The notes beneath the pieces were generated by a model, which did not search any database, was not told the origin of the DNA, and saw only the letters and a program-made list of their open reading frames with translations. A stretch of DNA of 64,000 bases from an uncultured Bacillota bacterium. Its GTDB lineage: Bacteria; Sysuimicrobiota; Sysuimicrobiia; Sysuimicrobiales; Segetimicrobiaceae. Where the stretch lies: the NCBI GenBank assembly GCA_963804645.1, contig CAWDRG010000005.1, positions 296,089 to 360,088 of the forward strand, written 5' to 3'. Positions 1 to 64,000 of the stretch are shown here, one piece after another; within the stretch, counting starts at the first letter, position 1, and every line of letters starts with the position of its first letter. The position numbers and the translations under genes were made by a program.

Positions 1-699
1 CGCCCACTCCGGCTGCGCGATCGACTCCCGCAGGCCGCCGGCGACGCAGGCGCCGCGCGCGACGGACCCGTCGGCGTTGAGGTCGGCGACCCACAGCTCC
101 GTGCCGTCCCACGGCATGTTCGGGTGATTCCATGTCAGGTACGCGAGGCGCGAGCCGTCGGGGCTGAGGCGCGGCGAGGAGTAAAAGTCGTTGCCGCCGG
201 CGAGGATCTGCCCGCCGCGATCATCGCCGTCCCATCGCACCGCGACGATCGTGTTCACCGCCTCCGGCGCACCGGTCGTATGATCCTCGCGAACGCACAC
301 GAGCCGCGCCCGCCGGGGATCCGGCACCGCGTCCGCGTAGCGCAGATCCACTCCCGGCGTGAGCGGCCGCGGGGCCGCACCCGGATCCTGCCGGTACAGC
401 CGCTGGTCGGCGAAGTTCGAGAAGAAGACACGGCCCTCACAGACGGTATAGGCGCCGCCGCCGTACTCGTGGACGCGCGAGCGGGCGCTCATCCCCTGCG
501 GCGTCACGTCCTCGATGCGACCGTCCGCCCCCCGGCGCACGATGACGTGCCGTCCGCCCTCCGCGGGGCGTCCCTCGATCCAGTACACGGCCTCGCCGTC
601 GAGCGCGATCGCGTCCAGTCCGACCGTCCCGGACACGATCAGGTCCGCGGTGATCGGAGAAGTCCACGAGCCGTACGGTGCGGTCTGCGCGGGCGCCAT
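1..699 (-). CDS. S9-family peptidase (acylaminoacyl/dipeptidyl peptidase), N-terminal part; runs off the window
   Basis: Manual translation: MAPAQTAPYGSWTSPITADLIV...RSRVHEYGGGAY...NDFYSSPRLSPDGSRLAYLTWNHPNMPWDGTELW, typical S9 N-terminal motifs. GGAGG SD lies 6 nt upstream. Absent from the ORF track because it has no stop in the window. Confidence 0.88.
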   Translation of the reverse strand, partial: MAPAQTAPYGSWTSPITADLIVSGTVGLDAIALDGEAVYWIEGRPAEGGRHVIVRRGADGRIEDVTPQGMSARSRVHEYGGGAYTVCEGRVFFSNFADQRLYRQDPGAAPRPLTPGVDLRYADAVPDPRRARLVCVREDHTTGAPEAVNTIVAVRWDGDDRGGQILAGGNDFYSSPRLSPDGSRLAYLTWNHPNMPWDGTELWVADLNADGSVARGACVAGGLRESIAQPEWA

Positions 700-731
700 C
701 GCCATCCTCCTGTGGATCGACTGAACCGCCG

Positions 732-2893
732 CTACGGCGTCGCGGGGGCGGGGTGGCCGTCGCGGTACAGCCAGCGGTACACCGCGGCGGACTGCAGCAC
801 CGTCTTGACGTAGTCGCGGGTCTCGAGATACGGAATCTCTTCGACAAACAACGCCGGGTCGACGCCGGGACGCTGCGCCATCCACCGGTTGACTGCGCCC
901 GGCCCTGCGTTGTAGGCCGCGACGGCCAGATCGACGCGCCCGAACTGCTTGAGCAGCTCCGACAGGACGACCGTCCCCAGCAGGGCGTTCGTCTGGGGGT
1001 CGGCGAGCGCGCGGCTGTCGGGCGGCGCCACGCCGGCGTTGCGGGCGGCGCCCTGCGCCGTGCCCGGCATGAGCTGCATCAGGCCGAACGCCCCGGCCGA
1101 CGACAGCGCGACCGGATCAAACCGGCTCTCCTCGCGGATCACGCCGGCGACGAGATACGGATCGACGCCCGTGCGGCCGGCGGCCTGCGCGATCGGCGCC
1201 CACTGTCCCTGTGGATACAGCGCGTTCCACAGCGCGAGCGGCAGCGCGTGTCCCGCGGCGCCCGGCGTGAGCGCGCGCGCGTCTTCGGCGACGCGAATGC
1301 CCGCCGCGGACCTGCCCCTGCCGCTCGAGCGCCTCGCTCAACAGCAGCGTGACGGCCGGGCGGTCGCCGGCCGAGGCGCCGTCCGCGGCGGCCTGCAGTT
1401 CCCGCTGTCGCGTCGTCCGTCTGCGCCAGCGCGTCGAGCTCCCGGTACCGGTCGAGCGTCGGAATCGTCCCCGTGGGGATGTCCGGAAGCGGCGCGGCCA
1501 CCGGCACGCGCATCGGCGCGCCCACCTGCGATGCCGCAAGCTGCCCGTAGTATGTCGCGGGGTACCGGGCCGCGGTCGCGCGGGCGTCGGCCGCGGCGTG
1601 CGCGCCGTCCCCGGCCGCGCCCGCCGCGCGGGCCGCCCAATACAGGCCGGCCGACGCCATCTCGTCGTCTCCGGCGGTGTCGACGAGCCCCAGCCACGCG
1701 AGCCGCGCGGGGCCCCACGCGTGCAGGCGGTACTCGATCCACCCGGCCTCCCAGCGCGCGCGGTCGCCCCAGTGGGTCCCGGGGAACCGGTCGCCGGCTT
1801 CGCGGAACAGCGCGACCGCCGGACCGAGCGCGGCCTGGTCCTCGCGGGCGGCCGCGATCATGTACAGGCCGCGCGGCGCGAGCGAGGATCGAGGGTAGTC
1901 GTGCGCGAGCGTCCGCGCGGTCCGAAGCGCGCCGGCCGCGTCGCCGCGGGCGAGCGCGATGCGCACGAGGTAGAACAGCGAGTCGTCCGCGTGCAGCTGC
2001 CTGAGGTTCACGTCCTGCTCGAAGTGCGAGGCCGCCTCATCGAAGGCGTGCCCGTCGAAGGCGAGCACCCCGAGGTAGTACAAGGCACCGTCCGCGACGA
2101 TCCACCCTCGGGGCATGCGGAGGGCATGCCGGAGCTCGACGCGGGCATCCGCAATGCGCCCCGCGGCGATGTCGTCGACCGCGCGCTGGAACACCGCTTC
2201 CGGCGGCGTCGCGTCCGGCGGCAGCGCGTGCACGGCGGCGAGCGCCTTGACGCGCAGCGCCGAGGGCGCCGCGTACGGGCTCTCCGGAAACACCCAGAGC
2301 ACGCGCCGGTAGGCTTGCACCGCGTCCGCCCACCGGGCGGCGGTCTCGAGCGCGAGGCCCATCTCGTACCATGCCTGGGCCGCGTGCTGACCGCCGCCGA
2401 AGGCCGCGAGATACTCGTGGTACGCGTCGGGCGCCGCGGGCGACCCCGAGCTCCGCATCGCCTCGGCGCGCCGGAACAGCGCGAGGCCCCGCAGCGTGGT
2501 GTCGGGGTACCGCGTCAGCAGATCCTGGAAGGCCGCGATCGCCGGGTCGAAGCGGCCCGCGTCCGCCGCGGCGACGCCCTGGTAGTACTCGGCGTAGTCC
2601 GCGAGCACCGGCAGCGCCTGCACCGTCTCGGCAAACGCCGCGCCCGCGTCGTCGTATCTGCCCTGCGTTAGGTTGATGATCCCGAGCAGGTACCGGCCCC
2701 GGCTTCCCTCCGGACCCGCGTCTTGGCTGAGCGGGGTGAGCATCGCCCGGGCGCCCGCCAGATCCCCGTGCGCGTACGCGGCGACCGCCGCGGCGAGCTG
2801 CGTGCCCGGCTGGGAAAAACTCGGCATTTGGGACGCCGCCAGCGCCACGGCGACGACCCCAACGCTGACGAAGATCCGGCGCAGAACGGTCAT
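732..2893 (-). CDS. TPR-repeat soluble lytic transglycosylase (Slt70-like), frameshifted near 1140-1400
   Basis: Signal peptide MTVLRRIFVSVGVVAVALAA and TPR repeats (end of ORF 1139..4474). SLT motifs IREESRF, AFGLMQLMP, AAYNAGPG and ETRDYV in ORF 732..1142. Confidence 0.85.
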
Positions 2894-2949
2894 AGGAGGT
2901 GTCGCACCGTTCGACGCCCTCACAAACCCATCCTTTGAGACCGCGGGCG

Positions 2950-5190
2950 CTACTTGGCCTGGCCGCCGGGATAGATCGCGCGCATCGAGCTCAGGTACAG
3001 GACGCCGTGCGGAGTCTTGGTCGGATCCGTCACCACGACATAAAACGACGACCAGCTGATCGGGAACGCCAGCCCGGGAGGAAACGCCGCGGTGACCGAG
3101 CGCCACCCCGTCCAGTCGACGCGCTGGGCCAGCGTCACCGTCCCCTTCTCGCCGTTCTCCTGGTCGAACACGCCGCGCAGCCACGCGCCGCTGCCGTCCC
3201 CGTAGACCCACACGCTGACGCCCGATGGCTCCCCGACGAGCGGAATCTGCGTCTGCACGTACGCCGCGCGCGTCCCGGTGCCGTCGAGGCGGTAGGTCAG
3301 CGCGACCGACGGGTGGCCGTCGTGGCTCGGATCGGAGACGCGCGCGACGTCGCCGGTGACGGAGTCGGGATAGCCGCGGAAGGTCCACGCCCCGACGTCG
3401 AACTGGTCCAGGTACCGAGCCGTGCTGCCGATCGCGACGCGTGCCTGTCCGAACGTGCCTCCCAGGGTCGCGGTGACCGTGCCGTTGCCGGCCGCGTCGC
3501 CGGGCACAAACGACCCCGACGGCGAGATGGTGCCGAGCGTCGGCGGCGCGACGGTCCACTGCGCGATGCCGCTCGGCACGATCACCGGCCGCCCGGTGCG
3601 GTCCACCGCGCGGACCGTGAACTGCGCCGGCTCCCCAGGCGCCACGGTCAGGGTCGCGGGGCTGACCACCAGCTTGGCCAGCTGGGTCACGACCGAGACC
3701 GGCGCGGTGCCCGACGCGGCGCCGCTCTGGACCGTCATCGCGCCGGATCCCGCGGACGTCGATGCGGTCACCGTACCGTCCGGTCCGACCGTGACCAGCC
3801 CGGGCGGGGACGTCACCGCCTGCAGCGGATCCGTCAGGGTCGTCGGGTTGCCCTGCGCGTCGACGCCGATCACCGAGAGCGCCGTGGATGCGCCCGCGAA
3901 CAGCTCGAAGGGCTGCCCGGCGTTCACCAGGAGGCGCGCGGGCGGCCCCGGCACCGCGGAGCTGTACACCAGCACCGCGTCGCCGACCGGGCGCTCCTTG
4001 CCGTCCGACGGTGAGTTGACGACCGACGGCGCGGCGGCGCCCGGCAGGCGCACAACCATCGTCGCCGAGCCTCCGCTGTCGAACGCCATCGCCTCGGACG
4101 CGCCCAGCCGCTGCATGTAGGCCGCCAGCTGAGGGCGGGTCAGCCCGATGCTCAGGGCGGGCTGGCGGCCGTCGACCTCGACAAACGTCAGGGTGCGCCC
4201 GTCCGGCGCGATGCCGACGGCGATCACCGGATAGCGGTGGCTGCTCTCTGACGGCGACGGCGGGTCGGAGTCCGTCGCGATCTGTCCGTTCGCCACCAGC
4301 AGCGGCCCGCCGCCGACCGCGAGCTGCGCATCGTGCCAGTCCGGATCGGTCGTCAGCGCCAGCTGGACCGGCATCCCGGTCGTGAGCCGGTTGAGCCAGT
4401 CCGCCCCCGCGCCCCGTCCGACGAGGATCACATCGTCGTTGGGAAACGGCACGTAGAACGGCTGCTGCGGCCACAGCTGCTTCACGAAGGCGTGCCCCTG
4501 ATCATCGGGCGGCGTGAGCTCCGCGACGACCTGGCGGGTCGCCGCATCGGGCTGCGGCGCCCCGTACCCGCGGATGTTGGAGAGCAGGACGATCCCGTTC
4601 GGCGACAGGCCGCTGTTGTACCCGTCGAGCGGCCGCGTCTCCCCGGTCGCGGTCAGCGTCACCGTGCCGGTCCACCGGTACCGGATGATGCGCGCGGCGC
4701 CGTCCCGACCGATGACGAGCGCGATCCAGCGCCACGGGCTGCGGAGCAGCTGCCCGTTCTGGATCACCAGATTCAGCGGAATCCCCGATTCGTGGATGTC
4801 GAAGTAGTCGGCGTTGATCCCCGCGATCGCCCCGGTGCGGAGCGCCATCGAGGAGACCGTCTCGTCGTCGCTCATCAGGCGGTCGCGCGCGATCCCGACG
4901 CCGAGGTGGATCGTCGGATTGCTGAGGTCGACCTGCATCTGATGCAGGTCGAGGGGGCCGTCGGCGGTGGCCAGGGTCAGATGGCGGTACTGAATGCCGG
5001 ACGCGACCGGAAGATCGACCACAGCGGTCGCGAGGATGGAGGGCCAGCCGCCCGGGGGGCCCTGGGCGAACACGCCCGGGCTGAGCAGCGACAGCACGAG
5101 GAACAACGCCACGCCGAACACGAACCTGCGACAATGGTACTTCCGTAGAGTCATGCGATGCCGTCCGCTGCTGCGTCGTACGAGAGTCAT
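2950..5190 (-). CDS. Secreted phosphodiester glycosidase (NAGPA-like) protein with Ig-like and C-terminal carbohydrate-binding-like domains
   Basis: Motifs AGINADYF, AVGGGPLLV, VDGRQPALSIG, AMAFDSGGSATM and NSPSDGKERPV; signal peptide. Confidence 0.85.
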   Translation of the reverse strand: MTLVRRSSGRHRMTLRKYHCRRFVFGVALFLVLSLLSPGVFAQGPPGGWPSILATAVVDLPVASGIQYRHLTLATADGPLDLHQMQVDLSNPTIHLGVGIARDRLMSDDETVSSMALRTGAIAGINADYFDIHESGIPLNLVIQNGQLLRSPWRWIALVIGRDGAARIIRYRWTGTVTLTATGETRPLDGYNSGLSPNGIVLLSNIRGYGAPQPDAATRQVVAELTPPDDQGHAFVKQLWPQQPFYVPFPNDDVILVGRGAGADWLNRLTTGMPVQLALTTDPDWHDAQLAVGGGPLLVANGQIATDSDPPSPSESSHRYPVIAVGIAPDGRTLTFVEVDGRQPALSIGLTRPQLAAYMQRLGASEAMAFDSGGSATMVVRLPGAAAPSVVNSPSDGKERPVGDAVLVYSSAVPGPPARLLVNAGQPFELFAGASTALSVIGVDAQGNPTTLTDPLQAVTSPPGLVTVGPDGTVTASTSAGSGAMTVQSGAASGTAPVSVVTQLAKLVVSPATLTVAPGEPAQFTVRAVDRTGRPVIVPSGIAQWTVAPPTLGTISPSGSFVPGDAAGNGTVTATLGGTFGQARVAIGSTARYLDQFDVGAWTFRGYPDSVTGDVARVSDPSHDGHPSVALTYRLDGTGTRAAYVQTQIPLVGEPSGVSVWVYGDGSGAWLRGVFDQENGEKGTVTLAQRVDWTGWRSVTAAFPPGLAFPISWSSFYVVVTDPTKTPHGVLYLSSMRAIYPGGQAK

Positions 5191-5344
5191 TCGCCTCCGG
5201 ATCGCAACGCCCTGCCGGCGCGCCGCGCGCCCCCTAGTACTACAAAGTCACGATTCTGGCAGGATTTTGCCCGCATGTGCCGAACAGCGGTAGTCGCGTA
5301 CGCATACATCGCACCTCTTGTCGCAGCAGACGTCGTCGTAGCAG

Positions 5345-6564
5345 GTGTCGCCGATGGCCAATGCGCCGCCTTTTGCCGATCCCGATCTGCGTCAGCGGTT
5401 GATCGAGTACCTCACGGCCGTCCTGCCGGAGTTGGGCCGCAAAGATCGCCGACCGTGGGCGCAAGCGTATGTGCGCGGCTTGCTGCTGGAAGGCGAGCGG
5501 AAATCGATCGAACCCATGGCCAAGCGCTTGCCGGACGGCAATGTGCAAGCCATGCAGCATTTCATTGGAAAGAGCCCGTGGCCGTATGAGCCGGTCCGCC
5601 GGCGGTTGGCTGGTGTGTTGTGCGCGGAAATGGGCTCCGGGCTGTGGATCGTCGATGACACCGGGTTTCCCAAGCAGGGCAAGCATTCCGTCGGGGTGGC
5701 GCGGCAGTACTCGGGCACGTTGGGCAAGGTGGCCAACTGCCAAATCGCGGTCAGCCTGCACCATGCCACGACGCTGGCGAGTCTGCCCATCGACTGGGCG
5801 TTGTACCTGCCGGAAGCCTGGGCCGCGGATCGCGCGCGCTGCGCCCGCGCGGGCGTGCGGCGGCGTCCGTGGACTACCGCCCCAAATGGCGGTTGGCGCT
5901 CGAGATGATCGATCACGCTCGACAGTGGGGCCTGGGGGACCAACGCGTCGTCGCCGATGCTGGCTATGGCACCATCGCCGATTTCCGTGCGGGCTTGCGG
6001 GAGCGGCAGTTGCCCTATGCCGTGGGCGTCGAATCCGGCACGGGCGTGTGGATGCGGTATCCGCGACGTCGGCGGCACCCACCCACCGTGCGCGGCCGGC
6101 CGCGTACGCGCTGGGACTACGGGGGCCAGCGGCCGCCCAGCGTCCTCGAGGTGGCGCGCGCGTTGCCAAAAGCCGCTTTTCATACTGTGACGTGGCGCGA
6201 AGGGAGCCAGGGCCAGCTCCGGTCGCGCTTCGCGCACGTCCGCGTCTGACCGTCCCACGGCTTTCATGAGGGCAAGCCGCCGGAGGCCGAACAATGGCTG
6301 CTCATCGAGTGGCCGGCCGACGCCGCCGAGCCGACCAAATACTGGTTCGTCACCGGCCCGCGGCGGCTGTCGCTGTTGCCACTGGTGCGCTGGGCGAAGG
6401 CGCGCTGGCGAATCGAGCAAGATTATGAACAGTTGAAGGGCGAACTGGGCCTCGACCACTTCGAAGGACGCCGCTGGCTGGGCTGGCATCATCACGTGAC
6501 GATGACCACAATGGCGTACGGGTTTCTCGTGCGCGAACGGCTTCGTCCCCTCGGGAGTAAAAAA
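5345..6564 (+). pseudogene. IS701-family transposase, main part (frameshift about 5865, TGA at 6247-6249, interrupted at the A-run)
   Basis: Motifs RKSIEPMA, IVDDTGFPKQGKHSVGVARQYSGTLGKVANCQ, VVADAGYG, RWRIEQDYEQLKGELGLDHFEGR and WHHH. Confidence 0.93.
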
Positions 6565-6567
6565 GGT

Positions 6568-9500
6568 TCATCCGGCATTTTCGGGAATTCCAGGAAACGC
6601 GGCCATGATCTTCAGGAAGAAGTAGCCATCGTCTCGGTAGCCGTACCCCATGCGCTTGAGGACCTTGATCTTGTGGTGGGTAGAGGACGGCCTCGGATCG
6701 ACCCTTGCGCCGTCCTCCCCCCGCAGAACCCGGCGTGCAGGTTTCCCGCACCGGGCTCCCCAGAGCGACATTCACGCCTCGGCCTCGTCAGACCGTCGGA
6801 TGTAGAGTCTTCGGGCGTGGCAGTTCAAACCACGAGCGGCTCCTGAGGTAGCTCCAGAACAACCGGTGCCATTGGCCGCGCCGACGCAACGTTCTTAGCC
6901 ACTGGAGCTGGACCTCATGACAGACCCAGTCCAACTTCCGCTCGCAGTGGTGTAGGGCGAAGTACTGGTAAAATCCCCGCAGCATCGTCGTAAGGTGAGC
7001 CTGTTGCGCCCGGCGATTCCAGTGCATATGGCTCCTGAGCCATTCATGGGTGCGATCCAGAAACGTCCTGCAGCTGTCGTGTGCCGGAATGCGCACCACG
7101 GCGAACTTGCCCCGCCGGTCCCTACCGCACACGTGCTTGAAGCCCAGAAATACGAACGTGCCTGGCTTCTCTCCATGTGCGGCGGCCCGCTTTCGGGCCT
7201 CTCGCCCAAACAGCAGTAGGCGCGTCTTCTCTGGTTTTAACTCCAGGCCGAACTTCTGCATCCGCTCCGCCAGTTCGCGGCCGAAGGCGTTCGCTTCCGC
7301 CTGATGCTCGAAACATACCACGAAGTCGTCCACAAACCGAATCAGGTGAGCGGCCCCTTGACAGCTCCGCTTGAACCGTCGCTCGAACCAGAGGTCGAGG
7401 ACGTGGTGCAAGTAGAGATTGGCGAGCACGGGGCTGATCGGATTGCCTTGCGACACGCCCTCCCTGTTTCGGACGACAACTCCGTCGTGCATCACCCCGG
7501 CCCTGAGCCACTTGCCAATGAGCCTCAGGATTACGGGATCGGCGATGCGATGGGCCACCATCTTCCGTAACCAGTCGTGATTGATGCGTGTGAAGTACCC
7601 GCAAATATCCGTCTCGAAGACGTACTGTGCTTTCCCCGCAATCAGATGGCCGCGAAGATCTCGCAATGCCTGGTGCGGGTTACGCCCGGGCCGGTATCCG
7701 TATGAGCACTCCACGAAGTCCTGCTCGTAGATGGCGCTGAGAATCCGCGCCACTGCGCGCTGCAGTAACCGGTCTTCCACCGTGGGAATGCCGATCGGGC
7801 GCATAGCCGACGTGTCCCCAGGTTTGGGGATGTCTACCCGTCGCACCGGTGGAGCCTGATACCGCCCTGCTTTCAGTCGTTCCCAGAGATCGACGACCCG
7901 TATCTCCAGATCGCGCTCGAACTGCGCGCATGTCTCTCCATCCACTCCGCTGGCACCCCGCCGGTTCATCTGCTGCCAAGTTTCTTTCAGAAACTCTGGC
8001 GTCAGAATGTGCGCCAGCGACGTGAAGCGGCACTTCGGGTCTGCCTTGGCTTTGATCGCTATCCCGGCCAGTCCGGTGGTCACCCTGATCCTCCCTCTGA
8101 AGGTGGAGGGGATGTTTCCCCGACCAAGGTCGTACGCTCTGCCCCGCCGCTTCCCCATGTACGCGGCTCTCCCGCGCTCCGAGTACTACCAGCGGGTCCG
8201 ACTTCCACCGCGGCGTTTGCCTCTCTTCGGTCGAACCATCTCGATCGGCATACTCGATCCACTCGATCAAGACCGCGGTGGATCTCCCAGGTCCCTCGAC
8301 GCGTCCGTCTCCGTCCGTGCCGTGCTCTCAGACCCCGCCGGGGTCTCCGGCATCCTCGCCCTAACGGATGCGTACTGTTGCCTTCCACGATAACAACCGT
8401 GTCGGCCCCCGGATTAGGAAGTCACGAGGCTCAATCGCTTCCTTTGCAGTACGGCCCGGACGTCGCCCTGTCTACGCTTAGCCCATGTCGTTACCTCCAT
8501 GAGCCCAAGACTCGGTTCCCGGTGGGTGGCTGGCCCTTGCCGGGGCGGGAATTGCACCCGCTGGACGCGCCAGATTTGTCCTGGCGCGCTGTTGATGCCC
8601 TCGAGGAGGCTGGTGTGTAACGGATAGCGACAGTGCGCGATGATCCCGGGGAGCCGCATCTTGAGATGGCGGGCAAACGTCTTGAGGGGTTCAATGCGAC
8701 TGCGGATGGCACGGTGGTACCAGTCGGTGAAGAAGCGGGTGGCGGCGCCAGGATAGGTATAGTCCCACATCTGCTTGAGATCATCCTTCAGCACGTAGAC
8801 GGCCGCAAGCCGCCGGTTGGCTGCCAAGAGGTCCTGGAGTCGTACGCGATCCTCCGGTTTGACGTTCTCACGATTGCGCAAGAGGAGCCACCGCGCGCCT
8901 TTGATCACCTTGCGGGCTTCTTTGTCGCGCCGCACGCGATTGGCTTCGTCCACGCGCACCCGGTCAATGACTTCGCGCCCGTACTTGGCGACCACGTGGA
9001 AGAGGTCATAGACAAGGACCGCGTGCGGACAATGGGCGCGCACTTCTTCTTCGTAGGCCGTGTTCATATCCATCACCACCGCCTGCAGACGCTTGCAGCC
9101 CTCGCCACCTAACAGCGCGAAGAAAGGACGGACGTCGTCGCGACTCCGGCCTTCGCCGACCCAGAGCACGCGTTTGCGCCGGGGTTCGACCACCACCGTG
9201 GCGTAGCGGTGGCCCTTTCGCAGGGCGAATTCATCCATCGCAATCGTTGTCACGTTGGACAGGTCCACCGGGAGCAACTGCTCTGCCAACGCGGCCACGT
9301 CCAGGTTTTTCACGGTGTCCCAGTCGAGGCCGTAGAACTCTGCCACGTGCTTCACCGGCAGGATGCGGCAGAGCCGGACCACGCTCTCCGCCAGGCGCTT
9401 GGTCACCCGGTCCCAGGCCGACAGCCAGGACAGGGCCTCGATTTTGGGGCCGCACGTGGGACAGGCAACGCGGTAGCGCGGCACCCATACGTGAGTCTCG

Positions 9501-9721
9501 GCGTCGAGCAGCGGCAGATCCCGGATGCAGCGGACCACCATCTCATGCGCCTTCGCCGTCTCTTGGCCGCACCCGGAGCACCGGAAGGTCCGCTTCTCGC
9601 GGGCCAGCGTGATCTCCACCCGCGGTTTGCCGGCTCCCGTCGTTGGTTCGATGCGCTCCACCAGCTTCACCCGATAGCATTCCCACCCGACCAGCACATT
9701 GGTAGACTGATCATGAGGCAA
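6568..9721 (-). CDS. ISL3 transposase, join(8590..9721, 6568..6674); 412 aa after intron removal
   Basis: Zinc finger CSGCG/CPTCG, IAMDEFALRKGHRY, VVMDM and YDLFHVV. The splice junction restores LEGINNKIKVLKRMGYGYRD in frame (1239 nt). Confidence 0.9.
6675..8589 (-). mobile_element. Group II intron 1 (1915 nt) in the ISL3 transposase gene
   Basis: 5' end GCGCGCCAGG; domain V GAGCCCGGTGCGGGAAACCTGCACGCCGGGTTC; domain VI ending CTACCCACC. Removal restores the exon frame. Confidence 0.9.
6788..8158 (-). CDS. ltrA: Group II intron reverse transcriptase/maturase, no endonuclease domain
   Basis: RT motifs ASGVDG, RPIGIPTVEDR, SYGYRPGR, GVSQGNPISPVLANLYL and FVDD, plus an X/thumb region. No C-terminal HNH. 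The true start is probably downstream of 8158 (VTTGLAGIA). Confidence 0.93.
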   Translation of the reverse strand: MGKRRGRAYDLGRGNIPSTFRGRIRVTTGLAGIAIKAKADPKCRFTSLAHILTPEFLKETWQQMNRRGASGVDGETCAQFERDLEIRVVDLWERLKAGRYQAPPVRRVDIPKPGDTSAMRPIGIPTVEDRLLQRAVARILSAIYEQDFVECSYGYRPGRNPHQALRDLRGHLIAGKAQYVFETDICGYFTRINHDWLRKMVAHRIADPVILRLIGKWLRAGVMHDGVVVRNREGVSQGNPISPVLANLYLHHVLDLWFERRFKRSCQGAAHLIRFVDDFVVCFEHQAEANAFGRELAERMQKFGLELKPEKTRLLLFGREARKRAAAHGEKPGTFVFLGFKHVCGRDRRGKFAVVRIPAHDSCRTFLDRTHEWLRSHMHWNRRAQQAHLTTMLRGFYQYFALHHCERKLDWVCHEVQLQWLRTLRRRGQWHRLFWSYLRSRSWFELPRPKTLHPTV

Positions 9722-10017
9722 GGTGCTCCCCCTTCCCTGAAGCGCCGTGTTCGCAGCACGTGCTCAAGGATAGGGGTGTGGTACCTTGCCTTCAACCTAT
9801 ACGGCTATCCCGGTTTTGCCTGAAGAACCGTAAAAAAACCATAATGGCAAAAGTAGCATCGGCGGCATGTGCGACCACTGATGTCGAGGATTCATCCTTA
9901 GGCATTCTGAAGATCAACGACGGCGAAGTGACGCGTCAGGCACTCGAGCACAGCAGTGATCATTGTACGCAAATCAGTTCGAGTCGTGAACGCGATAGAG
10001 AGACGCGTCGTGGAAGA

Positions 10018-10254
10018 CTATAGGGGCTTGCTCGGGGCGGAGGTTTGCCAGAGCTGTTCCAGTCGGGTGAGGAATGCCTCAGGCGCTCTTCGGTATCGCG
10101 CTCTCTGACGTCGAGGTTCCTGACTCGCGGCCCAACGTTGCATCTCCGTCCGGTATTGGTCGGTGGGAACGTGAGCAAACCATTCGATCAGGACGTCTGG
10201 AGGCAGATCGACTGCATATACCGCCAATGCTCCGTACCGCATAATGTAGCCCTC
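10018..10254 (-). pseudogene. C-terminal piece of the same transposase, displaced by the cargo element
   Basis: Removing the insert gives the in-frame RKSW(D/E)GYIMRYGALAVY...RARYRRAPEAFLTRLEQLWQTSAPSKPL*. Confidence 0.8.
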
Positions 10255-10291
10255 GGTAATGGTAGCGTATGAAACGCTACCACTACCGAGG
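10251..10291. repeat. Terminal palindrome, left (18-bp arms, one mismatch, 5-nt spacer)
   Basis: CCTCGGTAATGGTAGCGT-ATGAA-ACGCTACCACTACCGAGG. Confidence 0.9.
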
Positions 10292-10700
10292 TCTGGGTGG
10301 TGGGAGCGGCAGCGGTGGTGGCACCACGCCCGGCGGAGGCAGTCCCGGGGGTGGGAGTCCCACTCCGGGTGCGAACTCCGGTCCTGGAAGCAGCGGTGGG
10401 AACGGGGGAAACGAGCTCCGTGGCCCCCACTTCTCCGGCCAACACTGTCATTACTATATGGCCCGTAACTCCGGCGCCCGCGCCGACGACGCCGGCGGTC
10501 CCGGCAGTGCCTGCTGCACCGACACCGGTTGCGGCGACACCGGCAGTGGGCCGACACCCGCGAGGCCTCCAGTGGCGCCGGCGGCCGCTCCTGCGCCAGC
10601 GGCTCCGCAGCGTGCTGGGTTCGGCCCCCCCGTGCTCGGAGGTAGCGGGCCGACTGTGGTACTCGGCGCCCCGCGTCAGCACGGCGCCGGAACATGCCGC
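10290..10700 (+). pseudogene. Gly/Ser- then Pro/Ala/Thr-rich low-complexity coding fragment (cargo)
   Basis: GGGSGSGGGTTPGGGSPGGGSPTPG and VTPAPAPTTPAVPAVPAAPTP tracts in adjacent frames; no clear start. Confidence 0.35.
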
Positions 10701-11066
10701 TCTCAGGGCGGTTCAAGGACAGCCGACCAAGTTACCATTTGGGGGCATGTCGGAAACAAAGCGCTCCCTAAATCACGCTCGGACGCTGGATTGGAACGCT
10801 CATGGCTTCAATGGGGGCGATTTTGTTCGGGTGGAAGGTCGAGTAGTTGGAGAGCGCCTGGCACTTTCAGTTCGCGGTGCGGCCGGAGAATCGGGATACC
10901 GCTGCTCATCTGGGGCGCCGGTACGGGTGGTGCGCCTGTCTTGCAAAAAGCGGATTCCAGCGTCGATTCTGAGGTTACGAGCCGAACGACGGCACGGTGC
11001 CGGACATCCCGGCAGCGAGACGTGCGTCACGCGGTGGGACGGCCCGCTGAGCCCGTGACAACGCAT

Positions 11067-11096
11067 CGGGGAGCGAGTGCGAACCCTCGCTCCCCG
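11067..11096. terminator. Hairpin downstream of the PEP-CTERM gene, probable terminator
   Basis: CGGGGAGCGAG-N8-CTCGCTCCCCG, about 50 nt after the stop. Confidence 0.55.
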
Positions 11097-11146
11097 TCAA
11101 TTTGAAGAGACTTGGTCGCGTTCCTTAACGCTTTACCGGTCTCCGA

Positions 11147-11791
11147 TTAGCGCCTCACCTTGCGGCGAAGCAGACCGGCGGCGCCGACCAGTCCGAAGGC
11201 GAACATCGAGAGCGAACTCGGTTCCGGTACGGGATTAGGGGCGATCTGGCCGGCTGAGATCTGTCCCTCCAGATCAAACCATGCGGTGCCAGTGTTCGCC
11301 AAACCGCTGCTGCCTCCCACGAGAACGGTGCCGCTGTCCAGGCTCGGGCTGATGTTAGCAAAAGTGGCGCTCGCGCTCTCGTAGTCATTTGGGTCGGTAG
11401 ATGTGAAGGAGCCGCCGCACTGAGCGGCCGTTGGGCTGGGAGAATAAGTGCCGATGCATGCACCGTCGCCGTCAAAGCCAAATACTCCGCTACCCACGCC
11501 GCCGGTGATCGCAACGCTCTTCAGTGTGCCACCCGACGAATTCAGAACGCCGATCAAGGTGTCTTCGATGCCGTCGAAGGGCCCCTGATCAGGCGATGCC
11601 GTGGTGACATTAAACCCCGTGGCTACGTCTGAACTGTTGACCGATGTAACCGTAAGCAGCAGTTCGCATCCATTAGTGTCATTACCGACAGGCGGGCACT
11701 CGGTAAAGGAGGCGGCATACACTGCGGGGGTGACTGCCCAGAGAAGCACCGCTACCGCAGTCAGCGCAATACCCCATCTTATCGTCCTCAT
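11147..11791 (-). CDS. PEP-CTERM (exosortase-sorted) surface protein
   Basis: Signal peptide MRTIRWGIALTAVAVLLWA...VYA; C-terminus PVPEPSSLSMFAFGLVGAAGLLRRKVRR; AAGGAGGT SD. Confidence 0.93.
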   Translation of the reverse strand: MRTIRWGIALTAVAVLLWAVTPAVYAASFTECPPVGNDTNGCELLLTVTSVNSSDVATGFNVTTASPDQGPFDGIEDTLIGVLNSSGGTLKSVAITGGVGSGVFGFDGDGACIGTYSPSPTAAQCGGSFTSTDPNDYESASATFANISPSLDSGTVLVGGSSGLANTGTAWFDLEGQISAGQIAPNPVPEPSSLSMFAFGLVGAAGLLRRKVRR

Positions 11792-12247
11792 GCACTTACC
11801 TCCTTGATCGCTGTGGTCGCTGTGGCATTGCTGGGTGGGCTACGGCATCCCCCCTCTCGTTCCGGGGCGACGAGGATCGCGTCTGCGGAGCGCTGACGCC
11901 CTCGGCGCGGAGTCTGACCTCGGAATGGGGCTCGCTGTCCGAACCCATCCTCCATCGAACTCGAATGTGCTTTCCCGTCCCACGGGGGAAATCTTTGTAT
12001 CACTTGAATGAAACAGGCCACAAAAACGAACGACCGCTGGTCGGTGCGGGTTACGAACGTGGCTGCCGAGGCGATTCTGATTACTTCCTTTGAAGGAGGC
12101 TTTGGAAGGAGGCTTTCTGGACCGGGGCGGCAGCAGTCCGGCGCGCACGTCATCCCGCGAGATGCACAGCTTCGCCCCGCGGCGTCGGTTCACTCGATTC
12201 GGTCCGCGCGGATGGCCGAGCCCAGCGCCGGGCCTGGTCGAGGCTCT

Positions 12248-12756
12248 CTAAACGGGCGGTCCGAAGCGGGTGCGCGAGCGTCGCAGCGCGGCACGCAGCC
12301 CCGGGCGGGCCAACTGAAGCGGCGCGCGACCCACCGCGTATCGTACCGTGAGCGGCGGCCGGCGGTGTTTGGTTGCGATCAGGCTTGCCACCTCGGCCCA
12401 GATCGCGCTCAGCAATCCGTTCACGGCGTGTCGGCGGGGCGCCGTGCGCCGATGCGCCAACGCGTGACGGAGCGCGCCGCGGAGCGCTTCGGTGCTCGTG
12501 GTGGGAGCGTCGGACGCGACCGCCACTCGGCGCGCCGCCCAGGCCAAGGCATCTCGCACCGTGTCCTGCCGCACGATGTGCGGGCATCGGGCGGCCGCGC
12601 CGATCATCTGGTCGGGAGCGAAAGCCTCGTCGGAGGCGTGCGCGAGCTGCGTGACGGTGAGCGCCTCGACGAGGGCACGAGCGTCCTCTCTCAGCGGACC
12701 GGTGGCAGCGGTCTGGGGGAGCTGCGTCAGGGCCTTGTCAATGATTAGCCGAACGG
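12248..12756 (-). other. Possible truncated hypothetical ORF (cargo), open from the right palindrome
   Basis: ORF 12248..12787 has its start inside the terminal repeat; helical, Ala-rich, family not recognised. Confidence 0.3.
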
Positions 12757-12791
12757 GGTAGTGGTAGCGTTCCCCAAACGCTACCACTACC
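12757..12791. repeat. Terminal palindrome, right (perfect 15-bp arms, 5-nt spacer)
   Basis: GGTAGTGGTAGCGTT-CCCCA-AACGCTACCACTACC. Confidence 0.92.
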
Positions 12792-13760
12792 TAGCCATCC
12801 CATGACTTGCGCCCCGTGGTTCGGCGGTGTGCGCTCTTGGCGTGGCGCAAGAACCGCTCCAGATCGTTGTTCGTCCGCGGGATCTCGGGGTGCAGAAAAC
12901 AGGTGAACAGCGTGTCGCCGAATCCCTGGGTGTACTTTTGGAAGGATTCCGCGAACAGTTCGTGCGCTGGCTGAGTCACCGCGGCCTGTGCGACCGCGGC
13001 CATGAGCGTGCGCACTCCCATCTTCGCCTGCGCCGCAGCATCATGGGGAAGCACGCCAGGGTATTTCTCTGGATCGATGACCCGAGCGAGACCCAGTAAC
13101 CACGTGTGTTGCTGCTTGAGCGTGGCGTAGTCAGCGCCGTAGATCTGGTGGCGAGTTGCGATGTGGGTCAGGGTCCGCATCATGGGTACGGGCCGGACCG
13201 CAAAGCACCGCTGCAGGGAGGCGTAGATACGCTCCAGATTCTCATAGGCGCGGATGCCCCCGGGTGCAAGTGGCGGCAGTCCGTTGGATCCCGTCGAGGG
13301 AGAGCACCAGCCCGCCGTTCTGCTCGATTTGGCGGCGCACCGCCTCGACTTGCTGGCCGGCCGTGCACCCGAGAAGTGCGAAGTACGCTTCGTAGAGGCC
13401 CTGGACGTGGCGCGCACTGATGATGACCCCGCGCTGGCCGAGCTCGGCATGGATCTCAGCCCGCGTGCAGTGGTCCACCGTCCGGAGGCGCCCCACCGTG
13501 ACCAGCACGTCCATGCCGTACGTCGAGCCCTTGAGGCTCAAGCCTTCGGCGACGGCGGAGCGGTACACGCGGCGGTCGCAAGCGGCAGTCCAGCATCGAT
13601 ACCCGAGGCTCCCGGCCCAGAGCACTTCGGACAGGCCGATGATATGTTTGCGCCAGACGGGGTGACTGTACACCAGAGGCGCCCCGCACACCAGACAGGT
13701 CCGGCATTCGGGGCGGAAGTAGACGCGCCGGGGAGCCGCAAACACACGCGCGCACCTCAC
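12792..13760 (-). pseudogene. Transposase of the 22-bp-TIR element, N-terminal and central part (apparent internal deletion with frameshift near 13283)
   Basis: CLVCG...CWTAAC zinc finger, YGMDVL and LVLSLDGIQ, then an abrupt frame switch to GLPPLAPGG...HPEIPRTNNDLERFLRHAKSAHRRTTGRKSWDG. Confidence 0.8.
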
Positions 13761-14146
13761 GGGCGCTTGCGGATCACCTCCGCAGGATCGAGTTGGGCGG
13801 CTTGCCGAAGGCGCTCCAAGAGACCTTGGAGCTCGACGTCGAGCGCGCGCAGGTGTCGAGCATGCGCCCGCCATCGCCGATACGCGCGGGCCGCTGTGCT
13901 GGCCGGACCCGCCTTGGTCGGCGCCACGGGGAACACGTGCGGCGTGCCCGCACGAAACACTGAGAGGCACCAATAGGGGCCGTGTTTCTTCCCCCGCATG
14001 CAGCGGCACCCCGGCTTCCCGCACACCCGGTAGCGCTTGAACAAAGAGCCGGTCAGAGTCGGCCCGATCGCTAACGCCTCCTCCAAGACAGCGGTTCTCA
14101 GGCGGTTCACCGCTTGCACCTTGGTGCGCAGGGCCTTGGGACCCAT
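13757..14146 (-). CDS. DUF6788-like small Cys/His protein, transposase-associated
   Basis: Motif GSLFKRYRVCGKPGCRCMRGKKHGPYW. GGAGGTG SD upstream. The stop overlaps the GTG of the next gene. Confidence 0.75.
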   Translation of the reverse strand: MGPKALRTKVQAVNRLRTAVLEEALAIGPTLTGSLFKRYRVCGKPGCRCMRGKKHGPYWCLSVFRAGTPHVFPVAPTKAGPASTAARAYRRWRAHARHLRALDVELQGLLERLRQAAQLDPAEVIRKRP

Positions 14147-14304
14147 CCGCCACCTCCGTCTTCTCTATCTGCCACTAGTATTCCTTTTCATAATGCCAGA
14201 TCTCAAACCAAAAAGAAAGGAGCATGCGAAGGAGCGCCGCCGAGCACTCCAGTCACCTGCTCCAGTGCCTGTCTATGGCCGTGATGCTACTTTTGCCATT
14301 ATGG

Positions 14305-14437
14305 AAAAAAAACGGCGCGCGTCCCCACCGTGCCGCAGGTGCGGGCCCAGCTCCAGTACGTCCTGAAAACCTGGACCGGTCGCTGCAGCGTCTGCGGTCA
14401 CCTCGTGCGCCGTCCGACCAAGAATGACCCATCTTAG
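14305..14437 (+). pseudogene. IS701-family transposase, displaced C-terminal piece
   Basis: Resumes at the A-run. One frame reads PTVPQVRAQLQYVLKTWTGRCSVCGHLVRRPTKNDPS*, ending just before the right IR. Confidence 0.75.
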
Positions 14438-14448
14438 ATGTGACTTTG

Positions 14449-16306
14449 GTCGAGTAGGACCAGCGATCGCTCGCTGGGACCCCTCTGCCGAACGGCTCGT
14501 ACGGATCTCCCGTAAGCCGCTCTACCCCATGCCGACTCGTGAGTCATCAGGAATATATCCGAAGAGAGTGGAGCCCCAGACGGCGGTAGAAGAATGTTTC
14601 AGAGTATCGCCGCCAGTTCGCCGTGCGCCAGCGTTTGGCCATGAAGGCCCGCAGCCTCCGAAGGATCCAGCGGTCCAGCGGCCTCCCGATCCGTCGCAAG
14701 TCGCCAATCCGGAAGAATCGTCCCCAACCGCGGAGCACTGGATTTAGCAGCGCCACGATCTCGTCCGCCCGACGCGGTTGGTTACGCCGCGTAAGATGAC
14801 GGACCTTGTCCCGGAGCCGCTGTATTGCTCGCGCCCGTGGCTGTAGGTGCAGTCCCTCCTCATCGCGCCAGAAGCGGAATCCAAGGAACTCAAATCCTTC
14901 CGTAATGTGAACGACCCGCGTCTTCGCAGGATGCAGTCGCAGTCCCAACTGCCCCTCCAGAATCTGGTGGACCTGCTCCAAGGCCGCCTCGGCGTCCTCG
15001 CGCGTTCGGCACACGATGACACTGTCATCAGCATACCGGACCGCGCGATGTCCTGCCGCGAGCATCTGATGATCGAAGGTGTTCAGAAACGCATTACTGA
15101 GCAGCGGCGAAACTACACCCCCTTGCGGGGTGCCCGCTACCAGGGTACGCTTCTTGCCCTCCTCCATCACCCCGGCCTGGAGAAACGCCTGCACGAGCCG
15201 GAGAATCCGCCCATCCGCCACCACCTCGGCGACTGCGGCCAGCAGCCGCGCATGGGACGCGGTGTCGAAAAACTGTTCAATATCGATTTCGACAATCCAC
15301 TCGCCCCCGTGATGCAGGCTCGCCATCACATCGCCAATGGCCTGATGCGCTGACCGTCCTGGACGAAACCCGTAACTGGTCTCCGCAAACCGCGGCTCAA
15401 AGTGCGGTTCCAGCCGCAGACGCATCGCCTGCGCCACGACGCGATCTCGTACAGCAGGGATCGCGAGGCCGCGACGACGTCCATCGGGTTTGGGAATGTA
15501 GACGCGACGCCCGGGCTGGGGCACATAGGCATCGTCCTTGAGGGCCGCCTGGAGTCCTTGCAACTCCTCATCCAAGTGTGCCTCAAATGCCTCAAGGCTC
15601 TGACCATCCACGCCCCACGTCCCGTGGTTCGCCTTGACCAGCGTCCAGGCCCGCCGCAGATTCGGCAGGTACCAGACCTTGTCGATGAGCGAGCCGACCT
15701 TGATCGGATGCACGTCCTCCGCCACTCCTCCTCCTTCCTGACCAGAGTCCTGTTGGTCGGGGTCTGCACCGGTCGCGGCTCGGGAGCTGCTCATGACAGA
15801 GATCCCTTACCCCGCGCTCGTCAAGCCGATCCCGCCTTCAGGCCACCAAGCATGGAGCGGGTCCCTTCGCTCTGCCAGGTTTCCCTGACCTCATCGCTAC
15901 GTCTGGACCCGTCCGACTCCTGAACGTGCATCGGGTTGGCTTTTCCCCTTCCGGGTTATACCGTCCCTACCTGTCCGCGCAGGACCGAACCCTACTCGCG
16001 ACAGGACACGCTCAGGCCTCCCCGGGTCATGCTGCTCTCTGTCCCACCATGCTGCCCGCACCCACGACTGATCCCCCCTGGTCTTCTCTGGATGCCCCTT
16101 CCTCCAGTACTAGCAGAGTCGGGCCTCCAGGGGTTCGCGCCGACCGGTTCGCCTGGCTTCGACAGCCTCGGCTGCGGCCTGGTGGTTTGCCTCAGGTCCT
16201 TCAGATTCCGCCTCGCGACGGACACCCTACCCTTTTCGGCTACGGTCCGCATCCAGCTGGACCGGCAGGTCTTTCACCTGCGAGAGAACAGCACTGCCGG
16301 GCACAC
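14449..16306 (-). mobile_element. Group II intron 2 (1858 nt) inserted inside the right terminal IR of the IS701 element
   Basis: 5' end GTGTGCCCGG; domain V GAGCGGCTTACGGGAGATCCGTACGAGCCGTTC; 3' end CCTACTCGAC. Removal restores a perfect 14-bp IR. Confidence 0.93.
14547..15794 (-). CDS. ltrA: Group II intron reverse transcriptase/maturase, no endonuclease domain
   Basis: SLIDKV, GVDG, IPAVRDRV, SYGFRPGRS, GTPQGGVVSPLLSN, YADD and LNPVLRGW. The real start is probably a GTG near 15713-15725. Confidence 0.94.
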   Translation of the reverse strand: MSSSRAATGADPDQQDSGQEGGGVAEDVHPIKVGSLIDKVWYLPNLRRAWTLVKANHGTWGVDGQSLEAFEAHLDEELQGLQAALKDDAYVPQPGRRVYIPKPDGRRRGLAIPAVRDRVVAQAMRLRLEPHFEPRFAETSYGFRPGRSAHQAIGDVMASLHHGGEWIVEIDIEQFFDTASHARLLAAVAEVVADGRILRLVQAFLQAGVMEEGKKRTLVAGTPQGGVVSPLLSNAFLNTFDHQMLAAGHRAVRYADDSVIVCRTREDAEAALEQVHQILEGQLGLRLHPAKTRVVHITEGFEFLGFRFWRDEEGLHLQPRARAIQRLRDKVRHLTRRNQPRRADEIVALLNPVLRGWGRFFRIGDLRRIGRPLDRWILRRLRAFMAKRWRTANWRRYSETFFYRRLGLHSLRIYS

Positions 16307-16311
16307 TAGTA

Positions 16312-17700
16312 CTAGGGTTTGGCGGGCGCGGACGGCGTGACGGTCGACGGCGCGTGGCTCGGCGTGATCGTCGAGCCGGGGCGTGTGGCCGGCGCCGCGC
16401 TGCCGGCGGGCGGCTGCAGGCCGAGAAAATCCTTAATCGGCTGCGGGAAGCTATCCAGCACCCCGGCCGCGAGCGTGTACTGGAGTCCGAGCGCGCGGTT
16501 CACCGCGACCCACCCGTTGTACTGTTTGTAAAACTGCACCGTGAATCTCGCGTCGGCGCCGCCGTCGGTCTGCACCTCGAACGCCGGGGCGGCCGCGAAC
16601 GAGGACGTCAGCGCCTGCACGCGGTCCGCGTCCATCAGGTTCACCGACGAAAACATGTCGGAGACGTTCTGATCGCTCAGGTCGCTCCCGGTAAACCCCG
16701 GGCCCTGACGGCGGACCTCGAGGGTCTTCCCGTTCCGGCGCCACGTGAACACGGTCAAGTCTTGAGGATTGTACGGCAGCACGTGGGTGCTGACGAGCGA
16801 GATCGGCGCGGGGGTCATCCGCCCGTCGAGGTCCGCGTCGAGCTCCATCACCGTGCGGCCGCCGGCGACCATCGCGTACGTCACCTTCGGCCCCTTCGCG
16901 AACAGCATCCGCAGGGGCTCCGGACGCCCCTTCATCGTGAGATCGAGCGTGACGTCCGGATGATCCAGCCCGTAGGGGGCCAGGTCGGTCACGCCGTCAT
17001 GGAACACCTTGCCGTCGGAGGTGGTGAGCGGGAAGAACAGATCCGTGACCTTGAAATCGTCGGCCGGCCACGGCCGGCTCCCCTCGATGCGCCAGCGGTC
17101 GGGGCCGGTGCGGTCCACGACCAGCGATTCCGTCGGCGACGTGATGCGCACCTGCTGGACGTCGGCGTTCGCGAAGTCCGCGAGGGTCTTCTGGCGGAGG
17201 TCCGCGGCGGTCTTCGTCAGCCCATCCTTCGCGGTGCTGTCGACGACGTACAGCGAGGTGCCGGGGTCGAGCTTGGCGTAGAGCGCGTTGCCGACCGGCG
17301 ACGGCTTCCCGAGCTCCACGGTCACCGATCGCCCGCCGGAAGTGCGCAGCGTCACGCGCACGGTCGGCCGGTCGAGGCCGTACGCCGCGAGATCGGTCGC
17401 GCCGCTGAGCGTCCGCTGGGGCACGATCCCGGTGACCGCGTCGAGGAAGTCCGAGACCGACAAGGAGGCCGCTGGGGTCTGAATCGGACGCGTGATCTGC
17501 CAGTGCGTGGGGTCGGTGCGTGACAGTTCGACCGTCTGGTTTGCGGTCGTGATCGTGATTCCGGTGATGTCGGCCTTCTTGAGCTGCACCAGATGGCTCG
17601 CCAGTTCCGCCCGCTGCGCCTGCGGCCGGTCCACCGCGAAGATGTACGCGGCGATCACCACCACGAGGCCGGCGAGGATGAGCGTCGCGCGGGGGGTCAC
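16312..17700 (-). CDS. DUF4340-domain exported protein
   Basis: N-terminal anchor and repeated DLAxYGLDxP motifs; follows the Gld-like ABC genes. Its TAG stop is part of the CTAG target. Confidence 0.85.
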   Translation of the reverse strand: MTPRATLILAGLVVVIAAYIFAVDRPQAQRAELASHLVQLKKADITGITITTANQTVELSRTDPTHWQITRPIQTPAASLSVSDFLDAVTGIVPQRTLSGATDLAAYGLDRPTVRVTLRTSGGRSVTVELGKPSPVGNALYAKLDPGTSLYVVDSTAKDGLTKTAADLRQKTLADFANADVQQVRITSPTESLVVDRTGPDRWRIEGSRPWPADDFKVTDLFFPLTTSDGKVFHDGVTDLAPYGLDHPDVTLDLTMKGRPEPLRMLFAKGPKVTYAMVAGGRTVMELDADLDGRMTPAPISLVSTHVLPYNPQDLTVFTWRRNGKTLEVRRQGPGFTGSDLSDQNVSDMFSSVNLMDADRVQALTSSFAAAPAFEVQTDGGADARFTVQFYKQYNGWVAVNRALGLQYTLAAGVLDSFPQPIKDFLGLQPPAGSAAPATRPGSTITPSHAPSTVTPSAPAKP

Positions 17701-19085
17701 AGGGCGCGCCTCTGGAAGTAGATCGTTCCGCCCGCGAACAGCAGGACGAGCGGCAGCACGATCACGCTCCCGATGAACAGATACCGTCCCTGCGGGCCGG
17801 AGATGATGAACGGGTCGAACGGCGACGTCCGCGGCGCGATGCTGACCAGATCGCCCGATTGGGTCAGCCAGGCGACCGCACTGACGAACAGATCGCGGTT
17901 CCCCACGAGGCCGATCGCCGTGTTCTTGATGAAGCTGCTGTTGCCGAACAGCACCGCGGAGCCCTTCGGAATCGGGGCCGACGCCGGCTTCGGGGCCGGC
18001 GGCTTCCCGGGAGCCGGTGTGGGGGCTGGCGGAGGCGTGCCCGGCGTCACCTCGACCGCGAGCACCGCCGGGCCCTTCACGTCACCCGGCTGGAACCCGG
18101 GATCCTTGGATTCGAGGTTCACCTTCACGTAGCTCTGGTCGGAGCTCTTCACCACCGGCGTCAGGGTCACGGTCGCCGCCTTCGGGTCGGGCACAAGCGG
18201 CGTCGCGACCGGGAACGCCGTGGCGAGGTTGAAGTTCGCCGTAATGTCGTTCGGCGGGTACTGGGCCGCGATCGGCACCGCGAGGTCGCCGCCGAGCAGG
18301 CGGGACACCGGGTCCAGCACGATCCCGCCGGGGGCACTCACGTGGAACGCCGTCGCGAGCCACGCCCGCGTCGCCGCCGGCGTCTGCGGGTCGACCATGA
18401 TCAGCAGCTTCCCGCCGCCCCGGTAGTACGCGTCGAGCGCGGCCTCTTCTTGCGGGAGAAGATCCTTCGAAGGCGACGGGAGGATCACCGCGGACGCGTT
18501 CGCCGGAATCCGGCCGGTCTGGACCAGCACCAGCCCCTGCACGTCGTAGCCTTTGTCCGTCAGCGCCTGCTTGGCGGTCCCCATGCCGGTCCGCGTGAAG
18601 TCGTCGAGCGCGACCTCGCCCTCGCCCTGGATGACGTAGACGGTCTTCTTGGCGGTCTGCAGCACATGGAGCAGGCCGTTCGTCAGGTTCGTCTCACTGT
18701 CGTCATCGGCCGTGTACGAGGCCGACCCGTGCTGGAACACGACCTGCCCGTACGTGGCGATGTGGTACTGCTGCGCCTGGGCGGGGCTGCGGTCGGGATC
18801 CACGATGCGGTACTGGAAGTCCTTGTTGTAGTACTGGTAGGTCTGCAGCATCTGGATGTACGATGGCGCCGAGTCCGCGCTCGGGAACGCGATCACCTGG
18901 ACCGGGCCGGGGAGCGTCTGGAGGACCTTGATCGTCTGGGGTGCGAGCGAGTGCGACCGCGTCGCGGTCAGATCCCAGCGCACGTGGTGCTCCGCCGCCA
19001 GATAATTGAGCCCGACGAGCAGCGCGGCGACCAGCACCGCCGAGACCAGTGCGTTGGTCGTCAACAGGGCGTTGCGGCGCTTCAT
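17697..19085 (-). CDS. GldG-like ABC-type uncharacterised transport auxiliary protein
   Basis: RWDLTATRSHSL, VDPD, GEGE, YYRGGGKLLIMVDP and GNRDLF; N- and C-terminal TM helices. Confidence 0.85.
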   Translation of the reverse strand: MKRRNALLTTNALVSAVLVAALLVGLNYLAAEHHVRWDLTATRSHSLAPQTIKVLQTLPGPVQVIAFPSADSAPSYIQMLQTYQYYNKDFQYRIVDPDRSPAQAQQYHIATYGQVVFQHGSASYTADDDSETNLTNGLLHVLQTAKKTVYVIQGEGEVALDDFTRTGMGTAKQALTDKGYDVQGLVLVQTGRIPANASAVILPSPSKDLLPQEEAALDAYYRGGGKLLIMVDPQTPAATRAWLATAFHVSAPGGIVLDPVSRLLGGDLAVPIAAQYPPNDITANFNLATAFPVATPLVPDPKAATVTLTPVVKSSDQSYVKVNLESKDPGFQPGDVKGPAVLAVEVTPGTPPPAPTPAPGKPPAPKPASAPIPKGSAVLFGNSSFIKNTAIGLVGNRDLFVSAVAWLTQSGDLVSIAPRTSPFDPFIISGPQGRYLFIGSVIVLPLVLLFAGGTIYFQRRAL

Positions 19086-19089
19086 CCCG

Positions 19090-19851
19090 CTACCTCCACT
19101 TTCGCGACTCGAGCGCGAGCACGCCGAGGAACACGAAGAACGCGGCGATACTCAGGAAGAAGACGATGTCCTGGGTGTCCACGACCCCGCTCGCCAGATT
19201 GCTGAAGTGGGTCGAGAACGACAGCGACGACAGCAGCTGCTGCGCGCCCGACCCCGACGCCTGCTGGGCGAACCCCAGCACCCAGAACAGCAGCAGCAGC
19301 GCGAACCCGATCGCCGCCGAGACGATCTGGTTCTCGTTGAGGGTGGAGGCGAACAGCCCGATCGCGATGAACGCGCAGCCGAGCAGCAGCAGGCCGATGT
19401 ACGTCGCGGCCAGCAGCCCCCAGTCGAGCCGCCCCATCGTCGCGAGCGCCAGCGGCATGTAGGTGCTGATCGCCAGCAGCACGATGAACAGCACCAGCCC
19501 CGCGAGGTACTTACCCAAGATGATCGCGGTGCTGGTCACGGGGGACGTCAGGAGGAGCTCCATCGTGTGCGCCCGGTCCTCCTCGGACACGAGGCGCATC
19601 GTAAAGATCGGCACGAGCAGGATCAGCACAAAGCTCGCATCCTGGAACAAGGGCGAGAAGATGATCCGCGTCGGGTCAAAGTCCGCCGGCGGCGGCCCCT
19701 GCAGCTGCAGCACCTGCCCGGTGTAAACGCCGATCAGGGCATAGAACAAGAACCCGACGACCAAGAAGAACATCGCGAGCGCCACGTAGGCGATCGGCGA
19801 CGTAAACAGCTGCTTCAGCTCCTTGCGGGCGATCACCAACGTGCCGCTCAT
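19090..19851 (-). CDS. ABC-2 permease (GldF-like)
   Basis: KELKQLFTSPIAY, TMRLVSEE...TMELLLTSP, ILGKY; six TM segments. Confidence 0.9.
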   Translation of the reverse strand: MSGTLVIARKELKQLFTSPIAYVALAMFFLVVGFLFYALIGVYTGQVLQLQGPPPADFDPTRIIFSPLFQDASFVLILLVPIFTMRLVSEEDRAHTMELLLTSPVTSTAIILGKYLAGLVLFIVLLAISTYMPLALATMGRLDWGLLAATYIGLLLLGCAFIAIGLFASTLNENQIVSAAIGFALLLLFWVLGFAQQASGSGAQQLLSSLSFSTHFSNLASGVVDTQDIVFFLSIAAFFVFLGVLALESRKWR

Positions 19852-20819
19852 GCCGGTGCCTCCGCATCCGCCGCCTGCGCGTCGGCCGGCTCCTCGTGCG
19901 TCACCAGCTTCAGGAAGACGTCCTCGAGGCTCATCGCGAGGGGGCGCAGTTCCAAGAGGCCGACGCCGACGTCGACCACGACGCGCCCGATCTCCTCGCG
20001 CACGTCCTTCCCGAGCTCGGCCTCCACGATCAGCTCCCCTTCGCCCGCGGCGGAGACGCGCAGCACCCCGGGGATCTGCGCGAGGCGTGCGGCGAGGTCT
20101 CCGCTCGCGCGCTCCGTCCGGACGAGCGTGCGCTCCGAACTCCGGAGGCGGCCCGCGAGCTCCGCGTACGTGTCGACCGCCACGATCACGCCTTCATTAA
20201 TAATCACCACGCGGTCGCAGACCGCGGTGGCCTCGGGCAGAATGTGGGTGCTCAAAATGATGGTGTGGTTGCCCTTGAGGTTCCGAATCACGTTGCGGAT
20301 CTCCACGATCTGACGGGGATCCATCGCCGACGTCGGCTCGTCGAGAATCAGCACCGCGGGATCGTGCACGATCGCCTGCGCCAGCCCCACCCGCTGCCGG
20401 TAGCCGCGGGACAGGTTGCGAATCAGCCGGTCGGCGACGTCGTCGACCGCGCAGAGCTGTGTGGCCCGGTCCACCGCGTCCCCGACTTTCCGGCGCTCGA
20501 CCCCTTTCAGCCGGGCGACAAATCCCAAATACTCCCGGACCGTGAAATCATCGTACAGCGGAGCGGTCTCGGGCAGGTAGCCGAGGTGGCGCTTCGCCTC
20601 GAGCGGCTTCTCGACCATGTCGAACCCCGCCACGGTCGCCCGCCCCGACGTCGGCGCGAGGAACCCCGTGAGGATGCGCATCGTGGTCGTCTTCCCCGCC
20701 CCGTTCGGTCCGAGAAATCCCAGAATTTCGCCTTCGCGCGCCTCGAACGAGACGTCGCGAATGGCCCAGCGCTCTCCGTAGTTGCGGGAGAGCGAATCGG
20801 CCTGAATCACCCACACCAC
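19848..20819 (-). CDS. ABC transporter ATP-binding protein (GldA-like)
   Basis: Walker A GPNGAGKTT, signature LSRGYRQR, ILDEPT and STH. Confidence 0.95.
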   Translation of the reverse strand: MVWVIQADSLSRNYGERWAIRDVSFEAREGEILGFLGPNGAGKTTTMRILTGFLAPTSGRATVAGFDMVEKPLEAKRHLGYLPETAPLYDDFTVREYLGFVARLKGVERRKVGDAVDRATQLCAVDDVADRLIRNLSRGYRQRVGLAQAIVHDPAVLILDEPTSAMDPRQIVEIRNVIRNLKGNHTIILSTHILPEATAVCDRVVIINEGVIVAVDTYAELAGRLRSSERTLVRTERASGDLAARLAQIPGVLRVSAAGEGELIVEAELGKDVREEIGRVVVDVGVGLLELRPLAMSLEDVFLKLVTHEEPADAQAADAEAPA

Positions 20820-20909
20820 TCCCTTCCACGCAGACAGCCTCTATCGTACTTGGGTGCGCGATCGGATGCAAGCGCAGGGAGGCCGTTCGCCTGCCCCGAA
20901 CGTGTTGCC

Positions 20910-22511
20910 ATGCACACTCGGCTCACCGGACTGATCGCCGCGTCGCTCCTCCTCGCCCTGGTCCTGCCCGCGTCCGCCGTCGTCCCAACGCGTCACGGTC
21001 CGCCGCATCTCGCCCTCTGGATGGAGCCCGGAGCCAACCTGCTGCAGTTGAGCACCCCCGACGGCGTCGCCGCCGCGCTCGACCGCGCGCGCGCCGCGGG
21101 GGTCGACGTCGTCATGCCCGAGGCGAAAAACGCGTGGGGATACGTCACGTACCGCAGCGGGTTCGCCCCGACGATCGCCGACTCGCCGCTCCCGCACGAG
21201 GGCCCCGGCGCCACCTACCCGCCCCCGACGGGCTGGTATCCGCGCACCTACGACATGCTCGCGACGATCATTGCGGACGCCCACGCCCGCGGCATGCGCG
21301 TCGATGCCGCCGTCAACAGCTTCGGCGAGGGCTACTCGCCCCTGCGCGCCGGCCCCGCGTTCACCCATCCCGATTGGCAGGCGATCGCGTATCTCGCCAC
21401 CCGGCGCGTGCTCGCCCCCAACGGACGATCCTACGCGCTGTCGGGCGTGAATGTTCCCCGCGATGACAACGCGCTCGTCCTGTACACGTCGCCGGCGGGC
21501 GGGCCGACGCCCGCGTCCCGCTGGGGCGTCGACGTCGCGGTCGAGCACGACGCGGTGACCGCGGTGCGCGATCGCGCCGCGGGACCGGCCGACCCGGGGC
21601 CCCTCACGATTCCCGCCGACGGCTACGTGCTCTCGGGGCACGGGAACGCCGCCGAATGGCTGCGGGAGGCGCTCTCGCCCGGCGCCGCGGTCTCACTCGG
21701 CCCGGTCGAGACGTACATGGCCCCCTCGTCCTCCCACAGCATCTTCGCGTTTGTCAGCCCGGCGAACCCCCTCGTCTGGAACTACGAGCTCGGCGTGATC
21801 TACGAATTGATCACGCGCTACGACGTGGACGGCATCATCTTGGATCGGACGCGGTACGAGGACGTGACCCAGGACTTCTCCCCGCTCAGCCGGGTCGGGT
21901 TCGAACAGTTCATCGGCCATCCCGTCGCCCATTGGCCGGAGGACATCTACACGTACGCGCCGGACGGGTATTGGGTGTCCCGCCGGCCGGGCCCCCTGTA
22001 CCGGGAGTGGCTGGGATACCGGGCGCACACGATCATGACGTACACGCGGGCGGTCACCCGGCTCGTCCGCACGATCCGCCCGAACATCGACGTCGCGATG
22101 TACGTCGGCGCCTGGTACTCGGTCTACTATGATGAAGGATCCAACTGGGGCAGCCCGGGGGTGCGGGCCCCGTACGCCTGGATCGGAGACGACTGGGTGC
22201 GGGCGGGCCTGGCCCCGCTCCTTGACTATCTCATGATCGGACTCTACTACCGCCCCGTGACCATCAGCGAGGCGCGCCGGCAGCACGACCACGCCGACGT
22301 CAGCGTCGAGGGTGCCGCCCGGCTGGGACTGTCCGTGGTCAACGGAGCCACGCCCGTCGTCGGATCGCTGCTGACGAGTCTCTACGCGAACGATCCGCAG
22401 CGGCTCACCGCCGCGATCCGCATGTCCGATCGTTTGACGAGCGGGACGATGCTCTTCGATCTCGTCTACATGAACGCCGATCAGTTCTGGGGCGACGTGC
22501 CCGCGCGGTGA
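20910..22511 (+). CDS. Secreted glycosyl hydrolase-like family 10 (GHL10/YddW-like) protein
   Basis: Signal peptide MHTRLTGLIAASLLLALVLPASA; AHARGMRVDA, YDVDGIILDRTRY and YVGAWYSVYYDEGSNWGS. Confidence 0.8.
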   Translation: MHTRLTGLIAASLLLALVLPASAVVPTRHGPPHLALWMEPGANLLQLSTPDGVAAALDRARAAGVDVVMPEAKNAWGYVTYRSGFAPTIADSPLPHEGPGATYPPPTGWYPRTYDMLATIIADAHARGMRVDAAVNSFGEGYSPLRAGPAFTHPDWQAIAYLATRRVLAPNGRSYALSGVNVPRDDNALVLYTSPAGGPTPASRWGVDVAVEHDAVTAVRDRAAGPADPGPLTIPADGYVLSGHGNAAEWLREALSPGAAVSLGPVETYMAPSSSHSIFAFVSPANPLVWNYELGVIYELITRYDVDGIILDRTRYEDVTQDFSPLSRVGFEQFIGHPVAHWPEDIYTYAPDGYWVSRRPGPLYREWLGYRAHTIMTYTRAVTRLVRTIRPNIDVAMYVGAWYSVYYDEGSNWGSPGVRAPYAWIGDDWVRAGLAPLLDYLMIGLYYRPVTISEARRQHDHADVSVEGAARLGLSVVNGATPVVGSLLTSLYANDPQRLTAAIRMSDRLTSGTMLFDLVYMNADQFWGDVPAR

Positions 22512-22995
22512 CTCCCCGGCCGCTGCCGGGCGGGACCCCGCGCGACGCCGGGTCCGCCCACGACGCGCACCCTCGCGAAATACGGTGGGGACCCCGCCCG
22601 AACTGAGGCGAGGTCCCCACGTTGCCCGATCTCTATCCCTACGTAACACGCGGCGCGTCTGGGACCTGCGAGCGCAAGACCGCGCCGTGAACGAAATCCT
22701 CCCGCCGCACCGTCGTCGGCCAGCTACGCCACGATCGACGGGGACCGGAACTGCGGAAGACCTATCCGGCCATCACCTCGAATCGCGGATACTGGCGGCA
22801 GGTCGGACGATACGGCGTAGAGCGTCTACTATCTTCCATCCGCATCACCTCCTTTCGTTACTATGCACATCATGGCGTGCGTGCGCGCACGTGTCAAGAT
22901 CAAACCCGGGGACCCGCGGCCGGCGCGGTCCCGCGCCGCGACACAAACGCCGGGACCGCACGGCCCCGGCGCACCCTCCCGAACGACGCTGCGCG

Positions 22996-23409
22996 CTATT
23001 TTTTGCCGTTCGACCGCCGCTTCGAATGCGTCCGCAGCCACACCGCGATGGTCTCGCGCGTCATGGCGCCCTTCGCGACGCTGACGATGAATTCGACCAC
23101 GTCCTCGGACGGCTGAAGGGCGAGCCGAAACCCCGCGTTCTCCAAGAACAGCCGCGTCGTCTCGAGCGCCGTGCGCTTGTTGCCGTCGTGGAACAATTGA
23201 TCGCGTACCAAACGATCTAGATAGAACGATGCCATATCCCAAACCGTGGGCTGGGGCCTGAGCGCGATGCGGGTCTGGACGAAGCTTACCAGCGACTCGA
23301 GGCTCGGAGGGTACACGACGTTCTGCTCGCCCGCGAGGTACAATCCGCCGGTGGTGCGGATCATCCGCTGGTTGACAGTCTTGAGCTGCTCCGCTGTGAG
23401 GTACTTCAC
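22996..23409 (-). CDS. Fic/Doc-family (death-on-curing-like) protein
   Basis: Motif QLFHDGNKRTA; the GTG start overlaps the upstream TGA. Confidence 0.82.
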   Translation of the reverse strand: MKYLTAEQLKTVNQRMIRTTGGLYLAGEQNVVYPPSLESLVSFVQTRIALRPQPTVWDMASFYLDRLVRDQLFHDGNKRTALETTRLFLENAGFRLALQPSEDVVEFIVSVAKGAMTRETIAVWLRTHSKRRSNGKK

Positions 23410-23693
23410 CGTTTCGCCAACGCCTCCCACAGCGTGCGGTAATCGCGGAGACTGCGCTCGAGGCTCGAAAGGAACACGCGTTCGCTCACCACATCGGCCG
23501 GCGGCAGGGGCCTGGCCGGCCGCCGCGCCCGCGTGGCGCGGGACCCGACGACCCGTACGCGCCCGCGCGCGGCCGGACGCTTCGGTGCTTTCGATCGGCT
23601 GGTGGACGAGGATTTCGAGGTCGCGGCCCGTGGTTTGGCCTTTTTCTTGGTTGTGACCCGCCGTATACCCGCTCTCGCGGATCCACGCCCCAT
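23406..23693 (-). CDS. Putative antitoxin partner of the Doc-like protein
   Basis: Small basic ORF translationally coupled to doc. The C-terminal helix SLRDYRTLWEALAKR resembles ends of Doc-associated antitoxins. Confidence 0.55.
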   Translation of the reverse strand: MGRGSARAGIRRVTTKKKAKPRAATSKSSSTSRSKAPKRPAARGRVRVVGSRATRARRPARPLPPADVVSERVFLSSLERSLRDYRTLWEALAKR

Positions 23694-23973
23694 ATCTCGC
23701 CTCCCGTCGATTTAATCTATCATGGCCCTAGAGGAGACGCAACCCTGGAAGGCGCCGTGACGTGCATTCAGCGAGGAAAATCCCACATTATATGCTCAAA
23801 TGAATGATCGCTCATCAATAAATCCATGGAGCACTCGATAGCGTGGCTCAAGAGACGGGTGGATCAGGCGAAGAGCCGGGGACCGAACATCGTACCCGAA
23901 ATTGTAAGGGCGCCAAGCAGCACCAACCTGGCGCCCCAGTTGAGATTTTGAGTGTGCAGTAGTGGGGTTGTCT

Positions 23974-24177
23974 CTAGCCAACCACCCTCACGTTCTGGGC
24001 CTGGGGGCCCTTCTGACCTTGGGTAATCTCGAACTCCACGGTCTGCCCCTCTTCCAGGTTCCGAAAGCCCTCACCGGCGATCCCGGTGTAATGCACAAAC
24101 ACGTCCTTGCCCTCCTCCGGGGTAATGAACCCATAACCCTTCTCCCGGTTAAACCACTTGACCGTTCCCTTCGGCAT
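23974..24177 (-). CDS. cspA: Cold-shock protein (CSD)
   Basis: [18 protein letters not shown]...DVFVHY...[10 protein letters not shown]. Confidence 0.97.
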
Positions 24178-24232
24178 GACCTTTCCTTCCTCCCCTGGGG
24201 CCAGTTGCCCCCACGTAAAGTACCCCCATATA

Positions 24233-25342
24233 CTATGGACCCTTTTGCGAATCCTTCATGGCGCCGGGGGTGACGGCCGGCCTGACGCGCTCTGCGGCCC
24301 ATGAGGAGACCGCGTCAGGCAGACGGCCTTCGACGACCGCGGCCGAGACCGCATGCGCCAGAATCGGTGCGAGCGACACGCCGGGGGCGTGCGGCACGGC
24401 GACGTAGATGCCGTCTTCGATCTCCCCGACCAGGGGCCGGGCGGGCGAGACCATGCCCCGCCAGGACCACGTGCGCGTGACGCGGGCAGCGGTCAGCGCG
24501 GGCGCAAGGTGCGCGGCCGCGGCGATCTCGCGCATCACGCCGACGGCCGACGTGCGTCCGGCATCGTCATACCCCACGTGGTCGAAGACGACCTCACCGC
24601 CGGCCTCCTGCCGCGCGCTGGAGACGCGATGGCGAAGCAGCGGCGGCAGCTTCTCGGTCACCGCGGCGCGGTGCCGCACGGACCGCGTCGGCACGGACAG
24701 ACCGAGCTGCGTCCCGATCTCGGCCGCCCACCGGCCAGACGTGACCACCAGCTTCCGCACGTCGAGGGACCCTTGGGCACTGTGAAGGAGAAACCGCCCG
24801 CCGGCGTCTTCGACGGTGACCGCGCCCGTGTGGAACAGAAAGGTGGCTCCGAGCGCGCCCGCGGCGGCGATCAACCGCTGCGCCAGCAGGTTGACGTTGA
24901 GGACGCCTTCGCGCGGCGAGTAGGTGGCTCCGCGAACCGCCCCATCGAGCGCCGGCTCACGCTGCAGCACCTCATCACGCGGCAGCCACTGCACCGGCAG
25001 GGCCGCCTCCGCCTGCGCCACCGCGAACGCCTCTTTGGCCGACGCGTCCGCATCGGTCCACGCCGGAGCGAGCCCGCCGGTCATCAGGTACCCGAACGGG
25101 CCGATCTGCTCTTCCAGCTGCTGGAACCGTCCGACGCTCTCCAAGCCGACCCGCGCGATCTCCGCGGCCTCGGTATGGTCCCAAACCGTGGCGGAGTACA
25201 CGCCGGCGAGCCCGCTCCGGGGCCCGCCCTGCTGAATCACGATCGGCGCGAGCTTCCGGCGGGCAAGCGCGCGTGCCACGAGGCACCCGAGCACTCCGGC
25301 TCCGAGCACGGCCACCTCGCCGCTGCGCGGCCGTTCGCTCAT
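24233..25342 (-). CDS. FAD-dependent oxidoreductase (DAO/glycine oxidase-like)
   Basis: [10 protein letters not shown] dinucleotide-binding motif, REPAL, YSPREG and GVSLAPI. Confidence 0.8.
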
Positions 25343-26604
25343 CCGCCGTCGAGATGCGGCAGCGCGGCCAGCGCGGCGATCGGCACCGGCCGCGCCGGTG
25401 GGTACATCGGCGGCAGCGCGAACCGTCCGATCGGACGCTCCAGCGCACCGGCGAGCCAGCGGAGCATCGCTCCCTCGCACCGCCGGGCCCCGCACTCCCC
25501 AGCCCCGCAGCGGGTCATGCGCCGCAGGTCCTCGGGCGTTTGGGCGCCTTCGCCGACCGCGTCGCGCAGTGCGTCCACGGTCACGCCCTCGCAGGGACAG
25601 ACGACGGTCCCGGGCCGGGCGTCCCAGCCGTCCACCACCTCGTCGGGAAACACGCCCGTCATGAGGGACTCGCGCGCCCGCGCGTGCAGCGGGATCGACG
25701 CGGCCCGCAGCCGCTCGCGCGCCTCCGCGATCTTCGCGTCCGCGTCCGGCAGCACGCCGAGTGCCGCGAGCGCCGCCCGAGCCGCGAGGCGGCCGGACTC
25801 GGCCGCGGCGCGCGGCGAATCCACGCCGGAGGCATCCCCGGCGACAAAGATCTTGGACGCCGGCCCGTGCAGCATCAGGAACGGGTCGTAGCGGGGCACC
25901 CATCCGCCGAGCATCGGGTGGTAGACGCACGGACAGGCCGCGAGGCGGGCGAGCTCCGTCGCGGGCGACCTGGGAGACTCGACGGAGAGCAGCGCGCACG
26001 GATGCCGGCTGCCGTCCGAAAGTTCGATCTCCGCGACGGCGTCGCCGCCGTGCGCGGCCGCCAGCGCTCCGGCCACGTACGGCACGGCATCGGCGAGCCC
26101 CGGCGGACGCGCGGGGGCAACCGCGATGACCGCGACGCCCCGCTCGTGCAGTCGATTGGCCAGCGCGGCAGCCCCCGCGGCGCCGACCACGACCGCGGGG
26201 CCGGCGTCCGGCGTCACGCGTCCCGCGCGCACGGCCTCCCACCCCGCGTCGACGGTCGTCACGCCCGCGAGGGTCCAGCCGGGGAAGGGCAGCATCGCCT
26301 CTCGGGCGCCGGGAGCCAGGATGACGGCCTGCGCGGCGACCGCGTCGGCCCGCTCGCCGCGTACGACGTACAGGGTGCGTCCGCACACGCCCCACACCGA
26401 GCTGTTCCGCCAGACCTCGGCGGGACCGAGATCGCGCATCAGCCCTTCGGTCAGGCCGCGGGCGCCCGGGACGACCATCGCCCGCCCGCCGAGGGCCGGC
26501 CGCTCTTCGATCAGCAGCACGTGCGCGCCCAAGGCGCGGGCGTCGCCGGCAGCGGCGAGACCCGCCGGACCCGCGCCCACGACCGCGAGCTGGACCGACG
26601 TCAC
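25339..26604 (-). CDS. NAD(P)/FAD oxidoreductase with BFD-like [2Fe-2S] domain (HcnB/OoxA-like)
   Basis: VVGAGPAGLAAA, FPGWTLAGV, FVAGD and VCPCEGV...TRCGAGECGARRC. Confidence 0.85.
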   Translation of the reverse strand: MTSVQLAVVGAGPAGLAAAGDARALGAHVLLIEERPALGGRAMVVPGARGLTEGLMRDLGPAEVWRNSSVWGVCGRTLYVVRGERADAVAAQAVILAPGAREAMLPFPGWTLAGVTTVDAGWEAVRAGRVTPDAGPAVVVGAAGAAALANRLHERGVAVIAVAPARPPGLADAVPYVAGALAAAHGGDAVAEIELSDGSRHPCALLSVESPRSPATELARLAACPCVYHPMLGGWVPRYDPFLMLHGPASKIFVAGDASGVDSPRAAAESGRLAARAALAALGVLPDADAKIAEARERLRAASIPLHARARESLMTGVFPDEVVDGWDARPGTVVCPCEGVTVDALRDAVGEGAQTPEDLRRMTRCGAGECGARRCEGAMLRWLAGALERPIGRFALPPMYPPARPVPIAALAALPHLDGG

Positions 26605-28867
26605 CGTCGCGCGGAGACCCGCAGAGCCGCGCTCACGACCTCGGCGGTCATCGGCAGCTGCTCGACCCGCGCGCCCGTGGCGCTCGCGATTGCGTTGCCG
26701 ATCGCCGCGGCCACCGGCACGACCGGGGGCTCGCCCACGCCCTTCGCGCCAAACGGCCCGTGCTCGGAGGGCACTTCCACGAGATGCGCGCGCATCATCG
26801 GGACGTCGCCGGCGCGCGGGACGGCGTAGTCGACGAAGCTGCCGGTCGACAGTGTCCCGGCGTCGTCGTAGCTCATGCGCTCGAACAAAGCCCACCCGAT
26901 GCCCTGCGCGACGCCGCCGTGGATCTGTCCGAGCACCGCGGCGGGATTGATCGCGCGGCCGACGTCCTGCGCGACCGCGTACTCGAGCACCCGCACGCGG
27001 CCGGCCTCCGGATCGACGTGCACGCGCACGGCGTGCGCGCCGAAGCCGGGCGCCCGGTGCGTGATCGCCTGCGACCCCACCCCGAACACCGGCGGGTGCT
27101 GCGCCCCGAACCCCGAGGTGAGCTTGGCAAGGTCCGCGACGGCGATCGCGCGCGACGGCGTCCCCCGGACGTGGGCGCGTCCCTCGACGATCTCCACGTC
27201 CGCCTCGGCGGCCTCGAGGCGGGACGCCGCGAGCCGGATCAGCTGGCGGCGCGCGTCCTCGGCCGCGGCCTGCACCGCCGCGCCGACGGTGTAGGTGATC
27301 TTGCTCCCGCCGGCCATGCCGGCCGACGGCGCGTCGTCGGTGTCGCCGTCGACGACGCGCACCGATTCCACGGGCACGCCCAGCGCCTGCGCGGTGATCT
27401 GCGCGATGGTGGTCGTCGTCCCGCTGATGTCGACCGAGCCGACGAGCACCTGCACCCCGCCGTCGGCGTTCATCCGCACGCAGGCGCTCGCCGGCTCGAG
27501 CCCGCCGAGCCATCCGCCGATCGCGATCCCGACCCCGTCGTGGTTGGTGCGGCCGCGCACCATCGGATCCGCCGCGAGCGCCTCCAGCGACTCCCGCAGC
27601 CCGATGCGAGGCCACGCCTCGCCGGTCGGCATCGGATCGCCCATCTCCGACGCGTTGCGCATGCGGAACTCCAGCGGATCCTGCCCGAGCGCGCGCGCGA
27701 CCTCGTCGACCAGGGACTCGATCGCGAACGTCGCCTGCGGCGCGCCGGGCGCGCGGTAGGCGCCGACCGGCGCCTTGTGGGTGAGCACCTCGTGGCCGGT
27801 GATGTCCAGCGCCGGCGTCCGGTAGTACCCCCCAGCAGGAGCGCGGCGATGTTGACCGGCGCCCCCGGATAGGCGCCCGCGTCGAACAGCAGGCGCGCCT
27901 GCAGCGCCGAGATCGTCCCGTCCTGCCGCGCGCCCAGTTTCACGTCCAGGATCGACTGGGGCGCCGGCGTGCCGGTGCGAAACTCGTCGGCGCGGGTCAG
28001 GAGCAGCCGGATCGGACGGCCGAGGGCCACCGCGATCGCCGCGGCCAGCGGCTCCAGCAGCAGGACTTTGGCTCCAAAGCCGCCCCCGACGGCCATCGGC
28101 ACGACGCGCACCGACGACTCGGGAAGCCCCAGCACCGCCGCGACGTTCTCGCGCGCGTAGAACAGCCCCTGCGTCGCCGTCCAGATCGTCACGCGCCGCG
28201 CGAACGGATCGTAGTCGGCCACCGTGGCATGCGGCTCGAGATACGCCTGGTGCACGACCGAGGTGCGGAACCGCCGGCCCACGACGACCGCGGCGTCGCG
28301 GAAGCCCCGCTCCACGTCTCCACGCGAGAACCGCACGCGGCTCGCGATGTTGCTCGGTGGCCCCGACGCCGCCTCCTCTTCCACCTTAATCGCGGCGTGC
28401 AGCAGCGATTCCGAGCTCTTTCCGGCCAGGTCGGGCTGGACGAGCGGCGCGTCCGGCGCGCCGGCCGCGACCGGATCGACGAGGGCCGGCAGCGGCTCGT
28501 ACTCCACCGCCGCGCTCAGCCGCTCGAGGCCGTCTTCGGCGGCCGCCTCCGTGTCGGCGAGGACGACCGCCACGGGCTCGCCCTCGTACCGGACCTCGCC
28601 CCGCGCCAGCAGGAACCTCGCCCGCGAGGACGGCGCGGGATCGCCGGACGGGAGGTCGTCGACCGTCACCACCGCGACGACCCCCGGGGCTCGGAGCGCG
28701 GCGTCCTTCGGAATGCGGCGGATCTTGGCGTGCGCATACGGACTCAGCAGGAGGCGCCCGTGGAGCACGCCCCGCACCCACATATCCGCGGTGAACCGCT
28801 CGCGTCCGGTGACTTTCTGCTCGCCGTCGACCCGGCGCAGCGACTTGCCAACGACCGAGAACGCCAT
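26601..28867 (-). CDS. Xanthine dehydrogenase-family molybdopterin-binding subunit; one frameshift near 27825
   Basis: KVTG..FTAD, SPYAHAKI, HQAYLEPH, VGGGFGAK, GAYRAPG, DVGRAINP, GQIHGGVAQGIG and GAKGVGE. Confidence 0.92.
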
Positions 28868-29047
28868 CCCGAACACCTCGTGGTCGTGCATCGTATCTAC
28901 TCAGGGGACGATCAAGGGTTCCAGCCGCGCGCGGGCCGCTCCTGCACCGAGGAGACCCGGGCGCGTGGCGCGAATCCTACACGAACCTGGTTGCGGCCGC
29001 GCACCTCGCCCGCCCGGACGTTCCGCGAGACAGGAGTCGCTGGCATC

Positions 29048-29962
29048 ATGCGCGCATGGACAGTCGCCCGCCGCGTCGTCGGCATCGGCGTGATCATCGG
29101 GTTCTTCCTCGGGCTCGTCGGCATGCAGCTTCCGGTGCAGCCGCCGGAAACCGCGCGGGAGACGGCCCCCGCGATCGTTGCGGCGCCGATCCCGCGTGGA
29201 GACGCGCGGTTTCTCGTCGTCGGACTCACGCAGGATCGGCAGCGCACCGATACCGTCGAAGTCGTGCAGTGGGACGACGCCCACCATCGCGTCCGGATCC
29301 TCGGCGTCCCGCGCGACATCAACATCTCCCTGCCCGGGTTTCACACCACCAAGCTCGATCACGCCTTCGCGACCGGGGGCATCGGCAGGAGCCGCGCCGC
29401 GGTCGTCCGGCTGCTCAACGTGCCGATCGCGCACTACGTCGTGTTTACGCTGCCCGCGATGCGGCAGATCGTCGATCTGATCGGCGGCGTGCCGATCACC
29501 GTGGAGAAGCGGATGGTGTACACCGACCGCGAGCAGGGCCTGTACATCAACCTCCAGCCGGGCCCGCAGATGCTCGACGGTGCGCACGCCGAGCAGTACC
29601 TCCGGTTTCGCAACGATCCCGAGGGCGACATCGGACGGATCCGCCGCCAGCAGCACTTCCTCCGGGCCGCGCTCGCCCAGATCCACACCCCCGGCGTGCT
29701 GGTGCGCCTGCCGCAAATTATGGAAGCGGCCCACAACGACATCCAAACCGACCTGACCTCGTCCGAGATGTTGGGCTGGCTTCGCCGCGTGCAGCCGCTG
29801 ACGCCGGAGGAAGTCACCGCGGAGTCGATCAACGGGCGGCCCGTCGTGCTCTACGACGACCTCGCCCGCATGCGGCTGGACTTCTGGGAGCCGGACCCGA
29901 CCGATCTGCGCGCCAAGGTGCGCTGGCTGGCCACGGGCGTGCCGCCCGTGACCAAGCCGTGA
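29048..29962 (+). CDS. LCP (LytR-CpsA-Psr) family glycopolymer transferase
   Basis: RTDT, VPRD, VDLIGGV, LDGAHAEQYLRFR and GDIGRIRRQQ. Confidence 0.92.
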   Translation: MRAWTVARRVVGIGVIIGFFLGLVGMQLPVQPPETARETAPAIVAAPIPRGDARFLVVGLTQDRQRTDTVEVVQWDDAHHRVRILGVPRDINISLPGFHTTKLDHAFATGGIGRSRAAVVRLLNVPIAHYVVFTLPAMRQIVDLIGGVPITVEKRMVYTDREQGLYINLQPGPQMLDGAHAEQYLRFRNDPEGDIGRIRRQQHFLRAALAQIHTPGVLVRLPQIMEAAHNDIQTDLTSSEMLGWLRRVQPLTPEEVTAESINGRPVVLYDDLARMRLDFWEPDPTDLRAKVRWLATGVPPVTKP

Positions 29963-29969
29963 CCGCTCC

Positions 29970-30140
29970 GTGCCGACCCCGCCCGACCTCATCCGGCGGC
30001 CGTCGTTCTGGCTGATCGTCGTGCTCGTCATCGTCATCCCGACCGTGGCCTTCTTCTCGTCGCAATGGCTGCTGCGCGCGCTGACCCCCCCGAAGCACTC
30101 GCTCGGATCGCCCGCCGTGATCGCGCAGGCCCCCCGGTGA
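29970..30140 (+). CDS. Small single-TM membrane protein (56 aa)
   Basis: Manual translation VPTPPDLIRRPSFWLIVVLVIVIPTVAFFSSQWLL...; fills the gap between coupled genes. Confidence 0.55.
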   Translation: MPTPPDLIRRPSFWLIVVLVIVIPTVAFFSSQWLLRALTPPKHSLGSPAVIAQAPR

Positions 30141-30439
30141 CGGCCGCGGACGAGGGCGGCGTCCGGCGGGAAGGCATTCTGCTCGAATCCCTGGACGACC
30201 CGGCGTTTCGCCTGACGCAGCCGATGCGGCTCATCGCCGAGTACGAACCCGGCGCCGTGATCGTCATGTGGGATGAGACGCGCGACTTCGGCGTGGGCGC
30301 CACGCTCGAGGCGGCCGTGAACGACTTTCGCCACTCCATCACCGAGATGTACCGCCGCGTCGAGGACGTCCCCGGCAAGAGCGGCCCGCGCGTCGCGGCG
30401 GTGTGGCACGTGCTGGCGCGCTACATCGAACGGAGCTGA
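30137..30439 (+). CDS. Hypothetical protein, possibly HicB-like fold
   Basis: FGVGATLEAAVNDF resembles the HicB N-terminal GxTxEEA motif; GTG overlaps the previous TGA. Confidence 0.5.
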   Translation: MTAADEGGVRREGILLESLDDPAFRLTQPMRLIAEYEPGAVIVMWDETRDFGVGATLEAAVNDFRHSITEMYRRVEDVPGKSGPRVAAVWHVLARYIERS

Positions 30440-30487
30440 CCGCAAGGCGCGGGGGAACCCCGGCCGCCGGCCGAGAATCGTCTGCGT

Positions 30488-31506
30488 ATGAAGGCGGTAC
30501 TGCTGTACGGCGAGCGCGATCTGCGGGTCGGCACGCTGCCCGATCCCGTCCCGGGCCCCGGCGAACTGCTGCTGCGCGTGCGCGAGGTCGGGGTGTGCGG
30601 CAGCGACCTGCATTTCTACCGTCAGGACGGGATCGCCCCGATCGACCCCAGTGATCCGCTCGTGCTCGGCCACGAGTTTTCCGCCGAGATCGCGGACGAT
30701 CGCGGCACGGCGATCGGGCTCCCGCCCGGCCGCCTGGTCGCCGTCGATCCGGCGCGGCCGTGCGAACGCTGCGAGTGGTGCCATCGCGGCGACGTCAACC
30801 TCTGTCCCCACCAGCGGTTCGCGGGCACCCCGGGCATGCACGGCGGGCTCGCCGAGTACCACACCGCGCCCCCGGACGCGATCGTGCCGCTGCCCGAGGA
30901 GTTTGACGCGACGACCGCCGCGCTGTTGGAGCCGCTCGGGGTCGCCGTGCAGGCGCTCGACCTCGCCCACCTGCGCCCGCTGGACACCGTGGCGGTGCTC
31001 GGGGCCGGCCCGATCGGCCTCCTGGTCGCCCAGGTCGCGCGGGCGTCCGGGGCGGGACGGGTGTACGTCGTCGATCCGCTCCGCTACCGGCAGGACGCAG
31101 CGCGCCGGCTGGAGGTCGACGGCGTGGCCGAGCATGCGGACGCGGTGCTCGGATGGACACAGGGGCGCGGGGTCGATGTCGTGCTCGAGGCGACCAACGC
31201 CCCCTCCGGCGCGGCGGACGCCGCGGAGATCGCACGGATCGGGGGACGCATCGTGCTCGTCGGCATCCCCGAAGGCGACGCGCTGACCTTCAAGGCGTCG
31301 CTCGTCAGGCGCAAGGGGCTGACCGTCAAGTTCCAGCGGCGGATGGGCCGCGTGTATCCGCGCGCGATCGAGATGGTGCGCAGCGCGCGCGTCCGCCTGG
31401 CCCCGGTCGCCACCCACCGGGCGCCGCTCGACCGGACACCGAAGCCTTTGCGCTGCAGGAGAACTACCGGGACGGTGTGATCAAGACGATGATCGTGGTC
31501 CGCTAG
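30488..31506 (+). CDS. Zn-dependent alcohol/polyol dehydrogenase; frameshift near 31440
   Basis: GVCGSDLH, LGHE, CERCEWC...C, LLEPL and GAGPIG. Confidence 0.92.
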
Positions 31507-31687
31507 GCACGCGCCGGGTCCGGCCCGCGCGCGGATCGGGGCGCTCCCGCATCCACCGCGGGCCGAGCGGCGTGATCACCGGGACGTCGGGGACGAGATT
31601 AGCCGCGCCGGCGAAACGCCCTGCGGTATGGCACTAGCCGAGCAACACGAAGCTGGACGGGTCAGACGCGTCCCGCGTCGTTCGACC

Positions 31688-32794
31688 TCAATCCCACGAG
31701 TCGTCTTCCCGGTCCAAGGATGCGCCCGCGGCAGCCAACGTCCGCGAGCGAGAGGCGTCCAGCACCCGTGCCGCCGAGCGCCACGTCCGCACCGGCCCGT
31801 CGGGGCCGATCATGTGGCGCCACCTCGCGATCCCTGTCGGCGCGAGCAGCACCAGGATGGGCAGCGCCGCGGCGCCGGGGCCCCAGAGCACCAAGGCGAG
31901 CGCGCTGGCCCCCGTGAGCGCGCACAGGCGGTACACGTGCGCGACCGCCTGCGTCGACGACAGGCCGGTGTCCAGCAAGCGGTGCGGCAAATGGTCCCGC
32001 CCGGTCGACGTAATGACGCGCAGCGGGTGCCGCATGTCCCGCCGGTAGCGTCGCAGGTGTACGAGCACGAAATCAACCACCGGCACGCTGAGCACGAGGA
32101 GCGGAGCAATCCATGACCCGGTGACCTCGGGCGCGGCCAAGGCCGCGCTGAGCCCGCCCAACAGAAACCCGAGCATCAGGCTCCCGGTATCGCCGAGGAA
32201 GATGCGCGCCGGCGGGAAGTTGTACCGGAGAAATCCGAGGGCCGCCCCGACCACGCTGAACGCGGCCACCGCCACCCCGAGCCGCCCCATCGCGATCGCC
32301 ACCGCGGCGAGGGCGAGCCCGGCGACCACGACGACGCCCGACGCCATGCCGTCGGTGCAGTCGAGGCAGTTCATCGCGTTGGCCACGCCCACGATCCACA
32401 GCACCGCAAGGATCTGCCCCGCCCACGGCCACGGCAGGCTCACCTGAAACCCGCCGATCCACACGATGAGCGAGACGACAATCGCCTCGACGACCAACTT
32501 CCAGGCGCCGGCTTCCCAGATGTCGTCGATGATCCCGATCGCGCCGAACACCGCGGCGCCGGCGAGCAGCAGGACCATTTGGATCGGCACCACGGGACGC
32601 AGCCACAGGATCGTCGCCGCGGCGAACGCCAGATAGACCGCGACGCCGCCGAGCAGCGGAGTGGGCTCGGCGTGCAGCTTGCGGCCCCCGGGCACGTCCA
32701 CCACGCCCCACCGCGCGGCCAGCACACGGCACACGGGCGTGAGGAGCAGCGCTCCCGCGCACGCGGTCAGGCAGGCAAGAACGAGGTTACTCGT
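31688..32794 (-). CDS. MraY/WecA/TagO-family undecaprenyl-phosphate sugar-1-phosphate transferase
   Basis: DVPGGRKLH..PTPLLGG, GIIDD, NAMNCLDCTDG, YNFPPARIFLGDTGS and DHLPHRL. Confidence 0.92.
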   Translation of the reverse strand, partial: TSNLVLACLTACAGALLLTPVCRVLAARWGVVDVPGGRKLHAEPTPLLGGVAVYLAFAAATILWLRPVVPIQMVLLLAGAAVFGAIGIIDDIWEAGAWKLVVEAIVVSLIVWIGGFQVSLPWPWAGQILAVLWIVGVANAMNCLDCTDGMASGVVVVAGLALAAVAIAMGRLGVAVAAFSVVGAALGFLRYNFPPARIFLGDTGSLMLGFLLGGLSAALAAPEVTGSWIAPLLVLSVPVVDFVLVHLRRYRRDMRHPLRVITSTGRDHLPHRLLDTGLSSTQAVAHVYRLCALTGASALALVLWGPGAAALPILVLLAPTGIARWRHMIGPDGPVRTWRSAARVLDASRSRTLAAAGASLDREDDSWD

Positions 32795-33864
32795 AGCGGA
32801 GCCTCCTTTCGACGCGAGCGGCCAGCCGAGGCGCACTCGTACGCGAGCGCGTCCACCACCGTCTCGACGTCGGCGTCGGCCAGCGACGGATAGATCGGCA
32901 GCGAGAGCGCGGTGCGCATCGCCTCGTCCGCGTGGGGAAAGCCGTCCTCCCCCACGTACCGGTGGAGCGGGCTGAACACCGGCCGCTTGGCCTCGATCCC
33001 GCGCCGCTCGAGGCCGCCGGCGAGCCGCGCCGCATCGTCCACGCGCACCACGTACCGGTAGAAAATGTGTCCGCACTCGGGCGGCACCGCGGGGCGCGCC
33101 ACGCCGGCGGCGGCAAGCCGCTCGCCGTAGCACGCCGCGAGGGCCCGGCGGCGCGCCAGGAACCCGGGCAGGCGCTTGAGCTGACTCAGTCCGAGTGCCG
33201 CCTGAAACTCCGTCATCTTGTAGTTGAAGCGGGGCACGAGGGTCGGCCGTCCATCGTAATCGCGGGCGTCCCGGGCCCGGTCCAGGAGGCGCGGGTCATC
33301 GGCGACCAGCATCCCGCCCTCTCCGGTCGTCAGCACCTTCGTCGCGTAGAAGGAATAGATCCCAACCGTCCCCAACCCGCCCACCGGGCGGCCGCGGTGC
33401 GTCGCGCCGATCGCCTGGGCGCAGTCTTCGATGATCGGGATCCCCAGCGCCGCGAGGGCGGGCACATCTGCGGGGAGCCCGAACATGTGGGGCACGATGA
33501 TCGCGCGGGTGGCCGGCGTGAGCGCGCGGCGCGCCTCCGCGGCGGTCAGGTTGTACGTCTGCGGATCGACGTCCGCCAAACGCGGGGTCGCCCCGACCAG
33601 GCGCACGGCGTGGAGCAGGGCGACGCACGTATAGGACGGCACGAGCACCTCGTCGCCGGGACCGATGCCGAGCCCGAGCAGCGCCAAGTGCAGCGCGCTC
33701 GTCCCGGAGTTGGTCGCGACCGCGTCGCGCCGGCCGCACGCGGCGGCGATCCGCTCCTCGAAGCGGCGGACCCCCGCCCCTTGGGCCAGCTGGCCCGAGG
33801 CGAGACTCTCGGCCACGGCCGACAGATCCTCCGGGCCGATCGTCGGCTTCGAGTGCGCGATCAT
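32767..33864 (-). CDS. DegT/DnrJ/EryC1/StrS sugar aminotransferase
   Basis: NSGTSALH, IIEDCAQAIG, SFYATKVLTTGEGG and LSLPIYP. Confidence 0.95.
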   Translation of the reverse strand: MIAHSKPTIGPEDLSAVAESLASGQLAQGAGVRRFEERIAAACGRRDAVATNSGTSALHLALLGLGIGPGDEVLVPSYTCVALLHAVRLVGATPRLADVDPQTYNLTAAEARRALTPATRAIIVPHMFGLPADVPALAALGIPIIEDCAQAIGATHRGRPVGGLGTVGIYSFYATKVLTTGEGGMLVADDPRLLDRARDARDYDGRPTLVPRFNYKMTEFQAALGLSQLKRLPGFLARRRALAACYGERLAAAGVARPAVPPECGHIFYRYVVRVDDAARLAGGLERRGIEAKRPVFSPLHRYVGEDGFPHADEAMRTALSLPIYPSLADADVETVVDALAYECASAGRSRRKEAPLRVTSFLPA

Positions 33865-34568
33865 ACCACGATCCGCCGGCACTCAAATGCCTCCGCCGCG
33901 TCAACGCCGACCTCGGCGCCGCGCAGCCGGCTCAGGTGCTCGAGGTTCTCGAGGCTGCCGCTGTCGGGAAACGGACGCAGCTGCGACGCGTGGCACGCGA
34001 GCGCATCCAGTTTCGCCCCGAGCCACTCGGAGATGTCGACGTAGAAATCCGGCCGGAACGGGGTATCACGCCAGCCGAGCTGGGGCGCGTCGCACGTCAG
34101 CACCAGATCGATGAACGGCTTGTGCCGCCGCAGGTGCGGCCGGCACGCGGCGAACCCGGCGGTGAAGACGGCGACGTGATCCTGGTTGAACGACGGCTCG
34201 GGAAGAATGAGCGCGGTCGGACGCACCGCGTCGATCGCGTACGTCGACTCCCGCTCGATCTTGGCGATCAGGTCGCGCTGCGGAACGGCGTCGAGCCGGA
34301 GATGGGATTCCGAGTCGGTGTACAGCACCTCGTGCCCGTCCACCCCGAGCCGGCGCATCGACGCCGCGAGCTCGGTCGTCCGGGTCTCTGCGGACACCAC
34401 CGGGCGGCCCTCAGCGTAATGCTGGAGCCCGCCGATGGAGGCGACGATCACGTACACCTCGCCTCCGGCGGCCTTGGTCCTGGCGATCGTGCCGGCGCAC
34501 CCGTACGCCTCGTCATCCGCGTGCGGCATGACCACTAACAACCGCTGGGTCGACCAAAAGTCGCTCAT
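33861..34568 (-). CDS. PIG-L family deacetylase
   Basis: PHADDE, NQDH, KLDALACHASQ and AEAF. Confidence 0.92.
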   Translation of the reverse strand: MSDFWSTQRLLVVMPHADDEAYGCAGTIARTKAAGGEVYVIVASIGGLQHYAEGRPVVSAETRTTELAASMRRLGVDGHEVLYTDSESHLRLDAVPQRDLIAKIERESTYAIDAVRPTALILPEPSFNQDHVAVFTAGFAACRPHLRRHKPFIDLVLTCDAPQLGWRDTPFRPDFYVDISEWLGAKLDALACHASQLRPFPDSGSLENLEHLSRLRGAEVGVDAAEAFECRRIVV

Positions 34569-35437
34569 GGGGTCTCCGAACAGTGCGCAGCTTCACAATC
34601 AGTATAGAAGCCGCCCTCCGAGGCCGCGGCCCGGCAAAGGGACGAATCGTCCGTCTCGTCCGAACGACCCCTTCCAAACGCGGGGTCCAGCGGCAGGGAC
34701 GCCCCGGATGGCACCGGTCCGGGGGCAGCTGGCTCGTCCGGGCGCGCCGACGGCCGCTCCATCAACACCGCCAGGCTGCGGTCGCCTTCATTAAAGAGCA
34801 GGTCTAGAATCGACAGTTCCGGCAGAAATCCGCACTGCGGGTACTGCTGCCGGTACGTCGGGCACTGCCACGTCTGCCGCCGCACCTCGATCCCATATGG
34901 CGCGAACGCCGCGGGGTCGAAATGATGGCCCACCGCGAAATCGCCGGTCAGATACACCGTCGCGTCGACCGCCCGGCACAGCTCGATCAACCGCTCGGTC
35001 CCCTTCCCGGGGATCCCCAGGTCGGAGCTCCGCACCAGCCGGGTGCGGATGCCCAGCGCCGGCAGGAGCAGCCCGAGGGCGTACTCGATGCAGTCGAACA
35101 GCGACGTCCAGGGTCGGTCGTAGATCGAATCGATAAGGTCGCGATACCGGGCGTAGTACGGCGCCTTGGCGTAGTTGTTCGCGAGCGCCGTCCGATGCTT
35201 CGCCCGCCAGCGCGTGCCCGCGTTGATGTCCACGTCGCGGATCGCCTTCCCGACGGGATCCAGGACGGGCACGGTCAGGAGCATCGACCCCTGCGCGTGC
35301 TTGATCTTGACCCGGTTCTGATAGCCGTTCTTGGTGAACTGGACGTCGTCGAGCAGGATAAACACGTCGCAGCGGGCCAGCTTGTCGAACCACCGGATCC
35401 ACGGCAGGTAGTGGGGCTGATGCGCGCCGACGATCAT
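34565..35437 (-). CDS. WbqC-family protein
   Basis: HQPHYLPW...DDVQF...NR, YRQ...LSILDLLFNEG. Confidence 0.92.
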   Translation of the reverse strand: MIVGAHQPHYLPWIRWFDKLARCDVFILLDDVQFTKNGYQNRVKIKHAQGSMLLTVPVLDPVGKAIRDVDINAGTRWRAKHRTALANNYAKAPYYARYRDLIDSIYDRPWTSLFDCIEYALGLLLPALGIRTRLVRSSDLGIPGKGTERLIELCRAVDATVYLTGDFAVGHHFDPAAFAPYGIEVRRQTWQCPTYRQQYPQCGFLPELSILDLLFNEGDRSLAVLMERPSARPDEPAAPGPVPSGASLPLDPAFGRGRSDETDDSSLCRAAASEGGFYTDCEAAHCSETP

Positions 35438-36447
35438 CGCTCAACGCCCCCCGCGGGCACCGTGTCCCGCGCGCCGTCCACGAACCGGTGCTCCCGGCAC
35501 CACTGAATCGTGCGCAAGAGACCGTCCTCGAGCCGCACCTGGGGCGCGTAGTCGAGCACGCGCGCCGCCTTGCGGAGGTCGGGCACCCGGCGCGGCGTGT
35601 CCTCGAAGTACTGCCCGTAGAAATCGCGGTACGGGACCAGTTGAATCGCCGACTCCGAGTCGGTCAGGCGCTTCGCCAGGCACGCGAGGTCGTACATGGT
35701 GATCTCGGCGTCGTTCCCGATGTTGAACACGTGTCCCTCGGCCTCGGGCACCGCGGACGCGAGCAGCACGCCGCGCACGGTGTCGTCGACGTAGGAGAAG
35801 CAGCGTGTCTGCCGTCCGTCGCCGTGCACCGTCAGCGGGCGGCCGTTGAGCGCTTGGTGAATGAAGCGGGCCACCACCGTGCCGTAGCCGTTCTCGTGGA
35901 TGCGCGGCCCGTACACGTTGAAAAAGCGCAGTATGACCGCGGGCAGTCCGCGCGCGGCGTACGCGTAGGCGAAGTGCTCGTCGATCGCCTTCGACGAGGA
36001 ATACGACCACCGCGCGACCGTCGTCGGCCCGAGGACGCGGTCGTCGTCCTCGCTCAGCGGCACCTTCGCCGACTTGCCGTACACTTCCGACGACGACGCG
36101 ATCACGACCTTGCGCCAGAAGCGGAACGCGGCGCGCAGGACGTTCTCAGTGCCCTCCACGTTCGCGCTGATCGCGCTGAGGGGATCGTCGACGATGTACC
36201 GGACGCCGACCGCGGCCGCGAGGTGGAACACCAGATCCGCCCCCTCGACGAGACGGTTGACCACATCCGCGTTGAGGATCGTGTCGTTCACGAGCGTGAA
36301 GCCCGGGCGCCCGAGGTGATGGCGTATGTTTTCGATCCGTCCGGTCGACAGGTGATCGAGCACACAGACGGTGTCGCCCCGCGCGATCAGCTGATCCACC
36401 AAGTGCGAGCCGATAAACCCGGCTCCCCCCGTGACAAGTACCCGCAT
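35434..36447 (-). CDS. NAD-dependent nucleotide-sugar epimerase/dehydratase
   Basis: VTGGAGFIGSH, SSSEVYG, YSSSK and RFFNVYGP. Confidence 0.95.
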   Translation of the reverse strand: MRVLVTGGAGFIGSHLVDQLIARGDTVCVLDHLSTGRIENIRHHLGRPGFTLVNDTILNADVVNRLVEGADLVFHLAAAVGVRYIVDDPLSAISANVEGTENVLRAAFRFWRKVVIASSSEVYGKSAKVPLSEDDDRVLGPTTVARWSYSSSKAIDEHFAYAYAARGLPAVILRFFNVYGPRIHENGYGTVVARFIHQALNGRPLTVHGDGRQTRCFSYVDDTVRGVLLASAVPEAEGHVFNIGNDAEITMYDLACLAKRLTDSESAIQLVPYRDFYGQYFEDTPRRVPDLRKAARVLDYAPQVRLEDGLLRTIQWCREHRFVDGARDTVPAGGVER

Positions 36448-36492
36448 CGTTGTCTCCTCCGTCTCTGCGAGTCGGCCGCGTGCGCTGCTGCG

Positions 36493-37664
36493 CTACGTGA
36501 CCGCCGCCACCGTGTGCGTGTAGAGCTCGTCGAGCTGGTCGAGCATCGCCGCGATCCCGTACGGCTCGGCCGACGCCCGGGCATGCGCGGCCATCCGCTC
36601 CCGGAGCGGGCGCTCCGTCAGGCATCGGACGATCGCCCGGCCGAGGGCTGGGACGTCGCCGGGGGGGACCAAGAGCCCGGTCTCGCCGTCCCGCACCACA
36701 TCCTGCAGCCCGCTGATCCGCGACCCGACGACCGGCCGGCCCGCCGCCAGCGCCTCGACCGCGGCGCGCCCCATCCCCTCATTGCGCGAGGGCAGCACGA
36801 CGAGGTCGAACATCGGCAGGAGCTCGGCGACGTCGTCGCGCACGCCGAGAAAGACGACGGCATCGCGGAGTCCCCGCGCGGCCGCCGCGGCTTCGAGGCT
36901 GGACCGCAGCGGGCCGTCGCCGACGAACACGACCGTCGCCCCCGGCACCGCAGCCCGCACGGCCGGCCAGGCGTCCAGCAAACAGTCCACGCCCTTGACG
37001 GGAACCAGGCGCGCGACACAGCCGACGAGGGGGCCCGCCCCATCGAGACCGAGCGATCGCCGCGTCGCCTCGGGGGGATCCGGGGCGTGCTAAAGCGCTC
37101 GAGATCCACACCGCTGTGGATCACCTCGAACTTCCGGGGCGGGCCGATCCGATAGCGAAGGTGATCATCCCGTTCCGCGTCGGTCAGACACACGATGCGG
37201 TGCGTCCAGCGCGCCATCACCCGCTCGACGCGAATGAGCGCGCCCGATCCGGCGCGGGACAGATAGTCGTGGAACGCATGCCCATGCGGCGTGTGGATCA
37301 CGACCGGGACGCGCGCCCACCGCGCGGCGATGCGGCCCAAGAGGCCCGCTTTGGTCGTGTGCGTGTGCACGATCTGATACCGCCCGCGCCGCATGAGCGC
37401 GTACAGACGCGCGACCGCGACCGCATCGTTCGCGGGATGGGGATCGCGGAGCAGCTCCGGCACGCGGACGAACGAAGCGTCGGCCGCGATCCGCGCCTCC
37501 AGGCTGCCCTCCTGCCCGAGCGTCGGCCCGCTCGCGAGGGTCACGTCGTAGCGCGTGCGATCGAGCCCGGCGACCGTGAGCAGCGTATTCTCCTGCGCCC
37601 CGCCGACGATCAGCCGGGTAATCACGTGCAGCACTCGAATCCGCCCGGAGGCCGCGGTCCTCAT
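36493..37664 (-). CDS. GT4 glycosyltransferase; frameshift near 37050
   Basis: VLHVITRLIVGGAQEN, VHTHTTKAG and PSRNEGMGRAAVEALAAG. Confidence 0.88.
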
Positions 37665-38806
37665 GCCTGCGGCTCCGCCGCCCAGGCATCGCGCAGCGTC
37701 GTCCGCCACGCCGCCTGCAGCTGCTCGGCCCGCCGCCGCCCCGCCTGCCCGAGGCGCTCGGCCTCCGCGTGGTCGAGGAGCAGCCGGGTGAGGGCCTCGG
37801 CCACCTCGTCGACGCTCAGGGGATCCACGAGCACGCCGGTCTCACCGTCGAGCACGGCGTCTTCGACCCCGCCGCTCCGCCCTCCCACGACCGCCCGCCC
37901 GCAGGCCCCGGCTTCAAGAAACACGATCCCGAACCCCTCGATCCCATCCCGCTGCGCGAGCGCGCGGCTCGGCATCGCAAACACGTCGCACGCGGCGTAG
38001 TAGGCGGGCAGCTCCTCCTCGGACACGCGCCCCGCGAATACGACGTCCGCGTCGCAGCCGAGTTCGCGGGCGAGTGCGGCCAGCCTCGGCTGCTCCGGCC
38101 CGCTGCCGACGATCAGATAGCGCACCGGCCCCACCGCGGCCCGCACGCGGGGGAGCGCTCGCAGCACGACGTCGTGGCCCTTGCGTTCGATCAGCCGGCC
38201 CACGGTCAGGATCACGCGCGCGCCGTCCAGCCCGTGCCGGGTCCGCACCGCGCGCGTATCCAGGCTTGGGCGGAACCGGTCGGTATCCGCGCCGATCGTG
38301 AGCACGTCCGTGTGCGGATGCTGGGCGCCGAGCGCCGCGTAGTACTGGTTCGTGAACGCGCTGTTCACGACGACGCGGTGGGCACGCGCGATGATGGTCC
38401 GCACGGCATCGCGCACGGCCCGCCACCGCAGGAACGGCGCCATCTCGCCGCCGTGAAGGTAGAGGACGTACGGCGTCCGACACAGCCGGCGGAGCGCTAA
38501 GCCGACCGGTCCGAGGTACAGGTGGGCGACGTGGACGACGCCGATGCGCTCCCGCCGGACGATCCAGGCCGCCTGCACGCTGAACAGCGCGATCTGAAGG
38601 AACCGGGCGAACGGGTACGGCCGGTCCGGCGCCCATCGGCGGATCACGCGGTAGGGCAGCGCCGCGTCGACGGCGCGGTCACCCGGCATCCGGGGCGCGA
38701 GCACGAAGACCGCCTCGGGCGGCAGCTCCGCGCAGATGGCGGCGTACCAGGTAGATTCGCCGCCCGGCAGCGGGGGGAAGTCGTGGGTCACCAGGAGCGC
38801 CCTCAT
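37661..38806 (-). CDS. GT4 glycosyltransferase (PimB-like)
   Basis: THDFPP..GG, VGRLIERKG and EGFGIVFLEA. Confidence 0.92.
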   Translation of the reverse strand: MRALLVTHDFPPLPGGESTWYAAICAELPPEAVFVLAPRMPGDRAVDAALPYRVIRRWAPDRPYPFARFLQIALFSVQAAWIVRRERIGVVHVAHLYLGPVGLALRRLCRTPYVLYLHGGEMAPFLRWRAVRDAVRTIIARAHRVVVNSAFTNQYYAALGAQHPHTDVLTIGADTDRFRPSLDTRAVRTRHGLDGARVILTVGRLIERKGHDVVLRALPRVRAAVGPVRYLIVGSGPEQPRLAALARELGCDADVVFAGRVSEEELPAYYAACDVFAMPSRALAQRDGIEGFGIVFLEAGACGRAVVGGRSGGVEDAVLDGETGVLVDPLSVDEVAEALTRLLLDHAEAERLGQAGRRRAEQLQAAWRTTLRDAWAAEPQA

Positions 38807-40122
38807 CCCGCGAGCCCCACGAAGTACGGCAGCTTCCCGGACGGCAGGCGCATCAACTGGTCCACCGCCTCGACGCGCACGCGCCACGCTGGTCCGAACG
38901 CCTCGATGCCCGCCTCCGACGCTCGCGCGAGATCCTGCGGGGCCGCCTCCGTCCGGTCGACGCGCAACACCACGGCATCGGGTGCGGGCTGCGTCACCTG
39001 CACCGCGCCCGCGAGATGCGCCGGCAACAGGCGCATGAAGCGGTCCACCCGCGGGCGGGCCAGCTCGCCTCCGCCGTCGCCGATCAGGCGGTCGCGTTCG
39101 CGCCCGACCACCCGAAGGACCGGGAGGCCGCGGCCGCACCGGCAGCCGTCTGGAAGCAGGAGCCCCACGTCCCCGGTCTCGTAGCGGATGAGGGGGCAGC
39201 GGCGGTTTCGGAGATGAGTCGCGAGCAGTCGGCCCACCCCCGTGCCATCCTCCGATGGAGGGGTCTCCACAAACACCGTCTCTGCACTAACGTGCAGTGC
39301 GCCGTGGGGGCACTCGAACGCGACGGAGCCGAGCTCGCCGCTGCCGTACTCTTCCGCAACGGGACACTGAAACGCCTCGACGATCTGGTCCCGCTGTACC
39401 CCGTAGACCGGCTCCCCGGTCAGGACGATCATCCGCAGTCGCAACCGCGCCTGGCCCGCTCCCGCCGCGCGGGCGAGCCGGTGTACCGCCGACGGATAGC
39501 CGTACAGCACCGCGGGCGCAAAGCGCGCGATCGTCCGCAGCGCCTGCGGGGCCTCGCCGTCGAACCGATCGTCCACGGGGACGCGCCGCCAATTCAGCAT
39601 CCAGTCCTTCGCCCTCGACACCAGCGCGTGGCGGCGCGAGCCCGACGACTGTCCGAGGAGCAGGCAGATCGGGTCCGACGGATCGATCCCCCACCACCGG
39701 AACCCGCGCCACGTCCCGGCGATATACCAGGCGTACGTCTCGCGATCGACCGGGATCGTGACCGGCGCGCTCCCGCTCCCGCCGGAGGTTCGGTGCAGTC
39801 CACGGCGGCCCGCGGTCACGATCTCCTGCGTGTGGCGCACGAGCTCGTCGCGCCGCAGCGGGGGCAGCCGGTCGACCCCGTCGCGCCGCAGCGGCGACCA
39901 TCCGGCCTCGCGCAGGCGTCGCCGATAGAACGGACTCGATGCATCGGCCGCCGTCAAGGTGGCCTGCAGCCAGTCGGCCTGCCGTTCCCGCAGCAGCTCG
40001 GGACTCCACCACTCCGCCTCGTCGTACAGCGCGGACGCCTTGTCGAGCAGCCCGTGGACCACGACGCGGCACCCCGCGCGGCGCAGGCGCTCGAGCGGGC
40101 GCGGGACCGTGCGCACTGCCAT
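38803..40122 (-). CDS. Phenylacetate-CoA ligase-like adenylate-forming protein (CapK-like)
   Basis: TSGGSG, YGYPS, EEYGSGE, PLIRYETGD, GRERD and SGK. Confidence 0.88.
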   Translation of the reverse strand: MAVRTVPRPLERLRRAGCRVVVHGLLDKASALYDEAEWWSPELLRERQADWLQATLTAADASSPFYRRRLREAGWSPLRRDGVDRLPPLRRDELVRHTQEIVTAGRRGLHRTSGGSGSAPVTIPVDRETYAWYIAGTWRGFRWWGIDPSDPICLLLGQSSGSRRHALVSRAKDWMLNWRRVPVDDRFDGEAPQALRTIARFAPAVLYGYPSAVHRLARAAGAGQARLRLRMIVLTGEPVYGVQRDQIVEAFQCPVAEEYGSGELGSVAFECPHGALHVSAETVFVETPPSEDGTGVGRLLATHLRNRRCPLIRYETGDVGLLLPDGCRCGRGLPVLRVVGRERDRLIGDGGGELARPRVDRFMRLLPAHLAGAVQVTQPAPDAVVLRVDRTEAAPQDLARASEAGIEAFGPAWRVRVEAVDQLMRLPSGKLPYFVGLAG

Positions 40123-41078
40123 CACAGGGAGTCCTTCTGCAAGGTGCGCATGCCCCACGCGTAGCCGGCGCCGTAGGCCGCGAGCGTCGCTAGGTAGATC
40201 CACCGGAGCGTGGCGAGCGCGCCGACCAGCCGGCCCACGTACCGGCCCGCCCGCCGCGGGGCGTCGGTCGTCGGCACAGGACGGCCGTGCTCCAACGCCT
40301 GATCGATGACGAACTCCGGGTAGAACTTGGCGACGTAGGCCGCGCCGGCGCCATTTCGGAAATACTGCGCCAGGATGCCTCGGAGCGTGCCGGGCAGCAG
40401 ATGGTGAATCCACGCGTGCGGCAGAACGACCACGCGGTAGCCTGACGCGCGCACTTCCGCCCTGAGGTAGGGATCGAGCCCCCGCGGGATCCACTCGTGC
40501 TCGCCGCCGACCTGGCAAAATACGTCGCGCCGCACCGCGAGGCACGGATGCTCGACCATGTCGCTGTCGGTGACCACCGCGACCGTGCGCGACGTGCGGC
40601 GCGGGAGCTCTCGCATCGCGCGGCGGACGATCCACGGCACGTCCGCGGGGACAAGATTCGACACCCCCGCCATCCCGATCGACGCGTCCGCATCGAACGC
40701 GTCGACGATGCGCCGAAGCAGATCGTCGTGGCCGATGCGGGTGTCGTCGTCCATCGTGACGAGGATGTCCCCGCGGGCCAGCGCCGCGCCGGTGTTGATC
40801 GCCCGTCCCTGGCGCCGATCCCCGGCGACGACGATCACCTCGATGCGCTGGTAGGTCTGGCGCGTCAGCTGCGCGAGCAGCCGGTCGAGATTACCGCCCC
40901 GCCGTCCATCCGCGGTGGGGATGATCACGGTGATGCGCAGGCCCGCGCCGGCGTCCCGTCCCGATATGCGTCGGACGCGGGGCGGCGGCCCGTCGAGGCG
41001 GTAGCGAACGAATGCGCTCCGCCCGGCGACCCCTTCGGCCGCCAGCGCGGCTGCGTCCCCGTTGACCAACACCGCCAT
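40122..41078 (-). CDS. GT2 glycosyltransferase
   Basis: ITVIIPT, AINTGAALARGDILVTMDDD; the start is uncertain (ORF open to 41111). Confidence 0.85.
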   Translation of the reverse strand: MAVLVNGDAAALAAEGVAGRSAFVRYRLDGPPPRVRRISGRDAGAGLRITVIIPTADGRRGGNLDRLLAQLTRQTYQRIEVIVVAGDRRQGRAINTGAALARGDILVTMDDDTRIGHDDLLRRIVDAFDADASIGMAGVSNLVPADVPWIVRRAMRELPRRTSRTVAVVTDSDMVEHPCLAVRRDVFCQVGGEHEWIPRGLDPYLRAEVRASGYRVVVLPHAWIHHLLPGTLRGILAQYFRNGAGAAYVAKFYPEFVIDQALEHGRPVPTTDAPRRAGRYVGRLVGALATLRWIYLATLAAYGAGYAWGMRTLQKDSL

Positions 41079-41111
41079 CAGCGCCTCCCCGTGATCAGCA
41101 CCGGCCGCCAC

Positions 41112-42092
41112 CTACGAGGACGCGCCGAGGGCCAGCGCGGGATCCGGCGAGGCCTGCTCCGCCCGGAACCACGCGACGAAGCGGTCGATCCCCTCCTCGA
41201 GCCCGATCCGCGGCCGATATCCGAGGTCCCGAGAGGCCCGGTCGATGTTGGCGAAGGTGATCGGTACATCACCCGGCTGATCGGGCTGTTCGTCGAGAAT
41301 CGCCCGTCTGCCGAGGGCCCGCTCGATCGTTCCGATGAGATCCGCGAGGCTCGCCGTCACGGATGTGCCGAGGTTGTAGATTTGAAAGCCGCGCGGCTGC
41401 GCGATCGCCTGCACCACACCGTCGATCACGTCATCGACGTGGGTGTAGTCACGCTCCGACCGGCCGTCCCCAAACACGGTGATCGGGCGTCGCTGGGCGA
41501 TGCGGGTCACGAACTGGTAGATCGCCATGTCCGGGCGTTGGTGCGGCCCATAGACCGTAAAGAACCGCAGGCACGTCACCGGGACGCCATGCAAACGATG
41601 GAAGACTTGGCAAAACTGCTCTGCGGCCAGCTTGCTGGCACCGTAGGGCGACGCCGGCACCAGCCGGCTCGTGTCCTCGCAGAACGGGACATCGGGGCTC
41701 ACCCCGTAGACCGCCGACGACGACGCGACGACGACGCGATCGACGCCCGCGCGACGGCTGGCCTCGAGCATGTTGATCGTGCCGGTCACATTGACCTCGG
41801 CGTAGCGCTCCGGCTCCTCGACCGACCGGCGCACTCCTGGCCGAGCGGCCAGATGCACGACCACGTCCTGCTCGCGCGACAACGTTTCCATGAGGTCTCG
41901 ATCGCCCACGTCGCCCCACACCCAATGAAATCTGACCGATCGGAGGGCCCGCAGCAGGTTGTGGCGCTTCAGCCGGGGCGCGTAGTAGTCGTCGAGGTTG
42001 TCGACGCAGGTCACGTCGTGGGCGTCCGCGAGCAGGCGGTCGACCAAATGGGACCCGATGAACCCCGCGCCACCTGTGACCAGAACCCGCAT
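41112..42092 (-). CDS. NAD-dependent epimerase (UDP-glucuronate 4-epimerase-like)
   Basis: VTGGAGFIGSH, HLAARPGVRRS, PYGASK, RFFTVYGP.QRPDMA and QPGDV. Confidence 0.93.
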   Translation of the reverse strand: MRVLVTGGAGFIGSHLVDRLLADAHDVTCVDNLDDYYAPRLKRHNLLRALRSVRFHWVWGDVGDRDLMETLSREQDVVVHLAARPGVRRSVEEPERYAEVNVTGTINMLEASRRAGVDRVVVASSSAVYGVSPDVPFCEDTSRLVPASPYGASKLAAEQFCQVFHRLHGVPVTCLRFFTVYGPHQRPDMAIYQFVTRIAQRRPITVFGDGRSERDYTHVDDVIDGVVQAIAQPRGFQIYNLGTSVTASLADLIGTIERALGRRAILDEQPDQPGDVPITFANIDRASRDLGYRPRIGLEEGIDRFVAWFRAEQASPDPALALGASS

Positions 42093-42436
42093 CGAGCTGC
42101 CTCCGCGCCCCCCGCGGTCACACCGACTCGCCGCTCGCGCGGCTCGAGCATCTACCCCGCACTGGAAGTGCGACTCTCTTGGAACCGTTGGCCTCCTCTC
42201 AGAGGCGCCCCCACGTTCTTCTGAACGGTTTGGGCCAGTTTTTAGAAGGGACGGCCTCGTTCGACTCGCCTAATGGATAACGAACGTGTATTCGCTGTAT
42301 GGTTGTTCGGTTGAGCCCGATCGAACGATTCGAAACTGTACCCGAACAATGGCAAGGAATCGGGCCACTGACTGCCTATTTGTGCAAGGAGTATGCTGGT
42401 ATCACGTCACGACGTCGTTTTCGGAGCCTCGACGGA

Positions 42437-42906
42437 TGATCGATCAACCGCGCAGAACCGACTCCGCGCCGGTGCCGCGTGGATCGTGGTGGTGGCAGGG
42501 CGTACAGATGTACTGGTTTACGTCTGCGTTCGGGGCGGGATGGTTCCGGCCGCGATATGACTTCCCGCGGTTCGTCGAGCGCGGGCTTGGTACCCATATC
42601 TCGTCGACGCTACGGGAGACGGCGCGTATTCTCGATGTCGGGACCGGGTATTCGATCTTGCCCCTCTGGCTCGCACGTCTCCGCAAGTACGAGGTCTATA
42701 TCGTCGACAGCGAGGTGTATCTTTCCAACGTCGTCCGATTTCACGAGTCCGAGATCCGGAAGCTGCCTCAAACAGGATCCGGACGAAAAGCCGCGCGGGC
42801 TTTCCGCGACGGAAGGGGGCCGGGGCTTCGATATAGAAATTTCAAGATAGACGGAAATCTCGCGATAGGCGTTACTTCCGATGGGGTCGCCGAGGCGCAT
42901 GCTTGA
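42437..42906 (+). pseudogene. Truncated class I SAM-methyltransferase-like ORF
   Basis: RILDVGTGYS motif I; no recognisable C-terminal half. Confidence 0.45.
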
Positions 42907-43588
42907 CACACACACGTACTTGGAGCGGCTGCTTCCTCCCTGGTGGTTCGTCCTTCCGCGTCGCTGCAAGATCCCCGGCATGATCAGTCGTGAGGAGGCC
43001 CATTACTATCTTTGGCTGGGGCGCTACTACGAGGGGAAAGGCGAGGCCATAGAGCTTGGCCCGTGGCTCGGCCGATCGACGTTTTTCATCACACAGGGCC
43101 TGCTTAAGAGTCGCGCGTTTCTCAACAAGACGTTGCACGTATTCGACGATTTCATTTGGAAGAGTTGGATGGACCGTTACTACGCCGACCGGGATGACCG
43201 ACCGGCGGAGGGCGCATCGTTTTTGCCGCTCTTTGAGCGATACGTGAAACCGTTTGACCGAGTCCTCACGGTGGAGCGGAGACGCATTTCGACGTGGACC
43301 GGGAATGCCGACGTTCCCGGGATCGATTGGACCGGTCGACCCATTGAACTCATATACGTCGATTGCGGCAGAACGTTCGATGAAAACGAGGCCTGGTGGC
43401 GGATCTTTTCTCCTGCCTTCATACCCCGTCGCACGCTCATCGTCATGCAGGACTGGCAGACGTACAAGGAAACGCCGCCAAAATCCTACAATCAAACGAA
43501 AGAATTCACCGATAGCAAAGGGAAGATCCTTCGCCTGCTTCACGCCTTGCGCCGTGGAGGAGTGGGGACGTTCGTGTTCGAGGGTTGA
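42881..43588 (+). CDS. Putative class I SAM-dependent methyltransferase (Methyltransf_24-like)
   Basis: IELGPWLGRST, LHVFDDF and IELIYVDCG. Confidence 0.65.
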   Translation: MGSPRRMLDTHTYLERLLPPWWFVLPRRCKIPGMISREEAHYYLWLGRYYEGKGEAIELGPWLGRSTFFITQGLLKSRAFLNKTLHVFDDFIWKSWMDRYYADRDDRPAEGASFLPLFERYVKPFDRVLTVERRRISTWTGNADVPGIDWTGRPIELIYVDCGRTFDENEAWWRIFSPAFIPRRTLIVMQDWQTYKETPPKSYNQTKEFTDSKGKILRLLHALRRGGVGTFVFEG

Positions 43589-43857
43589 TCAGTGGTGTTG
43601 CCAACGACGCCCGAGGATTCATCGACTCACGGCCCCGCCATTAGGGGCGAGGGAGTCACACGTAGAGCGGCAGCGCGGAGCGCGTTATCGCAGGCGTCGG
43701 CTGGAGCAGTTCAGGTCCGTCTGCCTCCGTCGGCAGCTTACGGCTCCGTGCTTTCAGTCTGATACTTTTCCACCGCCTCTCATCAACCCGTGCGTGACGG
43801 TCTCCGTCATACGGCTTTCCAATATCTTCCGCAGGTCGCATGCTGCTTGTGCAAGGC

Positions 43858-46492
43858 TCAGGTACACTGAAACCCGACGCCGCCGCACAGCGTGGCCATC
43901 AGCACCCCCTTGTCGGTACTGCCGGTTCGGTAGGTCCGGCAGGTGAACCCGCCGGCGCACGTCGGAATGAACGTGGCGGGCGGATTGTCGGGATTCGCGG
44001 TCGTGTTCAGGGCCACGAGGCCGGAGTGGCCGCCGCCGGAAGTATAGTTGGGGGCCATGAGCCACTGCCTGCCGCTACCGTCCGTGTAGACGTCGATCCC
44101 CGGGGCGGCGAGCGGGTTGTTGTATGGGTTCGTGTCTCCGGTCGCGGTGATTTGTCCCGTCCGCCGCATGGTGGAGGGATTGTAGATCCGGATGCCGAGG
44201 TCGCCTTGGCTCACATAGATCCGCCCGCTCGCCTTGCGGACCTCGCAGATGCCACCCGCGACTGGCATCAAGGATCCCTGCGCGACGTTGGGCGGGTTTC
44301 CGAACCACCCGGCATGCTGAGACACCAGCTTGATAACAGTCGTCGATGCCGGCAGACCGACGGCGCCGGTCACCGGTGACGGGCCGAAGACCTGCGAGCT
44401 CCCCGTGTACTGATACTGCCCAAACACGCTCAACGTCGCCGCCAGCGGCGGCGCGGGCGGCAGTCCCGACACGATGATTGCATTGGACGGATTCGCCAGC
44501 GACAGTGCGTTTGACAGCGTCGACGTCCCGCAGCACACGCCGAAGGCGTCGAAGTAGGCGATCAGCATCCGGTAGGTGTACGGCGTCTCGACGCTCCCCC
44601 CCGTGCCCGCGGCGATGGTGGGTGCCGACACGAAGGTCATGAGCCGATCCGGAATATCCTCCGTCACGATCGGTGCGATGATGCCGAGGTTGCCGACCCC
44701 AAACGCCATGACGCCGAGCGCAGAATCCGCGACCCACAGCGTGGAACCCGGCACGCCGCTGGCGCCGTCCAGGAACATCCCCGTGTGCAACTGCGTCCCA
44801 AACGGCCCCGTGTACGTCGCAACCGGCGTGAGCGCGTACGACGGAGCGGACCCCACCGAGTAGGTCACGATCTTGAGCCACCCATAGGCGTTGACGACGG
44901 CGGTCAGATGCTTCCCGTCCCACGCGGTGTTGACAAGCGTCGCATCCCCATAGCACACGAGCGGCGTCATCGCGCCGTTCTGGCACCGGAACAGATAGTC
45001 GTTGCCGTTGTCTGCCGCACCGGGTGCGATCCACAACGTCGGGTCCGTGCCCCCCGCCGTGGTGCCGAACGGCTGCAGTCGGCTGCCGATCAGGGTGCCC
45101 ACGGTGCCAGTAGAGATCAGGTTGTCCCGCTGATCATGCACCTCATACGAGAAGCGGCACGTCGAATACACGTACTCGGCGGAGTCGCCCGCGACCGTCG
45201 TGGCCTGTCGCGTTTCCGCATTCGCGTAGCACGTCTGGAGTACGGCGGCCGCGCCGCCGGCGGCGACCTTCGAGACGTCGTAAATGACCGTGCCGCCTGG
45301 TCCCGGTCCCGTTCCCCCCTCGGACGAGAGCGCGAACTTGGTCCCGTCGGGGCTGACCGCCGTGTCGACGGCCGGACACGATATGGTGCCGCCCGGGCCG
45401 GACTGCGTCCATCCCGGAATGGTGGTGATCAGGCGCAGCGCATCCGCAGCCCCGATCGCGAGCACGTCTGTTCCCGATTGATTCGCGTCGCCCCACGTCG
45501 CGTACAGGAGATTGTGCACGCGGTCGAGTTTGAGGTTCCCGTACCCAGTTGCGCGCGCGGGCGCCTGGTAGACTGCGGCGCCGCCGATCAGCGCCGGCGC
45601 GGTCGGCGTCGTGAGGTCGTACGTCCGAATCACGTTCCCGTTCCCAGTGTACAGCCGGTTGCCGTTTGGCACGCCGACGTGCTGACTCGGCATCGTGGCG
45701 AGCAGCGCCGGTGCCGCCCCTCCGGCGAGGGGGGCCAGATTGAATAGGTACAGGTTCCCCGTTCCGTTGTCGCAGCACACGAGCCGTTGATTCGTCCGAT
45801 CGATCTCCATGCCGTAGACGCCGTTCCACTGCGCTGCCGACTGGAACGTGTACGTCGCGCCGGTCTGGATGCTCGTCGCGGTCAGCGTGCCCGGCTGTCC
45901 GTTGTGCGCAAGGTAGACGTACCCGCTGTCGATCTGTACCGACTTGGCTGACGCCGTTGAAGGGCTTTGGCCAATTCGCGTTTGCCATCGCCATCGTCGA
46001 GCCGTTGAGCACGTGTGCCTGCGGGACGATCGTGTTGTTGACCGCCACGTACCCCTTGAACTGCGCGCTTTTCCGCGGGTTGTTGTATACGGTGTTGTTG
46101 CAGGCGTAAGAGAACACGGTACTCTGCCCGCTCTGCGTGTCAATCCGGATGACCCCGCTGTCTCCCTCCTGGGTCGGTACGTACACGTACCGGCTGTCGT
46201 CACTGAAGGACGGGCCGCCCGCGAATCCCTGGAAGCTCGCTTTGGTCACGGGTCCCATGATCGCCGGTCCGGCATAGTTGCCATACACCGTCATGTCGCG
46301 AAGCTTCTGCCAGGTCCCCGTTGTGGTGGTCACCGATCCAGACCTGACGATCGGGGGCGCGGCGGGGTTCTGACTGGGCGCGGCGGACGCAACCCCGCCC
46401 ATCGCCTCGCCCAACCCAATGGCGACCGCCAAACGTGCGCCGTGTCGGAGCAACGTCCTACGGCTATAGGTAGACCGGCGAGTGTGTGTCAT
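43858..46492 (-). CDS. Tat-signal secreted beta-propeller-like (LVIVD-repeat-like) protein, copy 1; frameshift near 45945
   Basis: YSRRTLLRHG twin-arginine signal; repeated YD.T.PT.P.LIG and YVS.GD.GI.IY blades. The 3' end is approximate. Confidence 0.7.
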
Positions 46493-46900
46493 CTGATCGA
46501 TGCCTCCCCGGGCGCCGTCATACGACGGCGCCCTGTCGACGATGAGTGCGCCAAAAACCCGCCCATGCGGAAACCGGACCGGTCACGAAGTCACCGCGTT
46601 TCGTTGGCCTCCCCGACCGCACGACGAAGCGTCAAGGCAGCCATCCCGTCTCGTCATTGTACTGTGCACCCCGAAGCGTTATGCCCGTCAGAACTTCCGT
46701 TCCGGACGCCGACGGAAAAAAATGTTCGATCGAGGGTGCGCCGCGGGTCCGTGCGCGTGCGGACGTGCGTGGCGCACACGATGGCGTGACTCCTAGGCGT
46801 CTCGCGCAGCGAGCCCAGCGCGAGACGGCGTCTAGAGGATGCCCACGAGCGGTATAACCAGGAGGACGACGCACGGAACGAGTGCGGTGGCATGACTACG

Positions 46901-47265
46901 GCATCGTTTTTGCCGCTCTTTGAGCGATACGGGAAACGGTGTGACCGAGACCTCACGGTGGAGCGGGGACGCATTTCGACGTGGGCCGGGAATGCTGACG
47001 TTCCAGAGATCGATTGAACCGGTCGACCATTGAACTCATATACGTCGATTGCGGCAGAACGTTCGATGAAAACGACGCCTGGTGGCGGATCTTTTCTCCT
47101 GCCTTCATACCCCGTCGCACGCTGATCGTCAAGCAGGACTGGCAAGCGTACAAGGAAACGCCGCCAAAACCCTACAATCAAACGAAAGAATTCACCGATA
47201 GCAAAGGAAAGATCCTGCGCCTGCTTCACGCCTTGCGCCGAGGAGGAGTGGGGACGTTAGTGTAG
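46901..47265 (+). pseudogene. Duplicated 3' half of the methyltransferase gene, with new stop codons
   Basis: Copy of 43214-43588 with TGG>TGA near 47016 and an earlier TAG. Confidence 0.8.
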
Positions 47266-47492
47266 AAGGGTTGATCAGTGGTGTTGCCAACGACGCCCGA
47301 GGATTCATCGACTCACGGCCGCGCCATTAGGGGCGAGGGAGTCACAAGTAGAGCGGCAGCGCGGAGCGCGTTATCGCAGGCGCCGGCTGGAGCAGTTCAG
47401 GTCGGTCTGCCTCCGTCGGCAGCTTACGGCTCCGTGCTTTCAGTCTGATACTTTTCGACCGCCTCTCATCAACCCGTGCGTGACGGTCTCCG

Positions 47493-50177
47493 TCATACGG
47501 CTTTCCAATGTCTTCCGCAGGTCGCATGCTGCTTGTGCAAGACTGAGGTACACTGAAACCCGACGCCGCCGCACAGCGTGGCCATGAGCACGCCCTTGTC
47601 GGTACTGCCGGTTCGGTAGGTCCGGCAGGTGAACCCGCCGGCGCACGTCGGAATGAACGTGGCGGGGGGATTATCGGGATTCGCGGTCGTGTTCAGGGCC
47701 ACGAGGCCGAGTGGCCGCCGCCGGAAGTATAGTTGGGGGCCATGAGCCACTGCCTGCCGCTCCCGTCCGTGTAGACGTCGATCCCCGGGGCGGCGAGCGG
47801 GTTGTTGTCTGGGTTCGTGTCTCCGGTCGCGGTGATTTGTCCCGTCCGCCGCATGGTGGATGGATTGTAGACCCGGATGCCGAGGTCGCCTTGGCTCACA
47901 TAGATCCGCCCGCTCGCCTTGCGGACCTCGCAGATGCCACCCGCGACGGGCATCAAGGATCCCTGCGCGACGTTGGGCGGGTTTCCGAACCACCCGGCAT
48001 GCTGAGACACCAGCTTGATAGCGTCGTCGACGCCGGCAGCCCGACGGCGCCGGTCACCGGCGACGGGCCGAAGATCTGCGGGCTCCCCGTGTACTGATAC
48101 TGCCCAAACACGCTCAACGTCGCCGCCAGCGGCGGCGCGGGCGGCAGCCCCGACACGATGATTGCATTGGACGGATTCGCCAGCGACAGCGCGTTGGAGA
48201 GCGTCGACGTCCCGCAGCACACGCCGAAGGCGTCGAAGTAGGCGATCAGCATCCGGTAGGTGTACGGCGTCTCGACGCTTCCCCCGGTGCCCGCGGCGAT
48301 GGTGGGTGCCGACACGAAGGTCATGAGCCGATCCGGGATATCCTCCGTCACGATCGGTGCGATGATGCCGAGGTGGCCGACCCCAAACGCCATGACGCCC
48401 AGCGCAGAATCCGCGACCCACAGCGTGGAACCCGGCACGCCGCTGGCGCCGTCCAGGAACATCCCCGTGTGCAACTGCGTCCCAAACGGCCCCGTGTACG
48501 TCGCAACCGGCGTGAGCGCGTAGGACGGAGCGGACCCGACCGAGTAGGTCACGATCTTGAACCACCCATAGGCGTTGACGACGGCGGTCAGATGTTTCCC
48601 GTCCCACGCGGTGTTGACGAGCGTCGCATCCCCATAGCACACGAGCGGCGTCATTGCGCCGTTCTGGCACCGGAACAGATAGTCGTTGCCGTTGTCTGCC
48701 GCACCGGGTGCGATCCGCAACGTCGGGTCCGTGCCCCCCGCCGTGGTGCCGAACGGCTGCAGTCGGCTGCCGATCAGGGTGCCCAGGGTGCCGGTAGAGA
48801 TGAGGTTGTCCAGCTGGATCATGCACCTCATACGAGAAGCGGCACGTCGAATACACGTACTCGGCGGAGTCGCCCGCGACCGTCGTGGCCTGTCGCGTTT
48901 CCGCATTCGCGTAGCACCGCTGGAGTACGGCGGCCGCGCCGCCGGCGGCGACCTTCGAGACGTCGTAAATGACCGTGCCGCCTGGTCCCGGTCCCGTTCC
49001 CGCCCTCGGACGAGAGCGCGAACTTGGTCCCGTCGGGGCTGACCGCCGTGTCGACGGCCGGACACGATATGGTGCCGCCCGGGCCGGACTGCGTCCATCC
49101 CGGAATGGTGGTGATCAGGCGCAGCGCATCCGCAGCCCCGATCGCGAGCACGTCTGTTCCCGATTGATTCGCGTCGCCCCACGTCGCGTACAGGAGATTG
49201 TGCACGCGGTCGAGTTTGAGGCTCCCGTACCCGGTTGCGCGCGCGGGCGCCTGGTAGACTGCGGCGCCGCCGATCAGCGCCGGCGCGGTCGGCGTCGTGA
49301 GGTCGTACGTCCGAATCACGTTCCCGTTCCCGGCGTACAGCCGGTTGCCGTTTGGCACGCCGACGTGCTGACTCGGCATCGTGGCGAGCAGCGCCGGTGC
49401 CGCCCCTCCGGCGAGGGGGGCCAGATTGAATAGGTACAGGTTCCCCGTTCCGTTGTCGCAGCACACGAGCAGTTGATTCGTCCGATCGATCTCCATGCCG
49501 TAGACGCCGTTCCAGTGCGCTGCCGACTGGAACGTGTACGTCGCCCCGGTCTGGATGCTCGTCGCGGTCAGCGTGCCCGGCTGTCCGTTGTGCGCAAGGT
49601 AGACGTACCTGCTGTCGATCTGTACCGACTGGCTGACGCCGTTGAAGGGTTTCGGCCAATTCGCGTTTGCCATCGCCATGGTCGAGCCGTTGAGCACGTG
49701 TGCCTGCGGGACGATCGTGTTGTTGACCGCCACGTACCCCTTGAACTGCGCGCTTTTCCGCGGGTTGCTGTATACGGTGTTGTTGCAGGCGTAAGAGAAC
49801 ACGGTACTCTGCCCGCTCTGCGTGTCAATCCGGATGACCCCGCTGTCTCCCTCCTGGGTCGGTACGTACACGTACCGGCTGTCGTCGCTGAAGGACGGGC
49901 CGCCCGCGAATCCCTGGAAGCTCGCTTTGGTCACGGGTCCCATGATCGCCGGTCCGGCATAGTTGCCATACACCGTCATGTCGCGAAGCTTCTGCCAGGT
50001 CCCCGTTGCGGTGGTCACCGATCCAGACCTGACGCTCGGGGGCGCGGCGGGGTTCTGACTGGGCGCGGCGGACGCAACCCCGCCCATTGCCTCGCCCAAC
50101 CCAATGGCGACCGCCAGACGTGCGCCGTGTCGGAGCAACGTCCTACGGCTATAGGTAGACCGGCGCGTGTGTGTCAT
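47493..50177 (-). CDS. Tat-signal beta-propeller-like protein, copy 2; frameshifts near 49000, 48020 and 47710
   Basis: Near-identical to copy 1; frameshifts fall at different positions. Confidence 0.7.
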
Positions 50178-50482
50178 CTGATCGATGCCTCCCCGGGCGC
50201 CGTCATACGACGGCGCCCTGTCGACGATGAGTGCGCCAAAAACCCGCCCATGCGGAAACCGGACCGGTCACGAAGTCACCGCGTTTCGTTGGCCTCCCCG
50301 ACCGCACGACGAAGCGTCAAGGCAGCCATCCCGTCTCGTCATTGTACTGTGCACCCCGAAGCGTTATGCCCGTCAGAACTTCCGTTCCGGACGCCGACGG
50401 AAAAAAATGTTCGATCGAGGGTGCGCCGCGGGTCCGTGCGCGTGCGGACGTGCGTGGCGCACACGATCGCGTGACTCCTAGG

Positions 50483-50512
50483 CGTCTCGCGCAGCGAGCC
50501 CTGCGCGAGACG
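50483..50512. terminator. Strong GC hairpin between paralogous genes (weaker copy near 46798-46827)
   Basis: CGTCTCGCGCAG-CGAGCC-CTGCGCGAGACG; no clear U-tract. Confidence 0.4.
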
Positions 50513-50746
50513 GCGTCTAGAGGATGCCCACAAGCGGTATAACCAGGAGGACGACGCACGGTACGCGTGCGGTGGCATGACTACGGCATGCGAACCCACC
50601 TTCATCCCCGGGTTCCTCCAGCTCGGGCCCCAGAAGAACCCGTCCTACCCTTCCTGGAAACGGCGCCCACCGGAATGGCCGCACCTGCGGACGAGTTCTC
50701 ATCCACCTCTTCATCCTCGGCTGCCCGGACGGCGTGGCCGCCCGCC

Positions 50747-52892
50747 TTACGGGTAGTTCTCGATGGACAGCCGCTCGATGCCCCAGAGCGGACAGCGCAT
50801 GATCGTTCCCCCCAGATAGCGGCTGCGGAAGTTAGGAGAGTTTCGTCCCGGCCATGATGCGAACAGGCCGGGGTTGTCTGGCGTCCGCCGCAGGTCGAAC
50901 ACGTACACACCCTCGTTGGAGAAGTGCTGGATCCCGTCCCCATAATGCGAGATGACGAGCAGATCGTCACGCACCGTGTCGAGAAAACACACGAAGTAGC
51001 CAGGGATCGCGCCCGTCTGCGACAATCGCGACACGTCGTAGATACGGACGCTGCCGCTTCCGCAGCCCACGTAGACGCGGTTCCTCGCGACCGCGAGGCC
51101 GCAGTGCGGCCCATTGATCGCATACGAAAACTTGTCCTGGCGAAGCAGCCGGGGCGCCGCCGGAGTGCTGACGTCCACGGCCACGACACCGCAGTTCTCG
51201 CCGGTGCCCCACAGTGTGGTGCCGCTGAGCGCGACCGCCCGCAGGACCCCGGACGTCCCGCCGGAGAGGTCCGGGATCTGCAGCGCGCCCACGGGCGTCA
51301 GCGCGTACCCGTCGGCGGCTGACCCGACCGTGTAGACCACGACGCCGGTGGTGCCGCCCTGATAGAGGTGCGTCCCGTCGAACGCCAGGGCGAAACTCGT
51401 CTCGTTGTCCCAGTGAAATGACGTCTTGGCGATCGCACCCCGGGCGAGCGACCACCCCGTGATGCCCTGATTGCCGGCAAACCCGCCGGGACACAGCACG
51501 AGTCCGTCCTTGAACGGAATCCACGCCCCTTCGTGATAATCGCCGTCATAGAACGTGCTGACGAGCGCACCCCGCGGATCGTAAGACGCGATTAGATAGT
51601 CCCCGAACGAGTAGGTGTATCCCGCCGCGTCTACGTACACGTCCCGGGATTCCCCGGCCGTCGGCAACGCCCCAACCGGCGTGATGACGTCGCGGCCGAC
51701 GGAATGGAACCGCACGCCATAATTATAATACGTGACGGCCGCCACCCCGCCCGACGAAACGGTGAGCCCGAGCGGGACGGCGCTCGTCCGGTCGGTCAGT
51801 CGCCACTCGTTCGTGGTCAGGAGCGCGGGGGCATTCCCACTGACATCGAAGATTGCAAGTCCGGCCGATTTGCCAGGATCCGCTGCGTGCGTCCCGATAT
51901 TGGCTGTCGAATACAGCGCGTACACCCGGGTGCCCTCGGCGTTCGCCTGGAGCTGCCCGTAGGCGGTGACCACGTTGCCGCCGGCCGGGGAGTCGTAGAC
52001 AGGGCTGTTCGCGTATCGGCCCAGTAAGCGCGGCGCCGTCGCGCTCGAGATGTCCCAGCACTGCAGCTCTCCGCTCGGATCGGTCCACAACCGTGTCCCG
52101 GCGGTCGCGAGATTGCCGGTCGGACATTTGAACGAGCCCCGTAGCACCGGCGCATCGGGGCGCGAGACGTCGAACAGGAACACCGTGTCCGGGCCGAACA
52201 CCGAGACGGCCAGCACGATTGACGTGTTCGTTGAGCGCGATCCCGTAGATGGTCTGCGCGCGGCCTCCGTTGGACCAGTCCATGCCCGGGACGGTGACGC
52301 CGGCGCGTTCCGCGCCGTGAGCGTCCAGCACCACGACACGGCCGGGATTCGACTCCAGGGGCACATATACGTACGCGCCGTTCGTCGCGATCGCGTGCCC
52401 GGGGGCCGGCATCCGCTTCGCCCACAGGACCGCCCACGAGGACGGATCGACCCGGCTGACCGTGGTGTTGCCGAGCGACGTGGAGAACGCAAGCAGCCCA
52501 CCGCGCTGTGCAACCGCCCACGCCTCGTAGGTCGGTCCGCCGATGTAGGCCGTGAGTCGCGGGCGGGACGGCGCGCTCGCGTCGATGCGAAGGGCCGCCA
52601 TAAAGTCCGATCCCCATTGGCCAAATACAGCGTCGTGCCGTCGTCGCTCCAGGCTGCCCCGTCGGCGTTGCCCTGGCCGGTCACGCTCGTGTGCTGCAGA
52701 CGCAGACCTCTCGGCGGGCGAGATGGCACCCTGCGCCATCGGCACCGCCACGTTCCGGACCGCCTGGACGAGTTTGTCGATCCGGTGCCCGAAAATCGGC
52801 GTGCACGCCTGCACGCCACCGCCGAGGACGGTCGCAAGCGTCGCCGCCAACCGGACGAACGACCTGCGGGACAGCGCCAGCCGGCGTGTCAT
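50747..52892 (-). CDS. Third, divergent Tat-signal beta-propeller-like protein; frameshifted
   Basis: LSRRSFVRLAA signal with a possible lipobox (VQAC); FDVSRPDAP, WDISSATAP and VDVSTPAAP repeats. Shares motifs with copies 1 and 2 (FDGTHLY vs WDGKHLT, YTVGS..YALTPV, TPDNP). Confidence 0.7.
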
Positions 52893-54557
52893 GAGCGCGC
52901 GTACGCTGGAACGGCCCATTCTGCATCCCGGGCCGTGTGCGCCACAATCGAGAATGACCGCGAGAGGTTACGCACCCGGACCCGCTCGTCGACCCGCGCC
53001 TTGTCCCTGATCCTCCCGTCCGCCCAGCACCACGTCCGTTGCAGCGATTCCACCAGGGACACGAGCGCCCGAGCCAGCACCCGCGGCATCTTGGGAACCG
53101 GCCTGTTGCGGGCGACGGCCACCAACGCGGGCCAAGCCGGATTGGGGGCGATCGCGCCGATCGCGAACCCGCCGCAGTCGACGAAATTCGAGGTCCCGAG
53201 ACGGGCGTGATGGTCGACGCTGTGGCTGTGGTACGATTCCACTACGGGCACACCCCCAATCAGGGTGGCGTCCAGCGACTCATCCTTCAGTCCGACATAC
53301 TCGAAGCGTGCTCGCACATCTCGCGGTGGCGCGCAGTGCCGCGACCCCACAGCGGCTCGGCCGGGGCGCGCGCGACTGTGGATCAACTTGCACACGGCGG
53401 ACCCCCGCTCTCGATGCGTCGGGTGCCGCTGGAGCCGCGCCGGACGCCGCGGAGTACGGCGGGATCAGGAAGTCGCGGAAATGGTCGGGATCACCGTCCA
53501 TGCCCGCCTCGGCCGCTTTTGCGATGTTGTATGCCTCGCGCGCCGTCACGTAGTGCAGCCGGTACGCCCGACCATCATTGTACACGCGTTCGAAGCCGGA
53601 GAAGAACTCATGCATGCCGTCTCCAAGCAGCAGGTCGAGGGTCTCCGCATCCTGACACCCGTGAGTGTGCACCTTGACAAAAATCCAATCCGGGCGCCCG
53701 GGAACGTGCACGGCCGAGCGCACCCACTGGGCCGCCCGCGCCAGTGAGGGAGGATTGTTGGCGCTGATATCGCTCCCACCGAGCGCCGGGCCCTGAAAGA
53801 TGACGAGGGCGTCTTCGCCCGACCGTCCCACGCGCAGATCGCGGCCGGTATTGTGGGACTTCGGCCGGCGCGGATCGTCAGGGGCATAGTAGATGCTGTT
53901 GATCTTGGCCGGCTGCATGGCCCCCCAGGCGGGAAACGTGAAATCCGCGTAGCAGCCCGTGTCGAGCAGTACCTCGAGCTCGTTGTTGACGCCGCACCAG
54001 CCGTAATCGCCGCGCATTCGACGGCTGTTGTCGAGCGCCCATGCGCCGTGAATGACGGCATACCGCGCCTCGACCCCACGCGTCGGTCCGCACCCCGGCC
54101 CGCTCGAAATCGAGCAGCGCGGCGCCGATCAACTCCCGCAGCTGCGGACCGGACTCCACCTCGTCGAACACATTGTGGCGCGCCCGGCCTGCGGCGTACC
54201 CGCGGCCATGGTGAAGGTGCAGTTCGATTTCCCCGCAGCCTTGTTCGCATGCCTCCCGGAGGGTGTGTAGCAGCGGCACATTGTCGGTTTCGTCCGAGTA
54301 CAGGTAAAACCACGTGTGTTGCGGCGGGTGCCCGCCGCTGTCGGCGTGCCGCAGCGCCACCCGGGGGTACTCCTCCACCCACCGCTGCACCTCGGATCGG
54401 GTGAGCGTGAGCGCACGTCCCTCGAAGTGGTCACAGAACAGAAACATGACGTGGATCGGCCTGGGGCGCGGCCGTAGGCCGCGCAGTCGCCGAGCCCCCC
54501 GAGGAACTTCAGGGCCTCCCACACATGGCGCGGTGTGCTGTAGCGGTTGATAAGCAT
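52889..54557 (-). CDS. Conserved hypothetical polysaccharide-locus protein (His-rich, deacetylase-like); multiple frameshifts
   Basis: Joined frames give CDHFE, QHTWFY, GEIELHLHHG, HGAWALDNS, CGVNNEL..L.DTGCYADFTFP, FVKVHTHG and LHYVTAREAYNI.KAAEAG. Confidence 0.6.
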
Positions 54558-54559
54558 CA

Positions 54560-55802
54560 CGCGTCCCTTGAAGGTTCCGACGCCGGGCGTTTGGACGCTC
54601 GCGGTGTCGCGTGCTGGGCCCTGAGCGCCGCGCGCAGACGCGGGGCGAGGTGCGTCCCACGACAAGCTCTCCGCCGACGCTGCGGCAGCGCGCGCGCACC
54701 TCGGCCTCGCGCGCTAGCGCCACCACTGCATCCAGCGCGCCCGGCCAGGTCGCCGGGTCGTCGGGCTCCATCACGACGCCGACGCGGCGCGCGTCACGAG
54801 CCGCGAGTAATCGCCCACGTAGGTGACGTAATCACGGGTACCCCGCACGCGAGGTACTCCGCGAACTTGACCGGGGCCGACACTTCATTGATGACGGTCC
54901 CTTTTCGAAGGAGAAACGCCGCGTCGGCAACCGCCAGCTGCTGCCCGACGTCGGTATGCGGCACGGTCTTGACCCGGTACGCGTTCGGGTCGAGGTCGAC
55001 GAGCGCCTGGCGCCACACCTCACGTCTGGTGAGAGCACCAGCAGGAACGCCTCGGGCAGCCGTGCCCGCGCCATCCGATAGAAGGCGACCGTCTCGTCGA
55101 TGCATTGCCACGGGGCTGCCCCGCCACTGTACACGAAGACGAACCGATCCGATACCCCGGCGGCCCGGCGCAGCTCCGCACGTTCGCGCGGCATAATCCG
55201 GAAACCGTGATAGGTGGACGCCGCAGGGTACCACGACGGTGTGCCGCACCCCGTATTCACGGCGGCAGTACTCCGCCATGCGCTCGGAGACCACCACCAC
55301 CGCGTCGAAGTGCCGCAGGAACCGGCGCTCCAGGTGCTTATTCAGGGCGAACTTCCAGCGGTCGACCTTCGCGGCCGGTGAGCAGGAACTCCTCGGCGAT
55401 CCCATGATGGACGTAGAGACACCGGGAGTACTTGCCGCGGAGGAACGGGCCGAGCGGCAGCAGCCCGGCCCGACGATGACGCAGGCAGTGCTCCGGCCGG
55501 CTTCGCTGCGCGCCATGCGCCAGCCGAGAAGTTGGCCCACACTAGCTCAAAGAACCGCCACAGTACCGCCGGCAGCGCGCCGGCCCAACGGCCCAGCGGC
55601 GGCGCGGCAATCTCGAACGAGGGCGCCTCGTCAGCGGCGGCGGCGGATTCGGTCACGCGCTGTTGGAGAAACACCGCCCGCACCGTATCGCCCTCACGCC
55701 GCAACGCGTCGACGAGCGCGCTCGAGTAGACGCGGGCGCCGCGCGACCCCTGAATGTCGCCGAACCCGAAACACAAAAGACGCCCGGGAGCCGGTCGGTC
55801 AT
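54560..55802 (-). CDS. GT4-like glycosyltransferase; multiple frameshifts, 3' end approximate
   Basis: VVVVSERM, VVPCGV, FVYSGGAAPWQ and SAPVKFAEYLACGVPVI. Confidence 0.7.
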
Positions 55803-56997
55803 GCGACCGCGACGGGCGCCGGGCTGTACAGCGCGTCCAGGCGATCGACGATAGAGGACCACGCGTACCGTTCCAGCACCGTCGCCCGCGCCTCGTTCGC
55901 CGAGGTGCGCTCTCCGTTCGGCGTTGCTCAGGAGGGCGATCGTGCGGTCGGCAAACGCCTCTGGGATCCCCGGCGAGCTCGATGTCGCGTCCGACCGAAC
56001 GTCCAACCCTTCTGCCCCAGCGGGGTCGAGACGACCGGTTTCGCCATCGCCATCGCCTCGAGGATCTTCAGCCGCGTGCCTGACCCCATGCGCAACGGGA
56101 CGACGGCGACCGCCGCGCGAGCCAGATATGGCCGCACGTCCGGAACGCGTCCCGTCACCTCCACGCCGGGCAACCGCTGGAGCGCCTGAATCTCGGGGCC
56201 CGGGTGCTGACCTACGATCGAGAGCTGCACCGAAGGGACGGCGGCGCGAATGCGTGGCAGGACCTGGCGGCAAAAGAACACCATCGCGTCGACGTTGGGC
56301 GCGTACGTAAAACTCGCGGTGAACACCAGACTATCGGGCTGCACCGTCTGCGTCGAGGGCGTGAACTCGTCCGGGTCCACCCCATTCGGGATCACCGAGA
56401 CGTGCGCGCGCGGAGCGAGCCGCCGCAGCCGCGCGGCATCGACGTCCGACACCGCGAGGCAGTGGGTGAAGGCCGACAGGATCCGCCGCTCGTATCCGGG
56501 CAGCTTCAGTGCGTCCGTGAGCGTGAGCGCCTGTGCGAGACCGGGGCGCAGACCGCTGTGCGAGCCGCCACGCGAGGGCAGACTCGACGTTGTGCATGTC
56601 GAGCACGGTGGCAACGCCGGGCAGCTGCACGGCAAGGTGCGCCGCGTGGAGCATCTCGACCTGGACCACATCGAAGTGCTGGCGTGCGACCAGGGCGTGG
56701 AACTCGGCCCGAAACGCGGCCGAGGACATGACCCACCGGTAGTACGGGGTGCGGGACAGCAGCCCCGCGGCATGCATGCGGAGGGACCGGGGCGATTCCG
56801 GGACCAGCACGGGCACCACCGCACGGCAGTACGCGGCGAGATCCGGGACGTACGCGCGCTCTTCCTCGGCGTTGATCGCCGACAGCAGCGTCACCTCGTG
56901 ACGCTGCGACAGCCCCCGCAGGAGGTGGAAATATCCGAATCCGGCCGCCGGACGAAGGAGGGTGCGGCAGGAACGGCGAGACGAGCAGCACGCGCAT
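55799..56997 (-). CDS. GT4 glycosyltransferase; frameshifted
   Basis: MRVLLVSPFLPHPPSSGGRIR, MHNVES, VIPNGVD, PNVDAM and GSGTRLKILEAMA. Confidence 0.82.
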
Positions 56998-57406
56998 CAG
57001 CGGGCGGCTCCGGTACCGGATCACGACACCGTGGCGCTCGCGGATAAAATCACCGGCGGCGCTCGCGTGGTCTGGGGGCGGCGGGCGGCACAGCCTGCCG
57101 GTGCATATGGGCGTCTCTCACGCATTACGTCGCTCTTCCCGGTCACGCCACGGGGCCCACGCCCGAGTATATGCTGCGATGATGACCAGAGCCAAGTGGA
57201 GCACGAGATCCCGCGGCGGGCTCCGCCTTCGGAGCCACCGCGGGCCTTGTCGAGGTCCGCGACATGTTCGTCCAATTTCCCCACCCTGCTCACGGAAGTA
57301 CTGGCGCCGCGCTCACTCGGTTCGCGCCCAGTTGTAACACCGGGCGCGCAATGCGTCGGCACATCGATTGTCGCGACACCCAGGAACGACAGATTCGTGC
57401 GTCGCA

Positions 57407-58605
57407 TCAGGGCAGCTTCGACTGCACCGGTTCTGCCCGCGCCACCGTGGCCCGCTTTCTGGCGAGCATCTCGACGTACAGGGCCGTGGTCTGCTCCGCC
57501 ATCGCGCCAACGCTAAAACGCTGCTCGACAACGCGGCGTGCCCGCGCGGCCATCGCTCGCGCTGCTCACGGGATCACGGAGCAACGTCAGCATGCGTTCA
57601 GCCAGCCGATTCGTATCTCCTGGAGGCACCAAGTATCCCGATTGTCCGTCAACGATCTGTTCCCGCAACTGGGCTAAGTCCGTCGCAACCACCGGGGTCC
57701 CGAGCGCCATGGCCTCCAGCGTCACGAACGGAAAGCCCTCGTTCGCCGTGGCGAGGACAAACACATCCAACGCGCCGACAATCCGGCCGGCATCGTGGCG
57801 GTACCCGAGGAAGAGCACCCGATCGTCCAGTCCGGTCTCCCGAACAATGCGGGTCAGCACGGCTCGCTGCGTCTCTTCTCCATCACCGACGATCAAGAAA
57901 TGCGCGTCGGGCACCGCGACACTCACCTGCCGCGCCGCCGCGAGGAAGTCCTCATAGCGCTTCTGCTTCAAGTCGATTCGTGCCACCATACCCACGAGCG
58001 GTGTGTTTGGACTGACACCCAGTTCGCGGCGCACGCCGTCACGATCGGCGGGCGCCGCCGACTCAGGGAGTTCGACGCCGTTGTAGATTGTCACGATCTT
58101 GGATGCGGCGATACCCGCATCTTTGATCAATCGTTCACGCACGTGTTCGCTCGAGGCGATGATCCGCGCTTGCAGTGCCGCCAGTGCGCGCTTGACGATT
58201 CGGGCGCGCGGCGATTGGAATACCCAGGAGGCGGGGCCAACTGCTCCGTTGAGACGACGGCAGGGCACGCGGCGAGACGCGCGGCGAGGAATGCGTAGCG
58301 GTTGTCAAGCGTGAACGGAAGAACAACATGCACGAGCTGCGGAGATAGTCTTCGCAAGCGACCGACTAGCCCCGACAAAGCCCGCAACTCCCCTTTGCTC
58401 CGGGGCATCACCTGGTATTCGACGGAAGCACCCGCCCTCGCTAACGCCGCTTCGAGCGGTAGGTCTCTTGCTGCGGGCGACAATACCACGTGGGGGCGAA
58501 CCGATTCGCGTCAAGATGGCGCACCAGGGTCGTCAGGTAGAGTTCGGTCCCACCCATGGCGGCCGTATGCAGGATGTATGCGATACGCACTGCCGCGTCG
58601 CTCAT
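57407..58605 (-). CDS. GT4 glycosyltransferase; frameshifted
   Basis: IAYILHTAAMGGTE, IYNGV, VGMVARI and EGFPFVTLEAMALG. Confidence 0.82.
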
Positions 58606-59598
58606 CCAGACACCCTGAGTCCAGCCTCACTTGAGCCATATCGCACGAATCGCAACACACACACTCCCAGGTGCACCGGATGTCGCGCCGCGCGACTCAT
58701 GATCATAGCATCCCTGGCGAGGTGTTTTGGCTCGCTTACCTACAACCCCCTTCGTTCGTACGATGCTTTTCGCGCCGTTTGTTCAGCTTGACAGATTTAT
58801 CGAATATATGCGAACAAATGTCCGATCCTTCAAATGCGACAACTTGTGGAACGCATAACGCAACGTGGAATGGCTCTGCCCACGTCCTTGGCATCGGGCG
58901 CAATAGATTTTGTGCAACGTCGCCACCGGTATCACACAATAAGGACGGAACAGTTGGATCCCCGTTCTCCTTCTTTGGAGTAGATCTTCCTCGAGCCGGC
59001 GAGCTCCGAATCCGGCAGCCAACGACTACGGGCCACCACAGTCGCGCCAGCAAGGCGCACAACACTGGACGACATGTGTCCACCCAGTCGCGCCCAGCCG
59101 TCGGGGGGACCGGGCCCTCGCGAGGAGGATTAGGCAAGCCGCACCCGTAGTACATTCTCCTATAATGGCCTTACGCGACCACGTGGAGATTGCACCCACG
59201 ACGTTCAGTCCGGCTGGGCGGGATGGGGTGACAATCGCCTCATCCGGCCGAGCTTCAGCTACAGCCTCCGAGCCGCGCACGGCTGCACATGATACCTTCG
59301 ACACCTCGAATACCCCAAAGATAGCCTTCCGGACACTCTTCCCGTGTCGCCGGCAGCGCTTATGTATGGAAAACCCATCACGAGTCCCTTTGCTTCGCTG
59401 AACGATTGCTAGCTATAAGACGAACATACGATCGTATTGGATAGGTTAAGCCAGTAAGGATGGCGCACTATCGCAAGCCACGTGCTCAAACTGATCAAAG
59501 GAAGGATAGCGATTCGACGGGCCAACCCATACTATTAGCCATGTGAACCCCTCACAGAAGGGCACATCTGGGGAGGAGATTCGAACATCAGCGGACGG

Positions 59599-60344
59599 AT
59601 GCTACTGAAAGTCGCTACGATGGTGTTTGTTTTCGGCATGGGACTCGCGCTTCGGCGCAACCGCAGCGGGCACCGTTACCGTGACCCTGACGGAGATATG
59701 TGGCTAAACCAACCTACTTCCGTGTCGATGAATGCGACGCTCCCGACGCCTGCCTCGCTTCCCGGATCTCCAATTTACGGCGACATCGTCGGACGACCTG
59801 TTCTTCAGCTCGTGCCTGACTCTCCACTTCCGGCGGAGTGTGTACTGGGAGCCAAGTAACGCGTATACCGTCGGGTCCGTGGTTGGCTACCACGCCCGTC
59901 GTCGGTACACAGGTCGTGAATAAACTTCTCCAGCCCCAGCGGATTCGGAGGTGGCGAATGCCATAAAGGCGAATACCGGTGGACAACTCTTACATGTCCC
60001 TCACCGGGACCGTGAACGTGACGAGGGGTGGAAATGTTCGCCCGTCACCCATGATGACGGCGCGTCGTTCTTCTACGTTAACGGTGTGGCGCATCCCAGG
60101 AATCAGCGGCGGTCCGACAGCGCCGATTCAAGATATTCATCACGTACACCGGCCCGACCCTGAATAACGCGAACCTTCAGATCATCTACTCCGAGTGCTG
60201 CGGTTGCTCCTGCGGTGCTGGAAACTAACCTGCCGAACGGTGGCGGGTTGTTGCCCGTCCCTGATCCCGAGCACCGGGTTGCTGATGGGTACTGGCCTCC
60301 TCGGGATGGTTGGGGCGTTGCGGAGGCGTGGAAAGTTGCTCTAG
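59599..60344 (+). pseudogene. PEP-CTERM-type surface protein gene (VPDP variant), heavily frameshifted
   Basis: Signal-like start MLLKVATMVFVFGMGLAL; internal VTHDDG and IIYSECCG; C-terminus PVPDPSTGLLMGTGLLGMVGALRRRGKLL*. Confidence 0.75.
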
Positions 60345-60700
60345 GGGATAGCTGAAAAGGACGGTCCCGGCTCCGGGAGAAACCGCTGGCGAACGCCAGC
60401 GGTTTGGCCGACTGTCATACTACACTCCTCCCTCCGCCGATCTTTGCGGCCAGGCACGCTATCATGACTAGAGACACGGTCGAACCCACGGCCGTAATAA
60501 TGACGAGAGTGTTGTGCGCACCCATACGGCAGGATCGCCGCGCGATCCAAACGGCGGAAGCAGGCGCAATAGAGGTCCGCTTAGCCAGCAGGCCAAGTTT
60601 CCGGCAACAGTGCAGAGCAGTCTTGGAGAACGGCCTTCAACGAACCGTGAGATTTCGGCATCTCGGAATTTCACCGAAACGCGAGGTATTCAAACTCCGT

Positions 60701-61750
60701 TCAAGACTTTCGCCAGCGCGACGCGAACAACATCCCATGACGGTCAGATCGCTGGAAGAGAGTATTCTCCGCAGCAACAAGGTAGTCCGGAAGAGATTGC
60801 CCAGCATAGCCGAAGAAATTGTAGGTGAAATAGTCATCTACCTGCAACGGATCCAGATAACGCGTCAAAAACTCAAGTCCAATGCCAGCACCGAACCGCC
60901 CGGGTTGCCCAGGTACATGAAAGTCCGTCACCGCCCACACTTCCTGCGGAGTAAGTGCTCGACCAACGATGCCCCTACGGAGAAGCGTATCGTTCGTCGC
61001 CCGTACCACCGAATCCGCACCCGGCACCGGATCGCGCGATGGCACCCTTACAGACGTGTCGGGGCACCCCGCATCCTCTCGCCGCGGACTGAAACGCCGC
61101 ACCAGCCTGGTCAGCACGTGAGATCGGAAGGCGCCCCAACAATCGGTATCGCAACGCTCGCGCGGTACCCTGGTACCGTGCGAGCGATCTCCGGGACCTG
61201 AACACCACGTCCGACGAACTCTTCGCGCGTGGATCTGGCAGGTGATAAAGTACCCGCCCGGCCTGAGCATATGGGACATGCGTGACAGAATGGTCCAATT
61301 CGGCCACGTGGTGAAGCACACTGTTCACGGTAATAAGATCAAACGACCCGCGTACGGCGAGTGATTCGATCGTGCCGACCACAAGACACGCGCGAACTCC
61401 CCACGACGAACACGTAGCTTGCATTGCTCGATCATAGCCTCGCTAGGATCCAGGAGCACTGCCTGACCGATGCGATGCCCGATCAATCGACTGAGAATCG
61501 ATCCGACAAGGCCGGTCCCACATCCGACGTCGAGCCACCGAAGCGAGCGCGGTCCCCCATTCGACAGCGGCGACACAAGCCGTGCCCATTTGTCCGGCAG
61601 CTCGTGCACCGTATCGAGATGGAGCTGCTCATAGACCGGCGCCTCTGCGGCGTGATACGCGCGATTGACCTCCCAGTAGAATTCGCGCAAAGAGCCCATC
61701 GTGGCCCCGCACGCATCCATGAGCGGCTGAAGGGGACGGTATGGATCCAC
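60701..61750 (-). CDS. Class I SAM-dependent methyltransferase; frameshifted
   Basis: WLDVGCGTG, LDPSEAM and FDLITVNSVLHHV spread over three frames. Confidence 0.72.
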
Positions 61751-61789
61751 AGAATCCTTACGCCATAGCAGTCAGTCGACCCTTCCGAC

Positions 61790-63137
61790 CTAGCTGCGCC
61801 CCGTACCCGGATAACGGTGCGGGTGCGCTGTCTTCGCCACGCCCGTCGCCTCATTGAGTGAGGGGAGAAGATTGAACATTGCTCTCGACACGGCCGCTGT
61901 TGATAGCTCGGTCTGGGTCGAGAGGGGCCGAAATCGGCGACCGGTCCATGCGGACAAAGTGCGCAGATATACTGCCTCTCGCCGCGCGGCTGCCCGCTCG
62001 GGGCTGAAGCGGTCCTGAACACCCTGATAGGCACGCTCGCCCATCACGTTCGCCAACGTAGGATCCCTCAGCAAACGAATCATCGCGGCTGCCCATTGGG
62101 TCGGATCTTCCGGATCCACCAAGATACCGGTCTCCCCCTCTCTAATGATGTCGCGTAGCGGTCGATCCGTGAGCGCGATCACCGGTCTGCCCGCTGCCAT
62201 GGCCTCCGTAGCGACCAAGCCAAAGGTCTCCACCTGGATGGCACCACGCAGACTCTGGCCTGCCCACGAAGCGGCTCGATCTCCGCGCGCTCGAGCCTGC
62301 CCTTCCATTCCATCGACGACCCCACGCCTGAAGCGTCCGCAATCGCCCGCAACTTTTCCATATCTCCATTGTCTTTCCCAACAAAGATGAACTTCGCGTC
62401 CGGGACCTCCTTGAGTACCAGCGGCGCGGCGCGCACGATCACCGCTGGGTTCTTGTTTGCCTCAAGCCGCCCCACAAACAGAACCCACGGACGCGTGCGG
62501 CTCACAGGAGTGCCGCGATGTCCTCGCAAGGCATCGGATGCGGCACGATCGTCACGCTCTTGCCAGCCATGGAGCGCCCCAGACGGCCGTTCGGAAGCGA
62601 CCCCACCGTGGCCGCCGTGATGTGATCAGACCTCCGGATACAAATGCTCTCCAGGAAAATCGCCAAGCGCATGTCGCGATCCAACGGCCAGTGGTAAACG
62701 CGCTGCACGTCGGCCAACGAACCGTGCAGGTGTGTGACCACGGGGCACTGGCGCGCGAACGAGAAAGCCAATCCTTCCGCCATCCACTCAGGAGCTTCAA
62801 CGATATCAAATTTTAGCCTCAGGCGCCTATAGGCGAAATAATTGGACAGAGTGGTTCGAAGCCGCTGCCTCGTCAATGGCACTCGATACCGTATCCGTTC
62901 GTCCAAAGGAGTCCATAGCCATTGACCGCAACGGTGCACATAGACATCTTGATCCCGGTAATGTCGCTCGGCTTGTCCTTCTACAGTCGAGAGAACGTGC
63001 ACCTCATGTCCGCGGTGCGCCAGTGCCCGCGCCGTTATTTGGACATACGTCGCGATGCCACCCCACCCGGTCTCTGGCGGATACTCCTGCGACAGGAAAA
63101 GGATCCTTAGCCTATTCCCTGGCATCGGCGTCATCAT
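61790..63137 (-). CDS. GT4 glycosyltransferase; frameshifted
   Basis: LFLSQEYPPETGWGGIATY, LFVGRLEANK and ETFGLVATEAMAAG. Confidence 0.85.
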
Positions 63138-64000
63138 CGTACCTCCGCTCGACCATCACGCAGGTCCGCCGAGCGTGATTAGCGATATGCTCTTGCCCGT
63201 TACCAAAGCTCCCACGCCGTCATGGCAAGGATCTCCTCACCCAATATCGGACGCTTCCCTTTCTTCATTGGCGCAGCTTGGTAGGGTTGCCTTCGCTCCG
63301 CATGATGTTTTTTCATCGTTTTATTGGACGGGATCCTTCGATTGATCCACCAAATACCGATCACTCTGTTCGCGTATCCGTTCGGCTCTTCCACCTTCCG
63401 ACGCCGTTCGCTGGCTTTTCCGGTGCAAAAGCCTGCTCGGAGAATTGGCATGTAGACGGGCCTTCTCCTGGTGCACGAGACCAGAGCGGTGTGGCCCGGA
63501 CCTATCAAGCGGGAGCGGGCTGGTCGGGTCGATGGGAAAACAGACGAACGTTGTGGGCGAGGGGACGTCCCAGCCGGTCCAGCGCTCGCTTCCGCTGAAG
63601 CGCCGATACCGGCATCGATCTAAACCGTCACTAGACGTTTGAGGACACTGACGCGTCCTTCTGATAACCAGTGCGGCCATCGCTGTCCGCGGCGGAACCA
63701 CCGCTGGTGCTGTCGCTGTCGTTGCGTTTTGGAGGGACATCCGGTCGCGGGGACATACACACTCACGCTTCACGCCGGCCTCTTCAGCCTGATCTCGGTT
63801 CTTCCACGACCAGCTGCAATCGCTCCCGGTCTTGGCTCGCGCTGCCCCGCCTCGCGCGTCCAATTTCACGGACCCGGCAATTCGCCGCCCGCAGCCGACT
63901 GCGAATACCCAGGCCCGCCCGGCCCGTCGCGGCAGCCACGCGCAACGCTGTTCGCGTCAGCACGCGGATCCCATCCATGAGCAATGTGGAGTCGGCCGGA

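Follow-up and report, generated by a model that had tools for sequence, protein, structure and literature searches.

Within window positions 5238-16311 (11,074 bp in total), six mobile elements are stacked in the genome of an uncultured bacterium from peat, flanked by two intact host genes that share one direction. The nest is very probably real and built stepwise, each layer having been placed by the invader's own target rule rather than by random landing. An IS701-family element directly contains an ISL3-family element (holding group II intron 1), a TIR element (holding a cargo element) and group II intron 2 (Table 1). Coordinates refer to the window, that is the whole stretch of 64,000 nucleotides that was analysed, unless prefixed; C2, C9, C11 and C17 are contigs of the host genome, a metagenome bin of 22 contigs, and the runs holding the stretch are peat metagenomes. 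The insertion site overlaps the stop codon of a DUF4340 gene and precedes the start of a NAGPA-domain gene by 44 bp, and no host coding sequence is damaged. A sequence-only reading of the window had described six layers with directly readable boundaries and duplications, the growth of 1.47 kb of IS to 11.07 kb and the absence of further damage to host genes. All of this was borne out, the anatomy almost to the base. Peeling of the layers in silico and a search for intermediate alleles, both proposed in that reading, yielded restored reading frames for ISL3 and the TIR transposase, an empty host site in a relative and layer-less forms in metagenome contigs.

Table 1. Features of the nest and its right-hand host gene (window positions).
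Feature	Position	Strand	Basis or remark
Left CTAG, IS701 target duplication	5234..5237		sequence
IS701-family element	5238..16311	+	own DNA 1470 bp; 11,074 bp with contents; transposase pseudogene
GTAAAAAA duplication of ISL3	left 6557..6564, right 9830-9837		sequence
ISL3-family element	6565..9829	-	1350 bp own DNA plus intron 1
Group II intron 1	6675..8589	-	1915 nt; sense, within codon 378 of ISL3 transposase
Intron 1 reverse transcriptase/maturase ORF	6788-8158	-	TIGR04416 331 bits
TIR element	9839..14304	-	1921 bp own DNA; perfect 22-bp inverted ends; ~4.5 kb with cargo
Cargo 8-bp duplication	TAGCCCTC 10247-10254, TAGCCATC 12792-12799		sequence
Cargo element	10255..12791		2537 bp, without transposase
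PEP-CTERM protein gene, cargo passenger	11147..11791	-	214 aa; Pfam PF07589 E 2.2e-6; NCBIfam PEP-CTERM models
Cargo orphan ORF	12248..12787	-	179 aa; codon-position composition coding-like
TIR-element transposase remnant	12800..13754	-	tblastn; aligned to P0001 plus nine further full-length relatives
DUF6788 ORF, first TIR-element gene	13757..14146	-	129 aa; Pfam PF20586 E 5.9e-18
Group II intron 2	14449..16306	-	1858 nt; five bases inside IS701 right inverted repeat; antisense to IS701 transposase
Intron 2 reverse transcriptase/maturase ORF	14547-15794	-	TIGR04416 391.5 bits; RVT_1 and GIIM
Right CTAG, IS701 target duplication	16312..16315		also gives TAG stop of host DUF4340 gene
Host DUF4340 gene	16312-17700	-	stop codon TAG from right CTAG copy

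The outermost element resembles other members of the IS701 family in the N-terminal half of its transposase (NCBIfam NF033540, 206.7 bits versus a cut-off of 150; Pfam DDE_5, E 2.3e-54) and in its 4-bp target duplication; every IS701 end seen adjoins CTAG. Once intron 2 is removed, the first 14 bases of both ends agree (TACTACAAAGTCAC). The nest copy stands out as a pseudogene broken into four pieces. Set against the open copy on C11, its reading frame changes near 5865 and is interrupted by a TGA near 6247. The latter is common to the window and to the metagenome contigs L012 and L014, the transposase being a pseudogene in all three, and the extra GG at 5859-5860 of the window is absent from both contigs. 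Identity to the copies at C2:212965 and C11:244249 is about 80%, and IS701 bodies differ by 3-20%. The IS701 of the nest is presumably immobile now. Its transposase gene carries a run of seven to eight A that is conserved in IS701 transposase genes, relatives having A7 at the homologous place, and that is one of only 41 A/T runs of at least 7 in the host genome (68.6% GC; 365 AT-only tracts of at least 8).

The TIR element, which is single-copy in the host genome, lies within this run, flanked by A7 (left) and A8 (right), corresponding to a duplication of 7 or 8 bp, homopolymer lengths being error-prone in long-read assemblies. Its transposase survives in pieces: the N-terminal part (13754-13284) and a later part (~13300-12800) stand in different frames, a deletion at about 13284-13290 has removed about 135 residues including the catalytic core, and the last 76 codons (10246-10021) lie beyond the cargo element. 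These pieces are 57%, 57% and 52% identical to the 520-aa relative P0001 (58% for a separately searched piece), and the core lost from the window is kept in L014. The TIR element belongs to an unclassified family of Mutator-like IS; the copy in the nest is dead and presumably immobile now. The cargo element within it ends in 14-bp inverted repeats, each with its own inverted copy, which gives hairpins at 10255-10287 and 12757-12791; its removal in silico restores a transposase frame that aligns with full-length P0001. Among metagenome contigs it was found only inside TIR elements of the nest type. Besides its PEP-CTERM gene, which is matched in the host genome by an exosortase and 11 other PEP-CTERM matches, the cargo carries an orphan ORF with a GC content of 0.76/0.58/0.81 at the three codon positions. 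Family searches with this ORF gave no match, and beyond its own cluster the sole homologue found was a 152-aa protein of 98% identity. The cargo is known from a single insertion, which permits no reading of target choice.

Such a reading is possible for the TIR-element family, relatives of which were located at 529 places in public genomes. Of 80 family loci, 32 from 17 genomes were delimited, picked by their recognisable ends. A run of at least six (mostly seven) identical A or T residues stood on both sides in 22 of these 32, a count that includes non-independent copies within single genomes (two Planctomycetota genomes alone contributed 15 of the 32). The remainder had an A run opposite a T run (2/32), a one-sided run (5/32) or no run (3/32), against a background of 0.32 such runs per kb in the relatives' flanks. 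The mixed T/A flanks, which a simple duplication would not produce, are tentatively ascribed to inversions between copies. The pattern suggests that the family integrates into A7 or T7 runs with a 7-bp duplication.

ISL3 entered the same A-run. With its zinc ribbon, HTH and DDE_Tnp_ISL3 domains (Pfam PF01610, 1.3e-57; NCBIfam NF033550, 294 bits versus a cut-off of 180), its imperfect inverted ends starting with GGTTC and its AT-rich 8-bp duplication it agrees with the ISL3 family, from which it differs by the group II intron inside its transposase gene. Wherever readable, ISL3 ends in the host genome adjoin AT-rich octamers (5/5), the flanks being GTAAAAAA, GATAATAA, ATAAATCA, AAATTAAT and TCAATTAC. 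An intact copy is present at C9:1381380-1382729 (duplication GATAATAA). Removal of intron 1 in silico yields a 1350-bp ISL3 with an open frame of 426 codons that differs from this copy by 5 nt. With copies so similar, an assembler could misplace an intron-bearing copy at the wrong ISL3 locus. As judged from the frame that is whole without the intron, the ISL3 hosting intron 1 is not dead, and since the intron lies in sense orientation splicing can still yield a whole transposase. ISL3 and both introns may still be mobile. Intron 1 scores above gathering with two Rfam models (RF02005, 163.4 bits; RF00029, 48.6 bits), and its limits are fixed by intron-less ISL3, namely the C9 copy and a joint from 6674 to 8590 described below. 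It is single-copy in the host genome, and this one insertion gives no information on target choice.

For ISL3 and intron 1 the possibility of a faulty assembly has to be weighed, in which one or both of these layers, the most plausible candidates, would have been mis-joined here via repeats. The two ISL3/IS701 junctions and the two junctions of intron 1 with ISL3 are documented at the nest by the assembly and the 8-bp duplication alone, and none of the contigs examined bridges them independently. The public contig pieces examined give the IS701/TIR junction exclusively without ISL3, and read depth over intron 1 is near zero (0-2.9 across 6935-8095 in X1 and X2, the two best runs). Furthermore, the genome is a metagenome bin, the runs with the stretch are peat metagenomes, ISL3 and intron 2 are repeated, and contig C11 terminates within its intron 2 copy. 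Yet a mis-join would not create an exact 8-bp duplication of GTAAAAAA whose removal gives precisely the allele found in L012 and L014, intron 1 as a single-copy sequence offers no collapsible repeat, and independent contigs bridge the remaining four layers. An artefact is therefore regarded as very improbable.

Site choice is also evident for intron 2. This intron begins with GTGTG, two hairpins at its 3' end adopt folds resembling domains 5 and 6, and its Rfam scores stay below gathering (RF02003, 28.8 bits versus 49; no match to RF00029 at E <= 1). At least three IS701 copies carry it at the same position of the right inverted repeat. The copies on C2 and C11 are identical to that in the window at 1856-1857 of 1858 nt, and an IS701 right end without the intron exists at C17:733873. 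The presence of near-identical introns at one site of IS701 copies that are themselves only about 80% identical points to homing to a specific site. One of these hosts, the C11 IS701, has an open transposase frame, which means that the intron does not require a dead element as host and that its choice depends on the site. A similar case is the intron RmInt1, reported to home into the insertion sequence ISRm2011-2 of Sinorhizobium meliloti, where the intron target likewise lies inside an IS with several occupied copies per genome (PMC1802570; PMC8914252). The RmInt1 protein is described as lacking an endonuclease, and that of intron 2 likewise has only reverse transcriptase and maturase domains by Pfam. 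In contrast to RmInt1, intron 2, a putatively mobile intron, is antisense to the transposase, and its target combines the five terminal bases of the right inverted repeat of IS701 with the adjoining CTAG, a site that exists only after insertion of the IS.

These observations bear on the earlier proposal that dead elements act as safe landing pads, according to which insertions are near-random, genic ones are eliminated and the survivors accumulate in a dead IS that serves as a neutral sink. The intact host coding sequences and the pseudogene state of IS701 in the window, L012 and L014 are in line with it, as are the cargo element and intron 1, for which a target rule is not demonstrable. Bacterial introns are described as preferring, and being tolerated in, other mobile elements (PMC4181065). 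Random landing does not account for the identical insertion point of intron 2 in three IS701 copies, of which one is open-framed, nor for ISL3 and the TIR element in the same A-run of 8-9 bp, one base apart, within an element of 1470 bp; the latter is predicted by the family-wide target preferences. The requirement for dead hosts fails with the whole frame of the ISL3 around intron 1 and the open IS701 on C11. As a general explanation the landing pad is unlikely, and the proposal stands in part only: most layers (intron 2, ISL3 and the TIR element) are accounted for by target choice, and a putative tolerance of the neutral element towards insertions probably helps the nest to persist.

Natural intermediates of a stepwise series exist. 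In the relative G004 the host site is empty, with a single CTAC in place of CTAG (locus L002: 1-1487 matches window 3735-5222, 1496-4385 matches 16311-19200). Joints lacking individual layers were sought in Logan contigs and found across four public runs (X1, X2, X8 and X10). The whole nest is absent from the joint 5232->16312 (11079 nt skipped; X1 and X2) and intron 2 from 14448->16307 (1858 nt; X1 and X10), the shorter side of both joints measuring only 27-30 bases in X1. Intron 1 is missing in 6674->8590 (1915 nt; X2), the cargo in 10246->12792 (2545 nt; soil run X8) and ISL3 in 6556->9830 (3273 nt, 8 shared bases; X2 with a side of 86 and X10 with a side of 79). Moreover, in L012 and L014 IS701 is joined at GTAAAAAAA to the TIR element with its cargo in the absence of ISL3, the ISL3-less allele reading GGGAGTAAAAAAA followed by the TIR. 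As the sequence-only reading rightly held, the window by itself does not reveal whether ISL3 or the TIR element came first. These contigs and the joints in X2 and X10 settle the order: ISL3 arrived after both the TIR element and the cargo. Both contigs begin inside IS701, an origin at the same host locus thus not being proven. Their identity to the window is 98.3-98.4% in the IS701 part and 99.4-99.7% in the TIR element plus cargo; the divergence of the former (1.6%) exceeds that of the latter (0.3-0.6%).

Layers could also have arrived together, for example as an IS701 already equipped with the TIR element and cargo or with intron 2. Lacking a host-flank anchor, the IS701/TIR/cargo composite of L012 and L014 could occupy more than one locus, the 1.6% divergence of its IS701 part fits such a view, and intron 1 could have come inside ISL3. 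Against this, the IS701 transposase is interrupted by the TIR element, and its right end by intron 2 at 5 bp from the tip, so that a composite would depend on a transposase provided in trans and on an end that is intact. Intron 2 copies are nearly identical in IS701 bodies that are 3-20% apart, which fits separate recent homing, and nest-type IS701 without intron 2 exists (14448->16307). Joint transfer is hence considered quite unlikely.

Under stepwise assembly, IS701 would first have inserted into the CTAG at the DUF4340 stop, presumably by DDE transposition, with a 4-bp duplication. The Mutator-like TIR element would then have entered the A7-8 run, severing the end of the IS701 transposase, followed by the hairpin-ended, transposase-less 2.5-kb cargo with its PEP-CTERM gene in the 3' part of the TIR transposase (8-bp duplication). 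A later deletion of ~0.4 kb would have removed the catalytic core of that transposase, and ISL3, favouring AT-rich octamers, would have inserted into GTAAAAAA, one base from the left end of the TIR element. Intron 1 would have reverse-spliced in sense orientation into the ISL3 transposase gene before or after the arrival of ISL3 here, and intron 2 would have retrohomed to its specific site, composed of the five bases at the tip of the right IS701 end and of the adjoining CTAG. The relative timing of both introns and the deletion is tentative in this scheme.

Nested insertions are generally known from IS-rich bacterial genomes and plant retrotransposons, where insertion is likewise successive and the order is read from which element interrupts which. 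The present case is set apart by six layers from four mechanisms or families within 11 kb and by intermediates for every layer. Nesting as such is ordinary; of interest is the by-product, an IS family that targets homopolymers. Transposases of its members match the Transposase_mut, MULE, IS256 and ISH6 models weakly and far below family cut-offs, and NCBI labels one relative (P0197) 'ISNCY family transposase'. The ISDol1 group of ISNCY may be kin. Weak model matches link the family to the prokaryotic Mutator-like transposases (IS256, ISH6, ISKra4/ISAzba1/ISMich2), of which ISH6 is reported to duplicate an AT-rich target, AANATNTT (Guerillot et al. 2014, PMC3942029). The family's inverted ends differ from those listed there, and its Ktedonobacter racemifer locus (L061) is absent from the p-MULT 4 entries given there for the same contig. 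Unlike these transposases, the TIR-element family targets homopolymeric stretches of seven A or T, and a TGGCAAAAGTAGC core with A7/T7 flanks is common to the relatives.

The stack of mobile elements is, with high probability, real. The genome under study (G000; 5.3 Mb in 22 contigs, 68.6% GC), in which the window occupies C5:296089-360088, has its nearest public relatives among uncultured bins labelled Armatimonadota or 'Firmicutes', and the sequencing runs holding this stretch are peat metagenomes. The nest fills the 11,074 bp between the stop codon of a gene for a DUF4340 protein and the start codon of a gene for a protein with an NAGPA domain, with a GC content of 0.58-0.69 as compared to 0.70-0.75 in the flanks. 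The sequence-only reading had an insertion sequence of 1470 bp growing to this size without damage to host genes; its arithmetic agrees with ours, and the absence of damage is borne out for coding sequence. With an 11-kb insert placed 44 bp upstream of the NAGPA start and the stop of a same-strand gene lying just before it, expression of the NAGPA gene may be affected.

Layers of the nest and the bordering host genes (positions in the window; own size is the length without inserted layers)
Feature	Position	Strand	Own size	Target duplication, flanks or remark
NAGPA-domain gene	2950-5190	minus		ATG at 5190, start faces the nest
IS701-family element	5238-16311		1470 bp	CTAG
ISL3 element	6565-9829		1350 bp	GTAAAAAA
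Intron 1	6675-8589	minus	1915 nt	no duplication
TIR element	9839-14304		1921 bp	A7 left, A8 right
Cargo element	10255-12791		2537 bp	TAGCCCTC / TAGCCATC
Intron 2	14449-16306	minus	1858 nt	no duplication
DUF4340 gene	16312-17700	minus		stop codon borders the nest

The outermost layer belongs to the IS701 family according to NF033540 (206.7 bits versus 150, N-terminal fragment), Pfam DDE_5 (185 bits versus 27) and its terminal inverted repeats with a 4-bp target duplication. With intron 2 taken away, its two ends share their first 14 bases, TACTACAAAGTCAC, and CTAG flanks it on both sides where the empty site of the related genome G004 has a single CTAC. Compared with an open copy on contig C11, its frame changes near 5865 and contains an in-frame TGA near 6247. 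The second insertion sequence is an ISL3 element (NF033550, 294 bits versus 180) with Zn ribbon, HTH and DDE_Tnp_ISL3 domains (PF01610, PF13542 and PF14690, all above their cut-offs), inverted ends and an 8-bp duplication that reads GATAATAA at a further copy on contig C9. C19:294868-295194 is a miniature element of 327 bp that has ends of the ISL3 type and a ATAAATCA duplication, by appearance an ISL3-derived MITE.

Peeling of the layers in silico, a check proposed in the sequence-only reading, opens the ISL3 frame upon removal of intron 1 and restores the transposase frame of the TIR element upon removal of the cargo. Freed of intron 1, the 1350-bp ISL3 differs from the C9 copy by 5 nt and carries an open frame of 426 codons, 423 of the 426 residues being identical; the ligated-exon sequence is that of the uninterrupted C9 copy. 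Intron 1 is a group II intron by its ribozyme (RF02005, 163.4 bits versus 49; RF00029, 48.6 versus 40) and its reverse transcriptase/maturase (TIGR04416, 331 versus 300). It lies in sense orientation, and splicing could therefore restore the transposase message.

The TIR element has perfect inverted ends of 22 bp and codes for a DUF6788 protein and for a transposase that is broken. About 135 residues, among them the catalytic core, are missing from the latter and are present in L014, one of two metagenome contigs with IS701, TIR element and cargo, where residues 156-452 of the full-length 520-aa relative P0001 align in one piece. The cargo element bears at each end a 14-bp arm together with its own inverted copy, which gives rise to a hairpin. 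When it is removed along with one copy of the 8-mer, the interrupted transposase aligns residue for residue with P0001. The cargo is a candidate non-autonomous DDE-type transposon: it has 14-bp inverted ends and an 8-bp duplication (7 of 8 bases), its removal restores the host frame, and no transposase was matched by any cargo ORF in Pfam, NCBIfam and other family searches. As passengers the cargo carries a PEP-CTERM gene, for which the genome offers an exosortase and 11 other PEP-CTERM matches, and an orphan ORF of 179 aa, which matches no family and has homologues only in its own cluster and in one near-identical protein of 152 aa. Two further ORFs (10269-11105 and 12008-12748) have neither matches nor a coding-like composition. 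Inside the cargo, at 12091, one contig of run X2 carries 13 inserted nt that repeat the adjacent GAAGGAGGCTTTG in tandem, reflecting variation in repeat number between strains.

Neither the hairpin ends nor an autonomous partner of the cargo occur elsewhere in the genome or match public genomes. A search of the metagenome contigs for the hairpin ends returned five loci on four contigs, three of which represent the same TIR-element context, and no partner with matching ends. The fourth contig (L013) was discarded, since its palindrome behind a GGDEF gene resembles the hairpin without being an element end.

Intron 2 sits five bases inside the right end of IS701. Its reverse transcriptase/maturase is evident (TIGR04416, 391.5 bits versus 300; RVT_1 and GIIM). 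Its ribozyme scores below the curated models (RF02003, 28.8 bits versus 49; RF00029, no match at E <= 1); in its favour, the intron starts with GTGTG, its two terminal hairpins resemble domains 5 and 6 in shape, and there is a joint that lacks it. Copies on contigs C2 and C11 occupy the identical IS701 position and differ at 1-2 of 1858 nt, while the IS701 bodies around them are ~80% identical to the window copy and ~97% to each other; an unoccupied IS701 right end is found on C17. The 5' exon common to all copies, CTAGTA(C/T)TA, comprises the CTAG target and the tip of the insertion sequence. Intron 2 is a case of site-specific homing by a recently spreading intron. Co-conversion of 146 bp of adjoining IS701, as suggested by a BLAST identity of 98% over 14303-16318, is refuted by column-wise alignment, in which the exon part is ~80% and the intron ~100% identical. 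The last six exon bases have their complement in UAGUAC, a candidate exon-binding loop of a hairpin predicted ~197-202 nt from the 5' end; we give it no weight, a given 6-mer being expected by chance in 1.9 kb in about one case out of three. A possible further nest at C22:2552-2672 turned out to be a 111-nt stump of the 5' end of intron 2 with an IS701 tip beside unique DNA. The intron-bearing IS701 copies on C2 and C11 abut the same ~25-nt repeat, TGTCC[C/T]GAGTC[G/A]AAAGTT (C2:216308-216335 and C11:244220-244248), the two copies lying in opposite orientations relative to it; the repeat may be the end of another repeated element.

The intermediate alleles called for in the sequence-only reading exist in other DNA. 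In G004, the flanks of the nest are adjacent and 88-89% identical to those of the window; ISL3-less, cargo-less and intron-less forms occur in public Logan contigs, where four runs contain joints that skip exactly each layer. The whole nest is skipped in X1 and X2 (5232 to 16312), the shorter sides measuring 30 and 27 bases and the joint deviating by one base from expectation. ISL3 plus one copy of its duplication is skipped in X2 and X10 (6556 to 9830; sides of 86 and 79 bases, 8 shared), the cargo plus one duplication copy in the soil run X8 (10246 to 12792; side of 39 bases) and intron 2 in X1 and X10 (14448 to 16307). The joint lacking intron 1 (6674 to 8590) in X2 probably stems from another ISL3 copy, because it shows 31 differences. 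X8 and X10 cover little of the stretch, and we draw no conclusion on habitat from them.

According to the sequence-only reading, the relative order of ISL3 and TIR element could not be decided from this sequence, and it is outside contigs that now place ISL3 after TIR element and cargo. L012 and L014, both found via the hairpin pattern, have IS701 joined at GGGAGTAAAAAAA straight to the TIR element, which contains the cargo. These alleles, along with the catalytic core kept in L014, give the order: IS701, TIR element, cargo and only then ISL3 and the deletion in the transposase. ISL3 and intron 1 are the layers with the least independent support: their junctions, with IS701 and at the locus, respectively, were not seen in the independent contigs examined, and sequencing depth over intron 1 is near zero in the two best runs, a hole that is no proof of absence. 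The IS701 part at 5294-6564 differs from L012/L014 by 1.6%, the TIR/cargo part by only 0.3-0.6%; gene conversion among IS701 copies, a mixed metagenome consensus or a second locus are possible causes. About 269 kb upstream of the nest on the same contig, C5:29853-32350 contains an exact 15-mer of the IS701 left end followed by a 1.3-kb stretch 86% identical to C9:515550-516829 and then by an inverted internal-deletion derivative of the window-type IS701 (5612-5750, CC, 14399-14437). The deletion joint of this derivative, which may be a second rearranged nest, is also found in X1.

As for present mobility, IS701 should be unable to move, having a broken transposase in separate pieces and a right end interrupted 5 bp from its tip. 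Nor would the TIR element move by itself, because the catalytic core is deleted and the gene is split by the cargo. ISL3, with whole ends and a whole frame after splicing, may still be active, and so may both introns, whose protein frames (456 and 415 aa) are open. With respect to the IS701 transposase, intron 2 runs antisense, but it shares its strand with the upstream host gene, so that read-through could transcribe it.

Nested insertions as such are ordinary. Nested mobile elements being familiar, the stack is a tidy example and no discovery, a further instance of a known phenomenon; the part worth pursuing is the candidate A7/T7-targeting family to which the TIR element belongs. Intron homing into an insertion sequence is established for RmInt1 in ISRm2011-2 (PMC1802570), and it is likewise established that group II introns of bacteria favour other mobile elements (PMC4181065). 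What is rare in bacteria is that every layer can be dated against natural intermediates, here the empty host site, IS701 with TIR element and cargo lacking ISL3, the cargo-less form and the intron-less forms, which together provide a worked history of one locus in a peat bacterium.

For the transposase of the TIR element, a search of 1.84 billion representatives returned 143 relatives at E <= 0.001. P0001 alone as a query retrieved no relative in public genomes; a profile search with the alignment A2 did, yielding 529 places of which 80 were kept. The full-length relatives score far below the NCBIfam cut-offs of the Mutator, MULE, IS256, IS66, ISH6 and ISL3 models. The best of ten reach 47.7 bits versus 150 for IS256, 39.3 versus 180 for IS66, 25.2 versus 240 for ISH6 and 25.8 versus 180 for ISL3, and the window fragment 19.9 versus 180 for IS66. 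A few of their Pfam matches just reach the cut-offs (Transposase_mut, DDE_Tnp_IS66, DDE_Tnp_ISL3, MULE), and NCBI annotates one relative as 'ISNCY family transposase'. The family is present in Planctomycetota, Chloroflexota, Actinomycetota, Proteobacteria, Acidobacteriota, Armatimonadota and Bathyarchaeota.

In one Planctomycetota bin, ten copies define an insertion sequence of 1680 bp that has the end core TGGCAAAAGTAGC in common with the TIR element of the window. Eight of the ten are bracketed by runs of the same base, A or T, of at least 7; a ninth shows a run of this kind on a single side. Searching the 80 loci for inverted repeats produced candidates in 46, from which 32 elements in 17 genomes were kept for family-form ends, the remainder being GC-rich chance pairs or impossible to delimit. 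An A or T run of at least 6, alike on both sides, flanks 22 of these 32 elements; two have an A run on one side and a T run on the other, five a one-sided run and three none. Same-base runs on both sides of at least one element were found in 10 of the 17 genomes, and the background away from the junctions in the same flanks is 0.32 such runs per kb. The family loci (L035-L048, L051, L077, L082, L083, L096 and others) measure 1.65-2.0 kb, with ends CTAGG..GGCAAA.. or CCATA.., and A7/T7 runs flank most delimited copies. Simple duplication does not explain the few copies that are flanked by unlike runs, T7 and A7.

We propose, with confidence and doubt evenly balanced, that these elements form a widespread, unclassified Mutator-like family whose transposase selects A7/T7 runs and duplicates exactly that run; such runs being rare in GC-rich genomes, carrier elements like IS701 would act as traps and nests would follow. 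If true, this unusually simple and sharp target would be handy for studying how DDE transposases read the shape of target DNA, and homopolymer runs beside these elements would have to be annotated as duplications, not as sequencing noise. Guerillot et al. (2014; PMC3942029) describe prokaryotic Mutator-like families with an AT-rich target, AANATNTT, for ISH6; the accessible portion of that paper does not mention a homopolymer target. Literature searches for homopolymer-targeting insertion sequences and for ISDol1 listed nothing relevant and no description of an A7/T7 target rule. The family may also differ from ISKra4/p-MULT 4, judged by the loci and ends in the accessible entries: the Ktedonobacter racemifer locus L061 is not among the two p-MULT 4 entries on that contig, and the ends in Table S1 are different (PMC3942029).

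Positions within the nest are set mainly by target choice. The whole genome contains only 41 A/T runs of at least 7, and IS701 relatives have A7 at the homologous place, within the transposase reading frame. Given this scarcity and the run flanks of the family, the A run of IS701 offers the TIR element and, jointly with the preceding GT, also ISL3 a preferred target that is rare. The insertion point of ISL3 lies one base from the end of the TIR element. Of the 8 bases flanking ISL3-type ends in this genome, 6-8 are A/T (n=5 readable); AT-only tracts of at least 8 number 365. Piling up in dead elements can therefore reflect choice of target sequence as much as selection, which matters where nest frequencies serve to infer selection on transposons. 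The sequence-only reading took dead elements to be safe landing pads. Part of this idea stands: neutrality of the site probably contributes to the persistence of the nest, and in each of the three alleles seen IS701 is a pseudogene. As an account of where insertions occur it gives way to target choice; among the five invaded elements, ISL3 and the C11-type IS701 are not dead. In fact, intron 2 does not require a dead host element, since its host copy on C11 has an open transposase frame.

Follow-up and report, generated by a model that had tools for sequence, protein, structure and literature searches.

A stretch of 2537 bp, at positions 10255-12791 of the window (the whole 64,000-nucleotide stretch of DNA that was analysed), was inserted once, by way of an 8-bp staggered cut, into an ISNCY-type transposase gene. 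The insert is most probably a non-autonomous DNA transposon of the type known as a mobile insertion cassette, with passenger DNA lying between transposon-type ends, or else a compound element with a collapsed mini-insertion sequence at either end; in both cases a DDE transposase acting in trans would have moved it. A rough probability of 0.72 is given to this reading. Its inverted tips stand exactly at the limits set by an empty site, a target duplication is present and the passenger genes are unaccompanied by a transposase.

The insert splits the transposase gene exactly between ...RKSWDG and YIMRYG, the break that had been proposed in an earlier, sequence-only reading. On the minus strand the interrupted reading frame ends ...TTGRKSWDG at 12794, meets a stop at 12791-12793 and resumes as (E)GYIMRYG... 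from 10254 downwards. An alignment with uninterrupted transposases (alignment A1; P0002-P0008, 509-534 aa) confirmed the break, the motif SW(D/N/T/S)(G/S/E)(Y/A/F)I(M/V/L)R being gapless over the join in all seven full-length homologues and WDGYIMRYG being exact in four of them. The insert is flanked by TAGCCCTC at 10247-10254 and TAGCCATC at 12792-12799, which are identical at 7/8 positions; the right copy has the same sequence as the empty site, and the left copy is one base off both (C for A). The empty site was found in a 259-nt contig from run X11, an unrelated soil run, in which 10246 is joined to 12792 with 101 nt on the shorter side of the join and 5 letters that fit either side. This contig skips 2545 bp, which is the 2537 bp of the insert plus one 8-bp repeat, and the empty site and the 8-bp duplication that had been supposed from the flanks are therefore directly seen. 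The insertion may have taken place in this lineage, or it may go back to an earlier event on a different replicon.

Filled junctions were also found in three metagenome contigs from other samples (L014, L015 and L017; 97.6-99.7% identity) and contigs of run X1 span both junctions. The comparison with metagenome runs took in four of the 21 runs listed, with X7 and X8 covering the stretch in parts only. A chimeric join had been a worry, and an assembly chimera or a local rearrangement instead of an insertion might be suspected of a metagenome-assembled genome in 22 contigs with 4.2% contamination, the more so as L014 is mosaic within its host-element part. However, the same junctions in three other samples and in X1, together with the separately seen empty site, reduce that explanation to a negligible one and establish the insertion as real.

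The host insertion sequence lies on the minus strand to either side of the insert and its duplication. Its left part (9839-10246) comprises a 22-bp terminal repeat (9839-9860) and the last 78 codons of the transposase, while its right part (12800-14304) holds the N-terminal and middle parts of the transposase, a DUF6788 ORF (13757-14146) and the other 22-bp terminal repeat (14283-14304). There is also an internal deletion of about residues 155-277 of the transposase, at about 13284. The transposase was found in none of 60 genomes of relatives, and no further copies of the host element were found in the assembly. The window element and its Nostoc and Deinococcus relatives have a GGCAAAA core in common in their terminal repeats; a transposase of the host family was considered as the mobiliser of the insert and rejected as unsupported, the ends of the insert being without this core.

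The termini of the insert are inverted, as had been claimed, with GGTAATGGTAGCGT on the left and GGTAGTGGTAGCGT on the right matching at 13 of 14 positions (P = 1.6e-7 at fixed ends). What had been missed is that the 14-mer occurs twice at each end, every terminus being a palindrome of 33-35 bp made of two inverted copies of the repeat; the window contains four copies at up to two mismatches, against 0.16 expected. The left palindrome (10255-10287, 33 bp) consists of the 14-nt outer arm GGTAATGGTAGCGT, a loop of ATGAA and the inverted inner arm, its stem and the mutated flank together giving 18 pairs with one mismatch. The right palindrome (12757-12791) is perfect over 35 bp, with a 15-bp stem GGTAGTGGTAGCGTT and a 5-nt loop of CCCCA. 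As single-stranded DNA the left and right termini are predicted to fold with -18.8 kcal/mol (z -8.06) and -17.8 kcal/mol (z -6.19), respectively. A GTAG motif is present at the foot of the stems. The outer tips, GGTAATG and GGTAGTG, both fit GGnnnTG and have G at positions 1, 2 and 7. Three of the four arms are identical, the two loops are unrelated and AAACGC... is common to both inner junctions, a combination that fits better with one parent element having twice, independently, lost nearly all of its interior than with two copies of one mini-element.

Ends of this form can be read in other ways. Cargo modules flanked by recombination sites and lacking a transposase exist in the form of dif modules, and the 14-15-bp palindromic arms around a short spacer at each end could be taken for the dimer binding sites of a site-specific recombinase module (Xer/dif-module or loxP-like), whose circle joint would read arm, 8 bp, arm. 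It is very unlikely that this is the case, as the empty site reveals a true 8-bp target duplication without resemblance to the arms, the 14-mers are 5 nt apart at one end but 7 nt at the other and the insert has no recombinase gene. Strong hairpins at both ends of an element without a transposase are also what would be seen in a palindrome-associated element, a hairpin-ended derivative of the IS200/IS605 type that an HUH transposase moves in single-stranded form. The hairpins of IS200/IS605 elements, however, are subterminal, and these elements insert next to a short target motif and are not known to make a target duplication, whereas the insert carries its hairpins at the very tips, is flanked by an 8-bp duplication and has ends that are inverted copies of one another, which makes such a derivative highly improbable.

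The passenger DNA is a mosaic of a cut glycosyltransferase gene, an intact PEP-CTERM gene and a left segment of 860 bp, and its G+C content varies between segments from 60% to 74%. The PEP-CTERM gene (11147-11791, minus strand; 60.2% G+C) encodes 214 aa, scores above the cut-offs of both PF07589 (27.9 bits vs 20.7) and TIGR02595 (22.6 bits vs 16), and its product combines a signal-peptide-like N-terminus with a VPEP motif, a hydrophobic stretch and an Arg-rich tail. It has its own ribosome-binding site, AAGGAGG, 7 nt upstream of the ATG. The intact gene with its Shine-Dalgarno sequence had thus been recognised correctly, but the terminator described with it was not confirmed: the G+C-rich stem-loop just downstream of the gene (11069-11098), which has a 10-bp stem, lacks a T-run, and the terminator scan passed over it. 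Metagenomes contain 210 relatives of the protein, the best non-self match being of 62-64% identity, and none of 93 other genomes of the phylum gave a match at E <= 1e-5; within these 93 genomes the cargo family is foreign to the phylum. The same genome does encode an exosortase (PF09721, 253.5 bits; C15:478769-479521), by which the cargo protein could therefore be processed, and it has 11 further PEP-CTERM matches. When nine frames of the insert were compared with the assembly by tblastn the only match was a PEP-CTERM paralogue of 35% identity. The stretch was contained in none of the runs on record as RNA.

At the right end a 5'-truncated family-2 glycosyltransferase gene (12248-12787, minus strand; third-codon-position G+C 0.81) forms a 179-codon frame that runs into the palindrome. 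It was identified through homologues, not by the Pfam and NCBIfam matches of the insert ORFs, and its homology is confined to the C-terminal ~165 residues of GT2 proteins of ~400 aa. The frame aligns to residues ~225-396 of five proteins of 397-418 aa, all of which have PF00535 in their N-terminal halves, and it follows that the right end cuts a glycosyltransferase gene, as expected of captured DNA. Two gene fragments had been proposed for the insert; this glycosyltransferase C-terminus is one, but family and homologue searches did not confirm a second. The spacer between the PEP-CTERM gene and the glycosyltransferase fragment (11792-12247) holds a 13-bp tandem repeat (12089-12114), with two copies here and three in L017, L014 and X1, as well as a terminator-like hairpin with a T-run (12043-12031, minus strand) behind the glycosyltransferase fragment.

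The left segment (10288-11146, 859 bp) is without a family, homologue or RNA family match. Its first part (10288-10650) is of low complexity with 73.8% G+C, the remainder having 62.3% G+C, and long ORFs are present in several frames, including a frame of 278 codons that starts with an ATG inside the left end and reads inward. In length the segment comes close to a transposase gene of IS1 or IS6 (IS26 encodes 234 aa in an 820-bp element according to the available part of PMC6807381), and together with the inward frame this raises an alternative in which the insert was autonomous on landing, was never mobilised in trans and now carries a small IS1- or IS6-sized transposase gene in a decayed state. 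Against this, the six frames of the segment gave no family match at E <= 1 in Pfam and NCBIfam, the segment had no match in Rfam, and a frame of 261 aa (not the 278-codon frame) matched only itself among 5.8 billion proteins. There is no consistent excess of third-codon-position G+C in any frame and the first 130 codons form low-complexity sequence of Gly, Ser and Pro. In addition the ends and the adjoining PEP-CTERM gene are undecayed, while the segment itself is identical in L017 and differs by only 4 bases in L015. A decayed transposase gene is therefore decidedly improbable.

The earlier statement that the insert encodes no recognisable transposase was borne out, since 12 + 6 ORFs compared with Pfam and 9 with NCBIfam gave PEP-CTERM families only. 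Transposases of IS1 (PF03400) and IS6 (PF13610) were likewise absent (0 each, with positive controls matched) from the 5.3-Mb assembly, which is 96.8% complete and in which repeats may be unassembled. The tips, the duplication and the lack of a transposase all support the proposal of a non-autonomous element; mobilisation in trans, the other half of that proposal, is something that we infer, as no autonomous element with these ends was found and the assembly encodes neither of the two transposases. Because the assembly holds no partner, the element is probably immobile now. For a mobile insertion cassette the likely course of events would be cleavage and joining at the outer tips by a DDE transposase provided in trans, and the GGnnnTG tips, 14-bp repeats and 8-bp duplication point to a transposase of the IS1 or IS6/IS26 type. 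Each end of 33-35 bp would then be what remains of a parent insertion sequence, its two inverted repeats now separated by only 5-7 bp, and the whole may have originated as a compound transposon (insertion sequence, chromosomal segment, insertion sequence) whose flanking copies collapsed or, alternatively, as a segment that had one such mini-element on either side.

Attempts to find further copies of the insert in the assembly gave none. Beyond the four arms, the ends had a single other match in the 5.3-Mb assembly at up to one mismatch (on C2, with one mismatch; the control pattern gave 9), and at up to three mismatches there were 83 single matches and two other inverted pairs, both without matching flanks. 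The 14-mer had two single matches in the 93 other genomes of the phylum, neither of them a hairpin, vs six for the control pattern, and DNA of the insert gave only matches of 27-101 nt (E 1e-4 to 9e-4) in five of the genomes of 40 relatives. Scans of the large collections were of the hairpin pattern only, single (non-hairpin) repeats such as an autonomous element would carry lying outside them. The strict end hairpin was found nowhere in genome_contigs (185,579 species, each represented by one genome) and at five loci on four contigs in metagenome_contigs, three of them this same locus; apart from it there was one unrelated partial look-alike (L016), which has the full left arm, 10 nt of the right arm and then a third partial copy, and could not be parsed as an insertion with a duplication. 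A looser hairpin gave two loci in genome_contigs, of which one, in Chloroflexia (L021), is a single-copy palindrome of 52 bp with an arm 2 nt longer, and the other, in Hymenobacter, was set aside as a terminator-like hairpin. The 9-bp core hairpin occurred at six loci in viral_contigs, none with GGTAG tips. All of these look-alikes are treated as chance, except perhaps L016 and L021. In the literature 85 papers contain one of four 13-mers from the ends, and the 10 listed among them look like primer coincidences to judge by their titles.

It is possible, if rather unlikely, that the palindromes of 33-35 bp are free-standing portable ends, i.e. micro-elements consisting solely of the inverted-repeat pair of an insertion sequence not yet described, which insert themselves and of which any two make the intervening DNA a transposon. 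If this were true, arbitrary chromosomal genes, in this case one for a surface protein, would have a way of moving between phyla that leaves hardly any footprint in the sequence and stays out of sight of annotation, and the hairpins in the unrelated metagenome contig L016 and the Chloroflexia genome L021 would be solo members. In everything searched there is one insertion event with one cargo, and the sequence-only suggestion of a transporter family that moves exosortase-target genes found no support: neither copies of the ends with different flanks or cargo nor an autonomous element with the same ends were found in the assembly, the 93 genomes of the phylum or, by hairpin, the collections. 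The insert is a real but fairly ordinary hitch-hiking element, seen once here. Its filled and empty sites document how a gene for a surface protein of the exosortase-sorted type entered a lineage otherwise without that protein family, carried in transposase-less DNA nested within another insertion sequence. Such cassettes exist beyond the few pathogens and Bacillus strains of their description, and gene callers would miss them. Should more copies appear, the doubled palindromic ends could indicate an undescribed family of insertion sequences or very small end-only elements; a single copy with no partner does not yet open a new question.

The MIC231-type cassettes of Bacillus cereus are mobile insertion cassettes, a kind of element that already had a name, missed by the earlier reading. 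The insert is like them in having passenger genes within inverted repeats of insertion-sequence type, no transposase, a target duplication and presumed mobilisation in trans. Known cassettes, however, have repeats in common with an identified transposon and are found as multiple copies that differ in cargo, whereas here no cognate and no second copy are known and each end is a palindromic repeat doublet. The definition used is that given in the available parts of PMC4337579 and PMC3129680, with the TnXax1-related cassettes of Xanthomonas as an example.

The tips also allow a comparison with two families of insertion sequences. IS1 has GGnnnTG ends and direct repeats of 8-9 bp in Table 8 of PMC10425158, while G1, G2, G7, a 14-bp repeat and an 8-bp duplication are given for IS6/IS26 in the available part of PMC6807381; the earlier remark that the ends recall these families agrees with both sources. 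With IS1 the insert shares the GGnnnTG tips and a duplication within the size range, and with IS6/IS26 the three G positions, the length of the terminal repeat and that of the duplication. The tips nevertheless agree at only 6-7 of 14 positions with the IS6/IS26 consensus GGTTCTGTTGCAAA (which includes G10), and their position 10 is A, as in IS6 clade III, on the same part of PMC6807381. Unlike members of either family, the insert is without a family transposase, as is the assembly. To our knowledge doubled palindromic ends do not occur in the IS1 or IS6/IS26 families, and with no precedent to cite they are unusual.

IS200/IS605 palindrome-associated derivatives and REP/REPIN hairpins are present in many copies per genome and are not known to make a target duplication. 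The insert resembles them in its terminal or near-terminal hairpins, its want of a transposase and the GTAG at the stem foot, but it is a single copy with an 8-bp duplication. Integron mobilisation units are composites bounded by miniature elements. As in these and in compound transposons, a chromosomal segment with a gene cut at its edge lies between two end-bearing units of which the outermost tips were used for the jump, although the bracketing units are of only 33 and 35 bp (both repeats plus 5-7 bp), far below the described miniature elements. The nearly precise excision of Tn10, in the work of Ross, Swan and Kleckner in 1979 and of Foster et al. in 1981, reportedly leaves behind short palindromes in which both outer ends persist and the interior is lost. 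The palindromes of the insert likewise retain both ends of an element, but whereas the Tn10 remnants are scars at a single site, the insert has cargo between two such units, which seem to have acted as the ends of a transposon.

The 2537-bp insert at 10255-12791 lies within the transposase gene of an ISNCY-type insertion sequence on the minus strand (9839-14304), the host element. The upstream part of the transposase frame, on the minus strand, terminates ...TTGRKSWDG at 12794 and is followed by a TAG at 12791-12793, and the downstream frame, (E)GYIMRYGALAVYA..., also on the minus strand, begins at 10254, 2.5 kb from the upstream part. A sequence-only reading had proposed that the transposase was interrupted between KSWDG and YIMRYG, and alignment with uninterrupted homologues bears this out. 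A search for longer proteins using the 219-residue upstream part as query found eight, of which seven (509-534 aa, 38-90% identity) were aligned over their whole length. No gap separates ...TTGR.SW.. from.I.RYG... in any of the seven, WDGYIMRYG is exact in four, and the two window fragments abut at the alignment column of the join. Since the homologues are contiguous where the fragments abut, the host transposase gene has been split by the insert, which is flanked by TAGCCCTC on the left and TAGCCATC on the right.

The site was also found without the insert. Public sequencing runs listed with part of the stretch numbered 21, none of them recorded as RNA, and four were examined. In one of these, run X11, a soil metagenome from another study, a 259-nt contig spans 10093-10246 and then 12792-12892, differing at five positions in 255 nt. 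At the joint 2545 bp (2537 + 8) are missing; its shorter side is 101 nt and five letters fit either side. This contig is an empty site with a single copy of TAGCCATC. Run X1, from peat, yielded a host element that is likewise uninterrupted and more diverged, with its joint from 10197 to 12792 in one contig, and both filled junctions are spanned by other contigs of the same run. The locus also occurs in three metagenome contigs of other samples (L014, L015 and L017), where both junctions are letter-identical to the window at an overall identity of 97.6-99.7%. The join is thus not an assembly artefact, and the chimera that the sequence-only reading had allowed for is not borne out, as the empty site and the recurrent filled junctions both testify. 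The C in the left flank copy is either a later change or one that accompanied insertion. It was also observed, in 10247-10294, that this one-base change (C for A) makes the flank complementary to bases immediately internal to the left palindrome (CCTC...GAGG), and with the mutated flank the left stem gains four more pairs to reach 18 with one mismatch, which is regarded as a curiosity.

The inverted termini already reported are real, with 13 of 14 letters shared between GGTAATGGTAGCGT at 10255 and GGTAGTGGTAGCGT, which is 12778-12791 read in reverse complement (P 1.6e-7 at fixed positions), and each end carries a second, inward copy of this 14-nt arm in inverted orientation. The left end (10255-10287) is a 33-bp palindrome with 14-nt arms around the loop ATGAA (ssDNA fold -18.8 kcal/mol, z -8.1) and the right end (12757-12791) is a perfect 35-bp palindrome with a 15-bp stem and the loop CCCCA (-17.8 kcal/mol, z -6.2). 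Of the four arms, one has a single base different from the other three, which are identical; the two loops are unrelated and AAACGC... is common to both inner junctions. With arms so alike and loops so different, the ends seem unlikely to descend from one 33-bp element; they resemble the products of two separate near-complete internal deletions in the same parent element, each of which would have kept both terminal repeats.

Nothing resembling a transposase was found in the insert, as the earlier reading had stated, and its claim of an intact PEP-CTERM gene with a ribosome-binding site also holds. The gene (11147-11791, minus strand) encodes 214 aa with a domain above the Pfam and NCBIfam cut-offs, has AAGGAGG 7 nt ahead of its ATG and is intact in both the window and L017, the two proteins having three conservative residue differences. 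The protein has 210 relatives of about its own length; identity reaches 62-64% in the best matches other than itself, and the few relatives that are named are from Acidiferrales. No member of the family was found in the phylum's 93 other genomes at E <= 1e-5, and this genome contains a single exosortase together with at least 11 further PEP-CTERM matches. The gene is thus an imported one and could be used by the cell. Upstream of it, at 12089-12114, is a 13-bp tandem repeat (TTTGAAGGAGGCT-like) with two copies in the window and three in L017, L014 and an X1 contig.

To the right is a 179-codon frame (12248-12787, minus strand) with a strong excess of third-position G+C (0.81). An exhaustive search with it returned two versions of itself and the C-terminal ~130-170 residues of five proteins of 397-418 aa (27-35% identity), all five of which have a family-2 glycosyltransferase domain in their N-terminal half. 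As the matches are confined to these C-termini, the frame is what is left of a glycosyltransferase gene, its 3' third, and the catalytic part has been cut away exactly at the right palindrome. The left segment (10288-11146) has long frames in several phases and no match in Pfam, NCBIfam or Rfam, and its 261-aa frame has no homologue except itself. The G+C content varies along the insert, at 72% for the glycosyltransferase fragment, 60% for the PEP-CTERM gene and 74% then 62% for the left segment, against 68.6% for the whole genome, and the passenger DNA may be mosaic in its own right.

The 8-bp duplication points to a mobilising enzyme of the DDE type; it excludes both a hairpin-ended single-strand transposon and a recombinase-site module. 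The tips of the insert fit GGnnnTG, and in a table citing ISfinder the IS1 family has GGnnnTG ends and 8-9-bp repeats (PMC10425158, Table 8). The same motif was described by Harmer and Hall for most IS6/IS26 elements, in which G1, G2 and G7 hardly vary, with a 14-bp repeat and an 8-bp duplication (PMC6807381), but the insert arm agrees with the consensus given there at only 6-7 of 14 positions. Neither IS1 nor IS6/IS26 transposases are encoded in the assembly. Judged by its A-rich 8-bp flanks the host element, with repeats of 22 bp, also seems to produce 8-bp duplications; its enzyme nevertheless probably did not move the insert, because the GGCAAAA core common to the terminal repeats of three members of its group is missing from the insert.

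No search recovered a second copy of the insert. The 14-mer occurs in the 5.3-Mb assembly as these four arms and one 1-mismatch match, against nine matches of a control pattern; looser searches for ends there found no others between matching flanks. Both the insert and the host element occur once in the assembly and in no relative of the order, and the phylum's 93 other genomes contain two single non-hairpin matches of the 14-mer against six of the control pattern. In large collections searches were limited to hairpins, a 14-15-mer being too short there; an autonomous element would carry single repeats. The hairpin pattern was absent from one genome each of 185,579 species, and a metagenome collection contained it only at this locus and in contig L016, where 4001-4043 comprises the 14-nt arm, a similar loop (TTGAA), a 10-nt piece of the other arm and finally a third partial copy, adjoining the stop of a diguanylate-cyclase-like gene on its downstream side. 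A looser pattern added a terminator-like hairpin in Hymenobacter and a perfect 52-bp palindrome, single-copy in a Chloroflexia genome (L021, 3990-4045), whose arm is that of the element with 2 nt inserted. The solo hairpins of L016 and L021 are either chance or distant kin. The 9-bp core alone gave six viral-contig hairpins from which the tips are absent, so such cores arise easily by chance. A family moving exosortase-target genes, as the sequence-only reading had it, is thus an over-reach, no second copy having been found.

The host element is an unclassified two-gene element. Its DUF6788 frame (13757-14146, minus strand; PF20586, E 5.9e-18) lies upstream of the transposase, which belongs to no Pfam family and has only a weak IS66 match in NCBIfam (E 6e-4). 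The group is unclassified, with relatives named 'transposase' on Nostoc PCC 7120 plasmids and 'ISNCY family transposase' in Rhodovastum. At about 13284 the window copy is without about residues 155-277 of its homologues, residues that L017 encodes, and run X1 has loose ends at 13283/13284; the loss is a later internal deletion. L014 is ~99.5% identical to the window through the insert to 12925 and then ~10% different in the host transposase (12926-13217); either diverged copies of the host element have recombined or the contig is chimeric. Mobile DNA is piled up in this region. A stretch of 3265 bp (6565-9829) is missing from the otherwise collinear L015 and L017, the two alignments overlapping by 8 nt at the join, and includes by eye frames for a group II intron type reverse transcriptase (6788-8158) and an ISL3-like transposase (8414-9721), both on the minus strand; a second reverse-transcriptase-like frame of 415 aa (14547-15794, minus strand, from ORF reading) lies just beyond the host element. 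What can be read of the history is that the host element, with its DUF6788 frame and a transposase of ~529 aa, inserted into an A-run and that the cassette then landed in the transposase gene, or else the nested pair arrived together, moved by another copy. Some ~123 codons of the transposase were later deleted in the window's lineage, and the further 3265 bp were inserted beside the host element.

Mobile insertion cassettes are passenger genes that lack a transposase, lie between repeats of insertion-sequence type, are bordered by a target duplication and are presumed to be mobilised in trans (PMC4337579, PMC3129680). The insert has the structural features of such a cassette and has so far failed to show their link to a cognate element. 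The kind of element is therefore one already known; in this the earlier interpretation stands and its proposed family does not, and the observation itself is confirmed in a sharper form than first stated. What sets the insert apart from these cassettes is its doubled palindromic end. Nearly precise excision of Tn10 leaves a short palindromic remnant, and this is the nearest known idea to such an end.

Follow-up and report, generated by a model that had tools for sequence, protein, structure and literature searches.

The locus described here raises the question of how a block of DNA without a recognisable transposase came to begin and end with the same short palindrome, and of what kind of element it represents. 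In the 64,000-nt stretch of DNA that was analysed (hereafter the window), the segment 10255-12791 is a 2,537-bp insertion in the transposase gene of an outer insertion sequence (IS); its limits coincide to the base with palindromes of the same repeat, and a target duplication flanks it. The best explanation of the segment is a non-autonomous cargo transposon.

The outer IS, the dead host of the element (9839-14304, minus strand), has perfect 22-nt terminal inverted repeats at 9839-9860 and 14283-14304 (100% complementary), flanked by A-runs, and is present as a single copy in the genome. It carries a DUF6788 accessory ORF of 129 aa (13757-14146, minus strand; PF20586, E = 5.9e-18) and a transposase gene that lies in three pieces, all on the minus strand. 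Piece 1 (13284-13745) corresponds to residues 1-154 of P0003, an intact homologue of 529 aa (96.8% identity by tblastn), and stops where about 123 internal codons have been deleted, the missing block lying between LSLDGIQ and GLPPLAPGG. Piece 2 (12794-13312) covers about residues 278-451, has a weak IS66-like C-terminus (E = 6e-4, below the cut-off) and ends in ...GRKSWDG, after which a TAG stop is formed at the element junction. Piece 3 (10021-10254) resumes with YIMRYG... and spans residues 452-528 (90.9% identity to P0003). SWDG and YIMRYG are 2.5 kb apart in the window; seven intact homologues were found, and all five that were fetched run uninterrupted through this break (...W-[D/N]-[G/S]-Y-I-[M/V]-R-Y-G). 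Two of the intact transposases, P0003 and P0006, are encoded on contigs of 56.5 kb and 169 kb, respectively. The outer-IS transposase was found in none of 93 other genomes of the phylum.

The left terminal palindrome (10255-10287) reads GGTAATGGTAGCGT-ATGAA-ACGCTACCACTACC, with 14-nt arms, one A/C mismatch and a 5-nt loop; its centre can also be read as TGA between an unpaired A/A. The right terminal palindrome (12757-12791) reads GGTAGTGGTAGCGTT-CCCCA-AACGCTACCACTACC and has perfect 15-nt arms around a 5-nt loop. The two are near-identical, being made of four copies of GGTAGTGGTAGCGT, and the same arms were recovered independently by an inverted-repeat search of the window. An earlier note on this DNA had claimed that both cargo ends are self-complementary palindromes of one motif with unequal spacing between GCGT and ACGC, and both points are confirmed, the first by the sequence and the search alike, the second by distances of 5 nt in the left palindrome and 7 nt in the right. 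That note had placed the element at 10251..12791: the end is correct, and the start lies 4 nt outside the left palindrome, which begins at 10255. As single strands the two ends have folding energies of -18.8 and -17.8 kcal/mol, and at either end none of 200 shuffles was as stable. The palindrome arm shows some likeness to the repeat of the outer IS (TAATG...GTAGC), which was dropped as weak, given that 58 of 5,000 shuffles reach the left-arm score and 379 of 5,000 the consensus-arm score.

The motif is confined to these two sites. A search of the window with the 14-mer, allowing up to three mismatches, gave nine matches: the four with 0-1 mismatch are all inside the palindromes, and the number of the others, five, is in line with chance (expected 3.6, sd 1.9). 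Across the whole genome (5.3 Mb), 22 matches have at most two mismatches, and the four among them with 0-1 mismatch are the four palindrome arms; the reversed-pattern control of the genome-wide motif count gave 97 matches. No copy of GGTAGTGGTAGCGT was found in the 5.3-Mb genome outside the two palindromes. The genome holds 163 perfect palindromes (arms of at least 12 nt, loops of 3-9 nt), with 16 small families, and the motif of the element is in none of these families. Contig C9 has two identical palindromes at a distance of 4.4 kb, which belong to a gene duplication of greater extent. The idea that the motif is a generic REP, which the earlier note had named as grounds for refutation, is rejected on this confinement and family count: the genome has two copies only.

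The palindromes are the exact ends of the insert, as the outer arms GGTAATGGTAGCGT and ACGCTACCACTACC stop at the junctions with the split gene. GGCTA, from the codons for G-Y, occurs on both sides of the insert and once in the intact homologues, so the duplication is at least 5 nt long; the intact gene has one GGC-TAC. Two readings fit. The duplication is either a perfect 5-nt TAGCC or an 8-nt repeat matching at 7/8 positions, with TAGCCCTC on the left (10247-10254, plus strand) and TAGCCATC on the right (12792-12799, plus strand). The 8-nt reading requires one later substitution; the 5-nt reading leaves three unmatched nucleotides at the left end, where TAGCC would be followed by three element nucleotides, CTC. 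By our own arithmetic the chance of such a repeat is about 1/1024 for five of five positions and about 4e-4 for at least seven of eight. The original target in the empty site would have read ...ATGTAGCCATCC....

Both junctions are real, as independent assemblies confirm. The metagenome contig L062 contains both of them and is 99.4% identical over 3,469 aligned columns, and Logan contigs from two studies cross both without differences (X1, records 1 and 3; X2, records 10 and 14). L062 and a further contig, L058, carry the same insertion as the window, and no second insertion of the element was found. A diverged Logan contig from run X1 joins 10197 to 12792 in the manner of an empty site; aligned at 85% likeness, with the intervening letters not known, this joint gives a hint of the uninterrupted IS. 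In run X8 the outer IS is covered up to 10249 and from 12796 and the cargo is missing, but the two parts are not connected by any contig, and this pattern is not counted as evidence. Other contig joints (12601>13429; 13739>12470), in which sides are short or letters are added, were disregarded.

Solo relatives of the palindrome were seen in metagenome contigs, for which the search query was the strict palindrome. A solo copy in contig L061 agrees with the left palindrome at 27/29 positions, loop included, in an unrelated intergenic context, and a weaker look-alike occurs in L063/L064. These are found a short way past the ends of genes, in the manner of terminators or REPs, and no target duplication was seen at either. 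The known set thus comprises one insertion and, from metagenome contigs, one or two look-alikes that stand alone. The earlier note had proposed that solo and paired palindromes be counted and solo copies inspected for target duplications of their own: the genome has two copies, both of them element ends, and the solo units seen in metagenome contigs show no duplication.

The cargo between the palindromes includes no transposase (five ORFs scanned with Pfam and NCBIfam), and its sole recognised family is PEP-CTERM. No tnpA or tnpB was found inside the element with the same two collections, and no recombinase domain occurs in the ORFs of the insert or in the scanned ORFs between 6788 and 15794. 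The intact cargo gene encodes a PEP-CTERM sorting-signal protein of 214 aa (11147-11791, minus strand; PF07589, E = 2.2e-6; TIGR02595 above cut-off). Upstream of it is an intergenic stretch (11792-12247) with a 13-nt tandem-copy polymorphism at 12091, and on its other side an orphan stretch (10288-11146), partly G-rich and of low complexity, in which no gene is recognisable; this stretch of about 860 bp has no family in Pfam or NCBIfam and no paralogue, and matched itself alone among 5.8 billion proteins.

The remaining cargo gene is the most informative. It is a GT2 glycosyltransferase gene (12248-12756, minus strand), recognised by GC3 periodicity and homology, which is 5'-truncated and retains the C-terminal domain alone. 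Its open frame continues to a GTG at 12787, inside the right palindrome. The 179-aa ORF aligns to residues about 225-396 of proteins of roughly 400 aa whose N-terminal halves are PF00535, and the homology starts at ORF residues 12-13, residue 11 straddling the inner tip of the right palindrome. Foreign DNA therefore abuts this palindrome as exactly at its inner tip as at its outer one. Because the GT2 gene is cut exactly at the inner edge, each palindrome is suggested to be a complete, two-tipped unit. This evidence comes from the right palindrome; beside the left one there is no recognisable gene. The donor locus of the GT2 gene was not identified, as matches in the phylum are only 28-40% identical (8 genomes, E up to 5e-4).

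The explanation that we favour, and to which we give about an even chance of being right, is that two micro-units enclosed a block of DNA, which a DDE-type transposase acting in trans then mobilised. Each palindrome would be a complete miniature two-ended unit, consisting of a tip-GG...repeat, a centre of 3-5 nt and an inverted repeat ending in a CC-tip. In the donor genome two such units would have lain about 2.5 kb apart, one of them within a gene for a GT2 glycosyltransferase; a transposase supplied in trans would have acted on the two outermost tips and excised the whole block, which would then have entered the target at a cut staggered by 8 nt (or 5 nt), as happens to the segment between a pair of ISs or of MITEs. 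Each unit has the repeat in either orientation, so that outer tips in the correct orientation are available from any two units, irrespective of how these are turned. The units themselves may be internally collapsed IS copies, like the leftovers of 'nearly precise excision' of Tn10, or may spread at a size of 33-35 bp. What counts against this reading is that a classical DDE transposase could hardly synapse tips 33 bp apart, which is a difficulty in accounting for how the micro-units arose.

A stronger version holds that the 33-35-bp palindrome is a portable, symmetric and orientation-free 'two-tip' unit that spreads at this size among unrelated soil bacteria, and that any two copies can bracket and move arbitrary host DNA. 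It is based on the 27/29 nt, centre included, that the left copy in the window and L061 have in common, and we consider it unlikely. If true, this would be the smallest functional pair of transposon ends known, and the enzyme would have to cope with ends separated by 3-5 bp, for instance by acting on an extruded cruciform or hairpin, and yet stagger its cut in the target; we know of no described family that has both.

Repeats are often unassembled in metagenome-assembled genomes, and the genome studied here, from an organism of peat communities, is 96.8% complete. No transposase whose element ends bear the repeat was found in it, and because no partner was found in the assembly the element is apparently immobile here. 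Of the 33 convergent motif pairs in the genome (at most three mismatches, within 10 kb), five are those of the element itself, and matching flanks are lacking at the remaining 28. An IS1-type DDE transposase, the 'GGnnnTG' tip of which the element ends may fit, is absent from the genome. Beyond it, a scan of 185,579 species genomes with the 18-nt palindrome core gave 28 loci, none with the full motif on both arms and none with a cognate IS. One of them, L032, matches a further seven arm nucleotides once a 2-nt insertion is passed, as part of a perfect palindrome of 52 bp that is a single copy in its 5.5-Mb genome, and another, L046, has 11 nt of one arm in common with the motif; both are possibly chance matches. 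Viral contigs gave six loci, all chance-like and without a cognate IS, plasmids gave no match by blastn, and a DNA search of 40 relatives gave matches of 27-101 nt alone (E from 1e-4 to 9e-4), in five of the 40. Thus, the enzyme family that the earlier note had hoped to see adjacent to such palindromes was found neither in the element's own genome nor at the 28 species-genome loci.

Four other explanations bear on the same observations. The first is that there are no two units at all: the insert would be a single element, a non-autonomous derivative of a transposon with paired inverted transposase-binding sites at each end, and the palindromes would be the ordinary end architecture of an undescribed family. 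Arrayed end sites occur at the ends of Tn402, Mu and hAT elements, both ends here share architecture and arm sequence, a target duplication is present and a transposase absent, and one event would account for everything. We nevertheless regard it as unlikely, since the truncated GT2 gene begins exactly at the inner tip, as is expected of an insertion junction and not of a coherent interior, and since the same small unit stands alone in L061. It is very unlikely, in our judgement, that a classical composite transposon came first and that its two full-length ISs collapsed to IR-IR remnants after landing in the outer IS. Tips 33 bp apart would then arise without a 33-bp unit ever having transposed, and there is a precedent: nearly precise excision of Tn10, reportedly described by Ross, Swan and Kleckner in 1979 and by Foster et al. 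in 1981, is said to leave a short palindromic remnant, formed, as the units here may be, from the two outermost ends of an inverted-repeat transposon. That remnant, however, is a laboratory product of one transposon and keeps its own 9-bp duplication, whereas here a pair of remnant-like units forms the ends of a longer mobile block, and another organism has a near-identical unit. Late collapse would also need two independent collapses to nearly equal size; the left palindrome and the unrelated L061 have the same centre (TGA) and the same size, which argues for a unit inherited at that size, and L062 already has both short palindromes.

The remaining two explanations involve other kinds of enzyme. 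An HUH enzyme (an IS200/IS605-like TnpA, or RAYT-like) could use the ends as single-stranded hairpins and excise the block single-stranded, inserting it 3' of TAGCC, in which case the second TAGCC would be the right-end cleavage site of the element and not a duplication; this appears quite improbable. The hairpins are very stable, the 5-nt repeat is formally readable as target plus right end, the look-alikes downstream of genes without duplication are REP-like, and the arms contain two GTAG motifs, GT(A/G)G being the conserved REP head according to a passage of PMC2817692, which also describes REPs as extragenic, usually in >100 copies per genome, with that head unpaired, and a RAYT gene flanked by REPs. 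The likeness thus extends to short GTAG-containing palindromes and solo copies at 3' gene ends, but here there are two copies in 5.3 Mb, both inside a split transposase gene and one abutting a truncated gene, GTAG is paired within the stem, and no RAYT is present. IS200/IS605 elements likewise have hairpin-forming sequences at both ends; these hairpins are imperfect and lie at a distance of 10-19 nt from the cleavage sites. The palindromes here, counted as perfect, are strand-symmetric and lie directly at the termini, 0-3 nt from the junctions, TnpA and TnpB are lacking, and the flanks agree at 7/8 positions and not at five alone. The single PF01797 (Y1 transposase) gene of the genome is on contig C1, not on the element's contig; 18 inverted repeats were listed within the 1.6 kb around it, and none is similar to the motif. 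Among the four sequences compared there is one compensatory pair, a G:C to A:T change in L063, with a covariation score that is uninformative, being reached by 251/500 shuffles. Finally, the palindromes could be core sites of a tyrosine or serine recombinase, as in Xer/pdif modules or integron cassettes, with the block moved by site-specific recombination. The dyad-symmetric arms around a short centre would suit such sites; we hold this to be highly implausible, as the target had no pre-existing site and intact homologues code through the break, and as the centres differ (ATGAA and CCCCA), as do the lengths between GCGT and ACGC, which rules out strand exchange. In addition, odd-length centres would misfit the 2-nt stagger of serine recombinases, judging from their established mechanism, and the insert's ORFs have no recombinase domain. 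The earlier note had offered three alternatives for the ends, namely micro-MITEs, single-stranded hairpins and recombinase core sites. The last is rejected on the missing target site and the unequal centres, and the second is weakened by the target duplication, the terminal position of the hairpins and the location of the only Y1 gene on another contig, where the motif does not flank it; the first is best supported, by the duplication, the lack of an internal transposase, the GT2 gene cut at the inner tip and the solo copy in L061, although that solo copy is without a duplication.

Capture between two micro-units has relatives among known systems. Class 1 integrons of Acinetobacter are bracketed by two identical MITEs, elements typically under 500 bp in length, according to a passage of PMC10969869 (citing Gillings 2009 and Domingues 2011). 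As in such composites, the cargo here lacks a transposase, lies between two short inverted-repeat copies, would be moved in trans and has one target duplication. The Acinetobacter MITEs, however, measure some hundreds of bp, whereas the units here, at 33-35 bp, are almost nothing but two repeats, with no cognate transposase found and no further copies in the genome. Mobile insertion cassettes (MICs), such as MIC231 of Bacillus cereus, consist of passenger genes bounded by IS-type inverted repeats, have no transposase and are mobilised in trans; MIC ends are single inverted repeats of a known IS, whereas the repeat here is doubled into a palindrome and no parent IS was found. On this reading the element is an unusual, though not revolutionary, variant of DNA carried between two miniature repeats.

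If this reading holds, the DNA needed to mobilise any gene block can shrink to two palindromes of roughly 35 bp, and as annotation based on genes or ISs would never flag such ends, cargo capture in environmental genomes may be under-counted. The case amounts to one insertion with the putative enzyme not found, and it opens no long-standing question. As a natural case it shows cleanly how one mobile element was killed by a mobile block landing in it, with later events in a datable order: in L062, which has the same insertion, the outer IS is still without the internal deletion and without the neighbouring 3.3-kb insertions. The 11% divergence that L058 shows at 12926-13187, beside nearly identical cargo, was left aside, as it may be an assembly mosaic of IS variants.

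We found that the two palindromes are situated within a larger insertion sequence absent from the earlier note (the outer IS, 9839-14304), which has perfect 22-nt terminal inverted repeats and is present as one copy in the genome; these repeats are bordered by A-runs, possibly a 7-8-nt duplication. Its minus strand carries a gene for a DUF6788 protein, recognised by a profile match, and a transposase gene for which Pfam and NCBIfam gave nothing above cut-off and weak IS66 and Mutator-type matches only. Seven public full-length relatives of the transposase were found (always about 509-534 aa), and a DUF6788 ORF precedes the gene. In all five relatives that were retrieved, ...GRxSW[D/N][G/S]YI[M/V]RYG... 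is uninterrupted, whereas the window reads ...GRKSWDG up to a stop (12791-12793) and continues only from 10254, with YIMRYG.... This indicates that 10255-12791 is an insertion into the transposase gene. The codons GGC-TA(C) flank the insert on both sides and occur once in the intact gene; thus the target duplication is of 5 nt or more, and the flanks TAGCCCTC and TAGCCATC match at 7 of 8 positions. The outer IS was probably gained horizontally, as a search of the 93 further genomes of this phylum did not find its transposase.

The ends of the insert are palindromes of one motif, as the earlier note had claimed: GGTAATGGTAGCGT-ATGAA-ACGCTACCACTACC on the left (10255-10287) and GGTAGTGGTAGCGTT-CCCCA-AACGCTACCACTACC on the right (12757-12791), read directly in the window and recovered with the same arms by a repeat search. 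The four palindrome half-sites are the only window matches to the motif with 0-1 mismatch; the remaining five of the nine matches found with up to three mismatches agree with the chance expectation of 3.6 (sd 1.9). In the whole genome (5.3 Mb, 22 contigs, 96.8% complete) there are 22 matches with up to two mismatches, against 97 for a reversed-pattern control, and the four of these with 0-1 mismatch are the same half-sites. Folded as DNA hairpins, the two ends reach -18.8 and -17.8 kcal/mol, values equalled by none of 200 shuffles. Faulty assembly does not account for this structure, because both junctions are present in the metagenome contig L062 (99.4% identity) and each is spanned without differences by Logan contigs from two studies. 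Owing to the common arm, inward ORFs begin inside both palindromes, at an ATG in the left loop (10269) and a GTG in the right arm (12787), and both encode ...RYHY...; these start codons are probably a by-product of the repeat, although truncated genes could obtain their start codons from such units.

A Pfam/NCBIfam scan of the ORFs found no transposase, recombinase or HUH domain in the insert, whose G+C content is 65% (genome, 68.6%). It contains an intact cargo gene for a PEP-CTERM protein (11147-11791), an 860-bp stretch without a recognisable gene, and a 179-aa ORF (12248-12787) in which GC periodicity at the third codon position is good. When 1.84 billion representatives were searched in full with HMMER, ten proteins matched this ORF at E <= 0.001; two of these are the ORF or a near-identical copy of it with a frameshift. 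The domain scan covered seven of the other eight, leaving out a 1,011-aa protein; five of the seven are of about 400 aa, with a GT2 glycosyltransferase domain in the first half and the match to our ORF in the last ~165 residues. In the alignment, the first ORF residues with GT2 homology are 12-13, just past residue 11, which spans the palindrome's inner edge; the right palindrome thus cuts a glycosyltransferase gene in two, the tail alone having moved with the element. No donor locus was identified among GT2 relatives in the phylum, as the nearest matches to the tail are just 28-40% identical. A public protein near-identical to the tail (P0002, 152 aa; 12248-12587) changes after ...ARPGLRA to the frame of an overlapping ORF (12150-12587); the tail therefore shows frameshift variation between strains, as would be expected of a pseudogene. 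Upstream of the PEP-CTERM gene, a 13-nt tandem-copy polymorphism was seen at 12091 (GAAGGAGGCTTTG), the extra copy being present in L062, in a second metagenome contig (L058) and in Logan contigs of the sequencing runs X1 and X2.

At the right palindrome the inner GG tip meets foreign DNA as exactly as the outer CC tip meets the target, which is what would be expected if the 35-bp palindrome were a complete two-ended unit that once lay within the GT2 gene. Of the alternatives offered by the earlier note, a composite of two such micro-units is the most economical, given the gene truncated at the inner tip and a solo unit in the metagenome contig L061, and we give it about an even chance. In a donor, two micro-units would have enclosed ~2.5 kb of a locus of polysaccharide type; a transposase supplied in trans, by what we infer to be DDE chemistry, would have used the two outermost tips, moving the whole block, and insertion at a staggered cut would have produced the target duplication. 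The palindromic structure would make each micro-unit orientation-free. It is unlikely that the insert is instead a single element with naturally doubled end sites: the exact inner-tip junction speaks against the interior of one coherent element, and the truncated gene there would be left unexplained. The earlier suggestion of recombinase core sites fails, as the target had no such site and the two centres differ.

That the ends work as single-stranded hairpins for an HUH enzyme is attractive, given the hairpins themselves, the GTAG motifs in their arms (the REP head is described as GT(A/G)G in PMC2817692) and solo units positioned as REPs are. We nevertheless consider it quite improbable: there is a target duplication, matching at 7 of 8 positions and not at 5 only, the element termini coincide with the hairpin foot, strand symmetry is perfect, and there are two copies rather than hundreds. 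Nor does the genome hold a Y1 gene matching the motif; its lone PF01797 match, the only IS200/IS605-type Y1 transposase gene (contig C1, 60157-60507; L075 1465-1863), has no copy of the motif in its surroundings. The HUH motif of its product has H-V-S (PDHVSL) in place of H-x-H, so that it may be inactive.

The micro-units themselves may have arisen as collapsed full-length IS copies, comparable to the palindromic remnant that nearly precise excision of Tn10 reportedly leaves, or may spread at their present size. The TGA centre common to the left palindrome and the L061 solo unit, GGTAGTGGTAGCGTT-TGA-AACGCTACCAC, speaks for the latter. Against this, a classical transposase would have difficulty in synapsing tips that are separated by only 33 bp. 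The L061 unit, on an otherwise unrelated contig, follows a GGDEF gene at a distance of 9 nt, and is identical to the left palindrome at 27 of 29 positions, centre included, where the search had demanded only 20. At L061 4465-4502 the right arm ends ...ACCAC and another GGTAGTGGT, in direct orientation, comes immediately after the palindrome; this unit is rearranged or nested. A weaker candidate relative, L063/L064, is one metagenome sequence in both orientations, its 16-nt arms each carrying a change from G:C to A:T. A test for arm covariation on four sequences found one compensatory pair, with a score that 251 of 500 shuffles equal. No target duplication was found at either solo. A Chloroflexia MAG has a perfect 52-bp palindrome (L032 3986-4037; GGTAGTG-TG-GTAGCGTAG per arm), one copy in 5.5 Mb in an AT-rich intergenic region, which may be a distant relative or a chance match.

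Mobile insertion cassettes (MICs) are a comparable known kind of element, and like them the window element has terminal inverted repeats, a target duplication and no transposase. In all three it also behaves like the MITE-flanked composite described in PMC10969869; unlike either, it has no known cognate IS. The small size and symmetry of its flanking units are unusual, and a limited literature search, by title, found no such units described; with one insertion known and no enzyme found, the leverage of the case is limited.

In L062, which has the same insertion, the gene for the outer transposase is otherwise unbroken (residues 164-468 of P0003, an intact 529-aa homologue, in one alignment), and the sequence to the left of the outer IS equals window 5294-6556, with 6556 joined directly to 9830. 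The window lineage has a deletion of ~123 transposase codons and has gained a 3.3-kb block (6557-9829) absent from L062. As L062 has the insertion without either, deletion and block are later changes; the cargo insertion is the older event and has been stably inherited. The block contains an ISL3 transposase gene (8414-9721), its right end meeting the outer IS at 9829, and also a reverse-transcriptase ORF (6788-8158; PF00078). Another reverse transcriptase, of group II intron type, is encoded at 14547-15794 and has a maturase domain; mobile elements are thus piled up in this region.

Follow-up and report, generated by a model that had tools for sequence, protein, structure and literature searches.

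A IIC-like group II intron that very probably homes to the tips of one IS701 subfamily, mainly by RNA-DNA pairing

In the window analyzed here (the whole 64,000-nt stretch of DNA), we found a minus-strand group II intron in an IS701-family element, whose right inverted repeat (IR) it splits 5 nt inward from the tip. Comparisons of sequences make it very probable that the intron is active, IIC-like and free of an endonuclease, and that the tips of one IS701 subfamily are the sites into which it retrohomes, guided mainly by RNA-DNA pairing. The anatomy of the intron, its EBS1 and EBS3, the distribution and independent arrival of its copies and the target duplication of the element are shown by the sequences and alignments described below.

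Intron boundaries and domains

The intron is intact and extends on the minus strand from 16306 to 14449 (1,858 nt), as determined by sequence inspection and alignment. The minus-strand order is ...AAACCCTAGTACTA|GTGTGCCCGG...(intron)...CCTACTCGAC|CAAAGTCACATC; the intron RNA begins with GUGUGCC and ends with ...CUACUCGAC, and the group II hallmark GUGYG appears as GUGUG at 16306-16302. Three independent supports were found for boundaries 16306 and 14449. Two other genomic copies begin and end at the identical bases, the same ends occur in many relatives, and one DNA-metagenome contig fuses 14448 to 16307 with the omission of exactly 1858 nt, a borderline joint (run X1, one contig, depth 4.3, shorter side of 30 letters, 90% likeness). 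All the coordinates and sequences given by the first-pass annotation proved correct on re-reading.

The fold also supports the call. Domain V (14490-14522, minus strand; GAGCGGCUUACGGGAGAUCCGUACGAGCCGUUC) has the 34-nt-type hairpin with the AGC triad and the 2-nt bulge, and the alignment of 11 sequences contained compensatory changes in three of its pairs. Domain VI (14452-14485, minus strand) has a bulged A at 14455, the seventh nucleotide from the 3' end, while domain I takes only about 290 nt in the covariation-supported consensus fold. The Rfam scan at the gathering score did not call the intron, and the scan by E-value gave a weak D1D4-4 match alone (28.8 bits, E 5e-4). The domain V/VI model RF00029 had no match to the intron even at E<=1; therefore, domains V and VI were demonstrated by folding of the alignment.

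Contigs from RNA libraries (X15 and X16, one study) matched interior segments of the intron (0-1 differences) without reaching an exon junction, and could be due to DNA carry-over. In the genome, contig C22 holds only intron nucleotides 1-111, followed by unique sequence, while contig C11 begins at nucleotide 113, at the contig end. These pieces may come from a single copy that was broken in the assembly, or else from two distinct events.

The host IS701-family element

Members of the IS701 family have terminal inverted repeats and generate a short (4-bp) target duplication (ISfinder). The copy in the window (plus strand, 5238-16311) would measure about 1.47 kb if uninterrupted. It has 14-bp terminal IRs (TACTACAAAGTCAC), of which the left one is at 5238-5251 and the right one is divided by the intron into 14440-14448 and 16307-16311. 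The copy spans its present length only owing to two other mobile elements nested within it, which interrupt its body at about 6558-14304. One of these is an ISL3-family element (6566-9835, minus strand) with an 8-bp duplication, GTAAAAAA, which is outside the targeting system; its transposase gene contains a second, unrelated group II intron (6675-8589, minus strand) present as a single copy. The other is a 4.47-kb element (9839-14304) with perfect 22-bp terminal inverted repeats.

The transposase gene is on the plus strand. The reading frame is broken both in the window, where an N-terminal piece remains at 5345-5908, and in the intron-occupied copy on contig C2. An intact relative without an intron (genome G004, contig C23) encodes a transposase of 445 aa that covers positions 2-362 of 363 in the family model NF033540. 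With this model (cutoff 150), the scores were 206.7 bits for the window piece, 276.5 for the C2 copy and 426.8 for the intact copy; Pfam DDE_5 also matches the IS701 transposase.

The element is flanked by CTAG on both sides, and the orthologous empty site in G004 carries a single CTAC, so CTAG is the 4-bp target duplication. The same tetranucleotide precedes all 12 distinct free ends of the IS. The right copy of the duplication is at 16312-16315, where TAG serves also as the stop codon of an upstream DUF4340 gene (16312-17700, minus strand). At the left end, positions 5234-5251 of the plus strand (CTAG followed by TACTA|CAAAGTCAC, reading CTAGTACTACAAAGTCAC) form an unoccupied homing site, identical in sequence to the occupied one, as had been noticed before.

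Pairing of EBS1 and EBS3 with the exons

Pairing between EBS1 and IBS1 sets the target choice of group II introns. A first-pass reading had proposed TAGTACT as EBS1 of this intron; the consensus fold and covariation with the 5' exon bear this out. A domain I hairpin with a CUCU/GGAG stem (CUCU-GC-UAGUACU-GGAG) carries the sequence UAGUACU (intron positions 195-201; 16106-16112, minus strand) in its terminal loop of 9 nt. This 7-mer is perfectly complementary to exon positions -7 to -1, AGTACTA (16313-16307, minus strand). This IBS1 consists of the AG of the CTAG duplication (16312-16313) and the IS tip TACTA (16307-16311); thus, with CTAG identified as the target duplication, its earlier description as two bases of the CTAG target joined to five of the IR holds.

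Among 16 aligned introns, exon positions -1, -2, -3, -4, -6 and -7 paired with intron positions 195, 196, 197, 198, 200 and 201 in 16, 16, 15, 14, 14 and 15 cases, respectively, in columns that hold up to four different bases. At least six of the seven positions were paired at 21 of 24 junctions. When only distinct combinations of site and loop were counted, this was the case for 14 of 16, compared to 8 of 160 non-cognate combinations; the match of EBS1 to the exon is more than chance. Poor pairing was observed at the junctions of three relatives, L037 (4/7) and L059 and L063 (3/7 at one shared site). We observed 11 different EBS1 loop sequences among relatives, in introns 80-93% identical, and the loop varied with the last seven bases of the exon. 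Close relatives with other EBS1 sequences occupy unrelated, non-IS701 sites. Besides the paired positions, T is found at exon -8 in 15 of the 16 aligned introns.

The first base of the 3' exon (+1) is C at 14448 (IBS3, minus strand), and the 3' exon itself consists of the remaining part of the right IR (CAAAGTCAC, 14448-14440). The G at intron position 245 (16062, minus strand), unpaired in the consensus fold, pairs with this C. Since position 16062 covaries with exon +1 (15 Watson-Crick pairs in the 16 aligned introns, with all four bases represented), it was identified as EBS3.

We also searched for EBS2 by covariation in the 16 introns and found no domain I column that tracks exon positions -8 to -14, a search whose power is limited by the T-rich -8 to -12 region of many relatives. 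Columns 305 and 331 do track exon -9 (14/16); they were rejected as EBS2, being located in domain II and following clade structure. An upstream hairpin of the class C type was likewise rejected as the main determinant: no consistent hairpin precedes the IS-end insertions, and the flank in C2 reaches only -1.7 kcal/mol.

Intron-encoded protein and intron class

The intron encodes, in its domain IV, a protein of 415 aa (14547-15794, minus strand) with reverse transcriptase (RT) and maturase domains and without an endonuclease domain, as judged by domain matches (RVT_1 1.3e-40, GIIM 3.4e-17; TIGR04416 391.5 bits, cutoff 300). The nearest solved structures are IIC RTs (7uim 4.3e-76, 6ar1 3.9e-68), and matches to other classes are weaker (IIB 6me0 9.4e-46, IIA LtrA 2.4e-39). 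The likeness of the protein to class C was thus judged from solved RT structures. A search of genome contigs with the single intron protein returned zero relatives, while the same search with a protein alignment returned relatives only 36-63% identical, none of them from the IS-end lineage.

The intron shares with class C introns, e.g., B.h.I1, the use of EBS1 and EBS3 only, with EBS2 absent as far as could be detected, EBS3 pairing with +1, a small domain I, an endonuclease-less protein and a location outside genes; relatives of the present intron are found after T-runs. Published IIC introns, according to the accessible portions of PMC1702495 and PMC3522654, combine an IBS1 pairing of 3-4 bp with a terminator or attC stem-loop upstream. 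Here, in contrast, seven positions covary, and the 5' exons of the IS-end lineage have no consistent hairpin; before the insertion points of its relatives T-runs occur often and hairpins sometimes. Because of the 7-bp IBS1 and the lack of a consistent hairpin, the assignment to class C is not clean, and we refer to the intron as IIC-like.

Copies, sites and occupancy

The intron host is a peat or soil bacterium. Its genome has three copies of the intron, all at the same right-IR base of the only three full-length copies of the IS subfamily. These introns are 99.9-100% identical, differing at one or two positions. Their host IS copies are far less alike: the C2 copy is 79.2% identical to the window copy and 97.9% identical to the C11 copy (27 mismatches). 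The IBS1 differs as well, being AGTACTA or AGTATTA, the latter producing one G.U pair. Near-identical introns in IS copies that are only 79-98% identical show an independent arrival of the introns, which points to retrohoming.

The first-pass annotation had asked for the flanks of other copies. When tabulated, all same-lineage copies were at TAGTAYTA| beside IS701-type ends: the three in this genome, one in genome G002, and those at L033, L034 and L035. In genome G011, whose intron is 82% identical, two junctions share the same 5' exon motif. The interior of this intron is unassembled and the 3' junctions are on other contigs; the one with the full 3' end (L015) had a 3' exon without a match to the IS701 transposase. 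Therefore, G011 was counted for the 5'-exon motif only.

In the genome, the right ends of the three IS copies are all occupied (3/3) and the left ends of the same copies are all free (0/3), although positions -9 to +9 are identical. L033 and L035 also have the intron at the right end, while occupation of a left end was seen once, in L034, a metagenome contig. The earlier proposal that every insertion of the IS creates two homing sites is upheld at the level of sequence: the two sites are identical from -9 to +9 and L034 documents use of the left one. In this genome, however, only right ends are used. Unoccupied copies of the same IS are present in G004 and G006, and DNA-metagenome contigs at the locus of the window copy include both the intron-less joint and an IS-less loose end.

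The genome contains 98 free sites AGTACTAC and 20 free sites AGTATTAC, but only five of the form TAGTAYTAC, four of which are ends of the IS. Also free are a right-end fragment whose site pairs in full (C17:733869, one G.U pair) and a non-IS 9-mer (C17:773008). With these sites and the identical left ends unfilled, pairing alone fails to predict occupancy. The GC skew of the plus strand is negative around all three occupied sites, with the introns on the minus strand. If the skew is a valid proxy for replication direction in this organism, all three sites would agree with a lagging-template bias, an outcome with a 1-in-8 probability by chance.

Alternative explanations

The occupancy of right ends only, in this genome and in L033 and L035, would be expected if the IS right end had an extra determinant (distal contacts of the protein with the 3' exon or a local DNA structure) that makes the intron a right-end specialist, with the left end being no real site. 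The 98 and 20 pairing-competent 8-mers that stay free agree with such a determinant, and the two right-end types do share, from about +8, a GTCTAGGATGAGTCAT-like sequence absent from left ends. Nevertheless, we regard this explanation as unlikely. The intron in L034 abuts left-end sequence (CAAAGTCACATTACCAGCAGG), after which the whole IS follows from left to right, and the occupied right ends are of two types, with different bases at +2, +4, +9 and +10. Moreover, the T at -8 already cuts the free sites to five, four being IS ends, and a replication strand bias, with a precedent in the available text of PMC4615759, explains the use of one end without any extra determinant.

It is very improbable that the intron simply behaves as an ordinary class C intron, using a 5'-exon stem-loop or terminator and a short IBS1 and hitting IS701 ends as the IS lands by hairpins. 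The protein is nearest to IIC RTs, T-runs directly precede IBS1 in many relatives and upstream hairpins occur in some, the window copy is 5 nt past the stop codon of a gene, and the 5' exons in G011 form stable hairpins on folding. The 5' exons at IS ends are, however, unrelated flanks with no consistent hairpin (as in C2), the EBS1 pairing comprises 7 bp rather than 3-4, and the insertion point is fixed by the IS tip, not by a feature of the flank. There is hardly any likelihood that one ancestral IS gained the intron and that IS and intron were then copied together by transposition or duplication, with no homing to IS ends. That every copy interrupts one IS family at one and the same base would fit; yet congruent, proportional divergence of intron and IS is already contradicted by introns 99.9-100% identical in IS copies 79% and 98% identical. 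The IBS1 and 3' exons also vary between hosts, G004 and G006 have copies of the IS that lack the intron, an intron-less allele of the very end filled in the window copy occurs in a metagenome, and a transposase would be unlikely to use an end split 5 bp from the tip.

Proposed targeting mechanism

In the retrohoming model that we favor, the EBS1 loop UAGUACU pairs with the AG of the CTAG duplication and with TAYTA, the five bases at the start of the IS, and the G of EBS3 pairs with the sixth IS base (C). The T at -8, a part of CTAG conserved across the intron clade, probably contributes to recognition, and EBS2 appears to be unused in targeting. Since CTAG is duplicated at every insertion of the IS and its two ends are inverted, an integrated copy presents the same site of about 9-10 nt at both ends, on opposite strands. 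Motifs of the TAGTAYTAC type are found almost nowhere else in this 69% G+C genome.

Lagging-strand-primed reverse splicing at the replication fork has been shown for other endonuclease-less introns. The present intron may similarly reverse splice into single-stranded DNA at the fork, with the nascent lagging strand as a primer; such fork-dependent integration would account for the restriction of the introns in this genome to the end on the G-rich strand. The inserted intron puts 1.86 kb between the terminal 5 bp of the IR and its remainder, which should block use of that end by the transposase. We thus infer from the arrangement, as did the first-pass annotation, that the intron disables the IS end it occupies; the broken transposase frames in occupied copies, versus the intact 445-aa gene in the unoccupied copy, are consistent with this.

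Comparison with known IS-targeting introns

Homing of a group II intron into the IRs of an IS is already known from RmInt2 of Sinorhizobium meliloti GR4, and the present intron is a mechanistically different second case. As described in the accessible portions of PMC4615759, RmInt2 is endonuclease-less, all its genomic copies are in the terminal IRs of one IS, ISRm17, and these copies are near-identical, implying a recent spread; its authors state that the IRs give each IS a pair of putative sites, which lie on opposite strands with respect to replication, and that homing favors the lagging-strand template. The present lineage is similar in having no endonuclease, in the placement of its copies in the IRs of one IS and in both ends being potential sites. 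RmInt2, however, belongs to class D (IIB), uses EBS1, EBS2 and EBS3 and requires distal exon contacts (-20/+5), and its IBS region (-14 to +1) is described as derived from the IR itself (PMC4615759, same portions). The intron described here is IIC-like, with EBS2 undetected and a 7-bp EBS1, and the host IS is of the IS701 family. Most of its 5' exon lies beyond the IS, and its IBS1 is composed partly of target duplication and partly of IS tip; thus, the site comes into being only through integration of the IS at (C)TAG.

Other introns retrohome into a specific IS at a specific position, namely RmInt1, E.c.I1, E.c.I3, E.c.I4 and E.c.I9 (available text of PMC3522654); the target of RmInt1 is ISRm2011-2 (available text of PMC4615759). 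Like the present intron, they exploit an IS that is present in many copies and is a safe and abundant site, where the number of IS copies caps that of the intron. The accessible portions of PMC3522654 and PMC4615759 do not describe a site placed at the very end of the IS and extending across the target duplication. Within the partial texts available to our literature search, we found neither a paper connecting IS701 to group II introns nor any mention of a CTAG preference of IS701.

Implications

These observations describe a retroelement specialized on the termini of a DNA transposon, with a target choice that can be read from natural covariation. If the IS end is truly disabled, the intron would parasitize another parasite in a self-limiting way and contribute to the fossilization of IS copies. 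More tentatively, and with less than even probability, the intron could be an obligate hyperparasite of integrated IS copies and represent a IIC-derived branch in which a 7-bp EBS1 and a fixed T at -8 have taken the place of the stem-loop. If so, its homing site would be made by the integration chemistry of the IS itself (the CTAG duplication and the tip), and only integrated copies would be attacked and locked in place. The intron would then act as a natural brake on the IS701 subfamily, of which all three full-length copies in this genome are occupied and have broken transposase frames, and the clade would offer a compact, hairpin-independent, single-guide targeting scaffold with a freely reprogrammable EBS1. 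The related introns, with their different 7-nt EBS1 sequences and without EBS2, form a natural series on target change in IIC-type introns, and this series may show whether a long EBS1 can substitute for the usual DNA hairpin.

Intron anatomy

The studied intron (16306-14449, minus strand; 1,858 nt; 5' end GUGUG) lies in the right inverted repeat (IR) of an IS701-family insertion sequence (IS) spanning 5238-16311. In the window sequence the minus-strand junctions read ...AAACCCTAGTACTA/GTGTGCCCGGCAG...CCTACTCGAC/CAAAGTCACATCTAAG (here and below, a slash marks a junction or insertion point). The IEP ORF (15794-14547, minus strand; 415 aa) carried RVT_1 and GIIM and no other domain, and matched TIGR04416 (group II RT/maturase) with 391.5 bits. 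The domain V hairpin (14522-14490) and domain VI with its bulged A at 14455, both on the minus strand, showed compensatory changes in an 11-sequence alignment. Rfam at curated thresholds missed the intron, and an Rfam E-value scan gave a weak D1D4-4 match only and no hit for domain V/VI; therefore, the group II call rests on the anatomy and the homologues. We also observed that 32 nt of domain I (16197-16228) were the sole match of several DNA and RNA metagenome contigs, divergent beyond it; this stretch is probably a motif common to other introns of the community.

Exon recognition and intron class

The first-pass annotation had proposed the 7-mer UAGUACU (16112-16106), complementary to the exon sequence AGTACTA at the CTAG-plus-IR junction, as EBS1. 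Relatives gathered via the intron protein formed a tight clade (79-96% identity, with the next relatives at 54% or less), and a metagenome scan with the clade alignment produced 33 loci (L033-L065) with introns 80-100% identical in DNA. The hairpin CGACUCUGC-(7 nt)-GGAGGAAGGGG was kept across the loci, and its 7 nt varied. Each of the 11 loop sequences found in total matched the end of its own 5' exon, for example GCUAACG with ...CGTTAGC, UUGAGGC with GCCTCAA, AUCCCAA with TTGGGAT, CCAUGAA with TTCATGG, and AGUUGAA with TTCAACT.

Counted per column in 16 full-length introns, exon positions -1, -2 and -3 paired with intron positions 195, 196 and 197 in 16, 16 and 15 cases, and exon positions -4, -6 and -7 with intron positions 198, 200 and 201 in 14, 14 and 15 cases. 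Pairing at 6 or more of the 7 positions was observed at 21 of 24 junctions (at all 7 in 17), and in 14 of 16 distinct site/loop combinations compared to 8 of 160 non-cognate ones; the poorly pairing exceptions were L037 (4/7) and the site common to L059 and L063 (3/7). The RNAalifold fold of 13 sequences, with 100 predicted pairs and compensatory changes in 28 of them, placed the 7 nt in a terminal hairpin loop within domain I (~290 nt). The exon covariation, the contrast between cognate and non-cognate pairing and the position in this terminal loop all bear out the 7-mer as EBS1. Intron position 245 (window 16062) covaried with exon +1 in 15 of 16 introns, with all four bases occurring, and is thus EBS3. 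No domain I column of the 16 full-length introns tracked exon positions -8 to -14, so EBS2 was not detectable; exon position -8 was T in 15 of the 16.

The closest solved structures of the intron protein were IIC RTs (7uim, 4.3e-76; GsI-IIC 6ar1, 3.9e-68; 5hhl; 5hhj), with the IIB maturase 6me0 (9.4e-46) and LtrA (2.4e-39) ranking lower. The studied intron shares several class C traits described in PMC1702495 and PMC3522654: its only recognised exon-binding sites are EBS1 and EBS3, domain I is small, and the protein lacks an endonuclease; T-runs, another such trait, precede the insertion sites of many relatives. The published IIC introns, however, pair at IBS1 over only 3-4 bp and depend on a 5' stem-loop, whereas 7 bp covary here and no consistent hairpin was found in the 5' flanks of the IS-end copies, which are unrelated. 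For these two reasons we describe the intron as IIC-like rather than as a member of the class.

The host IS701 element

The intron flanks are the right end of the IS. An uninterrupted IS copy in the source genome (G000, contig C2) is ~1.47 kb long, and the window copy matches the C2 copy from 5238 to ~6525 and then from ~14303 to 14448 plus 16307-16311. The transposase is on the plus strand, with the intron antisense to it and reading inwards from outside. Three sequences exceeded the 150-bit cutoff of the family model NF033540: the N-terminal piece in the window (206.7 bits), the copy on C2 (276.5 bits) and, in a congener, the intact copy at G004:C23 (445 aa; 426.8 bits over model positions 2-362 of 363). 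The orthologous G004 site, 90% identical in both flanks, lacks the IS and has a single CTAC compared to CTAG-IS-CTAG in the window; this identifies CTAG as a 4-bp target duplication and sets the start of the IS proper at TACTAC. All 12 distinct free ends, from three genomes, were preceded by CTAG. A decayed copy of the same IS (G000:C5:29849-32360) has a free CTAGTACTA/CAAAGTCAC end and is split by a ~1.3-kb repeat 86% identical to C9:515550-516829.

The window copy appears to be 11 kb long because an ISL3 element, itself with a second intron, and a 4.47-kb element are nested inside. The 4.47-kb element (9839-14304), which has perfect 22-bp terminal inverted repeats (CCATAATGGCAAAAGTAGCATC), has gone into the A-run of the IS701 copy and occurs only once in the genome. 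Its ORFs include those for a PEP-CTERM and a DUF6788 protein, along with a weak IS66-like stretch; we recognised no clear transposase in it. The ISL3-family element (6566-9835; 8-bp duplication GTAAAAAA) abuts its edge exactly, which makes four nested layers of mobile DNA in one IS701 copy. The second, unrelated group II intron (6675-8589, minus strand; Rfam D1D4-6 163.4 bits, domain V 48.6 bits) lies in the ISL3 transposase gene. It encodes a 456-aa IEP, begins with GCGCG rather than GUGYG, and is single-copy in the genome; its site, CATCAACA/ACAAGATC, was defined by intron-free ISL3 copies (C9:1381375-1382760 and C15). Elsewhere in the window is a ~3.69-kb tandem duplication (43214-46900 and 46901-50590; copies 92-99% identical, repeat families D1-D7).

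Intron copies and choice of site

Besides the window copy, G000 has intron copies at C2:214438-216295 (1 difference) and C11:245720-247465 (2 differences), three in all; the latter is cut off, at intron position 113, by the end of its contig. The third 5' junction is on C22, where intron nt 1-111 (C22:2552-2662) are followed by unique sequence 69% similar to C11:242217-242665; this piece and the C11 copy are either one copy split by assembly, or the piece is a truncated fourth insertion. G000 has only three full-length copies of the IS subfamily, and an intron interrupts the right IR of each at the identical base. The host copies are 79.2% (C2 and window) and 97.9% (C2 and C11, 27 mismatches) identical, compared to 99.9-100% for the introns, and the sites differ: AGTACTA/CAAAGTCAC and AGTATTA/CTATGTCAT, with one G.U pair in the latter. 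Near-identical introns in diverged IS copies with differing sites argue that the intron arrived separately, and rule out that it was a passenger copied along with the IS.

Among 94 genomes from the order, three carried the junction motif, TAGTRYTA leading into the intron 5' end (G000, 3; G011, 2; G002, 1); free ends were present in G000 (5), G006 (4) and G004 (3). Among the metagenome loci, L033 and L035 are additional right-end insertions. At L034 the intron abuts the left end, followed by the whole IS, left to right, with a free right end. The 554-nt 5' flank there is 100% identical to that of G000:C2, and the intron meets the left end because the IS, which is 98.3% identical, is turned the other way round. 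This junction shares only 11 nt with the other junction types, from which we infer that misassembly of the repeat cannot have produced it. The L034 intron copy begins with GUUUG, not GUGUG. Same-base insertion in diverged IS copies, together with L033, L034 and L035, upholds the earlier proposal that the intron is targeted to IS701 ends.

The 7+1 bp pairing alone cannot account for this pattern, as G000 has many free sites (98 AGTACTAC and 20 AGTATTAC). With the clade-wide T at -8 required, only five remain, of which four are ends of this IS (three left ends and one decayed copy) and one is unrelated (C17:773008). In this genome of 68.6% G+C, the resulting 9-10-nt motif, in which the IS tip follows (C)TAG, thus hardly occurs outside integrated copies.

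The use of right ends in G000 may reflect strand; a determinant specific to that end is the main rival explanation, and the left-end insertion at L034 counts against it. All three introns are on the minus strand of their contigs, and each site has a negative local plus-strand GC skew (-0.04, -0.015 and -0.03; uniformly so over 360 kb of C5), so that, with skew as a proxy and n=3, the introns are on the G-rich strand, co-oriented with fork movement. This orientation would fit reverse splicing into the lagging-strand template, experimentally shown for endonuclease-less introns including RmInt2 (PMC4615759). The left-end sites lie on the opposite strand.

For relatives with other EBS1 sequences, tblastn of the 3' exons against the transposase gave no match, and thus the IS association is a trait of this lineage rather than of the clade as a whole. 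At L044, L045, L046 (and L038), with EBS1 AUCCCAA, the intron interrupts one arm of a long palindrome (AAAACCT-ATCCCAAAAC...GTTTTGGGAT/AGGTTTT) whose central ~60 nt are found in both orientations; here the clade may have a further target, a repeat or MITE-like element.

Effect on the IS and comparison with known systems

A peat DNA contig joins 14448 to 16307 exactly, as an intron-less right end would, in a borderline case (one contig of run X1 at depth 4.3, with 30 nt on its shorter side and 90% likeness). Peat DNA contigs of runs X1 and X2 also end at 16312, preceded by sequence resembling the window's left flank, an IS-less allele. Both elements therefore appear polymorphic. With the intron in place, the tip keeps 5 bp of the IR and the remainder lies 1.86 kb away. 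Such a split would block transposition, as the first-pass annotation had suggested for the occupied end; the sequence data are consistent with this but do not prove it. Transposase reading frames are broken in the occupied window and C2 copies, the C11 copy matches in several frames, and the free G004 copy has one intact transposase ORF.

PMC3522654 describes IS elements as a common target of introns. For RmInt2 in ISRm17, PMC4615759 describes insertion into the IS inverted repeats and remarks that each IS thereby offers two sites, one on either replication strand. Our literature search for group II introns linked to IS701 found no paper. Unlike RmInt2, the studied intron is IIC-like, with a single long EBS1 and without EBS2; its host IS is of another family, IS701, and its site is made up of target-duplication and IS-tip bases, and so exists only once the IS has integrated. 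The insertion at the IS end is confirmed, and its interpretation as IS701-end targeting is supported. A further point of difference from known cases is that the clade represents a natural series of re-targeted EBS1 loops.
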